A stretch of 62,621 nucleotides of DNA, the filler included, from Asterionella formosa (lineage: Eukaryota): NCBI GenBank assembly GCA_002256025.1. It is 13 parts of 13 records of this genome, joined end to end, with 100 filler letters (N's around TTAATTAATTAA, not from the genome) between each part and the next. Parts side by side here need not be neighbours in the genome. Positions count along the whole stretch, not along the records: positions 49,165 to 50,571 come from NKIB01002585.1; 12 more parts are not named here. The stretch is one strand, 5' to 3'. The translations under genes were made by a program, and so were the position numbers. Of this stretch, positions 1-62,621 are shown one piece after another. The first letter of the stretch is position 1, and every line of letters starts with the position of its first letter. The notes beneath the pieces were generated by a model. That model did no database searches, had not been told where the DNA came from, and worked only from the letters and a program-made list of their open reading frames with translations.

Positions 1-10
1 TTTATAAACG

Positions 11-431
11 TGTTTAAGTATTACCTTTTGTATAGATCTATATCGTTAGACAAAGAAGACTATAGATAGAGACGTTCGTTTCTCTTTCCGTTTCTATATT
101 CTTATTGTGAGTTTACTAATCTAGTTTAGGTTGTTCTGTTTGAACAAAACAAACGAACTATTCTCCAAATGCTGTTTGCATTTCTAGGAACATACAATCA
201 TAGATAGACCCATGTCTATCTCACACTTACTGATCATAGGTATTTAACCATGATCATTCATTTCAAACTATCGGTCTTCCGAAATAGCTTATATTGTCCG
301 GCTCATTATAGTCGGAGTAACAAAGTATAATGTGTGGTTGATGAGAGCTTGGTACATCAAAGTTGACTCATTCGAATCGTTTGACTCGTTTGACTCCGAG
401 TCCTAACTACGTAGATGAGCTCACTTTAACA
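11..431 (-). mobile_element. Copia LTR, 421 bp, same family as the 3' LTR at 52972-53392
   Basis: Near-identical reverse complement of 52972-53392, which follows a Copia RNase H ORF and PPT. Termini TGTTAAAG...CTTAAACA on minus. Flanks AAACG and GCATG are not a TSD and there is no PPT upstream, so probably a 5' LTR whose internal part runs off the contig. Confidence 0.9.
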
Positions 432-695
432 GCATGTTACAATCATTCTCGTGTGTTTTACGCTTGTTGTACCATCTCCATGCATATTACCGTTATTTTG
501 GTTGTCATGCTAAAATCGGCAATTTTATTGCCGAAAAATTCGATGTGCCCCATATTGCCCTTAAATAAAAATTACTTAAGAAATTACTTAGAGACTAAAA
601 ATTACTTAGATGTACCCGAATGGCAAGACGATAGCTGGAGCGGGAATTGCTCAGTGTTCCTCTCGCAGAATTTCTTGTTCTTCAACACTTGAACC

Positions 696-1670
696 ATGCT
701 CTCGCGGCTTTCCGCTCTAACCCGTCAAACAACATCACATATTTTAAAATTGAACTGTAGATGCAACTCAACAGTGAAGATTGTGGAAGTCGGTCCAAGA
801 GACGGGCTTCAGAACGAAGAACAATTTGTTTCAACACGAAACAAGCTTGAATTGATCAGACGCCTCAGTGCAGCTGGGTGTCAATACATCGAGGCTACTT
901 CGTTTGTGTCACCGAAATGGGTTCCTCAAATGTCAGACCACGAAGAAGTTATGCTAGAACTAAAGCGAAATCCCGTGCAAGCTCGCATTTCTTGCCTGAC
1001 ACCCACGTTGAAGTATTTTCAACAGGCACTGGCCACCGGAGCACCAGAAGTCGCCATTTTTGGCTCGGCAAGCGAATCCTTTTCACGCAAGAATATAAAT
1101 TGCAGCATTTCAGACTCAATAGATAGATTCAAGCCTCTTATGGAAGCTGCCAAAGCTGCCAACATCCCGGTGCGCGGATACGTCTCGTGCGTTATTGCCT
1201 GCCCCTACGAAGGGTCTATCTCACCATCAAAAGTGGCCGAGGTAGTTACTGCCTTGCTGGAACTGGGATGCCACGAAATATCTCTTGGTGATACGATCGG
1301 TGTTGGGACACCAGGATCGACCACTGCCATGCTGGAAACAGTCACCTCGGTCGTTTCAGATGTGCACCAGCTAGCTGTGCACTTTCATGACACATATGGA
1401 CAAGCCTTGGCCAACATTTTGGTATCCCTTGATCACAACATAACTACAGTCGACTCTTCGGTAAGTGGCCTTGGAGGATGTCCCTATGCAGCAGGGGCAT
1501 CTGGAAATGTAGCGACAGAGGACGTACTGTATATGCTTCATGGAATGGGGATTGAAACAGGTATTGATTTGGATCAGTTGATTGATGCTGGGTCTTTCAT
1601 TTGTAACGTTCTCGGGAAGGAAACAGGTAGCAAAGTGGCGAAAGCTATCATTTCAAAGCGAAAAGATTAA
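696..1670 (+). CDS. HMGCL: Hydroxymethylglutaryl-CoA lyase, mitochondrial
   Basis: [50 protein letters not shown] motifs. Arg/Ser/Thr-rich acid-free N-terminus resembles a mitochondrial presequence. No intron. Confidence 0.96.
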
Positions 1671-1743
1671 ATGGTGGTCCCAATATACCAACGAAATCAG
1701 CAAGTGCATGTGGTAGACGCATGGCAAAATCGAAAATCTACTC

Positions 1744-4017
1744 TTAATCATCAAAAACTACGCTACCGTCTACTGCATAGACAGTGACACCAGGAGGAGC
1801 TCCAACCTGGAGTCGACTCTCTGCCATGAGATCTTCGGAAGAAAATCGGCACATGACTTGAGTAAATGCACTATGCAGACTGAGAGTCGGAAATAACTCT
1901 TCCTCCATGGGTACCAGCAATGGAAGGGTGTGCTTTTCAGGCAATCTTAGCTGTTGTTGTTCATGATTCAGCGGTTCCAATCCCATGCCTGTCAGTAGAG
2001 ATGTATGAACTGGAGGTGTTACGATACTTCCATTCACACTAAACGTGACAGACGCTGTTACCATCACTCCGTCCCAAGTCTCGAATGTAGACCCGTCATC
2101 CAAAAAAACGAGGCAACCAACTGTGGCCCCTTCGCCGTACGTACTCAAACTAGGATCTCCTGGCGAGCACCACTGCCCGGCCGTCAAGAATTGGCCCGTG
2201 GTGACCATGCCAACGGAGCCCTTCCAAGAACCAACCAGAGTGTTGAGTGGCATTTCGAGCGTTGATAGGCCAATCGAGAGTGTGGCCATGGAAGCTTGCA
2301 GGCTAGCGGCGTTTCCTTCGAAGGGTGACAGGACCGCCATTTCAAAGTAAACAAAGCAGTTCCGTAGGATTGGGACCATGGATCGTGTGCTACAATAAAG
2401 TACGTTGCCAACTTTAGTAGCAATGTGTTGTCCACATGACAACGCTATACCGTTTCCAACATCAGCAGCGTTAAAGACAGCAAACCGACCTCCTTCTCGT
2501 AGTGCCATTGCCATGGCCCTTGTTCGTTCATTCTCACTCCCAAGGCCACCTTCCACGCGCAGCAGGTCTCGCGCCAAGAATACGACATCTTCCGTAAATC
2601 GGTTGCCTCTATCTAAAACCAAAGATCGCGACCCCGGCGTCGGTGGAAAGGACTTCGGAGTGCACATAAATGGGCTATCACAAGACGTGTCTGAGACCGG
2701 CGAGAAACGAGGATCGACGCTGTTTTGCCTAGTAAGAGTTTGCTCAAAGTCAAAAAATGTGGTGGGTTCTTCTTCTGGTGCTGGCACTCGCACGGTCGCC
2801 ACAAAAGGTCTAAGCGACACATCATAATGCATCATGCGCTGGACTCGTTTCTTGGCATGCCGTGTCAACGCATCGTTGTCTTGTTCATGGTATGAAATGA
2901 CATAGGCCGCCGAATTTATTGTACTTAATTTGTGCAGCAACTTCTGGTTCAAAGCGTCGTTTCGGGACTTGTTTGTTTGCTGATAATTAGACACAGATGC
3001 CGATCCTCCTGTCCGCATCATTCCTCCACCTCCTAGTGGCCATCGTTTTAGCGCCATATTACTGCATGATCCTACGCCTGTCGCAACACTTTGAATACCA
3101 CTGACGAGTGCTTCGCTCGTCTTGCCCATATAATTGAATTGAACAGAAATTATGGCATCCACGAGTGCAAATGGATTGATTCTGGAGAGGACTTCCCAGA
3201 GCACATCTATGATTCCCATAATGGCTGACACGACACCACTGAGACCAGCCATTGTAATATGGACCATTGCAAATGTTGTCTCTACGCCTGTCTCTCTTAT
3301 TGCATCAAGTAAATCTAGTACGACGCTGAGCGGAACATTGCGCAAGATACCATTAATGAGTTGCTTGATAATTTTGAGTCTTTGCTTTTTTTTTCCTTCT
3401 TTCCGTGGTTCAATGTATGTTTCGGGGTCTATTGTTTGCATATATTCTTTTCTTCGTTGCATTGTAATGTCAATGGCGGCACCATGTGCATCCAAACAAA
3501 ATGATCGTATTGATCGAGGATGAGAAAATACAGCTTGTGATAGCTTTTGCTGAACCCATTGTTTTCGTCGAAGGTTAAGTTTCCTTCGAAGGTTCTGATC
3601 GTCATCCTCATGATGGTCAAAATCGTCGTCTACAGAGCCAAGAAATAGTCCGCCGCCCTCCGAAGGACTGAGTGCCATCAAACCTGGTGTTTCTGGGGTA
3701 GCGATGCCAAAGGAGGCCCATGATGGGACCGACCTTCCCATGTGGCTTGTGGACAGTGATTGTTGGCTAACGATGCGATCCATGGATACCATGGAAGCAG
3801 CATCTGACAAGGTCAGGAAGGAAGCAATATTTCGGACAATCGTGTGATCTTCTCGTGTGTGAATGGGTCCATCGAAGGACGAGGACGAGCCCAAGGAAGC
3901 ATCATCTACGTGAGAATGTTCCATAGAAAGGTCGTCTATTTCATAGTAGTCCACAATATCCACATCGTTCATGAATGTTGTCGGTGGTCGGGGCGTTCCC
4001 CTTTTCTTGGAACTCAT
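1744..4017 (-). CDS. 757-aa hypothetical protein with C-terminal SPRY/B30.2-like domain
   Basis: Long uninterrupted ORF. VYFEMAV...SIGLST...LVGSWKGSVG...YGEGATVGCLV...FSVNG...LFPTLSLHS resembles the SPRY beta-sandwich. Hydrophobic segment near aa 250-280. Confidence 0.75.
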   Translation of the reverse strand: MSSKKRGTPRPPTTFMNDVDIVDYYEIDDLSMEHSHVDDASLGSSSSFDGPIHTREDHTIVRNIASFLTLSDAASMVSMDRIVSQQSLSTSHMGRSVPSWASFGIATPETPGLMALSPSEGGGLFLGSVDDDFDHHEDDDQNLRRKLNLRRKQWVQQKLSQAVFSHPRSIRSFCLDAHGAAIDITMQRRKEYMQTIDPETYIEPRKEGKKKQRLKIIKQLINGILRNVPLSVVLDLLDAIRETGVETTFAMVHITMAGLSGVVSAIMGIIDVLWEVLSRINPFALVDAIISVQFNYMGKTSEALVSGIQSVATGVGSCSNMALKRWPLGGGGMMRTGGSASVSNYQQTNKSRNDALNQKLLHKLSTINSAAYVISYHEQDNDALTRHAKKRVQRMMHYDVSLRPFVATVRVPAPEEEPTTFFDFEQTLTRQNSVDPRFSPVSDTSCDSPFMCTPKSFPPTPGSRSLVLDRGNRFTEDVVFLARDLLRVEGGLGSENERTRAMAMALREGGRFAVFNAADVGNGIALSCGQHIATKVGNVLYCSTRSMVPILRNCFVYFEMAVLSPFEGNAASLQASMATLSIGLSTLEMPLNTLVGSWKGSVGMVTTGQFLTAGQWCSPGDPSLSTYGEGATVGCLVFLDDGSTFETWDGVMVTASVTFSVNGSIVTPPVHTSLLTGMGLEPLNHEQQQLRLPEKHTLPLLVPMEEELFPTLSLHSAFTQVMCRFSSEDLMAESRLQVGAPPGVTVYAVDGSVVFDD

Positions 4018-4257
4018 GGCGTGCGCGTCGTTTTCTAGTGTTTGTTCTGCTTTGGTGGTTGGCTCATCGCGCTTTCTCTTATCTCTAACTTTTCAATCGA
4101 TTGCCCCGCTCTCACCGATTTCCCACTTCTCCGCCTTGCACCAAGCAAGGTTTGGTCAATATACGTATGGTATAGTGGATGATGTCGACTCCAACATGCC
4201 AGCACTTATTGATACTCCGTATACCGACCGTACTGTAATAAGGGGTACATTGATGTG

Positions 4258-4380
4258 TACCGGGTAATACCGGTAGTCTACATCCATAATAACAAAAATA
4301 AAATAGAATAAATTTCCGGTACCAGGTACCTGGTGAGTACCAGGTACCCCCAGGTACCAGGTACTTACTTACCCAGTACT
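4258..4380. repeat. TACC(W)GGTA-rich low-complexity patch, one of many (also about 10740-10920, 18180-18250, 21860-21910, 25600-25632, 30285-30350, 34720-34752, 53440-53472)
   Basis: Stacked TACCGGTA, TACCAGGTA and TACCTGGTA units, e.g. (TACCTGG)4TA at about 53442-53471. Confidence 0.85.
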
Positions 4381-4645
4381 AAGAATATCATGCATCATCA
4401 CAGTCACACTTGTGACGTCTATGTACAACACAGCAACAGGCAGATCGAAATGCACAGACACTTGGTCATATGTGATCCCGAGCAGTCGCTCGTATTTCTC
4501 TCGTCATCCAAAAAAAGCCAACAGCAAGAGGAACGAATCATGATGGTGTGGTCGCTACCAGTAATAAGAATGCTACATGCATAGATATATCACAACAAAC
4601 CTATTACCGTAGTTTCTGTTACGATGGAAAGAATGTACAATTTAT

Positions 4646-5712
4646 CATTTCAACCCAAGATTAGAGGTAGGGTTAAAAAAATAATATTGAGTCAGAGTAC
4701 TCAAAGATCGCTAAACGGAGCTTTCACCAATATGCACCCTTTCCATATGCTCAGATACAGTCTCCTGACAAAGTAGGGGGTGTACCGGTAGGTCAACGCT
4801 ATATATCTGTCATCAGGAAATAGGATCTGTCGAGAGAGTGCAGAAAGGAACTTCGGCTTTTTTAATTATACTAAAAATAGTTGATTTTACAGGGCCATTT
4901 CGTTTATTTGGGTTAGTTTTAAAAAACCGAAGTTCCTTTATGCACTTTCTTGCCGAAAGTTAACTTCTGGGGCTGTATGAAGATTACACATGTACTTAAC
5001 TCTTCCTTAAACCCTGCCAACGTTGAGCTATCGTCGTTCAAAAATTCGACAATATTGGCCTTTTCAATGGTCTCCAAAATGTCAGAATCAGAATCAGAAT
5101 CAATAATCGCCAAAACGTCATCATCGGAACTGAAGTCTTGTGATTCAATTTTTCGTCTTTCAATCTTCTGTACAAAAAGTTTCATTGTCAGTGTCCGCTT
5201 CACTATAAATATTTTGATTGGTCAACTTCAATTACTTACCGATATTTGATTGGCCCGGTTTGCAAGGTCTTGCAAACCCACACCGGCTACACTGGATACA
5301 CATTTGAATTTTCTTGTGTGATCGCCAGTACGCCAGTACGCCAGTACCATATCCACTATGGGTGCCGGTAGATGATTATCATTTGACACACCACGCATAC
5401 CACTCCTAGAAAGCACTTCAAATATCTGCCGAGCCACTGGGTCATATGACACATTGAAAAACATCGATCAGTGTATAGAGTGTGGTATACCAGCAGTATA
5501 TACATACAGATGTACAATCTATATCTATGTATTTAGCGAATTCGAAAAGGAATCTATGCACGTACGCGCAAATTTCCACTGATTTGAATATTTCAAATGG
5601 AATCTTGTTATTCAAAAAAAAAACATAAAAATTCTTAGTTCCAGGGAATTTCGGCAACCCTAGTAAGCAATATTTTAATTTTTCCCTTAGGGTTGAAATG
5701 CAGGACCCTTAA
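4646..5712. mobile_element. Non-autonomous TIR DNA transposon (Kolobok-like), copy 1, left TIR clipped
   Basis: Left end CATTTCAACCCAAGATTAGAGGTAGGGTTAAAA, right end TAGGGTTGAAATGCAGGACCC followed by TTAA. Both subterminal regions recur at 34453-34640, 39700-39851, 45780-45898 and 53515-53585. Confidence 0.75.
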
Positions 5713-6149
5713 ATCTTATAGTACGTAGTGGAGAAATATTGGACCGTATATCCGGTATAGTCATACAATGGTGAACAGGCACAGTATGGTGGAAATATGT
5801 ATGACCAATACATCTGTATGTACAGGTATGTTGAAGCAATCTATAGATTTGTAGCAGACTAATACCAACTGCTACCAGCAGTAGTAAAACCAAACGGATA
5901 TGAAATTAATTTATAGAGCACACATTAGTAGATTAAACATCATTTGGTAAAAAAATTCTCTGTGTCCGGTGATGATTGCTGGGTTCGTTGTGATTTGTGC
6001 TGCAACTTTTTATATCGTGTTTCCACTTTCGTTTACTAGTATGTTAAATCTATCGAATAATCACACTCATGCCCAAATAAATGGTGGACACAAGAATTAG
6101 TACCAGTTTTATTCATCCATACTGTACAAAGGGACCTGTCTTTTCGTCC

Positions 6150-7700
6150 GCCGCCTCACCCACTATATTGCAATCATTTTTATAGAGCATTACTATTACT
6201 GGTCTAGTGACACATTTGTCGTCTTTGCACTCCATGTCCCTTGAAAGTTGGGGAGGTGGATTTGTGTGGTGGTCATTCCCTCTTGCAGGAGTGTGTTCTT
6301 GACACTTCTCAGGATGGCATGTCTTGTTGCAGGTCTTTGAAATGAGTGTTTAATCTTGTTTGTTTCATTTTACTTCTGCACTTTTCCTGTGTGGAGTGTT
6401 TGCATGCAGTGTGAGGAAGAAAATTTCCTGACATACGGAATATCTGTTGACCTGACATTGGCCTTTGTTGGCCATTTGTTTAGATATAGTAAAATAATTT
6501 CCGCCTGCTTCAAACTCTTCTTTTCTTTCTTGGACTGGATTTAGCCATGTCGGTTTCATTAATTGAAAATAGATGGTGGTCTCGCACAAAGATTTCCTTC
6601 TGTCGTGTGTATACCTTCCCGATTTTAGTGTCATATTCAGATTGTGCTAGTATACTTCGATTTTTTTCTTTGTTGTGTAACAGTGCATTTCTGTCATCCC
6701 AAGCCCTGTACAGCATCGCCCTTATTGCGCTGTGGCTATTGGTGCCACTGATTGCATTGTGCTACAGTGAGCAGAGACGACGCTCCTATTGAATATTGAA
6801 GTGGTTCTCATCTACTGAACACAAACGTACCTGCAGAGGAGTGTCAGCACCTTCCCAATCGTTTGTTGATTTTTGATTGCTGTCTGTATATTTTCTAATG
6901 ATTTCTTTCCCATTGTGGATTTTAATTTTTGCTTGAACTCGTCCTCCTGATTCCGCAAGATATGTTGCATGTATTCAGTCCAGATTTGTGTGACAGCTGT
7001 TCCTCCTGGTGGGAGTGCCCGTCAAAACCTATCATTCGTACACTCTTTTTGTAGTTTACTGTTGCGTCAGCCCTGACACAAAAAAATGCTTGTTGTTCTC
7101 TGGTTGCGTACATGATGGTCACGTATTGGCTCCCTGGTGTATAAGTTGAAGTCTTCTCCCTACTGGGAGCCACCCATGGATGTATTTTTTCAGTGTGTTC
7201 CTTTTTTGTTAACTTGCTTTCTCATAGCTCCGGCGAAATCATCCCAGTCAATCATTTCCAAAGTTGCTGCCCACAATTTGTGTTTATTTTCAAAATAGAT
7301 TTGGTACCTCAAGAATTGAACATGGTTACCGAGACTTGCTTCTTTTTGCTCGGAAAACTGTGTTTCATGTGCTGTTGTATTGGACTAGCAACAAACCCGT
7401 CTGCATAGACTGAAATTGTGGTGAATAGTTCCATAGGCCTCCCAAAGTAAGTGGCTTTGGGGCACCTCATGATAATTTTTCTGCAATCTCGTCTGCCTTA
7501 AGATTTATCTTTGCGGTGTAGTAGCTCAATTTTCTGTTGGTCTGTGGCCTATCCTGGTGCCCTTTTATCCATTGGATCTTGAATTATACTGGCAATGTTT
7601 TAACAAGGTCCGAAATCATTGAAACTATATCTGCATTTGCTGGGGGTCTATCAGCATGGGCATGGAGTGTATAGGAGAGAAAATCTAAGCGTGATATGCA
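6150..7700 (-). mobile_element. Degenerate non-LTR retrotransposon (LINE), 3' part with RNase H and C-terminal domain
   Basis: Broken frames give GHQDRPQTNRKLSYYTAKINLKADEIAE (RNase H GHQD...N..AD motif, about 7480-7563), KYIHGWLPVG (about 7160-7190) and AWDDRNALLH...SEYD. The last two motifs recur at 42590-43640. Boundaries approximate. Confidence 0.7.
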
Positions 7701-8497
7701 TCAAGGCTGTGCTATTGCTCGAGAACATGACTGTAAAGGTTGTGTTGATGATGGATCAGTATTGAATGAATTTTTTGACAAATAGAAGACTGGAAGTGAA
7801 AGAATTTACTATTACTAGAATTATCATTGCATATCTTCATTGCTGTGGTGTTGGTCTTGGTGGTGATAAGGATTCTGGGGTAGACCATGATACTGGTAGT
7901 CTTCATACTAGTCATCCAGGAGCTGACAGAAACTCCGAAGAAAGCACAAAACAAGAATAAGAAATAGAAAAATTGCATTTTTATCTAAAATCGACCTCAC
8001 ATCGCTCACGTTGCTAAGAATGAATGCAACAGAATCCGAATCTTTGCAAAAGAAAGTTAAATTATGCAAAATAATGCAAAAAAGCCTTTTACACGGGTTT
8101 CCCGTCCTTTTGCTGGTTTTTGCTCTGTTTTCTTGTGGTTGTTTCACGGTTTCTTCGCGTGGCTTAGTTTTCATCTCCGGGTTTAACGGTGTGGACGAGG
8201 TCAATCATACAGCTACTACCTACTGGTAATTAGGAGTGATAAAACTGAACAAAATTAATTCTTGGAAGAAGCGATTCGAACCACAGCAAGAAGCAAAAAG
8301 CACCAAGTGGTTGAGAATCGGCCGAATGTATAAATACATATAGCAATATGAGCTCGACTTTTGCGATACGTGTTGCAAGGCGAAGGCCACGGTGTATCAT
8401 CAGCCCATCCTCGCTCGTCGAAAACGCATACAGCATTGGTGTTCCAAACAATATCACCATCAACACCATGAGGATGACCACCTCGGCCTGCTCCACC

Positions 8498-10338
8498 ATG
8501 GCACGCTGCTCTCTTGTGACGCTGACACTCTTCTCGCTCGCTGGACTCGTGAGGTCCGAGATTCGATCGTTTTCTGGAATCATGGAAGCTGCATCGACCT
8601 TCATTCATTACAGCGAAGGCTACCTCGTCGCTCCGGGCTACATCGACATCAGCAGCTTGAACTTCCAAACGATTGATGACGGAGGGGACAAGAATTTCAT
8701 TCCTAACGAGGCTTTCCCAGTGGGCGACGGTGGAGGCCTTGCGGGGGACGATGACAGTGCCAGTGCCACAGCGAATCCTAGCAAGGCCACAGACCCTCCC
8801 GCTGCCCGAGGCACAAATAGCACCGGCGGAGGAGGGAGAGAAATTCGGGTACTCACCGATAAATCCGCCGTTGGAGGTTCTACGGTACGTGCAAGGACTA
8901 CCGGTGACCTACTGCATACTCCTTCGTTTGCTCGTGCATGTTATTTACGGTAGACTCTAACAACGCCATATCACTTCAGGTCGACATTGTCTTTTTCTAC
9001 GAACCCAGTGAATGTTCCAACAACCGGAACGGATGCGATTGGACCAAGCTAGGTATCGGTACCACCGATGAGTTTGGCAGCCTAAGGTGGTGTTGTTCCA
9101 ACGAGGCCATTGAATTTGGATATTGTCTGGGGGGACCGAACCAATACGGACGCCTTATTGTTAATTCGACTGCCTTTAAGGGACAGCACCGATTCATATC
9201 TGTCCCGCCCTCCGGAAAACTAGACACGACCGTCAAATATGGAAAGCTGGAAGAACCCGAAAATTCGGGAACATACATTTTGATCATCGCCAATTGCAAC
9301 GATGAAGGCCGCGACGTAATGGTCAATGGAGACTACACGTGGGCGTCCAGGCATGGATACCTTCCGGGAGATTTGTTTGGAGAAATGTACTTTTTCCTCT
9401 TTTTGACTATTGTTTATTTTGTAATTGCCTTATGGTATGGAATCGCCATGAAGTACTACGAAGATGCTGAGATTCCTATTCAAAACTGGATTTTTGGGAC
9501 TATTATGCTGGGATTATTGGAGTCCTTCTTCAAGACGGGAGACTACTTTGTTTGGAATGAAGACGGAACTCGCTTTTGGTTTGCGATGTACACTGGTGTC
9601 ATTGTTGGCGTCTTGAAGCGAGGTATATCTCGCTGTCTGATGGTCATGGTCAGTTTAGGATGGGGTGTTGTGCGTGACTCACTTGGATCGACAAGGAAAC
9701 AAATTATTGCTTTGGGCATCGTTTACGTGGGAGTGTCTACCGCTCGTGATGTCATGACTCTCTTCGCTATTACCGAGAACGAAACGCGCACCTTCAAAGC
9801 TGATGTAGAGCTGTTTGATGTTCTCACTATTCTGACTTTTATTGTCGCTGCCATCGATGTGACCTTTTACATGTGGATATTGGACGCTTTGAACGGGACC
9901 ATGCAATATTTGGAAAACATGAACCAATCATCGAAGCTCCAGCGATATCTTCGTCTGCGATTCATTCTACTGTTCTCCGTCCTGTTTGCTGTAGTTTGGC
10001 TTGTCTTTGGAATAGTGAATACGGCGATGGAAGAAAGCATCTTACCCCAACAGGAAGAATGGGCCGTCGATGCAGTAATGGAAATCAACTATGTCATGGT
10101 ATTAGTTTCTGTTGCCATTCTTTGGAGACCCAATCCTAACGCAAAGGAATATGCCTATGTTACGGAGTTACCCGCCATCGGTGGAGAAGACGGAGAAGAT
10201 GACCTAGAAATGGTTGGAAATATTCCGTCAGCACTTGACGAGGATGATGACGAAGAAGAAAGCCCATCGCCAACTAATGGCGGCTACAGTGATGAACAGG
10301 GTGGCAGATTGCAAGTCAGTGATGCTATTCATACTTAA
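8498..10338 (+). CDS. GOST / lung-7TM family protein (TMEM87/GPR107-like), 2 exons: 8498-8884, 8980-10338
   Basis: Signal peptide MARCSLVTLTLFSLAGLVRS. Phase-0 intron 8885-8979 (GTACGT...CTCTAAC...CAG) joins the two ORFs in frame. HGYLPG, LMVMVSLGWGVVR and LWRPNPNAKEYAY motifs with seven hydrophobic helices. Start could be 8468 or 8474. Confidence 0.9.
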
Positions 10339-11619
10339 AGCGAAAACTAATGGGATGGGTGTTCTTGGCACCCATGGGAGTTTTGTTAATTGGTTGCAAT
10401 GATAATTTTTGCTTGTTTTTTTATTCCTTGTACCCATTTGTTTTCAGCGCCCCCTCACTACTAATACCGGTTACCGGTAGTTAGTTTCGCCCTTGTTGTG
10501 GCATATCCAAGGGCCATCCTTTCATCTAGTACATCTCGAAATGCAGTTCGCTGTATGCTGGCAGCAGCCCTTGGGAGAACCTTGCTGTCATGAGTCGAGC
10601 AGACAATATGATAAGCTACCTTCTGAGATACCTCGGAATAAGCAGATGGTGCTGTCGATTGGCCTTGTTGGCAACCTTCAATGTTTGGAACATCTTCATC
10701 ATGAAACAACACAACCGTACCTTTAGGTCTGCTGCCTACGCACCTGGTACAAGGTACCTTGGTATCCGAATACCGGTAGCGGTACCAGGCACCTGAGTAT
10801 GTCATATTTTTGATACGGTATACCGGTATAGATTTACATCATATGACGCTACAATACCGCTGATGATGGTTACGGTAGAAAAACAAAGCAATGGATGCCG
10901 GTACCTGGTACCTGGTACGCACGCACGATCAACAAGCCAAGGGTTAATTTTTTTCGATGTGTATCTAACTTCTTCGAACACGAACGGCGACGACGAGCTT
11001 CTTGGAAACACTTCCTGGTACCAGGCTGCAATTTATTGTATGTACACATATGCATTTAGGGTTCCCTGTTCCCTGTATATTTATATATACAGGTATATAT
11101 AAAATACTAAGTACATATAATAATTACATACACATTCACAGCGGTAAGTATACTTATACGTAGACAATGAATGCATGTGTCGCCATGTTGCTTGGATGGG
11201 AAAACAAAAACAAACAATCCTGAAGTCGTCATCGACACCAAAATGCTACGTCTTGAAAGCACGAGGAAACAAACCAGAGAAGGCAATTACGTCGACAGCA
11301 GGAGAACAGACCACATTGTCACCCCAGTTGTGAAGAACTAGTTCTATGTACCAGTATTACCTGGTGCTACCTGATTCCACCAACGAACAAGAACTATTAC
11401 GGGAAAGAAATGCCGTTGAACCCTGATTATGCATTCTTCACTTCGTTTGAATCTGTCCAAACAGTGTCGTGCGATCAGTACCAGGTACTGCTGTATAAAA
11501 AAATCCAAAACTATTTAGACTTGGAAAGGCGAAACTACTAATGCACATATAAATAGTCTGCGGTAATCAATTACGTTCATCGACACAAAAATCACCATTG
11601 TCTACTAATTCTTGCAGAA

Positions 11620-11727
11620 GTAAGTTTGACTCCTTCAAAGCTTGATCAACTTATCGCTGTGATCGGTTTTTCTTCTCCCCTTCAAGACTTGCTCCACTCT
11701 AACCAACAGCTTTCGTTAACCTTTCAG
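11620..11727 (+). other. Probable 5'-UTR intron of the histone H3 gene
   Basis: GTAAGT donor at 11620, CTCTAAC branch at 11697-11703, TTTCAG acceptor ending 7 nt before the ATG. Confidence 0.6.
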
Positions 11728-11734
11728 ACAAAAC

Positions 11735-12647
<913 letters not shown>

Positions 12648-13219
12648 ATTGACCATCGGCTAGTGTTTGGCCTACCTGGACCTCGTGAGTGATCCTACTG
12701 AGGAAAGGAAGTAATGAGGTGGTGCATGAACTGTAATCTGATCGCATAGGAAAGTCTTACAACTTGAATAATCTAAATGTTCTGTATAATGAATTGTAAA
12801 GCCATTTTAGGCCCTTTTTCAAATGAGGTCTAGTGAACTTGAACAGTGTCATCACCAGCGGCAATTAGGGCGGGGAACTTTCCGGCCTTAGTAAGACCGG
12901 GTGCGAGCAAGCGAGGATTCTGCTTGATCATGTCATCGGAAGCAAGAAAAAAATCGTACTTTTGGCAAGCTTCTTGACAATCGATTGAAAAGACTACTGG
13001 CAGTTAGTTTACTGTTTACTAAATTGAAATGAGGGCATGAACGAATTTTTCTTGAACGCCTATAGCCTCGCTTTCTAATAAGAATCACCGATTTCAATGC
13101 AAACCATTGTAAATGTTGTCGCATAAGCTTAGGCTTGGACATGTCTGCGGAGTAGAAGCACGAAAGGCTTGCGAGGTCATCAAAACCACAACTAATAACA
13201 ATTCCATTTCCTTGTTACC

Positions 13220-13496
13220 TGTTGGAGAAATTATTAAAGGAAAGAAAAATCCCGGCATGAAACCTATTACACATTGAGTCGAATGAATCAAAAACGAATA
13301 CGGTAACAGAGAAAACTCATAATTCGAAAACAATCTAAATCGCCAGTAAAAGCCATAATTCTACTAAAACTCTTACGAATGATTACAATCCATTACTGCA
13401 ACCCATCGTTGTTCATATCTATAGCATATTTGGTCCCTGACGTGTCCTTACAGGATAGAAGAAAGCAATAGAGGGCTTTGGGACGCAATTTCAACA
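13220..13496 (+). mobile_element. 5' LTR (277 bp) of a degenerate Copia element
   Basis: TGTTGG...TTTCAACA termini. Homologous over its length to the reverse complement of the 3' LTR at 56998-57263. Confidence 0.85.
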
Positions 13497-16400
13497 GTTT
13501 TAATAGAATTAGCTGGCCAGGAAGAGCCGTGATATCACAATCAACAACAGGTGGACCATGGAGAGTCCAGAGACAAGATTTGAGGGTGCCAGACCATCCA
13601 GAGTCTGAATAAGTCACACAAGGCGCATAATGGGCTGAGTGGCAAAGGAAAGTTTACCAAGAGGGCTCAGGCCAAGGGCAAGTTTCAAACCAAGGGAGGA
13701 TGCAATAGTGCTTCTCACACCATCAAGAAGTCAGTTATTGACTATAACTACTACCTTGGATCAGCAAAGCATGCATCTGATTATGAGACTACTACTGAGT
13801 ACCTCATCAGCTACATCATGAAAGCTTTCGACTATGTCAATGACATAGGGACCGCGCTCAAGTTATTAGAACCAATTAACAGATCAGCATGGAAGCCAAG
13901 AATGCAAGTGAGCATTGCAACAACAGATGAAGATTGCACTGCAGAGAATCGGCAATATGAGATTGAGTTTAAAGCTGATTATGAATCCTACAGTAAATGA
14001 GTACAGGCCTACAAAAATAATAACACCAAGGCATATGCGTTGCTCTGGGAAAGATGCAACAAAGCCATGAAGAACAAGATCAAAGCGAGATCCGAAGTTG
14101 AAACAGACGAGTCAAATGAATCTTGCTTGTGTCTCCAAATTAGTCCAGTCATGACCTTTTTGGGTCTAGTCATGAACATGAATCAATCTTTACTCATAAA
14201 TGAATCAATCTTTTAGTCTTGTCGTGAACATGAGTCGATTTACTCATATATGACTTAGTTTTGTTTGTTTGGTTTGCTAAAAGTTAATTTTATAAGCTCA
14301 CTTTCTTTGGAAATACAAATAGAGTCAGATCTATCCTATAACATACTCCTAGATTCACCGTGATCCTTCGATCCACTGCCTAGCACCTGCGTTGCTGAGT
14401 ATATATATCGAGATATGTATACTATTCTTCAATAAGTCAAACCCCTTTCAGGTTAATCTATGACTTCTCTTTCAAGTTCCGATTACAAAAGGATCAACAA
14501 CAACCCAATGGCATTGCTTATGGCAATTAAAGAGAACACACATTAAATTTTCGAGAGAGTCGATATTCAATCATTTTAGATGCAATGAGAACGCTTTTAA
14601 AAACAAAGCAAAAAGAAGGAGAAAGTCTACAAGACTACACCAAGAGATTTCGTGTTGCACCAGATGCGCTCAAGTCACACATTGGAGGACCCATTATCCT
14701 CACCAAGTTCATTGAAGCCATGGATGGGTACAACAAGACAGACATCAAGCTGCGAGATAAATTCGCAAACAAGCTTCAGTCAATTTATGGCCTATTTATA
14801 CCTCGATAACGCAGATAAAGCAAAAATGGATCAATTATGACCGCGCTGAACATTCAACAGTCACTTGGCAACGATCAATACCCGAATAGTATTACCAAAT
14901 CAAATAATGTTCTCAGTAACCATAGGTTCAATGTAACAAATAAACCCAACAACCACAAGAAACCAGGAGATCATAATAAAGACAGGGACGAACAAAAGGA
15001 TGCAGGGAATGAAGATGAAGATGTGAACTTATCATTCACATAGTTAGAAGGAAAATGTTACTGCTGTGGAAGAGCTGGACATAAATCACCATCATGTCGC
15101 GATAATGATAAACCCAAAGAGGAATGGGCAATCAACAAGGCCCAACAAAGCCATGAACAGGCACAGGCTACTACTATATCAGACACAAGTACGGTTACCT
15201 CTGTTCTTACTTCCAACAACCCACCGTCATCACAAGCTTCAAAACTAGCAAATGTCAATCAATTTGGATGGGCGGGAGCTCATATCAAACTAAAATTTTA
15301 CCAATCATCTGTGATGCCTGACTGGATACTATTGGATAGTCAATCAAGTGTCACAGTCTTTTGCAATCCAATAATAGTTGAAATCATTCAAATGTCAACC
15401 AATGGAAGTATACACCTGGCCACAAATGGTGGATCCAGGGTCACTATTATGAGGGCTGATCTTCCACAATGGGGAGCAGTATGGTCTAATGATAAGGCAA
15501 TCACCAACATCTTCAGTTATGCCGAAATGGCAGATAGCTATAGGATTACCTACAACTCTGAGAAAGAAGGTGCATTTATTGTTCATTTGCCTGACAAACA
15601 AGTTCGATTGGAATGAATTGGGATGAATCTTTATGTTTTCAAGCCTCCTACAACTATTAAGGCTGAGAATGCTCTAATGTTTAATACAGTTGAAGAAAAC
15701 AAAAAATTCTACACTGAACGTGAACTTGAGAGAGCCAAGCAAGCCTGTGATCTATTTCATGCCCTGGACACACCATCAATTAACGATTTCAAGGCAAGAA
15801 TTTGTATGAATACGATCAACAATAATCCAGTGACTACCGATGATATCAAGATTGCCAAGAAAATTTTCGGACCTGATGTCGGAACACTAAAAGGCAAGAC
15901 AACTTGTCGCAAGCCTCTGCCAGTTGTGAACCACTACATCGAGATTCCTAAAGAGCTTATCAAAGCTCAACGCGAAGTGATTCTTTGCATGGATGGAATG
16001 AAAGTGAATGGACAATCATTTCTCACAAAAATTTCTTGAAACATTATGTATAGGACAGCGCAATGGGCGGGTCAAGAATCAGACAGCAAATGTCTATCGA
16101 GATGTTTTGACTCAGGTATTCCGTGTTTTCAATACTGGAGGATTTAAAATTGCAACAATCCACTGTGACAACAAGTTTTGACCATTGATGGAACATCTTT
16201 CCAATGAATTTCAAGTCACTATGAACTATGCAAACCCACAAGAAGATGTTCCTGAAGCGGAGCGAAATAATCGAGTGATTAAAGAACGTGGGCGCGCAGC
16301 TTATCATCGATTACTTTTCAAACATTTGCCATGACCAATGATTAAGATTCTAGTCACAGAATCTGCAAAGAAATTGAATTTCTTTCCAGCAAAGAACGGG

Positions 16401-17340
16401 ATATCCTCGTATTACAGTCCTTGTATGATTTTACATCAACGAAACCTGGACTAAGCTCAACATTGCCAGTATACATATGGCACCTATGTCCAAGCACATG
16501 AAGAACCGGTGTTTTCAAACACTAATGCACCACGCAGCCTAGATTGTATTTATCTACGCTACAATTACAACGTGCAAGTAGGTCATGAAATATTACATCT
16601 ACCTACAAATTCATTGTTCACTAGATGAACAGTTACTCCTCTACCACTTACCCCGCCCAGCAATCATAAATCAAGTACACGCCCTTGCTCTGCAGGAAAA
16701 TTGCCAGATGGTCTCAAGATATCAAATCGAACGGGACAACTATTTTATAACAGTGCTTGGATTATGACAATGAAGCATTTGAAGATGCACAAGACGAAGA
16801 TTATGAAGATCAACAAGGGCAGCTTTTGACGATGAAAGCAGATAATGATGAATTTCTCGGAGAAGACTATGATGAAATGACTCCGGATGAAATATATGAA
16901 GCAGAACAGCTTGAATTAACCAAAAATTTCCAAGAGGATGACCCTGAACCTGAGGGCAACAATGAAAAAATGTTGAAATGATTGCAGATGAAATCCAAGA
17001 TGAGGATGAGGAACCAGTAAATGAAACTGAAAACAAAGAGGCAATGTTAGAAGTCAATCCAAGCACTCAGGATGACACAGAACCAAATGTTAGAACTACA
17101 AGGTCTGGAAGAGTCTCAAGACCACCATCAAAACAAACTATGGTCCAACATCATTTGCATACCCAAGCACACTGTCAAGAAGAATACACAACTGATAATG
17201 CGAAAGTGATTGCAATGACAATGTGTTTTATGAATGAGATGTGTATCGATAAAGAAGCATTTCAATTTGTTCAGTCATGCATCTTAAGAAAGGCCTCAAG
17301 AAACTTGGCAAGAAAGGAAGGGATGCTGCGTATAAAGAAA
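13497..17340 (+). mobile_element. Degenerate Ty1/Copia (CoDi-type) internal region: gag, zinc knuckle, protease, integrase, start of RT; 3'-truncated
   Basis: QKEGESLQDYTKRF, CYCCGRAGHKSPSC, WILLDSQS, integrase remnants (IHCD...PEAERNNRVIKE) and KKGLKKLGKKG. Many stops and frameshifts. Colinear with the intact frame at 58204-59609. Confidence 0.92.
14096..14477. mobile_element. 382-bp insertion (probable solo LTR) nested in the Copia gag, with 5-bp TSD TCCGA
   Basis: TCCGA at 14091-14095 and 14478-14482. The intact relative (minus strand, about 59490-59515) has a single TCCGA at this site. Termini AGTTGAAA...TTTCAAGT. Confidence 0.85.
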
Positions 17341-17850
17341 CGCATCGCAAGAATGTTGCATCAGCACTCAACATTCTGAAATCAACAGTATACTACATTG
17401 CCAGAGGCCCCCAACAGGGGGACAACATTAGAGCACAGACAAATGCTGACTGTCCGAAGTTAACAGAAGAAGGTAATACTATTTGGGTTTTTAATTGCGC
17501 TATACATTTACAGTTCTTGAATCACCCTGCACAACTTCACCCATCACCCAAAGGGGCTTTCGACCCATCAGGTAAGTTTGGGTTCTAGCTACAACAGATT
17601 CTACAATCAGGGTTCATGTCAATGAAAAATGTTTTTCTGTTCAAGAGATTAAACATATAATTATTTGAATGAGGGGGAGAGGGGACCGATTCAGAGGACA
17701 AAGCACAAGGATCATATAGAGAAGGTAATGTCTCTTTCAGCTGTTGCACATCCAAGGTATGACGAAAATTGAATGTGCATGTTTGATGGCAAGATTGGTA
17801 TATGGCTCATCATTCAGAAGACTCCAGTGCTTAGGAATTCGGTAAAGTTT
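17341..17850 (+). pseudogene. Degenerate Tc1/mariner transposase fragment (plant/stramenopile DD39D-like)
   Basis: VHVNEKCF (cf. HIDEKWF), TKHKDHIEKVMSLSAVAHPRYD and FDGKIGIW motifs. Homologous to 45040-45515. Confidence 0.8.
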
Positions 17851-17968
17851 GGTTGCAACTATAGTTGAACAGAGGTAGTATTGTGTCTCCATTTACAGTA
17901 ACATTCGAAAAGGCCGTACAAAAGGTATTAAATAATTAAATCTCAGTTGCACTTCAAAAGTGATTCTA

Positions 17969-18040
17969 TCCGACATAGTATAGTGGCTAGTATCCCCGCC
18001 TGTCACGCGGGAGACCGGGGTTCGATTCCCCGTGTCGGAG
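17969..18040 (+). tRNA. trnD-GTC: tRNA-Asp (GTC)
   Basis: Acceptor TCCGACA/TGTCGGA plus G discriminator, anticodon arm CCCGC-CTGTCAC-GCGGG, T arm CGGGG-TTCGATT-CCCCG, no encoded CCA, TTTTT Pol III terminator at 18044-18048. Confidence 0.97.
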
Positions 18041-18130
18041 TACTTTTTGATGACATTGCACAAGAAAGCTTTTTTATTTTGTTGAGTACCTTTTGATGAC
18101 ATTGCACAAGAAAGCTTTTTTATTTTGTTG
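18039..18130 (+). repeat. 46-bp tandem duplication at the tRNA 3' end
   Basis: AGTAC(T/C)TTTTGATGACATTGCACAAGAAAGCTTTTTTATTTTGTTG twice (18039-18084, 18085-18130), one mismatch. Confidence 0.9.
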
Positions 18131-18439
18131 ACTACCGTTTTTTTCTTCGTTTTTTCTTGTTGATCGGTACATAGACTGCATACCTGGTACTAGGGGTACC
18201 GACTTTTGCCGGTAATCCGAGTACGGTACCCTGGTACCAGGTAAACCTGGTAATTGTCTCTCATATTTAACAAAAAGGTACACCTTGTACATACCATGTG
18301 CTCAAAACGATGAAATCGAGATCTTTCATCGTGGTACCCTGGTAATCTGTCTCAAACAAAGCCTCGGGCCGTCGCACCACATTAGACGCAACTCTTAAAC
18401 AAAATACTGTACCGGTATAACAATTGGAACAAAAGACAT

Positions 18440-20011
18440 ATGGTATTTCTTTTCGGCGAGAGCTCAGCGGAAAACGCTCTGAATCCAGCCACAGAGGGGG
18501 CAGAGAGGAGGACAACCTACTGCTCCATTGGCTCAGAAGGAACAGATTTATCTGATGTTGACATAAAGAGGGAACTTGCGAGCTTTCTCGCTGCCATGGG
18601 CGATCGCGACGAAGTCTTGATCCTTCCTCCTGACTTTACTCGTTTTCATTCCCAGTCTGGTAAACTTACTCGTTTCGTGGCCGAATATTATAATTTTGTA
18701 CAAGGTTCAACTCCTTCATCCGAAATCGCTCCCGAGAATAGGACATCAATGTCTACCATACCCAAGATTGAAATCATGCCGGCCCTAGGAACTCACGTAC
18801 CCATGACAAAGGATCAAATAAAGAAAATGTTTGGTGAAAATCTTGCAGATAAAGACCCCTTCCTTGTTCATGATTGGCGCAATGATGTGGTGACGATTGG
18901 TGAAGTTCCTGCTGAGATGGTGAGCGAAGCAACTTATGGAATGGTGGAGAAGCCCTGGCCGGCGCAGCTGAACAGGTTGGTTTGGGAAAAGAGGATCAGG
19001 GCAAGCAAACCGAACCCCCTGGTCCTCTCTATCGGCCAAGTGGTACCGCACGAAGTCATGGGAATGGCGAATTTTAACAAGAATTTGTTTGTTGGTGTCG
19101 GAGGCGTAGAAGCTATCAACCTCTCGCATTTCATCGGGGCAGTCCATGGAATGGAGAAGATGATGGGACGAGCTGACAACCCGTTGAGATCCATTCTCAA
19201 TTATGCATCTGAGAAATACCTTCAAAATGAACTTGATCTTTGGTACATTCTAACTGTTATTGGTACAAACGAGCAGGGTGAGATGCAAATGAAAGGACTC
19301 TACATCGGAAACGATATTGAGTGCTACACACAGGCGTGTGAGCTAAGTCTGAAGGTGAACTTCATGCTATTGGAGAAGCCACCTAAAAGAATAGTTATCT
19401 TTCTTGATGAAGATGAATTCCACTCGACGTGGCTAGGTAACAAGGCTATCTACAGAACAAGGATGGCCATTGACGACGGGGGTGAACTCATCATCCTAGC
19501 TCCCGGTGTTAATCGGTTCGGTGAAGACAGCAGAGTGGATACTTTAATTCGAAAGTTTGGCTACATTGGTACTCCAAAGATTATGAAACTAATGAATGAA
19601 TACACAGACTTACAGGAAAACCTTTCGGCGGTTGCACATCTAATACATGGGAGTTCTGAGGGTCGATTTAAGGTGACCTATTGTCCAGGACATCTCACAC
19701 GAGAGGAAGTAGAAGGCGTGGGTTTTCATTATGCTGACTTGGCCGAAATGCAGAAACGGTATAACGTCAAGGAACTCAAGGATGGCTGGAATCAGGAAGT
19801 GATTGCTAGCAAGGAAGAAGAATTCTTCTATGTATCTAATCCAGCACTTGGACTGTGGGCTGTTAAAAGTCGATTTGAATCAAGCGATGTCGACCCCAGG
19901 ATGGACGTGGAATCCGTTGGAATATTCAGTAGCTTGTCAGGAAATAACCAACAAGGAGTCGGGGAAAGCGGGGGAGTCGGAGGCTGGATGAAATCCCCAA
20001 GAGTACCATAG
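18440..20011 (+). CDS. larA: LarA-superfamily (lactate racemase / 2-hydroxyacid epimerase, DUF2088) protein
   Basis: PPDFTRFH, PALGTH, VHDW, GQVVPHEVMGMANFNKN...INLSH and WLGNKAIY motifs. Single 523-aa ORF. Substrate cannot be determined from sequence. Confidence 0.85.
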   Translation: MVFLFGESSAENALNPATEGAERRTTYCSIGSEGTDLSDVDIKRELASFLAAMGDRDEVLILPPDFTRFHSQSGKLTRFVAEYYNFVQGSTPSSEIAPENRTSMSTIPKIEIMPALGTHVPMTKDQIKKMFGENLADKDPFLVHDWRNDVVTIGEVPAEMVSEATYGMVEKPWPAQLNRLVWEKRIRASKPNPLVLSIGQVVPHEVMGMANFNKNLFVGVGGVEAINLSHFIGAVHGMEKMMGRADNPLRSILNYASEKYLQNELDLWYILTVIGTNEQGEMQMKGLYIGNDIECYTQACELSLKVNFMLLEKPPKRIVIFLDEDEFHSTWLGNKAIYRTRMAIDDGGELIILAPGVNRFGEDSRVDTLIRKFGYIGTPKIMKLMNEYTDLQENLSAVAHLIHGSSEGRFKVTYCPGHLTREEVEGVGFHYADLAEMQKRYNVKELKDGWNQEVIASKEEEFFYVSNPALGLWAVKSRFESSDVDPRMDVESVGIFSSLSGNNQQGVGESGGVGGWMKSPRVP

Positions 20012-20272
20012 CGCGGTACAATATTTACGGACGGGGTTTGTCGATCGTCAACGCGGCTACACCTCCAAACTAGGAATGTGCCAGCAGTTTTGGAAGCTTC
20101 GTCTTAAAATTACTGCTAATGAATGTCACTGGCAGTTTTCCAATCTGCTTCTTCGGCAGGTTGAGTACCCCAAAGTCTAAATGACTCTATCCTAGCTACC
20201 GGATTTCAACCACTAGCCTAGGACGAGATAAGCACGGTCATTAACTTTGTCAACAAATCGAGTTGAATAAAG

Positions 20273-21585
20273 TTACACGTTGAATCGGAACAAAATAATA
20301 TCGCCTTCTTGTACCACATATTCCTTTCCTTCACTTCTCATCCGACCTTTATTTTTGGCTGCTAGCTCACTTCCAGCCTCCACGAGGTCATCGTAAGAAA
20401 CAGTCTCGGCCCTAATGAAACCTCGCTCGAAATCGTTATGAATGACGCCAGCAGCTTTGGGGGCAGTCCAACCCTTTTTGATTGTCCATGCCCGTGTTTC
20501 CGTTTCGCCGCTTGTATAATACGTCTGAAGTTGAAGGATATCATACGTCTCGCGGACAAGGGCACGAAGTCCACATTCGTCAAGGCTAACACCAAGAGAC
20601 TCAAGAAAGTCGAGCTTGTCTTGCTCCTCCAATTCAACAAGCTCAGCTTCAACTTGAGCAGATACGAGAACGAGCTTAGCACCTTCTGAAGCTGCCAAGA
20701 TTTTCAACTTGTCCACATTCGCATTTCCAGTGGCAAGATCACTGTCAGCAACATTCGCGGCATAAATCATCTTCTTTCTGGTCAGGAGCCCGAGCGACTT
20801 GATGGACAGTTCTTCGGCCTCGTCCAATGCGGCTTTTCTAGCAGGTTCATTGTTCATCAAAACTGCAAACACCTTTTCAAGCGCTTGGACCTCTACAGGG
20901 TCGCCTTTCTTATCTTTTCTTGCCCTTTCAATTCTCTTTTCGACAGAGGCCAAGTCAGCTAGGGCCAGTTCGAGATTGATGAGTTCTGCGTCGCGAACAG
21001 GATCAACTGTTCCATCAACGTGAATGACATTTTCATCTTCAAAGCAACGAACAACGTGCACAATAGCATCACATTGTCGGATGGTAGCAAGGAATTTATT
21101 TCCGAGGCCTTCGCCATCGGAAGCACCCTTCACGAGCCCGGCAACATCGACAAACTCCATAGTGGCAGGGACAACCTGGAAATAACTGATGTGAGATTTT
21201 GAGCAATCCCGATGATTTTATTTAATGCCTTGTTGCGCTGCTGACCATTGCTTACCTTCACACTCTTGTTGATCTTCTCAAGCACTTGAAGCTTCGGATC
21301 TGGGACAGTAACGATGCCAACATTGGGTTCGATGGTACAGAAAGGGTAGTTGGCAGCCTCAGCAGCCTGCGATTCAGTGAGAGCATTGAACAAGGTCGAC
21401 TTCCCAACATTCGGAAGTCCAACGATAGCAGTCTGTAACTTCATCGAAAGCTTGCTAGATGAATATTTTCTCCCGGAAACAATTCTATTCCCTCTCGCAA
21501 AAGCCGAGGATGCCGATGAAACATAGGCCGTAGATCGCGGAATAACCGCAAGAGCAGCAAGGAACATGGTGATTGTTATCCTCAT
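20273..21585 (-). CDS. ychF: YchF/OLA1 ribosome-binding ATPase, bacterial type, probably plastid-targeted; exons 21585-21256 and 21175-20273
   Basis: [63 protein letters not shown]. Phase-0 intron 21176-21255 (GTAAGC...TTTCCAG). Signal peptide ending STA-YV then a Ser/Arg-rich transit peptide. Start could be 21615 or 21567. Confidence 0.95.
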
Positions 21586-21949
21586 CAGCGGCAGTGTTTC
21601 CAATTGTAGGAGCATGGGGACTGGGAGGTCCGATGATGATGATGGGCACCGCTTTTGGAAGCTGCGAGCGGTGACGATTCAGGACAGCCATCAAAATCCA
21701 CAGCCATCATCACAGCATCGGCCAACAGGAAACGATTTTTCCCTACGCCCCCACCATGACATGAACAAAACGTCAACACGTAAGACTCCTCCTCCTCATA
21801 TTCTTCTTACATACTACGGATTACCAGGCTACATACTGGTAGGTGTCTGCTGTGCGACCTGGACCTAACTACCGGTATGTACCTTTGTACGGTACCAGGT
21901 ACCAGGTACGACCCAAAAACTGAGAGTCCCACATACAACCTTTTTGTTT

Positions 21950-22870
21950 TTGTAGAAACTGATACCGGGGGTGCCTATAGTTGCAAAATAAATTTTCAAG
22001 TACGTTTGTTTCACAGATAATATTTTAAGTACATTTAATAAACTAACTAAAAATTGCACTTGTGCTGGTGTCAACAATTCAACTAGTAGTTCACTTCTGT
22101 TTCTTTTGAACTCTGGGTCTTCTGCCATGACTGCGTTGCCATAAAGAAGGGGCGAAGAAGGGGCAAGGACGAGGTGGGGTTGTGCACCTCCAATTCCATT
22201 TTCTCCTGGAGTAGTGGTACGATGCCATGCATTGACCGCCAAGTCAACTGATTCCACCCATTGGCGCTTGATTTGTACCTCTGCTGGTGGGAGACGAAAA
22301 AAGGATTTATCTTCTAGTACATGAACCTTTCCTTGGTCCCTTTTGTATCATGCAATGATCTTTTCATCGACCTCTTTCAAGAATTTTGCCAATTGTTCTT
22401 CTTCAGTCTTGTCATATAACTCCTCGCTCTGGTGTATCCAACAGTCAGTTCCTATTTGCCATAATTCTTTAAAAACAATCTTCGCTCCAACTGGCTGCCC
22501 ATCAGTTGGGGCTGTGGTTGTTCCCCCAGACCTCTTTCATTGTGATACACCCTTGTGGCCCTGTTCCAGGTTTTACTGCTGGTTCTTCCATGGAAGGCTT
22601 GATTCCATCCTATGTCGATTTGGTTCACGAAGGCCTCAAATGTAAGCCTCCCCACTTCATCCATTGGTATCATTGGTCCAACCCATTGCGCCGGTTCATT
22701 GTTAAGCTGCTGATCGATACCTATCTTGATTTTTTGTGCTGTCTATGAGGAAGAGAATGCATGTTCTCTTGAGACACTACTCACTAAACTGCTGCATCAA
22801 CTTATTCCTGTAGGGTATTGCTTGCTGACATCGAAGGATATGGTTGAAATCTTCGTTTAACATCTACAAC
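21950..22870 (-). mobile_element. Degenerate LINE 3' fragment
   Basis: EDFNHILRCQ (end of the CCHC finger) and QIDIGWNQAFHGRTSSKTW, typical of the C-terminal region of diatom non-LTR elements. Frameshifted; boundaries approximate. Confidence 0.55.
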
Positions 22871-22987
22871 GCCGATTACTGGTACAGCCGCCACAAAAAA
22901 AACGCTAGTCAAATATGATCACCCAAATTAATTATTTGGGTGGCCCAATATGACGAATTTAGCTACGTACATAATTTAAGGGTATGA

Positions 22988-23087
22988 NNNNNNNNNNNNN
23001 NNNNNNNNNNNNNNNNNNNNNNNNNNNNNNNTTAATTAATTAANNNNNNNNNNNNNNNNNNNNNNNNNNNNNNNNNNNNNNNNNNNN
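22988..23087. other. Artificial contig linker N44-TTAATTAATTAA-N44 (also 46050-46149, 47558-47657, 49065-49164, 50572-50671, 52079-52178, 53586-53685, 55092-55191, 56598-56697, 58104-58203, 59610-59709, 61116-61215)
   Basis: Twelve identical 100-bp spacers with stop codons in all six frames. Flanking contigs are in descending length order. Confidence 0.99.
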
Positions 23088-23290
23088 GTTATTGAGTTCT
23101 GATATAAATGATAAAACCTTAATCCTATATACATTTGTATTGATGTACGGGATTGCTCACTCTCCCATACTGAGAGGGATACAACGAATATTAATTTGTT
23201 CCATAATATGCATAGTTCATTGAAAAGTGACTATGCCATTGGAATGTGCTTGAATGATAGGATAGTATGTTTTATAGCCTGTTCGTACTC
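23088..23290 (-). mobile_element. Degenerate Gypsy 3' end (integrase tail, PPT, LTR start)
   Basis: Homologous to 55510-55670, e.g. GATTGCTCACTCTCCCA and GAATATTAATT..TTC..TAATATGCATAGT..TTGAAAAGT. Confidence 0.7.
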
Positions 23291-24039
23291 CCCTATTTCT
23301 TGGTAAGTCTTTCATTGTGCTACTACCTGCCTACCAACAAGACCTGTGCTTCCCTAGTTTTGTTAACATAGGTGAGTTTCCAACCACCTTTCGCAAAAGG
23401 TGACCATCTTAGCCGCAGCGTTAGGGGAAACTCCGACCGTCTGGGAAGGCGGCACAAGCTTCAAAGCTGCTTGTAGGGGCAGGGCAACCCATTATCCAGC
23501 TGACGACAAACCTGCCTTAAAAAATGTTTCATTGTTCATTAATCAAACTTCTGTTCAGGATATTGTGAAAGAAATCAAGTTGTCGAACAACAGAATAAAA
23601 TAGCGAGCAAGACTAAGTAAAAGCTTTCCAAATTCGTCATGTCCAATTACAGGGATGATCGAAATTGTATTTTTATTGAATCAGCATATGAAGCTGAAAA
23701 CGTTTTTGTCAATAATACCACCATTGAGAATCCTGAAGGTAGTTAATATTCAGAGGAAAATGCATGTCAACTCATGTCTTCGAACCTCCATGTACCTGAA
23801 CATTCCGAAAACAAAACAACATTTCGAGCGATGGGAAGAACTTTATTCTCAAACTCCCAAAGAAGTTTTTCTTATGCTGCGAAAACTTTTAATTTAGTAC
23901 ATTTTAAAAAAAGAAGTTGAGGCATTTAAATCACTTGCATATTGGGATTTTCAAAACAAGAATCCAAAATCTCATTTGATTCATAGCACATGAACTCCAT
24001 CCCACCAATGTGAGTGTTATTGTGGATGTTGATGACAAT

Positions 24040-24450
24040 CTACAAATGGATTGTGGTGGAAACACTTCTAGTGGGAATTGTCACCCGTTGTATATTGAGT
24101 GTACCTATGTGATTACAGTGTACTGCAAGAGAACTGGCCTTGTTACCAGGTGAGAGATAAAAATAAAGCGGTAAGGCACCATCGTTTTTCGTATTGTTTA
24201 ACGCACCACCATGTACTGTATCTCCACGCATGAGAAAAATCATTTTCATTGGAATCTCCAATGAAGCGGCAAAATTATTTGGAGGAATAACATCATCACT
24301 TCTTAAACTAGTTTCACCATCCCACACATTCAATTCATTACCACCAGCGCTTAGTGCCATGATTAACCCCCAGGGCATGGGATTATCTTTTTTCATTTCT
24401 TCGTCACTGTAGTCAAGATGGGGTTTCTGGTATCTATAGGTGATGGATGG
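24040..24450 (-). pseudogene. Fe(II)/2-oxoglutarate dioxygenase-like (cupin) fragment
   Basis: In-frame upstream extension gives YQKPHLDY (HxD) ... PWGLIMAL ... LNVW ... MRGDTVHGG (distal His). No clear start; surrounded by decayed sequence. Confidence 0.5.
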
Positions 24451-24775
24451 TACGCAAGAACACGTTCTCGTAGTACAAACAAGGTGACATTGGTATCTAC
24501 AGGAAGGTCAGGTACCGCACGTTTTCTGCGCACCACCTTTACAGTTACAATTCACTCCCAATGATTTGTCCCATGCCTGCGGACGAGATAGGCTAGCTTT
24601 CGATGAAAATAATATTCCTTAAGTAATTTAGGATACGTTACTCTTATTGACTGATGAAGATTTGCAGAGTCAAATTCTGAACACGACACGGATTTGCTGC
24701 CTGATCAAACTGCTCAGCAAACCGTCCTCTTCTTGCTTCGAAATACAAATACGAAAGTTTTTTACGTTTAGCACT

Positions 24776-26620
24776 CGCTGACTACGAATGGAACTTGCTG
24801 ACTAGGACTAGAATTTGCTGATTACGACGAGAATTTGCTGACAAAGACAGAACATGAGGGCAGTAGATTTTCTCAATGACCCTTTTTCAAATGACGTACC
24901 AGGTACTGGTATGTACAATATTTCCCCTCATCATAGCCATGCTACAGTAGGACTATTATGAACATCCGTTACGTTACCGGCATGTCTACCGGTATATACC
25001 AGTACCAGTACTGGTAGTCACAGTCATTATCACGCCTGATGCAACAGCGTATGAATACAAGGTACCAGCATATTTGCAAATAATCATACATATCACATTT
25101 ACTATGGTTAATAAATACTAGGATATATGCTCAGGGTACCCGAGGAAGCCCTTGTAGACGATAGCATATAATTATTTAGCTTAGATGTTGCGATTTGTTT
25201 TTAAATATAAATCGCTAGAGTGTAGGAGTAGTTCTTGTGAGTGGCTGGAAGGTCCTGTAATCAGCGCACATAGCGTGCAGGTTGCTCGTTTTCTGTTCAT
25301 CGATTCACGTACGAGAAAAAGGAAGGGGTATACCCCAAAAATTGTCGAACCCCTAAATTTTGCGCAACTCCGATATAGACGTTAAGCCATTACTCGTTTT
25401 AATGTCAAAATGAACTTTAAGTCAGCAGTCAGCAATTTTTTCAATTTTTCAGCGAATCAAGTCAGCAGTCAGTAGTTAGCAAGTTAAAGTCAGCATTTTT
25501 ACGATAGTACCCGTACATGGTAGTAGCAATATCACGAAGTAGATAGCAATGAATTTTTTCAGGCATCAATGTCAATTACACAGTTTATTATCATGTACGG
25601 AGTACCAGGTACCAGATACCAGGTACCAGGTACGTCTATGTTACTCCCGATAGTATAGTACAAAAGTAGAAGGCATCGCTTTTAGTAGTATCCCAACAAC
25701 AAAAAGATAATGCGTTTCCATCGTTATTCTAATATGAAAAGTAGACACGATTTGTATACCGGTAACGGTAGTTGGTCTTTTCCTATGTTGAAGTTGGCAG
25801 TCAGCAAACGAAGTCAGCAGTCAGCGAATATTTCAAATTTTCAGCAAATCCAGTCAGCAGTTAGCAACAAGAAGTCCGCAGTCAGCAAGTTTAAGTTGGT
25901 AGTCAGCGATTCTGCGGTGAAAGGTGCCAGTGCTATTCCGTTTGAAAGTTTGCAACGGTTACAGGTAATCTAAATAAATTGAAATAAATTGAGATTTTCA
26001 TCATTTTGGAATTGGTGAGCCAGACAGACATCCAATGAAGTAGGTTGAAACCGCTACATGGAATTTTTAGTATATAGTGCGCGCAATTCGCTGATTACCG
26101 GATCTTCCTGGAGAATCTTGCATGATGCCGTCTCCGCCTTGAACATGACGAAATGACGAAAATAGCGGGGGAAATGAAACGACACTATGCTATTTGGTAA
26201 ATATATCTCATACAACATTGATAATACAATAGTAAAAAATAATTGTAGTAACACTAATATTGAGAACGGAAATTGAAGTTGCCGATCATGGCGCATTTCT
26301 TTACGTAGCTTAGGCGATGCACAATTTTAAAAAAAGAAGCTGTGACGGCCGAGATTTAACATTTTCACAGCATGCACCAACATACTACACTATGGAAATC
26401 GTTAGGGCGAACCAAATTTTGTTTGATTCTCTATTTAGCGATATCAATTTAAAGTCCATTGATATTTTCAAAATGACTCGTTTGTTTACGAGAACTGATC
26501 CAGCTGATGACTGCAATGACTAGAAATTTGCCGACAACGGCTAGAATTTGCTGACTATGAATAGAACTTGCTGACTACGAATAGAATTTGCTGACTTGGA
26601 ATAGAATATGCTGACAACAA
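24776..26620. repeat. Arrays of a GCTGAC/GTCAGC motif in opposing orientations (probable transposon subterminal repeats)
   Basis: About 20-bp-period TAGAA(T/C)TTGCTGAC units at 24776-24850 (about 4) and 26521-26620 (5). Inverted GTCAGC clusters at 25420-25495 and 25797-25910. Confidence 0.7.
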
Positions 26621-28484
26621 GGAATAAAAGTTACTGAGCTATTTGTGAACTCTATAACCAAACCGACTTCCAGTTCCTGAATACTATTACATGTCGAAGT
26701 AGTTGAACACGATTTCGATGATCAGAAGACGACTTGGATTTAGTGAATGATAATTTAACGGCATAGAAAGTTCCTTATAAGAGTTTGGAATGGAAAGCCA
26801 GCCTAACCCTTCCGGTAGGCATGGGTCAAATTATTGGGAGTGAATCGAAACTGAAAAAGTGGGCATAAAACGTGCACTAGTACCGGACCATCCAGTTGAT
26901 ACAGGGTACGTCATCTATACTACATATACTAGGTGATAAATAAATATTTGGCCATTAGGAAATGAAATTGCCTTTTAATTATTAGCAAAATACTAAAGTG
27001 ATATCTTACTACTTTTACTAAGTTTTTGATAACAGTTATTACTCCCATTCAACATCTTCGTCGTCAACCATGATCTGATAGTTACCGCAATGTCGTAAAT
27101 TATCGTTCTCAGTAGGCACAATATCTTGAGGAACATTATCTCCACCAAATGTTTTCAGTTGCTCTTCTGAGATTGAAGGGAATGAAAAATATGTGTTTGG
27201 AGAGCTGCTTGCAGTATTTTAAGTTACTAATCCACTAGGGTTCCTTCCAGCCACAGATCGATTATTTTGTGCGATTTCAACACACAATTGCTGATAATAT
27301 TTCAAAAAAGTCATCAGTCCATTGATCGATTAGACCTTTTGAAACTGAACTTTCCTATCTAACATTGTTCTTGGAAAGTGCTTTTCTACCGATATCGACA
27401 ACATCCTGCCAATACTGAGGTAGTTGTGCCTGTGATAGATGACAGGAAGGATTTTAATTAATCCACTATCATTGCGATAGTTACTTTTTTTTTAATACAA
27501 GGAAACAATGCTTCTGTCGAAGAATTAATAACTGAACCGACAAACCGTGATTATAATTCACATTTGGCTCGATCACTTAGAATGAATTTAGTTTCCCAAA
27601 CGTTTTCTCATATAAGATATGGATAGCCACGACGGACCCTGCCTATAAAATGAACTCGAGCTAGAACATCAATCTAGTGGTGATAGCCATTGCTTGCCCT
27701 TTCAATGAAACTTGTTTGAGCAAATGCGTACAATTTTCATTCCCAATCATCAATCTTCGAGGGACCAAGCTTGTTGAAGTAATCTTCTGTAACACCAACT
27801 AAGACGGGAAAATTGTTAGAAAATTGAATGGGAAGAAAATAAATGTTTTAACTGCAGAAAAAAAAATTGACTTACTTAAAATCGATTTAAACAGATTGTT
27901 GAATTTTGCCGTTCTCACATTTTATTAATGCACATACCTCCAAATGTAGAGTTGATATATTCTAAAATTGCTTTGTTTGGCTGTTCGTTCCAATCTATAA
28001 CTATCCAGAAGTTATGCATCACCTTCATTCCATATTAATTTGAAAGTTTAGGATCGCTTTCTGCTTCTTTGCCTACTCCCGGTTATTTCAACTCAATGCC
28101 ACCAGAGGTGTGGTACTAGACTACTATGCTCTATTGTCGATGGATGATATTGACTAAATCAAAAAATACAGGGTTGAGAACAATGTTTTTGTCAGGTAGT
28201 TACAAGGTTCTATTCAAACGGAGCACTAGGATATTGGTAGTGCATTGCTTACATACAAGGGTAGCAAGCCTGGTCCCTGCCTGGTACCAGGGTATCGGCG
28301 ATGCTCAAGGAGAAAACGATTCTCAACTTCTTTCAAAAGGGTATCATAATGATATATTAGATTAATTAAGAAAAATTATGTCTCAATAATAATTGATACC
28401 GCTAACTATTTCCGTCTTTCTAAAGTAGTATTTGATAAATATCTGTCCAATTAATCAGAAACCGAAAGTTTTACCGGGCTGGAG

Positions 28485-29474
28485 TTATGCCAGTGGGAAA
28501 ACACATATAGATGACCTCGGGGACGATTCATCATGAATGGCAAATTTTTCAGGCCGGTTTGCTTGAATGTCTTGAATTTGTCTTTGTCTAGCAAGATGCA
28601 TTTGAAGGTTCGATACAGGAGCATGCAAGGAAACCGCTACGGCTTCATCACGGCGAAGGGTTTCCAATGCAGCACCAACTACTTGCGTAGTCATATCATG
28701 AAGTGATGGCTGATGGTGAAAGTAGACTTGTATCCTTGTCATTTTCGCTCTTCTGGATAGCTGGGCCTGCATCAATGCATGCATCTCTTGTTGCTGTGTC
28801 GTGTTTTGATACGCATGGGTATATACGAATCTATTCTCGAGGTTGGATTTGGGACGATGGCCGACACACTTGATCCTGGCACATGCCGCCCAGTTACCCT
28901 TGACAAAAAAATCGTGACGAAATATGTCGACATCATGAGTCTTCTTCTCCATGACTCGTTCAAATCCCCATCGGTTGAGCTTGCGAACGAAGCTGGAAAA
29001 AGTGCGAATACCAAATACCTTTGGCATTACTTGTTCGCAGAACTTCTTTGAATGGATGATACCAAACTGCTGGCCATCGGGGAGAAAGGTTATAATGCCA
29101 GAGTACTGGTCGTCAAGGAGCATGTCCATGAGGGATTCGGCGAAGGTACGATCATCGACCCTCGAAATGGAGATGACGGAGACAATCGTGGGTGATGGAG
29201 ATTCGTTCCCAGATTGTATCTTTGTGCCCGTGAATCGAGAATCGACACAATTGGTTGAGTTTTCAGATGTGACAGAACCTTCAGGGGCGTAAAGTCGGTT
29301 GTAGGCATTCTCTGAAATTGCGGCAGTTATCTTACAAGCAGGCGAGAGTTCAAGCAATGAAGCAGCAGCATCAGAGAGAGTGAGAAACGAATTTGCCTCC
29401 TGCGAAGAAGAGGGCGAACCATGATGCTCGCTCTCCCGTTTAGTCAATGCTTTGGCAATCTGAAGAGCAGTCAT
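28485..29474 (-). CDS. Heat-shock-factor (HSF) DNA-binding-domain transcription factor
   Basis: FAESLMDML...IITFLPDGQQFGI...FCEQVMPKVF...FSSFVRKLNRWGFERV...FRHDFFVKG, followed by a Gln-rich C-terminal region. Confidence 0.92.
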   Translation of the reverse strand: MTALQIAKALTKRESEHHGSPSSSQEANSFLTLSDAAASLLELSPACKITAAISENAYNRLYAPEGSVTSENSTNCVDSRFTGTKIQSGNESPSPTIVSVISISRVDDRTFAESLMDMLLDDQYSGIITFLPDGQQFGIIHSKKFCEQVMPKVFGIRTFSSFVRKLNRWGFERVMEKKTHDVDIFRHDFFVKGNWAACARIKCVGHRPKSNLENRFVYTHAYQNTTQQQEMHALMQAQLSRRAKMTRIQVYFHHQPSLHDMTTQVVGAALETLRRDEAVAVSLHAPVSNLQMHLARQRQIQDIQANRPEKFAIHDESSPRSSICVFPLA

Positions 29475-30819
29475 AGCGAGAAATAGGAAAGTACTGAGTG
29501 AAGGTCGATTATAAACAGGTTTTTAATCGATGAAGAAACAATGATCCTTGTTAGAACGGAGCTAATTCTGAGCGATATTCCAGCTCTGGACTTATGTCCG
29601 ACTGCTTATGCCAAAATCATTGAATGATGTTATATATTATCCGCGTATATATATACATATATGAAATCAAACAAAATACAGTCATAAATCGATGACTTAG
29701 GGACGAGTGGTTTTCCTTGGTCATATGCCAATTGTATTATGGACATCCTTAAAAGTCTCCATGAAAATGCCACTTCCAAGATATTAAAGCGAGATTATGC
29801 CTACTGTTAACTACCGGAAAAAAATATGATCATTAAAGCACTGACTATGGAATAATTTCGATGCTGCAATTGTAACCACGCTCAGTAGTGATGACTCTTT
29901 TCGATGAGTTCGGGCGATATCGCTCAACAAAGCAGGGGCCACTTCAACACGGACTATGTTTTGCAATTTTTCCGACGAGCTAATGATTATGCAGTTGGGA
30001 CCTCCGACCTAGTAGCGCGAACACATTTTTTCTGAATCCTTGTAAATACTATCTAACAAGCCAGACATTACGTTTCCTACAGAAAGTCACAATCCTTAAG
30101 CTAAATATGTTTCTTAATGATTGTACATTAGACACTTTTCAAGGTTGGACAATGGGAGTAAATGTCTTAGACACCTGCGAACACGCATGCTGAAGGCTTG
30201 GAGTAGACCTACCGGTAGTAGGTACCAGCAATCCATTTACTTCGGAGTTTGCTTTCGTAGAACCTAATCCACCCTCTGTACAGATACCAGGTACCGCGAA
30301 AGAAAAATCTGGTACTGTTACCAGGTACCTGGTACCACAAGCTACCAGGTAATCATGCTTCTTATTGGGCGGTTGTCCGCGTTTTCGATTTAGCCTGTCA
30401 AGTCGCCACGAATCCAGACTGAAATGAGGACGAGTCGGCTGGCATACATGCCACTGTAATACTTCGCCTGACAGCAAAACAAATTAGATATTGGTATAAC
30501 TGTGTAATATCTAACCTGCATTTTGCTGCGCGTGGTCAAATATCTGATATCAGAAGTGTCCTTTTATTGTGCGCGGCCTGATATTTGGTGATTTCATGCA
30601 TAATGTCGTCGTTTTGCTCTGAGGCTGATCGAGATATTTTAGATTGCATTCGTCTCCCTAAAAATATTACTATCAAGAAAAGAGGACGCTCTTGTTTTTT
30701 GATCCTGTGAATTAAAAATACGCACTGACGAGCGTACGTTAATTCCCGGTACTGTGTACCGGTACTCAAGCAAGCAATACCACACCACCGGGAGAGTACG
30801 TGTCTACCGGTACTTTATT

Positions 30820-33000
30820 AGGGCCTTTCCTATCATTCTGTCATTGGTCTCATTGGTGTATCATCTCCGCAATATGACACAAAAATGGCAGTTTGGTTTT
30901 TGGTATCACAAACGGGTCTTTTTGGTCTGATCACTGGTGTGTCATGGGTGTATCACTGATACAGATTTTGGACCCCAGACCAATGCTGTATCAGTGATAC
31001 AGCCATTGATTGCTGTGTATCATGTTACCAGTGCCAACTAAACATATTTATAAGTATTGGAATGAAACACACCACCCTGCAGAACTCGTAAATTTTTGCA
31101 TGTATGATAGTTTTTGGATCAAAAATATGATCAATGAATCATATAATTATGATCATGCAGTAAACTTTAACCAAGCTTGAAGTATGATGATACTATCATA
31201 GTTATTACACCATTGCATCATATAATTGGTTAAACATGGTCCTATGATGTGTATTCTTTTGTCATGCATCTATCTTAGCATGATTGTAATTCTCGTCGAT
31301 ATCACCATCTAAAATAGGATGAAATGGATCAAATTTAGAACTATCTTTAAGAATGGTTCTATGCTTCTATATCTTGAGTGGCTAGAGAATGTTCTACAAT
31401 GCTCTCATCGCAATGATTGGTGCTTCAGCTTTCACTTCCACCTTCCCCCTATCCAATTCTGAAGGTTGTTGTGCTGGTTGCCTTGCCGTTGTTCCCCAGC
31501 TTTGTTCCATTTACTCCTGACGGATCTGAGTTTGCATTCACGCATTTTCCCATTACTTTTTACTCTGTCTCTTTGTTCTAATCAGCCATACAAACAAAGA
31601 GAAGCAATTCATTATTAGCTGTTCATGTTTTGCTTACACAACAACATGCATTTCGCTTCTATCTGCCTTCACTTGCCACAAATTGAGGAAGTAACTGATG
31701 CATATTTTTGTAAAAGGATGTGTCAGTTGAAGATTGAATAAGAAAGTATCGATCAATAAATGGGTTCCAATGCTGCTGTTGTTTGTAACTTACAAAAACT
31801 GTTTGTCTACCATTATCCTGAAAGAAGCAACACATATGTGTCAGTTATTCTAACAGTTGTGGGTTGATCCAAAGATGGCTGATAGCACTTACCGATTTCT
31901 TTTTTCCACATTGATGGTTGGCCAGCCACCAAATCGAAAAGGAGCTGTGATTGAATCACTGAAAGGGGACGAGTCATTCCGTATTTGTAATCCCAACAAT
32001 TGATCATCCTGGCATTTGCTCTTGACAAACCGTGATGCTATGCACAGCTAGTTGATTCCGCCCTTCTCCATCATATTCACTCCTTCTTAGCCGCATGGTG
32101 TATTATTGTGTTGTATTGTCACTTCAGTTTTTCGCATCATGTCTTGCTTGAGATCCTTCATTTCAGGAAGTGGAAACAGCATGACAAGGAACATGAAATG
32201 CATTTGCTCTTGACTTACCATCAATTGATTCCGCCCTTCTCTTCTAAGCCGCAATTATCATTGTGCTGTATTATCACTTTCGTTTTCCGCGTCATCATGT
32301 GTGATGATCCTTCATTTCAGGAGCAAAGTGTATGCATGACAAAGAACATGAAAACATGATTTCAAATGTTTCAGCCATGAATACATTTATATAAAGATGT
32401 GTAAGTTTAAATGTATATATAGTTGAACATTTGCATAGTTTTAATCACGCTCATTATACGGCACATCCTGTGTATACTAATATCAATTTTGATTACTATA
32501 CATCATTCAAATATATACAATGCATGATGAGTTCATAGTTTTCCACGACCTGTTGAATTTTTTCAATTTTTTTATGTCAATTCTTGTACCTACAAGTCAG
32601 TGGCTGATTTAATTAAGCCCCTTAATAGCAGGAGTCATCACCAACGTCTAAATCATACATTTATGTGTTTAGACACATTGACCATATACATTCGAAAAAT
32701 TCATAGCAGGCAGTACTGTATATTTACTGGGTATTGCTTCTATCATGGGAGTACCACAATAGTGCAGTGGAAAACTGAAATTTTTCATGTGTTTAGGATC
32801 ATTTGATCATATTTCTAAGATCAACTGATCCTGATTCTTGAAAATTAATTTTGATCTTTCATTTTCTCATCAATGACACTGTTTATCATATGATCAATAT
32901 GTTATGATCAAAGGTACTATAGGATGAACGAATCAAAATTTATGATTGATTAAAGATCATAGTTTATACCGGAGTAGTTGCTCATGCATGCAACCCCTTC
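30820..33000. repeat. ATCA/TGAT-rich dispersed repeat; 31100-31795 is homologous to 54403-55091
   Basis: About 690 bp align closely by eye with contig 8. Dense TGATCA/TATCAT motifs. Internal duplication TTGATTCCGCCCTTCTC...TCCTTCATTTCAGGA at about 32050-32170 and 32225-32322. Outer boundaries uncertain. Confidence 0.65.
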
Positions 33001-34974
33001 CCCTTCTCCCTGTATACAGTACGGAAGTGATAACCTCCAAGCTACCAAATTTTTTGTCTTGTAAGAATTATTGCAGCATGCATGCATACATGACTCCTAC
33101 TGGTATATACAGTACCAGACTACCAATCCTATAGGTCTTGTAGAAGTATCGCAACATGGCTGCATATCTAATGAAAGGGAGGAGGCGGGAGTAGTCATCT
33201 ATGCACCTGTATATGAAATATGGAAATGATTAAATATAGTCTACAAAAGTAGCAGTGCATCATATATGCCCTGTTATTTTAATTTCTATTCTGTGCTTTT
33301 TCGCCACAATTGTTTTCATTGTTTCACTGGACGCCATTCGAAATGATTGTGCTTCGAACGAAGCAATGATCAAAGTCCACCCCATTCCAGATTTGTGAGT
33401 CTCAAAACACCTATGTATCAGCCAGGCGATTTAAATGGGACTTTTTTTGTGCATCCTTGTTGTGTTTTTACATTGACTTGGCAACTTTCAGCCAAGAGCA
33501 GCCATGGCATGCCATCATTTATTGTCTGTACGAATTTTCGAATGCATTCAGCTTTGATAACTTTTGCTCCCCTCCTAAATACTATCTCACCAACCTTGTC
33601 ATAGATTTTTCTTTATCATTTGGCTGCACAGGCCCAGGTTACTCAATGCCTTCATCTGCAAGTTCAGCCAAGCACGTTGGCGTCAAGAAAACCTCAACCC
33701 CGATGTTTAGCTATGATTGAGGTTGTAACACTGATCGATGCTCCAGTGACAGACTGGCCGGGAATATTCGTCTTGTGTGATGAGGCATTTCGTTTTCATT
33801 GGATTTCTTTTCAAGCTCTTAACGGATTGCATACGAACATACTGTGCACTGTAGATGATGATTCATCGAAGACATACTATGATGACTTGAACGACAAATG
33901 AAACTCTCGTTCCTCTCGACATGTCTGCTTTGTCATTGTTGCAAGAATCAGAGTGAGGACAGGAGAGGATGATGAGCCAAACCACATTTTTACTTTAACT
34001 GTTTCATTATCCTACCAAAAATTTAAATAAAGGAACCTAAAAGAAACAATACAAATAATAATTAAATTTCCATAGTCAAAAGGGTTACTATTTAAATTAC
34101 GAGGGCATTTATCAAAATTATTAGATGATATAAAGAAAAAATGTGATCAGATGATCATTATCCTATGATGCATCATAGGAATATGATGGTATTTATTTGC
34201 AGACGTACTTCTAGAAAGTATACAAACAAACATATAACATGCACCATTCGATTTGGAATAAATTTTTAATATGAGGCTGTTAGCTGGAGAATTATCGGAG
34301 CTTGCACTTCATGTGAGGCAGTTTCCTATGAGAAGTTTGGTGGCAACTACTGGTATTGTTGTTTGGTGATCATGGTGAAGCAACAATATTTATTTGCACT
34401 GCATAGTAATACTGTAGTAATACTAAGTATATACTGTAGTGTCAAAATGCCGTTAAGGTTCCTGCATTTCAAGCCTAAGGCAAAAATTAAAATATTGCTT
34501 AGGGTTGCCAAAACTCCCTGGAACCAAGAATTTATATGAGCTATTTTTGAATGACATGATTCCATTTGAAATATTTAAATCAGTGGAAATTTGCGCATAC
34601 ATACATACATACATAGATTCCTTTCCAAACTCGCTAAATTTATTTATAGACATTCTCCATTGCTAAATGTAGCTATATATGCCAACAATTATGTTTCTTA
34701 TATAGCTGACCTATACTTATGGTACCTGGTACCGGTACCATTTACCAGGTACTTTGATCAATGACTCTATCTAAGTACTAAGGGTTGTTCTTATAATTCC
34801 GAATTTGCTGTATCATTTCTGGGTTGTGGGCAAAAAGTGATGGTTGGTATCAAAACACGGTATCAGCAATGGTAACTTGATGGCCTTTTTTGCCCCCTCC
34901 GAAAACGGTATCAGTGATACTGACGTTTTCACGCAGGTATCATTTCCGTTGTCATTAATAAAATAACAATGCCC

Positions 34975-37900
34975 CGTAAGCGCATATAAGGGAGATTTTG
35001 TTGGGGAGTTATCAATTCCCAAGGAACCATTACGCCTGGGAGGGATTGCTTCAGGCCTTGCTGTAGAAGGCATAGGCACTGTCCACTGGACTTTTCTATC
35101 TGACGATGGACGTTTGTTGCACCTGCATCTGAATGCATACTATGTTCCTCAGTGTACACAGAGTCTTCTATCACCCCAACAAATATTCTCGAAAGAACAA
35201 GGTTTTACCGGTCAGTTTGTCATACTGGATGACTATGCCCAGCTACTGATAGATGGTAAACCACCATTAACTATTTACTATGACCCAGTCAATGACTTGC
35301 CAACAAGTCGAGCAATTCGTTCTGCTACTGCAGGCCAACGAGAGGAGTTCCTATATCTATGCATCACCGAAGACCGCAATCAGAATTTAACAGAAGCACA
35401 GAAGGAGTATCTGCGTTGGCACTACAAACTGGGACATTTGGGCTCTGCTAGTACAATACAGTGGTTATTACGACAACCGTCATTTGGTAACAATCTCAAG
35501 AGTCGAAAAGGCTGCCCGTTGCACTGCACCTAAGTGTGCAGCATGTGAGTACGGTAAGGCCCATAGAAAACCTTTAAAAGCCGCAATCAGCATTCCTTCG
35601 CCTGAGAGGGAGGGAAATGTAAATTCTGGTGATCTATATCCAGGCTCAGGAGTGTCTGTGGACCATTTTGAATCCCGTGTCCTCGGACGACAATATTCTT
35701 CGCGAGGAAAATCACAAGATTCTTGCATGTATAAAGGGGGCTGTATTTTGGTGGATCACGCATCAGGCCTTCTTTATGTCCACCATTAGGTGGGATTTCC
35801 GGCAACCGAAACACTCACTGGAAAGCAGCAATTCGAGAATTGGGCTTACAATCACGGTGTTCTTGTTGCATTCTATATGACTGATAACGGAACATTCGGC
35901 ACTAAGGAGTTTGTTGACGCAATTATTGCACGAGGACAACAAGTTAAATACTGTGGAGTTGGTGCACACCACCAGAACGGTGTTGCTGAAAGAAGCATAC
36001 GCACTGTATCCAATATGGCACGAGTCATGATGCTACATGCATCTATAAGATGGCCTGAAACTGCTGATGCGCGCGACCCTATGGCCTATGGCAGTTGATT
36101 ATGCTGCGCATGTCTATAACCATGTCCCAGGCATACGAACAGGTCATTCACCAATGGATATATTTACTGGGTCTCTAGTACTACCCAAGCATGGTCTTAA
36201 GGATTTACATGTGTGGGGCTGTCCATCCTAGTATGTATTAGATCCAAAGATGCAAAATGGCATGAAACTGCCCAGATGGGAACCAAGATCTCGGTGTGCT
36301 CTGTTTGTGGGAATGTCCCCTAATCACAGTACCAACGTGCCCCTGGTACTAAACTTGAAGACTGGAAGTATATCACCTCAATTTCATGTGGTGTTCGATG
36401 ACTTCTTTTCTACAGTGATGTCCATTCCAGCCAGAGGGAGATGACCCCGCAGCACACTGGGAGAATATTTTCAACGAATCACGCTTTCAGGCGTATTTTG
36501 ATGAACATGATTTGCCTACCTTACAGGAGGAATGGACCGAAAACAATGATGCCTACCTAGACAAGAAACGTCATATGGAGGCTAAGGTGTTACCCACCAT
36601 GGGTCTACACAGAGATGAGACGCCGTCTTATCTTCAGAGGCAGGGAGTTACCAATGCAGGTGACTATGACACAAGAAAGAGGGACACCATTGTCTCCTGG
36701 TGTTGCTGTACTTTCGCCCATTGAAATACAGAGTGTACCAGCACGGATTTATGCAGTGGATGCTAACAAGTGGCTGCATAGGCTACCACCCACTAGATTG
36801 GTACAAGAATCGGTAGTGACCATTCCACCAGGAACAGTAGTGTCATGGGAACCACAAGAGAACATTCCGCAAGGAACAGGAGTGGAGCAAGAACACTTGG
36901 AGATGCTGTCCCAAATGTCTCCTCGCCCACCACAGAGGCGTAGCATCAGAACAAACAGAGTACCGCAACGCTTTACTCCTGGTCTACGTGGGCAAGACGG
37001 TTATCTTGCAGGGTCATTTCTATCTAGTCCAAGTGAGCAGTATCATAGTAGCCTGAGCCAATCAGAATCAGTCCTCGCCTATTTGTCATCTTTAATGACC
37101 GACCCAATAACTGGATATTTGGAATGTACTAACCCACTTGCTTTCGCTGCGATGACTAAACGATCCGACCCAGACTCGCCAAGATATCACGAAGCAATGG
37201 CAAGCATTGATTCTGAATTATTTAAGGAAGCGATGGTAGCAGAAATAAATGCTCTTACGGCAAAGAATACATGGACTGTAATACCACGGGCATCCATTTC
37301 TGGCAAAAATTTTCTACCAGGAGCATGGGCATTTAAGAGGAAGAGATTTCCTGACGGTCGTCTTCGAAAGTGTAAAGCACGGTTTTGTGTCCATGGTGAT
37401 AAGCAAGTCGAAGGCGTTGACTACTTCAAAATGTATGCACCAGTGATACAATGGTCTACAGTGAGATGCTTACTCATAATGTCGATTGTGTTGGACCTAA
37501 AGACACAATAAATCGACTATAGTAATGCATTCTGTCAAGCAGAAATTGAAGAAGAAGTCTACGTGGAGTTACCTAAAGACTTTGGTGACAAGCAAGGGCG
37601 CGATATGGTTCTTAAACTAAATAAGTCGCTCTATGGTACAAAACAGGCTCCACGGGCTTAGTTCTTGAAACTTAAAGAAAGTCTGGAAGATCGCGGTTTC
37701 CACCAATCTAAATTGGATCCATGTTTCTTTATTCACCCAGATAGTATGGTGTACCTAAACTATGTAGATGATGGGATACTAATTGAAAAAAATTGTTTCC
37801 AAGATTGAATCCATGATTGATGATCTCAGTACAACACTTGAGCTAACAAGAGAAGGAGACCTTTCGGCTTTCTTAGGAATACAAATTGATAAGATCATTG

Positions 37901-38767
37901 AGAATGGTTCTTTAAGGCTGACACAGGAAGGCTTAATCAAGCGAGTGTTAGAAGCTACTAAAATGCAAGAATGCAGACCCACAATGACACCAGCTGTCAA
38001 GGATACATTGGGTGCAGATGTTGATGGAAAACCAGCAGCAGCAGAAGAACAATGGAACTATAGGTCCGTGGTGGGAATGCTATTATACTTGGCATCAAAC
38101 TCGCGACCAGACATAGCCTTTGCAGTACATCAGTGTGCTCGTTTCTCCCATTGTCCTATGGTATCACATGAAGGGGCAATTAAGAGTATCTACCGCTATC
38201 TGAAAGGAACTATGAAAGAAGGAATTGTTTTCACACCTTCTGAGGAACTTGCAATAGATTGCTATGTAGATTCTGACTTTGCGGGTTTGTATGGTACTGA
38301 GGATTCTCATGATCCAATTTGCGCTAAGTACAGGACAGGATATGTCATAACGTTAGCAGGATGTCCGCTACTATGGGTATCAAAGCTAGCTACAGACCAC
38401 TATAGCCCTATCTACTACGGAAGCAGAATACCAGGCTTTATCAGCAAGTTGTTGGGACCTAATCCCATTACGACATATTTGCAAGGAAGCCTCGGATGCC
38501 CTGAAGATAAATGGACCTTTCATAGTACGATCACACTCGAAGATATATGAAGATAATAGTGCATGTTTGTCTCAAGCAACAATGCCCAAAATGACGCCAC
38601 GTACAAAACATATAGCAGTGGCTTATCATTGGTTTCGAGAATATGTATCGTCGGGAGACATTGAAGTCTTGAAAATTGATACTACAAAGCAACTTGCGGA
38701 CATTTTCACAAAGGGCTTGGTAGCAGAAAGATTTACAGCAATACGCAAGCTGCTGTGTGGTTGGTAA
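34975..38767 (+). mobile_element. Degenerate Ty1/Copia pol (protease C-part, GAG-pre-integrase, integrase, RT, RNase H); 5'-truncated
   Basis: YYVP...LLSPQ, WHYKLGH, VSVDHF, TDNG, HHQNGVAERSIR, WAFKRKRFPDG..KARF, LNKSLYG, YVDD, YRSVVGMLLYL, YVDSDFAG, RTKHI, QLADIFTKGL. Order PR-IN-RT-RH. Confidence 0.95.
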
Positions 38768-38792
38768 GCAGCTTTCTTCTGCTGAGAGGGAG

Positions 38793-39389
38793 AGTTGAAA
38801 CACAGAAGAATTCTTGATTCCTGATTCCCAGTTAGGTCTCCACTTTGCGTGAAGACAACATTTCCCTACTAGTCGTTGTGTTTGATGGAATAACGCACAA
38901 TTAAATACCAAGGTTTATAACGTTCAGACATTTGATAAAGAACAGTGTTGAAGGGCGAATTCTATCAAGTTTTCCCTATGTTTACCAAACAAACTTGGTA
39001 AACCCTAAACTACGAATGATTGGAGAGACAAATCAGTTCCTCTGTCTAAAGCATTGAAGAACAATCGAATCATCCTATTAAAGGATTGAGGAACAATCCA
39101 ATCATCATATTGCAGATACCTGAAAAGTATCTCAGTAGAGGAACATCTATGTCCTAGAATCTATCTAGGCTAGATGGATATATATATGTTACAAGGAAGA
39201 GGATGTAATCTACTTCGCTACAGCTGTAGGAATTACGAAGAACCTCGCCTCCAAGGAACAAAGAACAAATTCATTTCAGAAACATGTAGGAGTTGCCATG
39301 TTTCAATCGAAACTACATTTCAAAATTACATGTAGCTTAAGCTCACTCTTTTAGAAAACACACAAGTGAAACTACTAAGATTGTCAACA
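38793..39389 (+). mobile_element. Probable 3' LTR (about 597 bp) of the preceding Copia
   Basis: Follows PPT GAGAGGGAG (38784-38792). Starts AGTTGAAAC and ends TGTCAACA. Right boundary inferred from the terminal motif only. Confidence 0.6.
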
Positions 39390-40023
39390 GAATATTAAAA
39401 TCGTAAATTGTACTCCGTACTCATACTACTCACCGAGTTGATTTCTAACTCCATATACATAATTCGCGTAGATTTCTTGCATGGTTTGAGGACTGGTTTG
39501 GTACCATTATGTACAGGTAGTCTGGAAGGAAAAGCACATGTTTGTAGCCAGCCCGTAACCGTTGAATTTTCGTGATACTTTTTGATGATACAATTTTATT
39601 CTTATTTTTGTGGAGAATGGATTTTTTCGGTTTAAATCGAGTAGCCGTTGCATGATACTTTTTCAAAAAATATGATACCAAATCGAAGATGATAAGAACG
39701 ACCCTAAGCATTGGAAAGGGTGCATATTGGTGAAAGCTCCGTTTAGCGATATACATTTATGTTTTACTCGTAAGAAGTGTGTGTTTGACTACTCTGACTT
39801 AATATTTTTTAACCCTACCATTAATCTAGGGTTGAAATGCAGGAACCTTAAATAATAACTTTGTGCCCATCAGCTTTACGTGCCATCAAGTTAGGCAGCT
39901 TTTTCGTTCTGTAACTATAGCAAGCAAAGCTATACATAGTCAATCGCCATCTGCTGCTGCTCTTGCTGAGCCTCGAGTCCGATTCAAGGGTGTCGTCAGC
40001 TTGCCGTGAACTCCGGACTGGTG

Positions 40024-40661
40024 ATGCGCCGATACGTGGATGCTCTCTACGAGCACGTGGTGTTGATTGACGTAGATCCTGCGCTCATCTCTCGATTCCA
40101 GCTTGGCTTAGTTATTGGTCTGGTGTGGATCACAACTCTATCTTTCTTTCCAGGTACATTAATACTAGGGGATGGATTCGATGAACCGAATGTGCTTCCC
40201 TTTCCGTTCACTCATCAAGGCCATATATTTCTATTGTAGGCAAACCTTTAGGTATTTCATATGGCGCCGACCCCGACATAGCAGCGGAGACAGAGAATGA
40301 GAGCAAGGTAGAACAAGACTCAACCAGCACAATCACCAAACCTACTTATGTCCCACAAACCCGGGCACTGGAAGACGAGCTTTCGCCAGAACAACTCGAA
40401 AAGATTCGCGTCAAATGTGGACTGTCCAAGGAACAGTTCAAGGATGCCATTCGAAAATCCAAATCCCCCGAAAATGGCAGCAGTTTGCTTCAGACTCCCC
40501 TGTACAAAGTGTTCAATCGATTGGTGTATGTCATGGCCTTCGCAGCACTGTTTTATGTTTTGAATCGAGACTACAACAACTACGCGAGTTGGTGGTTTGC
40601 CAGGTACTTTCCGAATGAAGCACGGACAATGGGTATGTTCGTCCCAGAAGGCAACAATTAG
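40024..40661 (+). CDS. 183-aa hypothetical membrane protein, 2 exons: 40024-40153, 40240-40661
   Basis: Intron 40154-40239 (GTACAT...TTGTAG) gives one 552-nt frame: MRRYVDAL...LGLVIGLVWITTLSFFPG|KPLG...FNRLVYVMAFAALFYVLNRDYNNYASWWFARYFPNEARTMG...; two hydrophobic helices; gene-like GC content. Confidence 0.75.
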
Positions 40662-41199
40662 CATGTCGGGCCCGCATTGGAGGTGGTGGTGGAATACAGA
40701 ATTTAATGTTTTCGTTACATGGGTATATACTTTGTTTTGTGCAAGGAGTCAAGTCGTCACCTAGCATCTTATTCGGACTCTAAAATTAATCTACTTTCCC
40801 TTGAAAAAACCCCGCCGATTGAGGCTTGAATTTTCGAAGGATCTTTACTGTGCTTTCAACAGTGGACCAGAAGGTAGCAGTTAAGCTGCTGCTAAATAAT
40901 GCATGGCTAGTTGGAAAAATCTCGTCCAATCTGTATGTATTTAATGCACAGTGTAACTAATCAGGGGCCAGATATTGGTTGCAAGAAATAAGTTTCATTG
41001 CAATCTTCAACCACCTCAATGCCAAGTATCAATGCATGACAATCGTCATCTGTGTGAAACGAATTTCAATCACCAAATGTCAGAAAGACCCCCTCTACAG
41101 GCTCCATGAAAGTTGGGAGTGAACCATCAATTGATAATGATGAAAAATGATAATGAATAACATAAAACAAATGTAATATAGGAATTACACATAATTCTA

Positions 41200-42330
41200 C
41201 GACTTCAAATCCATACCTATTAACAATCCTATACAAATAGGGTCAAATTAACAGAAGTTTTTTGATTCTGACCAACTTTGCTAACAAGAAAATTGTTTTT
41301 GAAATAATTTTTTGTAGGATTAGATATCATCTTTCACCTTTCTCTTCAAAACGAAATTTATCTTAAATGTTGGGAAAGGACCCCTGAAGACAACGCATTC
41401 CACAAACAGACAACTGTCTGACAGAAGTTGCTCGAAAGCTTACACCAAATCTTCGATAAGGGTTAACAATCATGTCCATGTTGATTTGATGTGATTCAAG
41501 CATTGCATGGGACTTCATAGATGCAAACACAAAGTCTACAAAAACTCTCTTACCTGCTGCTCCATAAGCCGTTTCATCAATTTGGTCATATATACTAGAT
41601 GTCCAAATGACCATTGTTGAGTTGTGAAGAACACCATCCAGGTGCATGAAAATAAGTAAAACAAATGTTCCATCAGGAGAAAAGGGACAAGTTTTTCACA
41701 TAATGTTCATAAGTTCACCCATTGTAGAAACTCATATGCTCTCCAGTTCATTGCAGTGGTGTCAGTTTCAGACTTTCCATTGCTCCCCAACAATTCTTTG
41801 TCAGTAGGGTGTATTTCTGATTCATCATGGATGCGGATAAAGCGGTTTCGGCTGAAGTACGAGGTAGTTGCACAATGGCTTCTTCATTAGTGAGATGTAC
41901 TTTACAATTGTCCACCTCGACAACCTCAACGAAACCCTCAAGAAATCGTGAGTTACATTGCAAGCCGATGCATCATAAAGGAACCACAAGTAGTCCATGC
42001 CAGTCCAAGTGCCAGACAACTAATGGAACACAGGATTCTAGGCCGACCTCTTTGTTATTGAATTCTGACTGTAATACCTGATATAGGATCTTGAAGGAAG
42101 CGCGGTCAAATCCACACAAAAATTTAATGATAGCATCATCATGCTTGTTGCTGTTGAACAGATTCAGAATGGACTTGACAGGGTTTGTTGTAGTGCCTTG
42201 CACCGGATTTTTGTCATTCCTTTTCCTGGTCTCTTCAACAGTAATACTTTCTTGAAAAGATGGTACCAATGTCATCATCATTTCATCATCAGGATGAGAG
42301 GAACAAAGCCAACATGGCAAGTTGACCAAC
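41200..42330 (-). pseudogene. Degenerate PIF/Harbinger transposase (DDE_Tnp_4-like)
   Basis: LCGFDRASF, CWGAMESLKL (cf. DGLK), FYNG...HYVKNL..SPDGT, GVLHNS (cf. PG..HDS), ATSVRQLSVCGMRCLQGSFP. Frameshifted. Confidence 0.75.
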
Positions 42331-42589
42331 GATGATGAAATGATGCACATCAATGATTATCAGCTATACACATATATATAATGAACAAGACAAGAAGGCA
42401 TAACAAATGAAGCTTTAAAAATTCAAGTGTCAGAAATTATAGTAAAATTTCATATTTAATGTCAGATAGTAAGTAATCTAAAATATTAGTAACGATGATG
42501 TTATGTATCAAAGCAACAAAAAATGTGATAAAATCTTTTTGTTACCACTCAATTTGGTACTCCCTCATTTCATCTATAGTTGCAACTAA

Positions 42590-43640
42590 CCATCTGGTGT
42601 GCCCTTTCATGAAGCGAAGCTCCGACAATTATACGGCTAACAGCACCTCCTTATTAATCATTCCGAATCGAATATAATACAAAGCATACTTTGTAAAGAA
42701 GTAATACCAGAACAGGGAAAAATTGGTTGACTGGGACAAAATATTATCAACATTCAAGAGTTAACAATGTCAAACATACTCAAGGATCACAAAATATATC
42801 CATGGGTGGCTTCCAACAGGAGAGGGAAGAAGGAGGAGTATAATGCACCAATGGGTCAAGACATGCCCTCAATGTGGAGAGGACGAGTCAAATGAACATT
42901 TGATAGTGTGCAAACACCCCAAAAGCGCGATAATAGAGAACTTCAAATCTCAGTGATGGCATCTAGCTAAGATACAGCAATCAAAAGCGGGCCAAACAGT
43001 ATCACCGGTATGGATCGAGTATGTCAAACACCTTTTATCATCCACCAAGGATCCCTTCAAACCAAATTTCGAGCCCGGTTCACTAGACACAACAAAAAAG
43101 GTACATCTGGTAATAGAACAACAAAACACAATGGGAAAGATAATGACGTTAAAAGGAAGCGACAATTAAGCAAAGAATGGAGAATTTCAGTAAAAAGCTC
43201 GATAACGGATCCAAGTCCAACAAAAGCAGAATGCAACATCTGGGTAAAAACGGCCATCATACAAATATGGCATTTAATGGATGGAGCCTGGAAGGAAATA
43301 AATGATGCATTACATAATGGCAAGAACAATACCATTTCTCAATCAGAATATGACAAAAAAAATTAAAGAGTACTACAAAAAAATGGATGAACATCTATTC
43401 AGCGCGAGCTTGGAGGAACTTCTGACAACTCGACTGAGTGAAAAACTAAGATTTCTAGAAAAGGCCAACTATCTGTTCAAAGAATCACGGGCCAACAATG
43501 ATCAATTCACACTTATTACAACACAAAAATCAAGAACACCACAACAGCGTCAACACAAGAAGTGGGGAAGACAAGCAAGGAAGAAACTAACACAATCCAC
43601 ACTTCTCATCCAATTCTGGAGCTGACATGATGAACAGTGC
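42590..43640 (+). mobile_element. Degenerate LINE 3' region with CCHC zinc finger
   Basis: TKYIHGWLPTG, CPQCGEDESNEHLIVC and AWKEINDALH...SEYDKK. Related to 6150-7700. Confidence 0.7.
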
Positions 43641-44679
43641 AACTATGGAGAAATGCTCAGAAAACAACGCTGCCAAATTAATTTCAACCCTACTTCCACA
43701 CGAGGGAGTGAGGACCACCACAAAAATCTACTGCCCCACCATATATGGGCCGCCCATGGAGCGCAAAGACCGCAACTCCAGAAATAGAACTCCAGAAATA
43801 GAATAGTAAGAATGCGCTATAAAAATGATTAAAATATATATGTATCTTCTAACTATTTTCTAAAAAGTCGAATGCAGCATTTCTCGTAGAATCGTGCTCC
43901 CTTCAAGCAAACCCCCACCTTGACCCTGTGACAACTAATAGGCAGTACTCAACGAACTAAACCATTCCTCTTTGTTAGATATTTTATTCGCCTTCTATAG
44001 AACATATCATATTTTTTACAGAAACGCAAGCTCATTAATTTTTTGTCTTATTTTTCTTTGGTACTAATAGCTGATTTGACACATGCCGATACAGGTCAGT
44101 AGGCAAGGCAAACCAAAGAAAATCAACATCCTTCATTATTCCAGATATATTGCTATTCAGCATTATAGTTTATTAAAATGATTCTCTAAATGAAGCACCT
44201 GACTCCAGCATCACTATCTCTTTCATATGAGGATGCATAGGGCCTATTGCTTCATCTACAAGCAGGGTAATTGGCATAAGTGAGAGGGGAAAATCGTGAT
44301 AGTTTTTGGTCATGTTGCAATTATAGATAGTATGATCATTTGACAGAAAGAGTATTTCAGAGCGCGCCCAGTATCTGATACTACCGATAAAATGATAAAC
44401 CCCATGGGCGAAAATAGTTGTGGCGATTCTTAACTTTTCTCCGGGGCTATGTGACTTCTACGATTTTCTCCAGCTTAATTGCCCTAATGTGCGCCATGCG
44501 ATAAGCTATTGATCTATGTATAATCCATATATGTAGTAAATTTAAAATTGGCAACAACATTAAAAAACGTTTTTGGGCCGCTCCCTTTTCGATTTCACTT
44601 TTGCCCATCTAGAGCCAAATGGAGATGCATGACCCCCCACCTAATCTTCACAAGCAAGCATAGGAAGAGTTATTTGTCA

Positions 44680-45520
44680 GTAGAATAACGTCAAATGTTT
44701 CTCAATTTTGGTCTGCGGAACCTTATAAGAGGACCTGATGAAAGTGATGAAACAGACTGTTGGCTCATTTGTTGCTGGTAAACCTCTGTCAAATTCTTGC
44801 CACAGCCATACGTTAGATGTTGCTGTAACGAAGAGTACTGTACAACTTATATGGAATCTCGCGCTCGCCTTTTACTATTTAGAGAATAGTGACAAATTTG
44901 CCTCGCTTTCCCGCAAACATTGTTCAGGTTGGCATCCAAAATATTCATGATGAGTTTTTTGCCACTATCAAGAAAATTCCTTTCCACACTCTCACCACAT
45001 ATTGCAAGCTGGTGGCATCACGAGCACTTACTACTTTGCCAAAATCCACAATATATTGTAATATCGCCAGAAACCCCAAACAGGGGGATATCATTAGTAG
45101 AACCTATACAACAAATGACTTCTGTCAAAATTTGACAGAGGAGTGTACAACTAGTTGGTTTTTACAGCTTGCCTTACTCATCTACAACTGAATCACCCTG
45201 ATCTACTCTAGTATTATCCTTCACCTGAAGTGGCTTTTGACCCAGGAAAGTTTGGATTATTCAAATGGCTTTACAATCAGGTTCATGTGAAAGAAATGGT
45301 TTTACGTTCAGGAGGTTAGACAGTGATTCTACTTGACTGAGGGAGAGAGGGGATCCGTTTTTAGGACAAAACACAAGGATCACATCGACAAGTTATGTTC
45401 TTATCTGCTGTTGTTCACCCAAGTATGCTGATGAAAATGGAGTGTGTACATTTGATGGAAAGATTGGTATACAGGCCCTTCATTCAGCAGACTCCAGCAC
45501 TTAGGAATTTGATAAAACAA
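44680..45520 (+). pseudogene. Degenerate Tc1/mariner (DD39D-like) transposase, copy 2
   Basis: STVQLIW (HTH-like), VHV.EKWF-like, TKHKDHIDK, PKYADENGVCTFDGKIG. Homologous to 17341-17850. Confidence 0.75.
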
Positions 45521-45779
45521 CCCGCTGGGATTATGATAACCATGAATCTAGCACTAAATAGCTAAACGCAGGAAATAAACATAGCTATGCAGATACAATG
45601 ATTAATGCACAATGTGACTTGACATACTGACCTTTTGCCAATACAGGGTGAACTTTGTATTGGAATGATATATCACCTTGTGTCGGAAAATCAAATGACT
45701 GAAACCTTGTGTTGATGCCCGACAATATAGGGTATGCCTGGATTTGGAGGTCGAAAACCGGTTGTAAATGTACCAAAAA

Positions 45780-45898
45780 TTTCTCCGTTTAGCGATGTAC
45801 ATTTATTCTTTACCCGTACGACGTGTGTGTTTGACTACTCTGACTTGATATTGCTATTTTAACCCTACCTCTAATCTAGGGTTGAAACGCAGGAACCT
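45780..45898. mobile_element. Kolobok-like TIR element end, copy 3
   Basis: CTCCGTTTAGCGAT...TTAACCCTACCTCTAATCTAGGGTTGAAACGCAGGAACCT matches 39737-39848. Confidence 0.75.
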
Positions 45899-46149
45899 TC
45901 TATGTAAGAGATCCGATGAATATACAGAACTTAACCGAGCTCGATAGAAATCCTAAACATATAATAATAACTCTGCCTTCCGAGGGATTTCTAGTTAGTA
46001 CAGCACCCGGAAGTATGGATAGATGGATCTGTTCGAAATCATCCACATGNNNNNNNNNNNNNNNNNNNNNNNNNNNNNNNNNNNNNNNNNNNNTTAATTA
46101 ATTAANNNNNNNNNNNNNNNNNNNNNNNNNNNNNNNNNNNNNNNNNNNN

Positions 46150-46224
46150 GTCACAAAAGAAGATGCCATCAAGTGGTTCCAAGACAAGTTTGAAGGTGTG
46201 GTCTTGGCCAAGGAAGCCAAGTAA
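46150..46224 (+). CDS. RPL11: 60S ribosomal protein L11 (uL5), C-terminal fragment cut by the contig edge
   Basis: VTKEDAIKWFQDKFEGVVLAKEAK* matches the uL5 C-terminus pattern (KE.A..WFQ.K..G). Confidence 0.8.
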   Translation, partial: VTKEDAIKWFQDKFEGVVLAKEAK

Positions 46225-47374
46225 ACTGTACTGTAGGAGACTATAGTTTAGTTTAATTTGATATTTCGCCAAGAAAAATATAACAAACCAAAAGTAACCA
46301 TGACACTAATTGTCATTGTAGTGTATATATATCAGTCATGTTAAGCCATTTCTAGTAAGAAAGTTAGTCTCTTTAGTCGACAAGAACATTAAAGTGATCG
46401 ATGCGCCAATAGTTATAGGTAGTAGTTTATTGCGTACAGTAGTCGACCTCTTGATATCTCATTGTTTCCGCTCGACATCAAGCTACAGTCGCCAACTAGC
46501 TTATTAGCGCTTGAGCATATCTACCATATTGGCATTGTCCTGGAAAGAGACGATGAAATAAACGAATATCAACTTCCCATCATACTACATTCTTCTATGA
46601 TTGTTGGAAACGGTAGAGCCATACTGGTAGTAGACTAGATCAAGTAATACTGATGCCTATTACTGTACTACTAAGATATTTACTGTTTCACAACTAATAT
46701 GTAAAGTTCATATAAACTAACTTAAAATTGCACATCTGCCGGAGTACTAGTAAGATATTTAGGACCATACCGGTAGGGAGAGGGGTATTTGCAGTGTGAT
46801 GTATCCTGTTGAAAATAGACAATCAACTACCGGCACGGCATATTGACTATTCCCTAGTAACGGCAATATACACAAATGCATTGAAAAATATAGGACAAAG
46901 ATGAGGAAACCGAAACCAGTGTTCAAAAGTGGAGTTTTACTAGATGCGGCTTATGTGAACTATCCTGTACTTTGACCACAGTGAAAAAATCAGCAGTGTT
47001 GGGAAGAGAAATGTTACGGTTATTAATACATTGCACCATCAACAACGATATTATGTAATCAAGTAAAGCAAAGTTTATTCGATGGGGTCGATGGAATATT
47101 CTATCTATTCATAGCGATCGAGCAACTTCGAGAATAGCGCAATCACCTGCGGCATTCCTCAAAAGAAACTCACGCAAAACTAGTGTTGTCGACAATTTGT
47201 GAAATTGATAGTATAGTCAAAAGTGAACTGAATGGAATGAGATGAGATGATAAATTGCGCTATTCATATTACATTTCGTTGAGGTTTTCATATAAATGTC
47301 ACCATGCAGTTCTGATTGTTCTGATGATGTCTATATAATTAACATCGTACAAAGCTCCAAAAAATGAAAATTTA

Positions 47375-47557
47375 TTAACTGGGTTCGGAAACTTTTTTCG
47401 ACTTTTTCGTTTTTTTCTTTTCCTTTTTTACATCCAACGTGGCAGCATTTGCACAGTCTTCTAACAGAGCAATAGAATCTCGGTCTCTTGGCTCACGAAG
47501 AGATGAAAGTGCCTTCTTCTTACGTCGACGTTCCTTTTCTTCCTTTTGTGCTGGAGT
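47375..47557 (-). CDS. Lys-rich C-terminal fragment of an unidentified protein, cut by the contig edge
   Basis: Open frame TPAQKEEKERRRKKKALSSLREPRDRDSIALLEDCANAATLDVKKEKKKTKKSKKVSEPS*. Confidence 0.45.
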   Translation of the reverse strand, partial: TPAQKEEKERRRKKKALSSLREPRDRDSIALLEDCANAATLDVKKEKKKTKKSKKVSEPS

Positions 47558-48924
47558 NNNNNNNNNNNNNNNNNNNNNNNNNNNNNNNNNNNNNNNNNNN
47601 NTTAATTAATTAANNNNNNNNNNNNNNNNNNNNNNNNNNNNNNNNNNNNNNNNNNNNGGGAGTACGAATTGGCTAGAGAATATACTATCCTTTTTGATTT
47701 GTAGGATAATTTCATAGTCATGACGAAGTTTATTAATTCATGAATTTGAAACCGAGATAGTATGGTGTTGTTCCACTGACAGCCAGTTCAACTTCGAGAA
47801 ATGCAATACAATTTGAGTTGCATCCATTTGTTAAAACGAAAACCAACATGGCTGGTATTGAGTTGTTGATTCTATAATCATAGCAAAGGATATTAAAACA
47901 TGTGGAGAGCGGAAATTTATCTGGGTTTGCTGACATATTCAATAAAATCAAATTCTAATTGAGTGGAGTTTTGTTCAAAGAACGGAAGGTTGGAACAAAA
48001 CGCTGTCAAACCATTAAATATGATTCTGCTGAGTATAGCCAAGTTCTGTGGGCATGATGGAGGGAAGGGAAAGATTTGTGACAATTGCAAATGATATGGT
48101 ATTAGCAAATCAAAAAATAAGAGAATAAACATTTATTTTAATATCATCAAACATGCTTTACTACTGAACTTGCTCAGCTTGTTCATTTTCACCCTGCATC
48201 AACTATTCAATGACTTCCTGTAAGCAGGCCTACCAAGCGCAATAAGCATACATCAAGAGGATGATTAATGTGGGCAGCCATCAAGTCTTGCAGCAATGAA
48301 ATGATGGAACCATGACGCCACAGTGTGTTAGTGTGGTGTTGATCGTGATGCATGTATCAAAATCCTTTCAAAAATACTTGAACTCACGAAAACTTATCAG
48401 TGTACAACATGGGATTTCATAAATTAATTTAGCCTTTGGTAGGGTGCTACTACGATCTAGTACCTGGCAGGTACCGGACAATCGTCCGGGAGAACGCCAT
48501 CAAGGTGATATAGAACTAGGACCGAAAATCAGTAGCTTCACCGTGTTTCCTCAAAAGCCTGACAATTGTCGGGTAGAGATACTGTACACAGAATCCTGGT
48601 GGTACGTGGTACTTTTTAGTCCGGTAGATGTCCGATGATGAGTTGCATTTCAGTTTTACCGGACACTTCGACATTAACCTAGGTCAGATATAAACAGGCT
48701 ACATACAAAATATTCCACACGCGAGTGCACCACAGGACGGAATCCAGAATCCGTTTGTATGCCATACTTGATGTCGAAATCAACAGAACGACATCATAAA
48801 TAATATTTTTTTATTTTTTTATTTCTATCATATTCATATATTATGTTCAAGGAGCATGGTGATATGGTACATTACCTGTAACCTGGTACCAGGTGTATAC
48901 CAGGGGCAAGTCACCACGAAGTAC

Positions 48925-49064
48925 TAGGCGATAGAATATGAAAATGATCACGTGACTACGACATACAGCTGTGCAAATGATGCTATTGCTTTGGCTGTTA
49001 CTATCACTCTAGCATGTAATAGGCGATAGAATACGAAAATGATCACGTGACTACAACAAATACC
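48925..49064 (+). repeat. Direct repeat with about 95-bp period running into the contig end
   Basis: TAGGCGATAGAATA(T/C)GAAAATGATCACGTGACTAC at 48925 and 49020. Confidence 0.75.
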
Positions 49065-49859
49065 NNNNNNNNNNNNNNNNNNNNNNNNNNNNNNNNNNNN
49101 NNNNNNNNTTAATTAATTAANNNNNNNNNNNNNNNNNNNNNNNNNNNNNNNNNNNNNNNNNNNNAATACAACAGGCAGGTCCAATCATGATGATAGGGTC
49201 ATTTACCGCAACAATGATACGAATCCATGTTCAGTTCTTTCCATATTCCTCAATAAATCGTGAAGACATTGATGTTCAGAACTTCCCTATACTCTTTGTA
49301 TACAATTACCCTGATAGATATAAAAGGATGTGTTACTTATGTTCTAACGGGTGATTCTTGTGAGCATTGATCCAACGACAGCACTTAGCTACTGCGACAG
49401 TCATTTCTTCACATTTAATTTGTCCCCGAAAGTATGCATATACAGGTAAGCAAATAAACACTTGAAGAGAATGCACGCATTGAGCTACTGTCAACCCAAC
49501 AATTGAATTTTCTGACATATTCATGTACACACGAGTCCCAATCATATTATTTAGCTAACCATATATGTATTTATTTACTTCTATGTTTGAATATTTCAAA
49601 CACCCGTGTACAGGTACTGTCGTTCAAATAGATCTGAATATCATCAATTTTACCGATACTTAATTTTATTTTATTCAATGTTGTATGATTTTATTTGTTT
49701 TGAATTTAGTCTTTAAAAATTTCAGTAAGTGATATTAGAATATATACAATGCTTTATGAGTTAATTATTTACCACGACCTAATATAAAGTATAAATATGG
49801 GTTGTACGACAATCCGGTATGGAGTAATAGTTAATGATATAATTAAGCCCCATCATGGA

Positions 49860-50072
49860 TGTGACATGTACGTAAAAAAGGGCAAGGGTTAGAATGCGAA
49901 GTATGTGTTAATATCTGCATATGATGCTCCATACATGCGCCGTACGAACCATACCGGCGCAGCCACCAGATTAGGTACATGCGTGAGTGCTGACAACGAT
50001 GTACTTGGAACAGCAATAGAATAGTCATAATATTGTAGTTCACCTTTATTCACGATAAGGTTCCCCTCAACA
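49860..50072 (+). mobile_element. Probable 5' LTR of a CoDi-type Copia
   Basis: Ends CCCCTCAACA, 147 bp before the gag ATG. Left boundary (TGTGAC at 49860) is uncertain and set by the shift from AT-rich flank. Confidence 0.55.
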
Positions 50073-50219
50073 GAACTACAATATCTGTTCTTTCTCTCTT
50101 GTCCGCACCTGCGAAGTTGCGGGTCTTGTCGACAGTGCAAACCAGCACTGGTCTCAACAATCAACCGTCCAGCACCGCTTGCCCATTCGCTGTCCCTGTC
50201 TCTCAGGCCTTCTTCCACC

Positions 50220-50571
50220 ATGACGACTCCAATCGTTTCCGCTGTTTTCCCCTTCCCTCATCCGCTCTTGACGCCGATCGAGGGCAAACCTACAGCCTTC
50301 ACTGTAACCCGCCTTCGCAAGGAACTCTTTGCCAACGCTCGCTCTGTCCACTGTACCAGTGGTGGTGGTGCCAATGGTTTCCTTGGTATTGTCATGGCTG
50401 CTGCTCCTTATCTCTTACGTGCCGGTGAACCCTTTGTACCGCCCGAACATCCCGGCATCCAGCCGACACACAGTGCTACTGCAACACAGTCCCAAATCAC
50501 TGCTGCCAACCGTCTCTTTGACACCTCCCTTGACGCATTCCGCCGTTACTCCCAAATCCGTGAAATTCTCC
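50220..50571 (+). mobile_element. CoDi-type Copia gag N-terminus (intact frame, cut by the contig edge)
   Basis: FPHPLLTPIEGKP...ELFANARSV...GGGANGFLGIV...PFVPPEHPG is characteristic of diatom CoDi gag proteins. Confidence 0.75.
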
Positions 50572-50671
50572 NNNNNNNNNNNNNNNNNNNNNNNNNNNNN
50601 NNNNNNNNNNNNNNNTTAATTAATTAANNNNNNNNNNNNNNNNNNNNNNNNNNNNNNNNNNNNNNNNNNNN

Positions 50672-52078
50672 AACGCCACAACATGACGAAGTCCCAAGGA
50701 TCATGAATGGGAAGAAAACTTTGCTGCATTCTGGTGGTACCATTGGACTTGGGAAACAGCGAGGAAGGTTGTATCCCGCCGTATCAAACGGTTTCGAAAA
50801 AGAGGAGTTGGAACGAAGAGATGTGACAAGAACTGACATAAACATGACACTTCTGTCCGACTCGGTCGATGGAGCAAAAGAAACGACACCAGCGTCCGGT
50901 CATTTGCAAATGGCTGTACTTGATTAAAAACAAATAACCATTTTGTTAGTAACTATTTATGAGTAAATAAAAATTCTTACTTCCATCTTTCCCCATAGGA
51001 ATCAAGCAAAAATGAAAGTGGTCCTGACGAGGAATACTGTGTCGTCGATCCGGAAAGTGGGGAACTCATTCGCTTCAGTCCTACGATGCCTCTGGAATGC
51101 AAATGCTCAAGGATGACGAGTTTGACCTATTGAAGGAAGATTTGCAATGGAAGAACGGATCTGAGCATATATATAGCTAAAACAAGGAAAGACGACACAA
51201 CAATTAAAGTGATGGCTGGTTGTTGAGGATACCAGTATGTGATACGCATCAGTCCATATCACAAATCATATTATAGTGATGTACATATCAACGCATCCGT
51301 ATACTTAGATCCTATCCACTGTATAATACTATCATATTAACTGTTGACTTTAACTGTATATATTAAACGACAAACATATATATTAATTAACATACTTAAT
51401 GATTGCTTGATTTATATTCTGTGATGTATCGATAACACTTGCGTACATATTTTATCGTATTTTATTGTCATTGTACTATTTTTACATGATCATATTTTGA
51501 TCAAAATTATATCATTTATATTTCATAAAATCATCATAATTTTAGGATCAATGTATCATAGCTATGTGATGTACTTTATTCAATATTACGTATCATACTT
51601 CGGTGATGTATGCATCGATGTAACCTTATCATGATATCACAGTATCATCTTATCAATCATGATGAGATGATTGGGAAGCAACTGTATTCTGCATCGTGCT
51701 ACAGGGTATATTATTATATCACGCAATTTAGTAGCAAAGTCACTCCGCCTGTAATGTACTAAAGTCGACAGTGCACATACCGGGTACCGGTACTCAAACG
51801 CTAATCAGGTTTGAGGCAACGGACAGTGGTTCGAACGAGCGAATGATGATACCACGGGTACCAATTTTTCCAACGAAAGAACTTGTCTCTCTATTGATGA
51901 GGATGACACGGACACAGACACCGACTTTTTCAGGAGCAAACAACAATGAAAAGACCCACTTGTCGCTCTATTGATGGTAAAAAAGATGCGGACAAGTTCA
52001 ACAGTGAATACAAAGAACAACATACCATTGAAAACAAGTCGACAGTGTGTGCACGCACACGCCAAGCAAGTTTGAGGC
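50672..52078 (+). repeat. Multicopy composite repeat, copy A (HA-domain-like remnant, PGRL1 exon with internal deletion, ATCA-rich tract, start of about 270-bp direct repeat)
   Basis: Colinear and highly similar to 59790-61115 and 61216-62621. Confidence 0.9.
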
Positions 52079-52178
52079 NNNNNNNNNNNNNNNNNNNNNN
52101 NNNNNNNNNNNNNNNNNNNNNNTTAATTAATTAANNNNNNNNNNNNNNNNNNNNNNNNNNNNNNNNNNNNNNNNNNNN

Positions 52179-52996
52179 ATGACTACACGACTATATTTGG
52201 AAAGGAACCAAAGAAAGCCTCAACGCCGGGATTCCCGGGAACGGTCCTAAGTAAGAACCGAGGAGAGACGATCAAGAATATGGAATATCGCTCCCTCGTT
52301 GGAAAGATACTTTACTTCGTGAAGAAAATATCGCCAGTATGCGCCAACGCATGTCGTGAATTGTCACAGCACCTCGACAACCCAGGCGAAACGCACTGGC
52401 AAGCATTGGAACGCCTACTCGGGTATTTGTGTCTACATGGGGACATTGCATGCAGAATGAAACTGCGTGCGCCCAACGAGCTACGTATTCAAGATGTCGT
52501 GGATAGCGCCTTCGCCTCTAATCCTGATACACGAAAAAGTGTCAGCGGTTATTTAGGCACGATCGGAGGGTGCGCCCTAATTCACTGGATATCAAAAGGA
52601 CAGGATATCGTAACGCAATCAAGCACCGAGTGTGAATATGTCGCACTCAGTAACGGCTCAAAGGAAACTGTCTTCGCAACGAATCTACTGGGCGAAATTA
52701 CCACAATCGCGATGCCTAGTCTAATGGGTGAGGACAATACCGGTGCGATTTATTTAACGAAAAATCATCAGGTCGGGGCACGTACAAAACACATCGACGT
52801 TAGATACCACTATGTACGAGAACAAGTCGAAAACGGAACGATTAAGGTTGACTACGTCAATACGGAAAAGAATCCAGCAGATGTTCTAACTAAAAATGTC
52901 ACGGACAAGATTATGAACATGCACGGATATGCGATCCAAAACGGGATGATGGATTGTTGGAACAAGGAGAGTGTTAAAGTGAGCTCATCTACGTAG
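52179..52996 (+). mobile_element. Copia RT C-terminus and RNase H (intact frame, stop inside the LTR)
   Basis: YRSLVGKILY, VDSAFAS, RKSVSGY, SSTECEYVAL, EDNTGAI, RTKHIDVRYHYVRE, NPADVLTK. PPT GGAACAAGGAGAG at 52959-52971. Confidence 0.95.
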
Positions 52997-53392
52997 TTAG
53001 GACTCGGAGTCAAACGAGTCAAATGATTCGAATGAGTCCACTTTGATGTACCAAGCTCTCATCAACCACACATTATACTTTGCTACTCCGACTATAATGA
53101 GCCGGACAACATAAGCTATTTGGGAAGACCGATAGTTTGAAATGAATGATCATGGTTAAATACCTATGATCAGTAAGTGTGAGATAGACATGGGTCTATC
53201 TATGATTGTATGTTCCTAGAAATGCAAACAGCATTTGGAGAATAGTTCGTTTGTTTTGTTCAAACAGAACAACCTAAACTAGATTAGTAAACTCACAATA
53301 AGAATATAGAAACGGAAAGAGAAACGAACGTCTCTATCTATAGTCTTCTTTGTCTAACGATATAGATCTATACAAAAGGTAATACTTTAACA
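52972..53392 (+). mobile_element. 3' LTR, 421 bp
   Basis: Perfect terminal inverted repeat TGTTAAAGT...ACTTTAACA directly after the PPT. Second copy at 11-431. Confidence 0.92.
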
Positions 53393-53514
53393 CATATATA
53401 CCGGTATTATCTGTAAGTATGAACTCTTATATTGTGGCTGTTACCTGGTACCTGGTACCTGGTACCTGGTAGTACGTTTACCATACACCGTATACTTCAT
53501 TGTCCTGGACCCCC

Positions 53515-53585
53515 TAAGGTTCCTGCATTTCAACCCTAGCTTAGAGGTAGGGTTAAAATTATAAAATTGAGTCAGACTAATCAAA
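53515..53585. mobile_element. Kolobok-like TIR element end, copy 4
   Basis: TAAGGTTCCTGCATTTCAACCCTAGCTTAGAGGTAGGGTTAAAA runs into the contig end. Confidence 0.75.
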
Positions 53586-54402
53586 NNNNNNNNNNNNNNN
53601 NNNNNNNNNNNNNNNNNNNNNNNNNNNNNTTAATTAATTAANNNNNNNNNNNNNNNNNNNNNNNNNNNNNNNNNNNNNNNNNNNNAACAACCATAGAAAG
53701 TATATATGTATGCAACAATAGTTGTTCTAGTATTGAACATATAATTATGATAGGTTTCCCACATATATTTGAGTGGCTGGTTGATGTAGCTAAAACAGCA
53801 TTTGGCAATATGATGTATATGAAGGTTGCGAGGTTTGATTCCCGCAATATTTTTAGAAGCATTTGTTGAGTTGGACTCCCACTCTCCCTACCGTCCTGCA
53901 CGCTCTTGCCTGGTGTGCAAGAAATAACAGTAAATTTTAAAACCGTAATTAGATGAAATGTGACTTCCGGTTTCTAATATTTTTCATTGTTGCACTGCTA
54001 CTGAAACTTGAATCCATAAATGGGCATTTAACTTGTGCTTCTTGCATTTTCGCAGTATAGACTGGCTGGTGGGCGATAAGCCAAAGTGTCTGGCTATTTA
54101 TGAACATCTACAAAGTAGTGCTGTTGTCGAGGGTTGTGTCTGAATCCAACTGCTGCCATCCATTGAACTGTTCCAGATACATCAAAGAACATGCTCCTGT
54201 TGTCAAAGGTAAGGAAATAGTACGATGACAAAGGAAATCTGATGAGACATGAAAATTACAAAACCAGAATCACTCTGTCACTATACATAGACAGTCTCTT
54301 GCTTCTTTGTGCATATCCCCTGCTATGCTTGTCTGTAAATAAAAAGTATCATGAAAATATGATCAAGGGTATCGTACGCTAAGTGGCACAGGATTTTCAA
54401 AT

Positions 54403-55091
54403 ATATGATTGTTTTTCGATCAAAAATATGATCAATGTATCATATAATTATGATCATGCAGTAAACTTTTACCGAGCTTGAAGTATGATGAGACTATCAT
54501 AGCTATAATACCATTGCATCATATAATTAGTTAAGCATGGACATATGATGTGTATACTTTTGTCATACATCTATCTTAGCATGATCGTAATTCTCATCGA
54601 TATCACTGTCTAAAATAGGATGAAATTGATCGAAATTTAGAACTATAGATAAGAATGGTTTTATGTTTCTAGATCTTGAGTGGCTACAGAATGTTCTACA
54701 ATGCTCTCATCGCAATGATTGGTGCTTCAGCTTTCACTTTCACTTCCACATTCCCCCCAATCCAATTCTGAAGGTTGTTGTACTGGTTGCCTTGCCGTTG
54801 TTCCCCTGCTTGCTTTGTTCCATTTACTCCTGAGGGTTCTGAGTTTGCATTCACGCACTGTTGAATCCGTTTCGTTGTTCCAATCAGCCATACTAACAAA
54901 GAGAAGCAATTCATTGTTAGCTGGTGTTCATGTTTTGCTTACACAACAACATGCATTTCGCTTCTATCTGCCTTCACTTGAGGAGGTAACTGATGCATAT
55001 TTCTGTAGAAGAATGTGTCAGTCGAAGATTGAATGAGAAGCAAAGTATCGATCAATAAATGGGCTCCAACACTGCTGTTTGTAACTTACAA
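54403..55091 (+). repeat. Copy of the repeat at 31100-31795
   Basis: Direct alignment by eye over about 690 bp. Confidence 0.85.
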
Positions 55092-55191
55092 NNNNNNNNN
55101 NNNNNNNNNNNNNNNNNNNNNNNNNNNNNNNNNNNTTAATTAATTAANNNNNNNNNNNNNNNNNNNNNNNNNNNNNNNNNNNNNNNNNNNN

Positions 55192-55545
55192 TGTGATAGT
55201 AATGTAATAAATTTAATAACTTGGAGTCGTATATACCACGGTACCTTGACCTGGTAAAGTAGACTAGTCTACAGTTTTTAATCACTATTTATATACATAG
55301 CGAACCACAAGAAGAAACTGGATAACAAACCCAGACAGGCAGAACCACATTGAAGTATCTAACTAGAAGTAGTAGTATTTGTTGAATATATGAGCTTATT
55401 AATTAATCCTTATGTATAACTCATTTCCTGAACTGACATCAAAGTATAGAATGGGTGTTAGTCGAGTTCTCTCATTATTGAATTCCGATATATTTGACAT
55501 AACCCCAACTCTATATATATCTGTATCGATGTGCAGGATTGCTCA
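55192..55545 (-). mobile_element. Probable Gypsy 3' LTR
   Basis: On minus, PPT GTGTGGGAGAG is followed by TGAGCAATCC at 55545. Distal boundary uncertain. Confidence 0.55.
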
Positions 55546-55571
55546 CTCTCCCACACTTGAGGGAAAACCTT

Positions 55572-56597
55572 TTACCTATGAAAAGGTTTGATACGACGAA
55601 TATTAATTCGTTCGGTAATATGCATAGTGCGTTGAAAAGTAACTGTACCATTGGCATGTACTTGAATAATACTATAAGGACCTCGTCCACGATCATCCAA
55701 AGTAGTAGGATTATCCAATAATATTAAAATCTCGTCACCCACTTTGTAATCATAAGATCGACGACGGAAATTTGCACGACGTAAACGTTCGTCAATTATC
55801 ACCTGTCGACGTTGATGTATTAATTGTAAATCTGTAATCAAAGGAATATTTAATATCATATCACGTTGGAAAACCCATGCTCCTGGTGAAATACGTAATA
55901 TACTATGAATAGTAGCTCGAGCTGCATATGACGCAGCTGCAAAACATGTATCCACAATATTTTGGGCTTGAAATTCATTGATTGGAGGATGAGCCTTTAA
56001 CATAACTCGTAGACTATTGCTGATAGATTGATGGAAACGTTCACAGATAGCATTTGCTTGTGGATTCTTTACTGTGGTAGTCACATCTTTGATTCCATTC
56101 AATACTAACATGTGTAAGAAAGGAGCACCAGTAAATTCACCTCCATTGTCATGTATACAACGTTCTGGACGGGGATATCTGGCTAACCAATCATTTTCAA
56201 ATTTCATTGCAATATATTCTGATGTTTTATTGATGATACGTGAAATTTCTGCTAAATTGGTGACTGTGTCAATACAAGTTAGAGCACGAAATTCAATCGT
56301 TTGAGCAGCCACTGTTATCTTCCATGGACCAATTAGATCTACTGCGACTTCTGACCATGGTAATAATAATGCATTCCTGGGTGGAAGTTCACCAAAACCA
56401 GTACCAGGTAATTTTGTACGTTGACATGCTTCACATACTCTTACAATATGTTCCACTCTTGTTTTTAATATAGGGTGATAAAAATGTGTAGCAATTGTAG
56501 CATTTAATCTTGTCATACCCACATGAGCTAACATCTGATGATACCAATTAATAATAGGATCCAATAATGATGTAGGAATAGCAATACGCCAAGTATC
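55572..56597 (-). mobile_element. Ty3/Gypsy integrase (intact frame)
   Basis: H-X4-H...CEAC zinc finger, VAVDLIGPW, IHDNGGEF, NPQANAICER, GPY motif. Integrase is last before the PPT, which is the Gypsy order. Confidence 0.93.
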
Positions 56598-56997
56598 NNN
56601 NNNNNNNNNNNNNNNNNNNNNNNNNNNNNNNNNNNNNNNNNTTAATTAATTAANNNNNNNNNNNNNNNNNNNNNNNNNNNNNNNNNNNNNNNNNNNNTCG
56701 TCGTTCGTCCGCCCACCCTCATGACTGACTTGATTCGTCGGACTCTTTATAACATTGATACGAATTGCCTCATGCACGACACAACAACTGAGGATGCATG
56801 TGGAACCAAGAGGATGTAATGGTGTGCCCCAGCAAGCATGGCAATATACCCAAATCGTATCACATCACCATGATCCAAACCAAAGAACAAATAAATGAAA
56901 ATGCAAGCACAGCAAGGTCAAGCAGTAGTAGATTTACAATACTCATAAAAGCAACAAGCAATGCAATTCACGAGGCTTGCCTTCAAGGGTTATGACA

Positions 56998-57263
56998 TGT
57001 TGAAATTGCGTCCCGAAGCACTCTATGCTTTCTTGTATCCTGTAAGGACACGTCAGGGACCAAATAGGCTGTAGATATAACAACGATGTCTCCGTGATCG
57101 ATTGTAATCGTTCCTAAGAGTTTTAATAGAATTATGGGTTTTTACTGTTGGCGTAGATTGTTTTCGAATTCTCTGGTACCATATTCTTTCTTGATTCATT
57201 CGATTCAATATGTAGTAGGTAATTTATACCGGGATTTTCTTTCCTAAAATATTTTCTCCAACA
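56998..57263 (-). mobile_element. 3' LTR (266 bp) of the Copia family at 13220
   Basis: On minus, CAGCAGGAGTG precedes TGTTGGAGAA and the LTR ends TTTCAACA. Confidence 0.88.
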
Positions 57264-57285
57264 CACTCCTGCTGGACACGGATGC

Positions 57286-58103
57286 TCACTTTGAATTCAT
57301 AATTTCCTGACGAAAATGAATAAATTTCATTCCAACCAGTGGTTTCGTCATGTAGTCTGCTAACATTGCATCCGATGGACAGTACTTGATTTGTACTTCC
57401 TTTCTTTCAATAAGATCAGTAATATAAAAATATTTGATGTTGAAATGTCGCGTGCGTTTTCCTGAACTTGCTTTTCCATTCGCTTCTAGCTTCATTGCGC
57501 TAGTGTTGTCACGGTAAATGACATTCGTAGTCACCTTGTGTCCTTGTGCTTCAATAAATAATTTCGTCCACAACACCTTTGATATGATGTCATCGACACC
57601 AACCAACTCAGCTTCAGTCGAGCTTCTAGTGTTCACTTTCTGTTTCGTGGACATAGAACAAATAATTCCGTTTCCAAGTGACATTGTAGCTCCTGTGTGA
57701 CTTTTAAAATCTTTGTGCACTGCAAACGCCGCATCAACGTACCATTTAATGCTCTGAGTGTCATCAGCACTCATAGATGCAACCTCGTTCTGAGTTGCTT
57801 TCAAGAAATTCATGATCTTGACTAATTTTACCCAATCACCTTCATTCGGTTCGATAGTTCGGGTTGCCAGAAATGCAATTCCTGGTTGAATGTCCTGTCT
57901 TCCTCGCTTACATAGGAACATTCCTTTCATAACAAAAGTATGAAATATTTTTGCTTTTTCATATTCAAGCTTCTTTGATTTTGTATCAACTGTGAACAGT
58001 TTATCTGTCCATGGGAATTTTCCAACACCTTCAAGTTTCACTGGAAAATCATCAATCATTGATTTCACATATTTGGTCATGTCCACCCTCAACACTCCTG
58101 GAA
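57286..58103 (-). mobile_element. Copia RT C-terminus and RNase H (intact frame)
   Basis: KRGRQDIQ, WYVDAAFAVH, SHTGA, SSTEAELV, RDNTSAM, RTRHFNIKYFYITD, ADYMTKPL. Confidence 0.95.
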
Positions 58104-58203
58104 NNNNNNNNNNNNNNNNNNNNNNNNNNNNNNNNNNNNNNNNNNNNTTAATTAATTAANNNNNNNNNNNNNNNNNNNNNNNNNNNNNNNNNNNNNNNNN
58201 NNN

Positions 58204-59609
58204 CATTAATTGATGGTGTACCCAAGGCATGAAATAGATCACGAGCTCGCTTAGCTCTCTGAAATTGACGTTCAGTGTAAAATGTTTTGTTTTCTTCAAG
58301 TGTATTTAACATTTGAGCATTCTCCGCTCTAATTCTTGTAGTTGGCTTGAAAACATATAAGTTCATCCCAATTCTTTCAAATCGAACTGTTTTGTCAGGC
58401 AAATGAACAATGAATGCATCTTCTTTCTCAGAGTCATAGGTAATTCTGTACCTATCTGCCATTTCGGCATAACTGAAGATGTTTGTGATTGCCTTTTCAT
58501 TAAACCATACTTCTCCCCATTCTGGAAGATCAGCCTTCATATTAGTTACCATGGATCCACCATTTGTGGCCAGGTGCATTCTTCCATTGGTTGACATTCG
58601 AATGTTATTAACCATTTTTGGATTGCAAAAGACTGTGACACTTGATTGATTATCCAATAGTATCCAGTCAGGCATCTCAGATGCTTGGTAAAATTGTAGT
58701 TTCATATGAGCTCCCGTCCATCCAAATTGATTGGCATTTGCTTGCTGTGAAGCTTGTGATGACGGCGGGTTGTTGGAATTAACAGAGGTAACTGTACTCG
58801 TGTCGGATGTATTATTAGCCTGTGCCTGTGCATGGCTTTGAGCCTTGTTGATAGCCCATTCCTCTTTGGGTTTATTCTTGTCTTGGCACGAAGGGGATTT
58901 GTGACCTGCTTTTCCGCAGCAGTAACATTTTCCTTCTAACTGTGCAAACGATAAGTTCACGTCTTCGTCTTCCCTGCCTGCATCCTTCTGTTTCCTCTCT
59001 TTATCATTATCTCCTGTTTTCTTGTAGACAGATTTATTTGTTACGTCAAACCGATGGTTGCTGAGAACATTATTTGATTCGGTGATGGTCTTTGGGTATT
59101 GATCGTTGCCGAGTGATTGTTGAGTGTTCAGCCCGGTCATAATTGAACCGTATTTAGCTTTATCGGCATTATCGAGATATAAATATGCCATAAATTGACT
59201 GAAAGCTTGTTCGCGAAATTTATCTCGTTGTTTGATGTCATTCTCATTGTATCCATCCATGGCTTCAACGAACTTGGTGAGGATAATGGGTCCTCCCATG
59301 TGTGACTTGAGCACATCTCGTGCCACACGAAATCTCTTGGTGTAGTCTTGTAGACTTTCTCCTTCCTTTTGCTTCGTGAACAAAAGCGTTCTCATCGCAT
59401 CTAAAATGATCGACATTGAATATCGATTCTCTTGAAAATTTAATGCGTGTTCTTTAATTGCCATAAGCAATGTTATTGGGTTATTTTCGATCCTATTGTA
59501 ATCGGATCTCGCTTCAATCTTGTTCTTCATGGCTTTGTTGCATCTTTCCCAGAGCAACGCATATGCCTTGGTATTATTATTTTCGTAGGCCTGTACCCTT
59601 TTACTGTAG
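58204..59609 (-). mobile_element. Copia gag-protease region, intact relative of 13497-17340
   Basis: Open across the whole contig. CYCCGKAGHKSPSC knuckle and WILLDNQS protease motif. Confidence 0.95.
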
Positions 59610-59709
59610 NNNNNNNNNNNNNNNNNNNNNNNNNNNNNNNNNNNNNNNNNNNNTTAATTAATTAANNNNNNNNNNNNNNNNNNNNNNNNNNNNNNNNNNN
59701 NNNNNNNNN

Positions 59710-61115
59710 TCCGACTTGGTCGATGGATGTCTCCCGCCTATTTGTGACTTCCTGCGCAACACAACAAAACTTGCCGCAACGACGAATCAAACGGTTTCGA
59801 ATATGAGGAGTGGTTGGAACGAAGAGACTTGTCATAAACATGACACTTCTGTCCGACTCGGTCGATGGAGCAAAAGAAACGACACCAGCGTCCGGTTATT
59901 TGCAAATGGCTGTACTTGATTAAAAACAAATAACCATTTTGTTAGTAACTATTTATGAGTAAATAAAAATTCTTACTTCCATCTTTCCCCATAGGAATCA
60001 AGCAAAAACGAAAGTAGTCCTGACGAGGAATACTGTGTCGTCGATCCGGAAAGTGGGGAACTCATTCGTCTCACAGTAGCCGAAAAGGAGCGTATCTTTC
60101 TGGACGCGCTTCAGTCCTACGATGCCACTGGAAGGCAAATGCTCAAGGATGACGAGTTTGACCTTTTGAAGGAAGATTTGCAATGGAACAGATCTGAGCA
60201 TATATATAGCTAAAACAAGGAAAGACGACACGACAATGAACGTGATGGCTGGTTGTTGAGGATACCGGTATGTGATATGCATCAATCCATGTCACAAATC
60301 ATATTATAGTGATGTACATATCAACGCATCCATATACTTAGATCCTATCCACTGTATAATACTATCATATTAACTGTTGACTTTAACTGTATACATTAAA
60401 CGACAAACACATATATTAATTAACATACTTTATAATTGCTTGATTTATATTCTGTGATGTATCGATAACACTTGCGTACATATTTTATCGTATTTTATTG
60501 TCATTGTACTATTTTTACATGATCATATTTTGATCAAAATTATATCATAAACATTTTATAAAATCATCATAATTTTAGGATCAATGTATCATAGCTCTGT
60601 GATATTTTTTATTCAATATTACGTATCATACTTCGGTGATGTATGCATCGATGTAACCCTATCATGATATCACAGTATCATCTTATCAATCATGATGAGA
60701 TGATTGGGAAGCAACTGTATTCTGCATTGTGCTACAGGGTATATTATTATATCACGCAATTTAGTAGCGAAGTCACTCCGCCTGTAATGTACTAAAGTCG
60801 ACAGTGCACATACCGGTACTCACACGCTAATCAGGTTTGAGGCAACGGACAGTGGTTCCAACAAGCGAATGATGATACCACGAGTACCAATTTTTCCAAC
60901 GAAAGAACTTGTCTCTCTATTGATGAGGATGACACGGACACCGACTTTTCCAGGAGCAAATAAAAATGAAGAAACACACTTCGTCTGCGTCGCTCTATTG
61001 ATGTTAACAAAGATGCGGACAAGTTCAACAGTGAATACAAGAACAACATACCATTGAAAACCAGTCAACAGTGTGTGCACGCACACGCCAAGCAAGTTTT
61101 AGGCAACGGACAATT
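59710..61115 (+). repeat. Multicopy composite repeat, copy B
   Basis: Similar to copies A and C from about 59785 onward; the first about 75 bp differ. Confidence 0.9.
59995..60213 (+). pseudogene. PGRL1: Captured PGRL1-like exon fragment inside the repeat (also about 50999-51170 and 61520-61745)
   Basis: After a pyrimidine tract and CATAG acceptor: ESSKNESSPDEEYCVVDPESGELIRLTVAEKERIFLDALQSYDATGRQMLKDDEFDLLKEDLQWN(R/G)SE, matching the PGRL1 motif E..FL.ALQS.Y..G..(M/L)...EFD.LKE.L.W.GS. Confidence 0.8.
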
Positions 61116-61215
61116 NNNNNNNNNNNNNNNNNNNNNNNNNNNNNNNNNNNNNNNNNNNNTTAATTAATTAANNNNNNNNNNNNNNNNNNNNNNNNNNNNN
61201 NNNNNNNNNNNNNNN

Positions 61216-62621
61216 CAAGGATCATGAATGGGAAGAAAACTTTGCTGCATTCTGGTGGTACCATTGGACTTGGGAAACAGCGAGGAAGGTTGTATCCCGC
61301 CGTATCAAACGGTTTCGAATAAGAGGAGTTGGAACGAAGAGATGTGACAAGAACTGACATAAACATGACACTTCTGTCCGACTCGGTCGATGGAGCAAAA
61401 GAAACGACACCAGTGTCCGGTTATTTGCAAATGGCTGTACTTGATTAAAAACAAATAACCATTTTGTTAGTAACTATTTATGAGTAAATAAAAATTCTTA
61501 CTTCCATCTTTCCCCATAGGAATCAAGCAAAAACGAAAGTGGTCCTGACTAGGAATACTGTGTCATCGATCCGGAAAGTGGGGAACTCATTCGTCTCACA
61601 GTAGCCGAAAAGGAGCGTATCTTTCTGGACGCGCTTCAGTCCTACGATGCCACTGGAAGGCAAATGCTCAAGGATGACGAGTTTGACCTACCGGTATTGA
61701 AGGAAGATTTGCAATGGAACGGATCTGAGCATATATATAGCTAAAACAAGGAAAGACGACATTACAATGAACGTGATGGCTGGTTTTTGAGGATACCGGT
61801 ATGTGATATGCATCAATCCATATCACAAATCATATTATAGTGATGTACATATCAACGCATCTGTATACTTAGATCCTATCCACTGTATAATACTATCATA
61901 TTAACTGTTGACTTTAACTGTATATATTAAACGACAAACATATATATTAATTAACATACTTTATGATTGCTTGATTTATATTCTGTGATGTATCGATAAC
62001 ACTTGCGTACATATTTTATCGTATTTTATTGTCATTGTACTATTTTTACATGATCATATTTTGATCAAAATTATATCATATTTATTTCATAAAATCATCA
62101 TAATTTTAGGATCAATGTATCATAGCTATGTGATGTACTTTATTCAATATTACGTATCATACTTCGGTGATGTATGCATCGATGTAACCTTATCATGATA
62201 TCACAGTATCATCTTATCAATCATGATGAGATGATTGGGAAGCAACTGTATTCTGCATCGTGCTACAGGGTATATTATTATATCACGCAATTTAGTAGCG
62301 AAGTCACTCCGCCTGTAATGTACTAAAGTCGACAGTGCACATACCGGGTACCGGTACTCAAACGCTAATCAGGTTTGAGGCAACGGACAGTGGTTCCAAC
62401 GAGCGAATGATGATACCACGGGTACCAATTTTTCCAACGAAAGAACTTGTCTCTCTATTGATGAGGATGACACGGACACGGACACCGACTTTTTCAGGAG
62501 CAAACAACAATGAAGAGACCCACTTGTCGCTCTATTGATGGTAACAAAGATACGGACAAGTTCAACAGTGAATACAAGAACAACATACCATTGAAAACAA
62601 GTCGACAGTGTGTGCACGCAC
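61216..62621 (+). repeat. Multicopy composite repeat, copy C
   Basis: Colinear with copies A and B. PGRL1 piece has a GAG-to-TAG stop and a 6-bp CCGGTA insertion. Confidence 0.9.

Follow-up and report, generated by a model that had tools for sequence, protein, structure and literature searches.

A candidate self-priming site in a Copia-type retrotransposon family of diatoms

A family of LTR retrotransposons in the freshwater diatom Asterionella formosa was found to carry, directly after its 5' LTR, a sequence complementary to a segment of that same LTR. We take Tf1-type self-priming as the best reading of this arrangement and consider it likely for the diatom Copia family, because of the pairing itself, its perfection in young copies, compensatory change in a related family, and the absence of a conserved TGG. 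The window analyzed, which is the whole stretch of 62,621 nucleotides joined from 13 parts of assembly GCA_002256025.1, includes two copies of the family, named A and B. Their coding regions were located through P0003, a relative of 1624 amino acids that is about 99% identical to copy B. The features of both copies are as follows.

13220..13496, plus strand: 5' LTR of copy A, 277 nt, TGTTGG...TTTCAACA (two-copy alignment)
13356..13371, plus strand: putative self-primer, sense LTR segment TAATTCTACTAAAACT, pairing with 13496-13511
13372..13495, plus strand: presumed remainder of R-U5, which the primer-PBS helix would loop out (predicted internal helices)
13497..13511, plus strand: putative PBS, directly abutting the LTR end (read from sequence)
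13629..17316, plus strand: degraded coding region of copy A for gag, protease, and putative integrase (P0003 residues 1-1097)
56998..57263, minus strand: 3' LTR of copy B (alignment of both copies)
57264..57276, minus strand: polypurine-rich tract CAGCAGGAGTGTG, immediately upstream of the copy B 3' LTR (read from sequence)
57289..59608, minus strand: body of copy B (tblastn of P0003 against the window)

Complementarity between LTR and primer position in the window

The LTR of copy A and the LTR at 57263-56998 (minus strand) showed 83% identity in alignment, with flanks that part exactly at both borders. The same LTR borders with unrelated flanks were observed in three metagenome copies (L002, L003, and L005), and the limits 13220-13496 and 57263-56998 are confirmed because the metagenome flanks differ exactly there. 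Directly after the LTR end (...TTTCAACA, at 13496), positions 13497-13511 read GTTTTAATAGAATTA, while positions 13356-13370 read TAATTCTACTAAAAC, the reverse complement of the former at 14 of 15 positions. The original prediction, that the 15 nt following the LTR do not start with TGG and complement an internal LTR segment, was borne out at this locus. The sole mismatch in the 15-nt pairing of copy A places C13364 opposite A13503, and the helix gains one further pair between U13371 and A13496, the last base of the LTR, for a total of 16 bp. Among the other 15-mers of the window, none of 60,616 reached a match of at least 14 of 15; the best score was 13, attained 12 times.

On the plus strand, positions 57120-57134 are identical to the PBS at all 15 positions, so the minus-strand LTR at this location carries a perfect complement: the copy B segment at 57134-57119 (minus strand) reads TAATTCTATTAAAACT, which pairs perfectly with the PBS of the family. 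A pairing of 15/15 had been described for an intact family member, and while the pairing itself was recovered, the 57-kb copy proved incomplete. Neither copy in the window is intact: copy A is degraded and truncated at its 3' end, and copy B is without the putative integrase, the RT, and its 5' end. Specifically, the coding region of copy A is frameshifted and ends before the RT (tblastn of P0003 against the window), with matches at 59-79% identity between 13635 and 17316 and none further on, and it includes a private 5-nt insertion downstream of the ATG. An additional weak piece (35%) overlaps these at 14472-14900. In copy B, the gag-protease region (59608-58205; P0003 residues 119-585, 98.7% identity in tblastn) is joined to the RNase H (58101-57289; residues 1354-1624, 98.5% identity) without the putative integrase and the RT in between, and the 5' end was lost in or beside the masked stretch 59610-59709.

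The tract at 57264-57276 would presumably function as a polypurine tract, and its motif recurs ahead of the LTR in the loci L001, L004, L005, L007, and L011. Further 5' LTR-PBS junctions were not found in the window. No LTR pair was found in the window for the Copia fragment at 34967-38764, and the LTR at 431-3 leaves the window after approximately 10 nt, with no complement of at least 7 nt found.

Read data were represented by runs X1 and X2 (DNA) and X15 and X16 (RNA), which consist of contigs and hold no molecule starts or pile-ups of beginnings and ends. In run X1, the element reached 100- to 1000-fold the depth of the single-copy flank, as a summed depth that does not equal copy number; its host thus carries the family in great abundance. 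Pieces of the same family also occurred in RNA libraries. At 13364, the LTR depth of run X1 was 96% C and 4% T (the T in 31 contigs), and position 13503 was not among the 40 entries listed of 204. Many copies in this run may carry the C-A mismatch at 13364/13503, which would not be expected under copying of the primer into the PBS in each cycle. One contig of run X1 has a PBS with G at the 13503 position, a potential partner for the C at 13364.

Young copies, a related family, and the identity of the primer

A scan of public metagenome contigs identified six loci of the copy A/B family. The same 15-mer followed the LTR end in four of them (L001, L003, L004, and L006), and in the three that also include the LTR segment (L001, L003, and L004) all 15 positions paired. 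One of these, L003, is a true 5' LTR with host flank, while the remaining two of the six loci were LTRs with unrelated flanks. The complementarity expected of young copies under the original prediction was perfect in every testable metagenome copy.

A related family, represented by locus L007, shares 71% protein identity with the copy A/B family. Its LTR has the same ending, ...TTTCAACA, but the 16-mer after it is a different one. This 16-mer is the perfect complement of positions 129-144 of the L007 LTR and forms 17 bp when the last LTR base is included. At the primer site, the two families have different bases at 7 of 17 positions, and each sequence follows the LTR of its own family. In the alignment of the helix (five sequences, four distinct; 94% of cells paired), 6 of 17 pairs had changes in both partners and none in one partner only. 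Covariation of this kind between PBS and LTR segment had been proposed as a test, and compensatory change was observed, as a single contrast because only two lineages are involved. Slid windows gave zero to one double changes, and the observed values were attained in 2 of 500 shuffles, a control with little power on four distinct rows.

These data bear on the possibility that the complementarity arose by chance in AT-rich sequence, which we consider extremely improbable. The sequence is indeed AT-rich, and when the 277-nt LTR was shuffled 20,000 times, 6 shuffles matched at 14 or more of 15 positions. However, a different sequence pairs at the same place in L007, for which none of 20,000 shuffles reached 16/16, and the pairing is perfect in all three testable young copies.

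Other relatives were less informative for the pairing. The loci L010 and L016 include the post-LTR sequence without the relevant part of the LTR, and searching their genomes for these LTRs returned only the loci themselves or matches at chance level; L011 has an LTR without a PBS, and no further copy was found in its genome. The 9-nt motif at the LTR end was too unspecific for use as a search query. An alignment of LTRs from three families showed no clean U3/R border.

The sequences after the LTR also address whether a host tRNA, a tRNA fragment, or a small RNA primes the element, with the LTR match being incidental or a form of mimicry. Copia-type elements elsewhere do use tRNA-Met, half tRNA-Met, or half tRNA-Ile (PMC6317226). 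Moreover, the post-LTR sequence of L016, a distant family of 42% identity, resembles that of the copy A/B family, a likeness that could fit a shared host primer too. Against this, the PBS of copy A does not start with TGG and includes only two G or C among its 15 nt, a content unlike that of nuclear tRNAs. No TGG was found in the 30 nt after the LTR in any of L003, L007, L010, and L016. The sole tRNA in the window (Asp) matched the PBS of copy A at 6 of 15 positions and that of L007 at 7 of 16 (with the L007 query offset by one base). A shared host tRNA is unlikely because the 7 differing positions of 17 track each family's own LTR, perfectly so in L007, and since the post-LTR sequence differs between the families, no common host primer would suit both. 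Hence, priming by a host RNA is judged very improbable, and comparison of the sequences supports a primer position that complements the LTR of the element and no tRNA 3' end.

One TGG does occur in copy A, at 13514 (+17). It depends on a T that is private to this copy, with C in 97% of the run X1 depth, and TGGCCAGG... at 13514 was ruled out as a tRNA-type PBS, as the family has C.

Predicted RNA structure and proposed priming mechanism

In folding predictions of 13354-13530, the helix between 13356-13371 and 13496-13511 was included in both the minimum-energy and the centroid structure. The overall fold of copy A was no more stable than those of shuffled sequences (z = -0.39), and that of L007 had a z of -3.7. 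RNAalifold independently identified 16 of the 17 helix pairs, and in alignment A3 13 of its 42 predicted pairs were kept through changes on both sides. Internal helices of R-U5 are predicted to be common to both families, on a comparison of two lineages only.

Self-priming would proceed as follows. The 16-nt sense segment at 13356-13371, which presumably sits at the RNA 5' end or close to it, would fold back across approximately 125 nt of R-U5 and pair with 13496-13511. The duplex would be cut at its 3' edge, presumably through the RNase H of the element, to generate a 3'-OH, which the RT would then extend into U5. The terminal location of the segment in the RNA, its cleavage, and its action as the primer are all inferred. 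An operational definition of self-primers demands at least 10 nt, located 0-5 nt after the 5' LTR and complementary to it (PMC6317226); in copy A, the complementary sequence is 15 nt long (16 nt with the last LTR base) and starts at 0 nt.

Alternatively, the helix could be purely structural, as an R-U5 stem with a role in packaging, in dimerisation, or in presenting the initiation site, and another RNA would prime nearby. Long-range 5' structures around the PBS are found in Ty1 and in retroviruses, the covariation indicates selection on pairing and not on priming as such, and the additional conserved helices predicted within the loop would suit a structural element. However, the helix occupies the 15-16 nt abutting the LTR end, where the 3' end of a primer must sit; in all four related post-LTR sequences, neither a TGG nor another conserved candidate site was present within 30 nt, and the family-specific sequence leaves no common host primer. 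A purely structural role is consequently regarded as unlikely.

The segment could also belong to U3 and occur only near the RNA 3' end, where its pairing would circularise the RNA or prime from the 3' copy or in trans. Genomic RNA is known to pair end to end in Ty1 and Ty3, and no canonical TATA box was present about 30 nt upstream of the segment. On the other hand, in the copy A/B family, L007, and L011, YCA stands directly before the segment or at its beginning, in keeping with an initiator-type start. The spacing between segment and LTR end is also conserved, at 125 nt in the copy A/B family and 119 nt in L007, with shared helices in between, as for one R-U5 unit. A location in U3 is regarded as quite improbable, and self-priming from a segment at the RNA 5' end is preferred.

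On reading of copy A, the CATAAT near which a transcript start had been proposed is present at 13354-13359. Three candidate indications of a transcript start or a different LTR were rejected. A fall in depth upstream of 13404 also appears in the DNA runs and coincides with private indels of copy A, at which contigs are clipped. Two RNA contigs that share a start at 13470 belong to a single study and lie at a repeat border. The loose-end consensus before 13404 in run X1, considered as a short LTR without the segment, comprises only 30 letters at an agreement of 0.78 and could equally be ordinary sequence that was clipped.

Classification and comparison with known systems

The family is of the Ty1/copia type, as judged by the RVT_2 domain of P0003 (residues 1142-1372; 44.4 bits against a Pfam cut-off of 31.6), since neither copy in the window retains an RT. 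The order in P0003 is protease, a region of about 500 amino acids, RVT_2, and RNase H last. Named relatives of P0003 were found in Fragilaria crotonensis, Nitzschia inconspicua, and Attheya, which supports a diatom as the host; both results agree with the earlier identification of a diatom Copia element. No rve domain was identified in P0003 by Pfam, and a profile search of solved structures (PDB) gave no matches. In alignment A2, D655, D712, and nearby E residues are invariant, and these look like a D,D35E triad, as of a putative integrase between the protease and the RT. Pfam searches of the window ORFs of the family returned only sub-threshold matches to gag and zinc-knuckle domains, and viral contigs included no relatives, whether searched with a single protein or with an alignment. 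The Gypsy-type RT and the order PR-RT-RH-INT that mark the Tf1/sushi group are absent from P0003, and the element is not a member of that group; it would only work like one.

The mode of priming is a basic trait of LTR elements, as it sets which host factors are needed and by which routes a host can block them. So far, proof of self-priming exists only for Gypsy elements of the Tf1 type, with a prediction for a single lineage of plant Copia elements. The signature and its compensatory evolution in a diatom Copia family add a major group of algae and, within the Copia tree, a second and distant part. That self-priming is general and ancestral for a whole clade of diatom Copia elements, and not a quirk of one family, is a tentative proposal that we hold to be possible. 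If true, each cycle would write the primer anew into the PBS and the pair could drift freely, while the clade would need no host tRNAs and would escape silencing based on tRNA fragments. Self-priming would then have arisen or persisted in the deep Copia branch of Ty, GalEa, and CoDi, which would lend weight to the view that priming by hairpins is older than priming by tRNA. Annotation pipelines in which a tRNA-type PBS is required would also drop the clade systematically. For example, annotation of the Cyclotella cryptica genome kept only LTR elements with a recognised PBS (PMC7466962), and diatom annotations with this requirement may discard self-priming elements.

Self-priming is already known in other elements, and we did not find a report of it for diatom Copia elements. 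A precedent had been suspected for the CoDi elements of Phaeodactylum and was not found in the main text of Maumus 2009 (PMC2806351), where PBS is never used for primer binding site and where primer binding, tRNA, and priming do not appear.

In Tf1 and Tf2 of Schizosaccharomyces pombe, the PBS beside the 5' LTR complements the LTR of the element and not a tRNA, and self-priming of Tj1 in S. japonicus was proposed from its sequence (PMC4600332). The diatom family resembles these three in having a PBS complementary to a sense segment of its own LTR. In contrast, Tf1, Tf2, and Tj1 are Gypsy-type chromoviruses of fungi while the diatom element is Copia-type (RVT_2), and the duplex is 11 bp in Tf1 and 16-17 bp in the diatom families. 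The placement of the segment at the RNA 5' end and the cleavage were established by experiment in Tf1, whereas both are predictions for the diatom element.

The original prediction had named the Gypsy-type Tf1 as the precedent for self-priming; this holds, but the precedent is not confined to Gypsy elements, as self-priming is also predicted for the TAR lineage of plant Copia elements, which includes Houba and Osr-1 (PMC6317226). The TAR elements and the diatom family are both of the Copia type, with self-priming predicted from sequence by the same definition; the TAR lineage belongs to land plants. In copia, Osser, Bryco, and Bianca, the PBS matches an internal stretch of tRNA-Met or tRNA-Ile (PMC6317226). 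These elements are likewise Copia-type and have a PBS that does not match a tRNA 3' end; however, their primers are half-tRNAs, while the diatom PBS matches its own LTR and changes with it. The fungal GalEa elements of Copia share a deep branch with the diatom CoDi elements and have a conserved hairpin site with no classical PBS, and their authors reported finding no LTR complement to the site, so that priming of the Tf1 type was not supported there (PMC5445492). Both GalEa and the diatom family are Copia-type, and of the two only the diatom family has the complement in its LTR.

Family 1 copies and their PBS-LTR complementarity

Two members of family 1, copy A and copy B, were found in the window. 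The LTR borders were taken as the points where the alignment between the two copies ends, and the same border bases mark break points in metagenome copies with other flanks.

Features of family 1 in the window
13220-13496, + strand: 5' LTR of copy A, 277 nt, TGTTGG...TTTCAACA
13497-13511, + strand: putative primer-binding site (PBS) 15-mer of copy A, GTTTTAATAGAATTA, abutting the LTR end
57263-56998, minus strand: 3' LTR of copy B, 83% identity to the LTR of copy A

The original prediction that the PBS is the reverse complement of an internal LTR segment was confirmed. In copy A, the reverse complement of 13497-13511 lies at 13356-13370 with a single mismatch (14/15; C13364 against A13503), while the LTR of copy B carries it without mismatch (15/15; + strand match 57120-57134). 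The helix gains one further pair between U13371 and A13496, the last LTR base. With up to two mismatches allowed, the 15-mer had four matches in the window against 0.28 expected. A match of at least 14/15 was reached in six of 20,000 shuffled LTR controls and by none of the 60,616 other 15-mers of the window, and a chance origin of the complementarity appears extremely improbable. The helix was present in both the minimum-energy and the centroid folds of 13354-13530, a region whose whole fold was no more stable than its shuffles (z = -0.39).

No Pfam domain scored above threshold in the family 1 ORFs of the window. With the RNase H of copy B as the query, 804 longer proteins were retained at E <= 1e-5 from 1926 candidates. 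The best match (99% identity) was P0003, a 1624-aa protein encoded on a 5374-nt contig, with an RVT_2 domain at residues 1142-1372 (44.4 bits against a cut-off of 31.6). The relatives with names came from Fragilaria crotonensis (74% and 66%), Nitzschia inconspicua, and Attheya. Based on the RVT_2 domain of P0003 and these diatom relatives, family 1 is classified by protein similarity as a diatom Copia-type family, of which an intact autonomous relative exists elsewhere. In a language-model atlas, the nearest neighbors of the gag-protease were diatom clusters with CCHC knuckles, followed by Copia gag/protease families, which is a lead only.

The member at 57 kb had been described as intact, a description that fits neither copy in the window. 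In a tblastn comparison, copy A matched residues 1-1097 of P0003 at 13635-17316 with 59-79% identity and frame breaks, ending before the reverse transcriptase (RT). Copy B matched residues 119-585 and 1354-1624 with about 98.6% identity, and therefore has no integrase or RT. It is an internally deleted derivative (57289-59608, minus strand) in which gag-protease is joined to RNase H, and its high identity to the intact relative suggests a young non-autonomous form that would need RT in trans. A masked block of N (44 N, 12 bases, 44 N) stands at 22988-23087, and further such blocks recur at intervals of roughly 1507 nt between 46050 and 61215; two of them fall within copy B, one cutting the element (58104-58203) and the other concealing its 5' limit (59610-59709).

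The window also contained other repeats. A coding-like stretch of ~1.35 kb occurs three times on the + strand with 90-95% identity (50695-52058, 59780-61104, and 61216-62621), two of the copies standing in tandem at the window end, immediately next to the 5' truncation of copy B. LTRs of another Copia-like family, 98% identical and in opposite orientation, lie 52 kb apart at 3-431 (minus strand, running past the window start) and 52972-53400 (+ strand, after an RNase H-like ORF at 52127-52993). A fragment of a third Copia-type element (34967-38764, + strand) includes Pol_BBD, RVT_2 in two pieces, and an RNase H-like end, and no LTR pair was found for it within the window. Adjoining the end of the copy B 3' LTR is an ORF (55575-56645, minus strand) with a Gypsy-type Integrase_H2C2 (E = 2e-10), and related pieces occur at 31092-31795 and 23089-23259. 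A repeat of ~60-140 nt with an internal palindrome, which looks MITE-like, is present in four copies and both orientations (4646-4754, 39704-39849, 45783-45899, and 53515-53585). A 20-nt unit (...GAATTTGCTGAC...) is tandemly repeated at 24744-24864 and again, 1.7 kb away, at 26517-26637.

Metagenome copies and covariation with a related family

When public metagenome contigs were searched for a conserved 23-nt LTR word, six family 1 loci were found in four assemblies, all with LTRs of the B type. The same 15-mer directly follows the LTR end in four of the six. Three of these four (L001, L003, and L004) reach the LTR segment, and all three carry TAATTCTATTAAAAC, a 15/15 complement, so the complementarity holds in young copies. 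The LTR of L003 is a real 5' LTR, since host flank lies on its left. In L002 and L005, the LTR is followed by unrelated sequence. The TGG of copy A was rejected as a family feature, being a private change of that copy where family 1 reads GCCGGCC after the 15-mer. The contigs of L001 and L004 run in the order pol end, polypurine tract, single LTR, PBS, and 5' leader, which could mean that the assembly collapsed both LTRs into one, that tandem elements have an LTR in common, or that the contigs derive from one-LTR circles.

The public run that best matched the stretch (0.81 of words) is labelled algae metagenome, and part of the stretch was also found in freshwater and lake runs, five of them on record as RNA. 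In X1, a source-like DNA run, the summed contig depth over 13100-14100 rose from ~900 in the flank to 10^5 to 10^6 inside the element, which indicates that family 1 is highly repeated, although copy number cannot be read from summed depth. At 13364, T accounted for 4% of the X1 depth (31 contigs) and C for the remainder, and T was found in both contigs of each of two RNA runs. Among the differences listed for RNA contigs across the PBS were 13514, 13535, 13550, and 13552, with none within 13497-13511; hence, the lake population appears to pair 15/15.

A2, an alignment of 31 full-length relatives, was used to scan prokaryote genome assemblies and gave six loci, which evidently lie on diatom-like contigs that had been assigned to bacterial MAGs. 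L007 to L012 sit in five MAGs labelled Chlamydiaceae, Alphaproteobacteria, Puniceicoccaceae, Lewinellaceae, and Spirosomataceae, and look like eukaryote contamination. Of the six loci, L007 (71% protein identity) is the only one that includes an LTR together with its downstream sequence. This LTR of 361 nt likewise ends in ...TTTCAACA, the 5' copy (1-264) being cut by the contig start, and is followed by GTATTTCGAGATTAAT. LTR positions 129-145 (ATTAATCTCGAAATACT) pair perfectly over 17 bp with 264-280, and the segment lies 119 nt from the LTR end, compared to 125 nt in family 1. None of 20,000 L007 LTR shuffles reached 16/16, and the L007 fold had z = -3.7. Families whose LTRs are otherwise little alike show conservation in the 3'-most 80-90 nt of the LTR (13406-13496; 190-264 in L007), around CTGACG and at the TTTCAACA end, and RNA-run depth is by far highest there (10^4 versus 10^2 in gag). 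In the more distant L010 and L016, the LTR end is followed by further different sequences without TGG; the LTR part for a pairing comparison is absent from these loci, and no further copy was found in their genomes.

Compensatory covariation, proposed as a check in the original prediction, was observed when copy A, L001, L003, L004, and L007 were aligned (four distinct rows). Of the 17 helix pairs, six changed on both sides and none on one side only, while ten were invariant and one was paired in L007 only; 94% of alignment cells were paired. When the 3' side was slid by 1-3 columns, 0-1 double-changed pairs and 24-49% paired cells were obtained, and two of 500 shuffled alignments reached the observed values. 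RNAalifold recovered 16 of the 17 pairs unprompted, together with extra helices inside the loop, and 13 of its 42 predicted pairs were kept via double changes.

Candidate priming mechanism

Self-priming of the type described for Tf1, a Gypsy-type element of fission yeast, is the simplest account of family 1 and quite probably the right one, judging from sequence. We infer a transcription start site, cleavage, and priming in which the sense LTR segment would fold back onto the PBS, be cleaved where the duplex ends, and then be extended as the primer. According to a review (PMC7175516), it is the first 11 bases that anneal to the PBS in Tf1, with the RNase H cut falling between bases 11 and 12.

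Minus-strand synthesis starts at the LTR border, which requires the primer to anneal with its 3' end to the bases immediately following. The helix begins at this border, and a purely structural stem accompanied by some other primer is considered unlikely. Seven of the 17 post-LTR helix positions differ between family 1 and L007, each matching its own LTR. A host tRNA is disfavored as the primer because two families with different sequences at this site would be facing an identical tRNA. In addition, the PBS has neither TGG nor a tRNA-like composition, and the sole tRNA of the window, a tRNA-Asp (GTC) at 17969-18040 (+ strand) ~650 nt past the truncated end of copy A, is not complementary to it (6/15 positions). 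Priming by a host small RNA is considered very unlikely.

In three LTRs (those of family 1, L007, and L011), a CA directly adjoins the segment on its 5' side or, in the case of L007, reaches into it with the A as the first base of the helix. A CA at this place fits an initiator-type start motif, and its recurrence hints weakly at a transcription start at the segment. Placement of the segment in U3 instead, with pairing from the RNA 3' end or in trans, is rated marginally below the structural stem. In one X1 contig, the PBS base corresponding to 13503 is G, which would compensate for C13364; position 13503 was not among the 40 differences listed out of 204 in X1. If most source-genome copies carry the C-A mismatch, this would fit poorly with a primer copied into the PBS in each cycle.

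Comparison with known systems

The self-priming mechanism is already known and has already been predicted within Copia. Neumann 2019 (PMC6317226), from which the self-primer criterion applied to family 1 was taken, reports predicted self-priming for 12% of plant elements, including the Copia TAR lineage, and refers to previous work that had proposed it for Houba and Osr-1. The main text of Maumus 2009 (PMC2806351) makes no mention of primer binding, tRNA, or (self-)priming, PBS denoting only a buffer. A self-priming proposal for diatom Copia elements was not found within the open-access literature, to which the search was limited. What would be new is a self-priming signature in Copia elements of diatoms, together with its compensatory evolution. 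The fungal GalEa Copia elements are described in Donnart 2017 (PMC5445492) as having neither a PBS nor an LTR complement, whereas family 1 has an LTR complement.

Follow-up and report, generated by a model that had tools for sequence, protein, structure and literature searches.

A primer-binding site complementary to its own LTR in a young Copia-type retrotransposon of Asterionella formosa suggests self-priming in diatoms

Self-priming systems and the diatom locus

In the retrotransposon Tf1, the RNA's initial 11 bases are described as pairing with the primer-binding site (PBS), after which RNase H cuts behind base 11 (PMC7175516); the PBS is described as copied into single-stranded DNA at the end of the cDNA (PMC11042837). 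A structure of three duplexes in the 5' UTR has been described for the Tf1/sushi group (PMC10085805). Self-priming was also proposed for Tj1 (PMC4600332), and it has been speculated that self-priming preceded tRNA priming (PMC3601003). Among Copia elements, it was predicted for the plant TAR lineage (Houba, Osr-1) from complementarity between LTR and PBS (PMC6317226), and GalEa elements, which have no tRNA PBS, are reported to carry a conserved inverted repeat at that position, the Conserved Hairpin Site (PMC5445492). In the main text of the paper describing the diatom CoDi elements (Maumus 2009, PMC2806351), neither tRNA nor priming nor a primer-binding site comes up.

We analyzed a locus of the diatom Asterionella formosa within a stretch of 62,621 nucleotides (the window) made of small contigs joined by N linkers; the site lies on a 1.4-kb contig of a fragmented assembly (49165-50571, G000:C2585). 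As described for Tf1 and Tf2 of Schizosaccharomyces pombe, Tj1 and Tosmo1-3, its PBS abuts the 5' LTR and pairs with a stretch inside the LTR rather than with a tRNA. Tf1/sushi elements are Ty3/gypsy chromoviruses, whereas the reverse transcriptase (RT) is here of the Copia type and the stretch behind RNase H is too short to hold an integrase or a chromodomain. Compared with the 11-base primer reported for Tf1, a helix of 12-14 nt with 0-3 unpaired 5' bases is predicted, the loop is only 31 nt long (20-50 nt in most relatives) and there is no conserved three-duplex "pretzel". Judged from its sequence, the element would work like Tf1 without being a member of the Tf1/sushi group. It shares with TAR the Copia superfamily and the LTR/PBS complementarity; TAR is a land-plant lineage, whereas the named pol relatives of this element are from diatoms. 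In GalEa, the second arm is described as lying downstream of the PBS position, with no complementary U5, whereas here the partner lies inside the LTR as in Tf1. At 5.2-5.6 kb, with a short LTR that has TG/CA ends and a single stop that separates gag from pol, the element falls within the ranges reported for the CoDi elements of Phaeodactylum and Thalassiosira (PMC2806351), and an assignment to a CoDi4-like group, based on short LTRs and on relatives without CA ends, is only a lead.

No report of self-priming in diatoms was found in a literature search whose reach left out most subscription journals. What is predicted here is a known mechanism, in a simpler architecture and in a lineage for which no report was found. 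In the literature found, Copia self-priming is a prediction only, and the present element offers a compact, strongly covarying test case. If confirmed, it would add a third eukaryotic lineage to the range of a mechanism that has been proven in a Gypsy group only, and would indicate that it can work without the Tf1 pretzel. Software that depends on a tRNA PBS to find LTR elements would overlook or misjudge such cases, and the order CATAA, arm and PBS predicts both the start site and the LTR end from a single copy.

Limits, copies and coding content of the element

The 5' LTR extends from 49906 to 50072 (plus strand, 167 bp, TGTT...AACA). Copies diverge before 49906 and after 50072, and two single contigs carry both LTRs with the same end, in elements of about 5.56 kb and 5,175 bp. 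The initial annotation had proposed TCAACA (50067-50072) as the LTR end, pending a matching 3' LTR. Such LTRs were found: in 22 of them the sequence diverges directly past 50072, and the solo-type copies and two-LTR contigs end at the same base. An LTR running to 50080 or beyond is therefore excluded. Two genome searches gave 292 and 260 candidates, 40 of which were scored in each; as 36 of the 40 scored LTR matches were 100% identical, the window's own included, the family is young. In a set of 55 loci, 31 rows (30 places, window included) run on into PBS and leader, with the exact PBS 12-mer in 29. The other 24 diverge directly past 50072; 22 of them have a purine tract that abuts the 3' LTR immediately before TGTT, and two are of the solo type, one with a 5-bp duplication. 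Among 48 distinct genome copies, divergence was 2.9% in the arm and 2.8% in the PBS, compared to 6.9% in U3 and 8.6% in the pyrimidine-rich untranslated leader (50085-50219, plus strand). In two copies (L078, G000:C238, and L079, G000:C14725), gag is not preceded by LTR and PBS; a segment that contains a perfect inverted repeat of 29-30 bp, possibly a MITE-like insertion, takes their place.

The 5-bp word GTATG at 49901-49905 (plus strand) is the left copy of a target-site duplication; the same 5-mer follows the 3' LTR of another contig (L038), from which we infer that the two contigs belong to one insertion. When the flanks of 27 5' and 23 3' junctions were compared, 10 matches of 5 nt were observed versus 0.6 expected with uniform bases (four of the ten involve the common word CCAGG), and no match of 6 nt occurred between these junctions. 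The hallmarks of an LTR retrotransposon are thus present, namely direct LTRs with TG...CA ends and a target-site duplication.

The gag frame starts at ATG 50220 and its first 117 codons (50220-50571, plus strand) reach the end of the contig. In longer copies, gag has 362 aa and is followed by an in-frame TGA and by about 1,370 codons of pol. The gag had no match in Pfam; the CoDi gag named in the initial annotation is kept as a gag from its position and the linked pol. RT regions match RVT_2 at E values of 1e-4 to 8e-4, weaker than the curated cut-off of Pfam, and homologues of pol carry PF07727 and Ty1/copia names. There is a protease-like motif at the start of pol, and RNase H ends about 90 aa before the pol stop, so that an integrase would not fit behind it. 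Protease and integrase are putative, assigned from sequence motifs and not by family match. With this predicted order (PR-IN-RT-RH), the element is by sequence a Ty1/copia element. Four diatom genera (Fragilaria, Cylindrotheca, Nitzschia and Fistulifera) account for the named pol homologues, which are 58-63% identical, and one more is labelled as bacterium; a search with host genes named no diatom. What the locus holds is the 5' end of a young Ty1/copia LTR retrotransposon of high copy number, probably from a diatom. No relative of it was present in the viral contigs searched, and a PDB search with pol returned nothing useful.

Two features of the reading frames were observed in passing. In the 3' LTR copy, the pol frame crosses the inferred U3 (49906-50024, plus strand) for its last 39 codons and ends with TAG at the position equivalent to 50022-50024, one base before TCATA; in relatives the pol stop ranges from about -140 to +12 of CATAA, so its exact position is not conserved. 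At the gag/pol junction, a conserved purine-rich word (with codons of the type x-R/G-G-E/K) comes after the in-frame stop in 25/28 loci, as counted by eye and without a control (L004:2901-2915, L206, L208 and related loci); this combination looks like a signal for stop-codon read-through.

The inverted repeat at the LTR/PBS junction

The 12 nt directly past the LTR, GAACTACAATAT at 50073-50084 (plus strand), are the exact reverse complement of ATATTGTAGTTC at 50030-50041 within it, as the initial annotation had read from the window. The PBS thus abuts the LTR without a spacer and is separated from the arm by a loop of 31 nt (50042-50072). Pairing breaks sharply on both sides, at A50042/A50072 inside and at A50029/C50085 outside. 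Dinucleotide shuffles of the LTR never contained a 12-nt complement of the post-LTR bases (0/20,000), and 2/1,000 shuffles of LTR plus leader contained a 12-nt inverted repeat anywhere. RNA from 50027 on is predicted to fold into the arm/PBS stem (z = -4.66). REXdb predicts a self-primer from a complement of at least 10 nt beginning 0-5 nt past the LTR, as described in PMC6317226; here a 12-nt complement begins at offset 0 from the 5' LTR. A local hairpin in the loop (50042-46/50057-61, plus strand) was without support across families, and as a conserved second helix it reached 58.8% pairing, with 28/500 shuffles equally high. Family folds share the central duplex only and the two flanking duplexes of a pretzel were not seen as conserved. 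Pairing between the LTR end and a CTGTT stretch 3' of the PBS is possible only in subfamilies A-C and is therefore not general.

The same junction was then compared across families. In the own genome, two-sided changes were found at two pairs in subfamily B and at one pair in subfamily C, and two distant families (gag 28-44% identical) have different arms of 12-14 nt at the same place. Several older genome copies carry mismatches between arm and PBS. In one copy (L103, G000:C537), a tandem duplication inside the loop has lengthened it to 87 nt and the 12-nt arm is still paired. A metagenome scan gave 58 loci, of which 6 were dropped for matching the gag C-terminus only and 11 for having less than 250 nt upstream; the remaining 41 contain near-duplicates (25 distinct junction 14-mers) and three members of the window's own family. 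An unguided search for perfect inverted repeats found 9 nt or more in 38/41 loci, 10 or more in 32/41 and 12 or more in 22/41, compared to 9.5%, 2.0% and none, respectively, of 1,230 shuffles; a 9-nt arm was absent from 3/41. The survey of junctions against shuffled controls that had been proposed as a check thus revealed inverted complementarity well above the controls, and the earlier argument that an identical architecture in different letters speaks against chance holds for related families.

The position of the arm is also conserved. The word CATAA, which was not used by the search, lies 16-18 nt before the 3' end of the arm in 37/41 loci, the loop is 28-35 nt long in 30/37 and the partner arm follows a word resembling an LTR end in 37 loci (CAATA in 19, CAACA in 8, CTTTA in 5, CAGCA in 3 and two others). 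Two loci of other families, one with two LTRs (L237) and one with a tandem LTR (L227), place the partner of the arm directly past the LTR end. Many relatives (L210-L259, L101-L107) seem to end their LTR in TA (CAATA, CTTTA) instead of CA, and the tandem LTR of L227 supports CAATA as an LTR end.

When 14 loci of the own genome were added to the 41, 50/55 had an arm of at least 9 nt, in 25 distinct pairs, and three of the five loci without it showed the same geometry with an internal mismatch. In these 25 pairs, 94.7% of positions pair with their own partner compared to 61.4% with swapped partners, and in none (0/25) does the helix extend 5' of the T of CAT, the predicted +1. In an alignment of 17 selected family rows, 96.6% of cells were paired and 9/12 pairs had two-sided changes, transversions included; 0/500 shuffles reached this and slid registers gave 27-38%. 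As the rows of both tests were chosen for an arm of at least 9 nt, the inner nine pairs are paired by selection, which inflates the paired share but does not account for how varied the pair types are. A gag tree (23 rows, own-genome subfamilies excluded) was set aside as a basis for counting independent changes: 5/20 of its inner branches were well supported, some rows sit on very long branches with suspected frameshifts, and the gag of one locus, L219, groups with L216/L223 while its arm and LTR end are those of L253/L255/L258, so that it looks like a recombinant or an assembly chimera. Combined, the LTR limits, the abutting PBS, its perfect pairing with the arm and the conservation of this geometry with changed letters are well supported by comparative evidence; the mechanism proposed below is a prediction from them.

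Predicted RNA start, priming model and alternatives

A diatom initiator-like motif, TCAH(+1)W, was proposed in PMC4686930. The initial annotation had started the paired segment at CATAAT within TCATA and fitted TCATA to this motif. TCATA (50025-50029, within the conserved stretch 50025-50030, plus strand) does adjoin the arm, which begins at 50030 and not at C50026. It is the only TCAHW match in the 167-nt LTR, but 1.7 matches are expected by chance and the conserved word is CATAA, so that support for a start comes from the fixed distance between CATAA and the arm and not from the motif alone. With a +1 predicted at about 50028, two 5' bases would be left unpaired, whereas in Tf1 the pairing is described as running from base 1. 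The sequence is present as assembled contigs in 14 RNA runs, and those of four runs were compared; they cover 49904-50571, and assembled contigs cannot mark the predicted start. Some pieces begin at 50044-50048; 31-letter assembly words yield such starts at the 50072 branch point, so that these are uninformative on a cut at 50042 (the word size equals the loop length by coincidence). Among the matches listed (15 of 17 RNA contig rows), none had a loose poly(A) end, and the only loose ends before 49906 were of purine-tract sequence. Four contigs from two runs of one study had loose ends that resemble flanks behind 50072-50075, which might reflect read-through termination or DNA carry-over.

It is likely that transcription starts near 50028, that the RNA folds back on itself and is cut after 50041, and that it serves as the primer of the minus strand at the LTR end; the start site, the cut and the enzyme are predicted. 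Pol II would start at the CATAA initiator, and the first ~14 nt of the RNA would pair with the PBS across the 31-nt loop. The element's RNase H, if it acts like that of Tf1, would free a 3'-OH by cutting after C50041. As the 3' C of the arm pairs with the first post-LTR base, minus-strand DNA extended by RT from this primer would begin at the last base of the LTR and copy the 31 nt of the loop, the presumed template of strong-stop DNA, before strand transfer. The retained primer would be copied back into the plus-strand PBS; changes in the arm would thereby be carried into the PBS, which would explain the two-sided changes.

Chance, a hairpin internal to the LTR or an assembly artefact can practically be set aside: the window piece is a short contig of a fragmented assembly, but the same junction occurs in 30 genome places and in independent metagenomes, the shuffle controls speak against chance and the second arm is absent from the 3' LTRs. 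This reading was rejected on the junction survey, the shuffles and the 17-row covariation. A host tRNA as primer was considered from several sides. An Rfam search of the genome scored 63 of 3,876 tRNA candidates and kept 62, and ARAGORN on 30 loci and 20 stretches gave 60 distinct tRNA genes, several isotypes being missing from the set. Among these 60 genes, the best match of a tRNA 3' end to the 147-nt leader was 5 nt; a tRNA-complementary PBS downstream, the finding that the initial annotation named as contrary to its reading, was thus not present. The longest internal match, of 10 nt, involves the 5' part of an organelle-type tRNA-Asp whose contig appears to be organellar, subfamily C has 9-nt matches to tRNA-Arg and tRNA-Ile, and half-tRNA priming is described for other Copia lineages (PMC6317226). 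It is nevertheless very unlikely that the primer is the 5' fragment of a host tRNA ending at position 13, with the LTR arm a mimic or relic: the match to the own LTR is longer (12 nt), no match of families D and E to a tRNA exceeds 6-7 nt and the PBS varies by transversions between families. A genome-wide pattern scan for tRNAs with an arm-like 5' part also gave 30 matches versus 70 for the control, and only three of the 30 were tRNA-like by eye, all apparently of the organelle type. In subfamilies A-C, the last six bases of the arm and the next A (within 50030-50042) resemble tRNA positions 8-14, probably by coincidence.

The two remaining alternatives accept the pairing and are improbable to the same degree, if less so than a tRNA fragment. 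Covariation demonstrates pairing and not priming, and fungal GalEa Copia elements without a PBS are reported to retain an unexplained conserved hairpin at this place (PMC5445492), as would be expected if the stem were structural or regulatory (packaging, dimerisation, translation control) and were displaced by an unknown RNA primer. Against such a role, the inner edge of the helix coincides exactly with the LTR end wherever that end is fixed independently, its outer edge respects the predicted +1, and the PBS differences between families could not be matched by one host RNA. A primer with the arm sequence might instead be made otherwise, from a second RNA (short or aborted transcripts, or those of 3' or solo LTRs) or by a host nuclease. 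CATAA and the arm are present in every LTR copy, there is no conserved pretzel to place a cut in cis, and priming in cis and in trans would look the same in sequence data; the narrow range of loop lengths and the stable fold-back are nevertheless as expected in cis, and the Tf1 precedent is described as a cut by RNase H (PMC7175516).

Family 1 and further elements in the window

The initial annotation had likened the locus to an unrelated family, family 1, which is found in the same window. At the putative family 1 junction (13353-13511), the arm has 15 nt with one mismatch and ends 17 nt after CATAA, the same distance as at the present locus; the loop is about 128 nt long. The family 1 gag has a CCHC knuckle and showed no similarity to the gag at 50220 (profile E 0.85; BLASTP E 7.4 with a second family 1 gag copy). 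The two families are thus unrelated at the sequence level, but both look Copia-type and may share a deep ancestry. A tentative proposal, which we regard as doubtful, is that two or more deeply separated lineages of diatom Copia, the present one and family 1 among them, use self-priming as their normal and possibly ancestral mode. Their design would be stripped down to a CATAA-anchored primer of 14-15 nt and a loop of 20-40 nt, with no pretzel, and with so short a strong-stop DNA, transcripts would have to run to the LTR end or past it. If true, a large Copia radiation would for the first time offer strong covariation evidence for the cutting of duplex RNA by an RNase H, and this would bear on whether self-priming came before tRNA priming.

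Other elements were noted in the window. In the region 57289-59608, the second family 1 gag copy (minus strand, 58205-59608) is 89% identical over 577 nt, and the next piece carries an RT and RNase H only distantly like the present pol. Two other Copia-type elements, unlike the family of 49906-50571, are represented by fragments (protease, RT, RNase H) at 34967-38550 and 52179-52996, and two arrays of a degenerate 20-nt tandem unit lie at 24744-24864 and 26517-26637.
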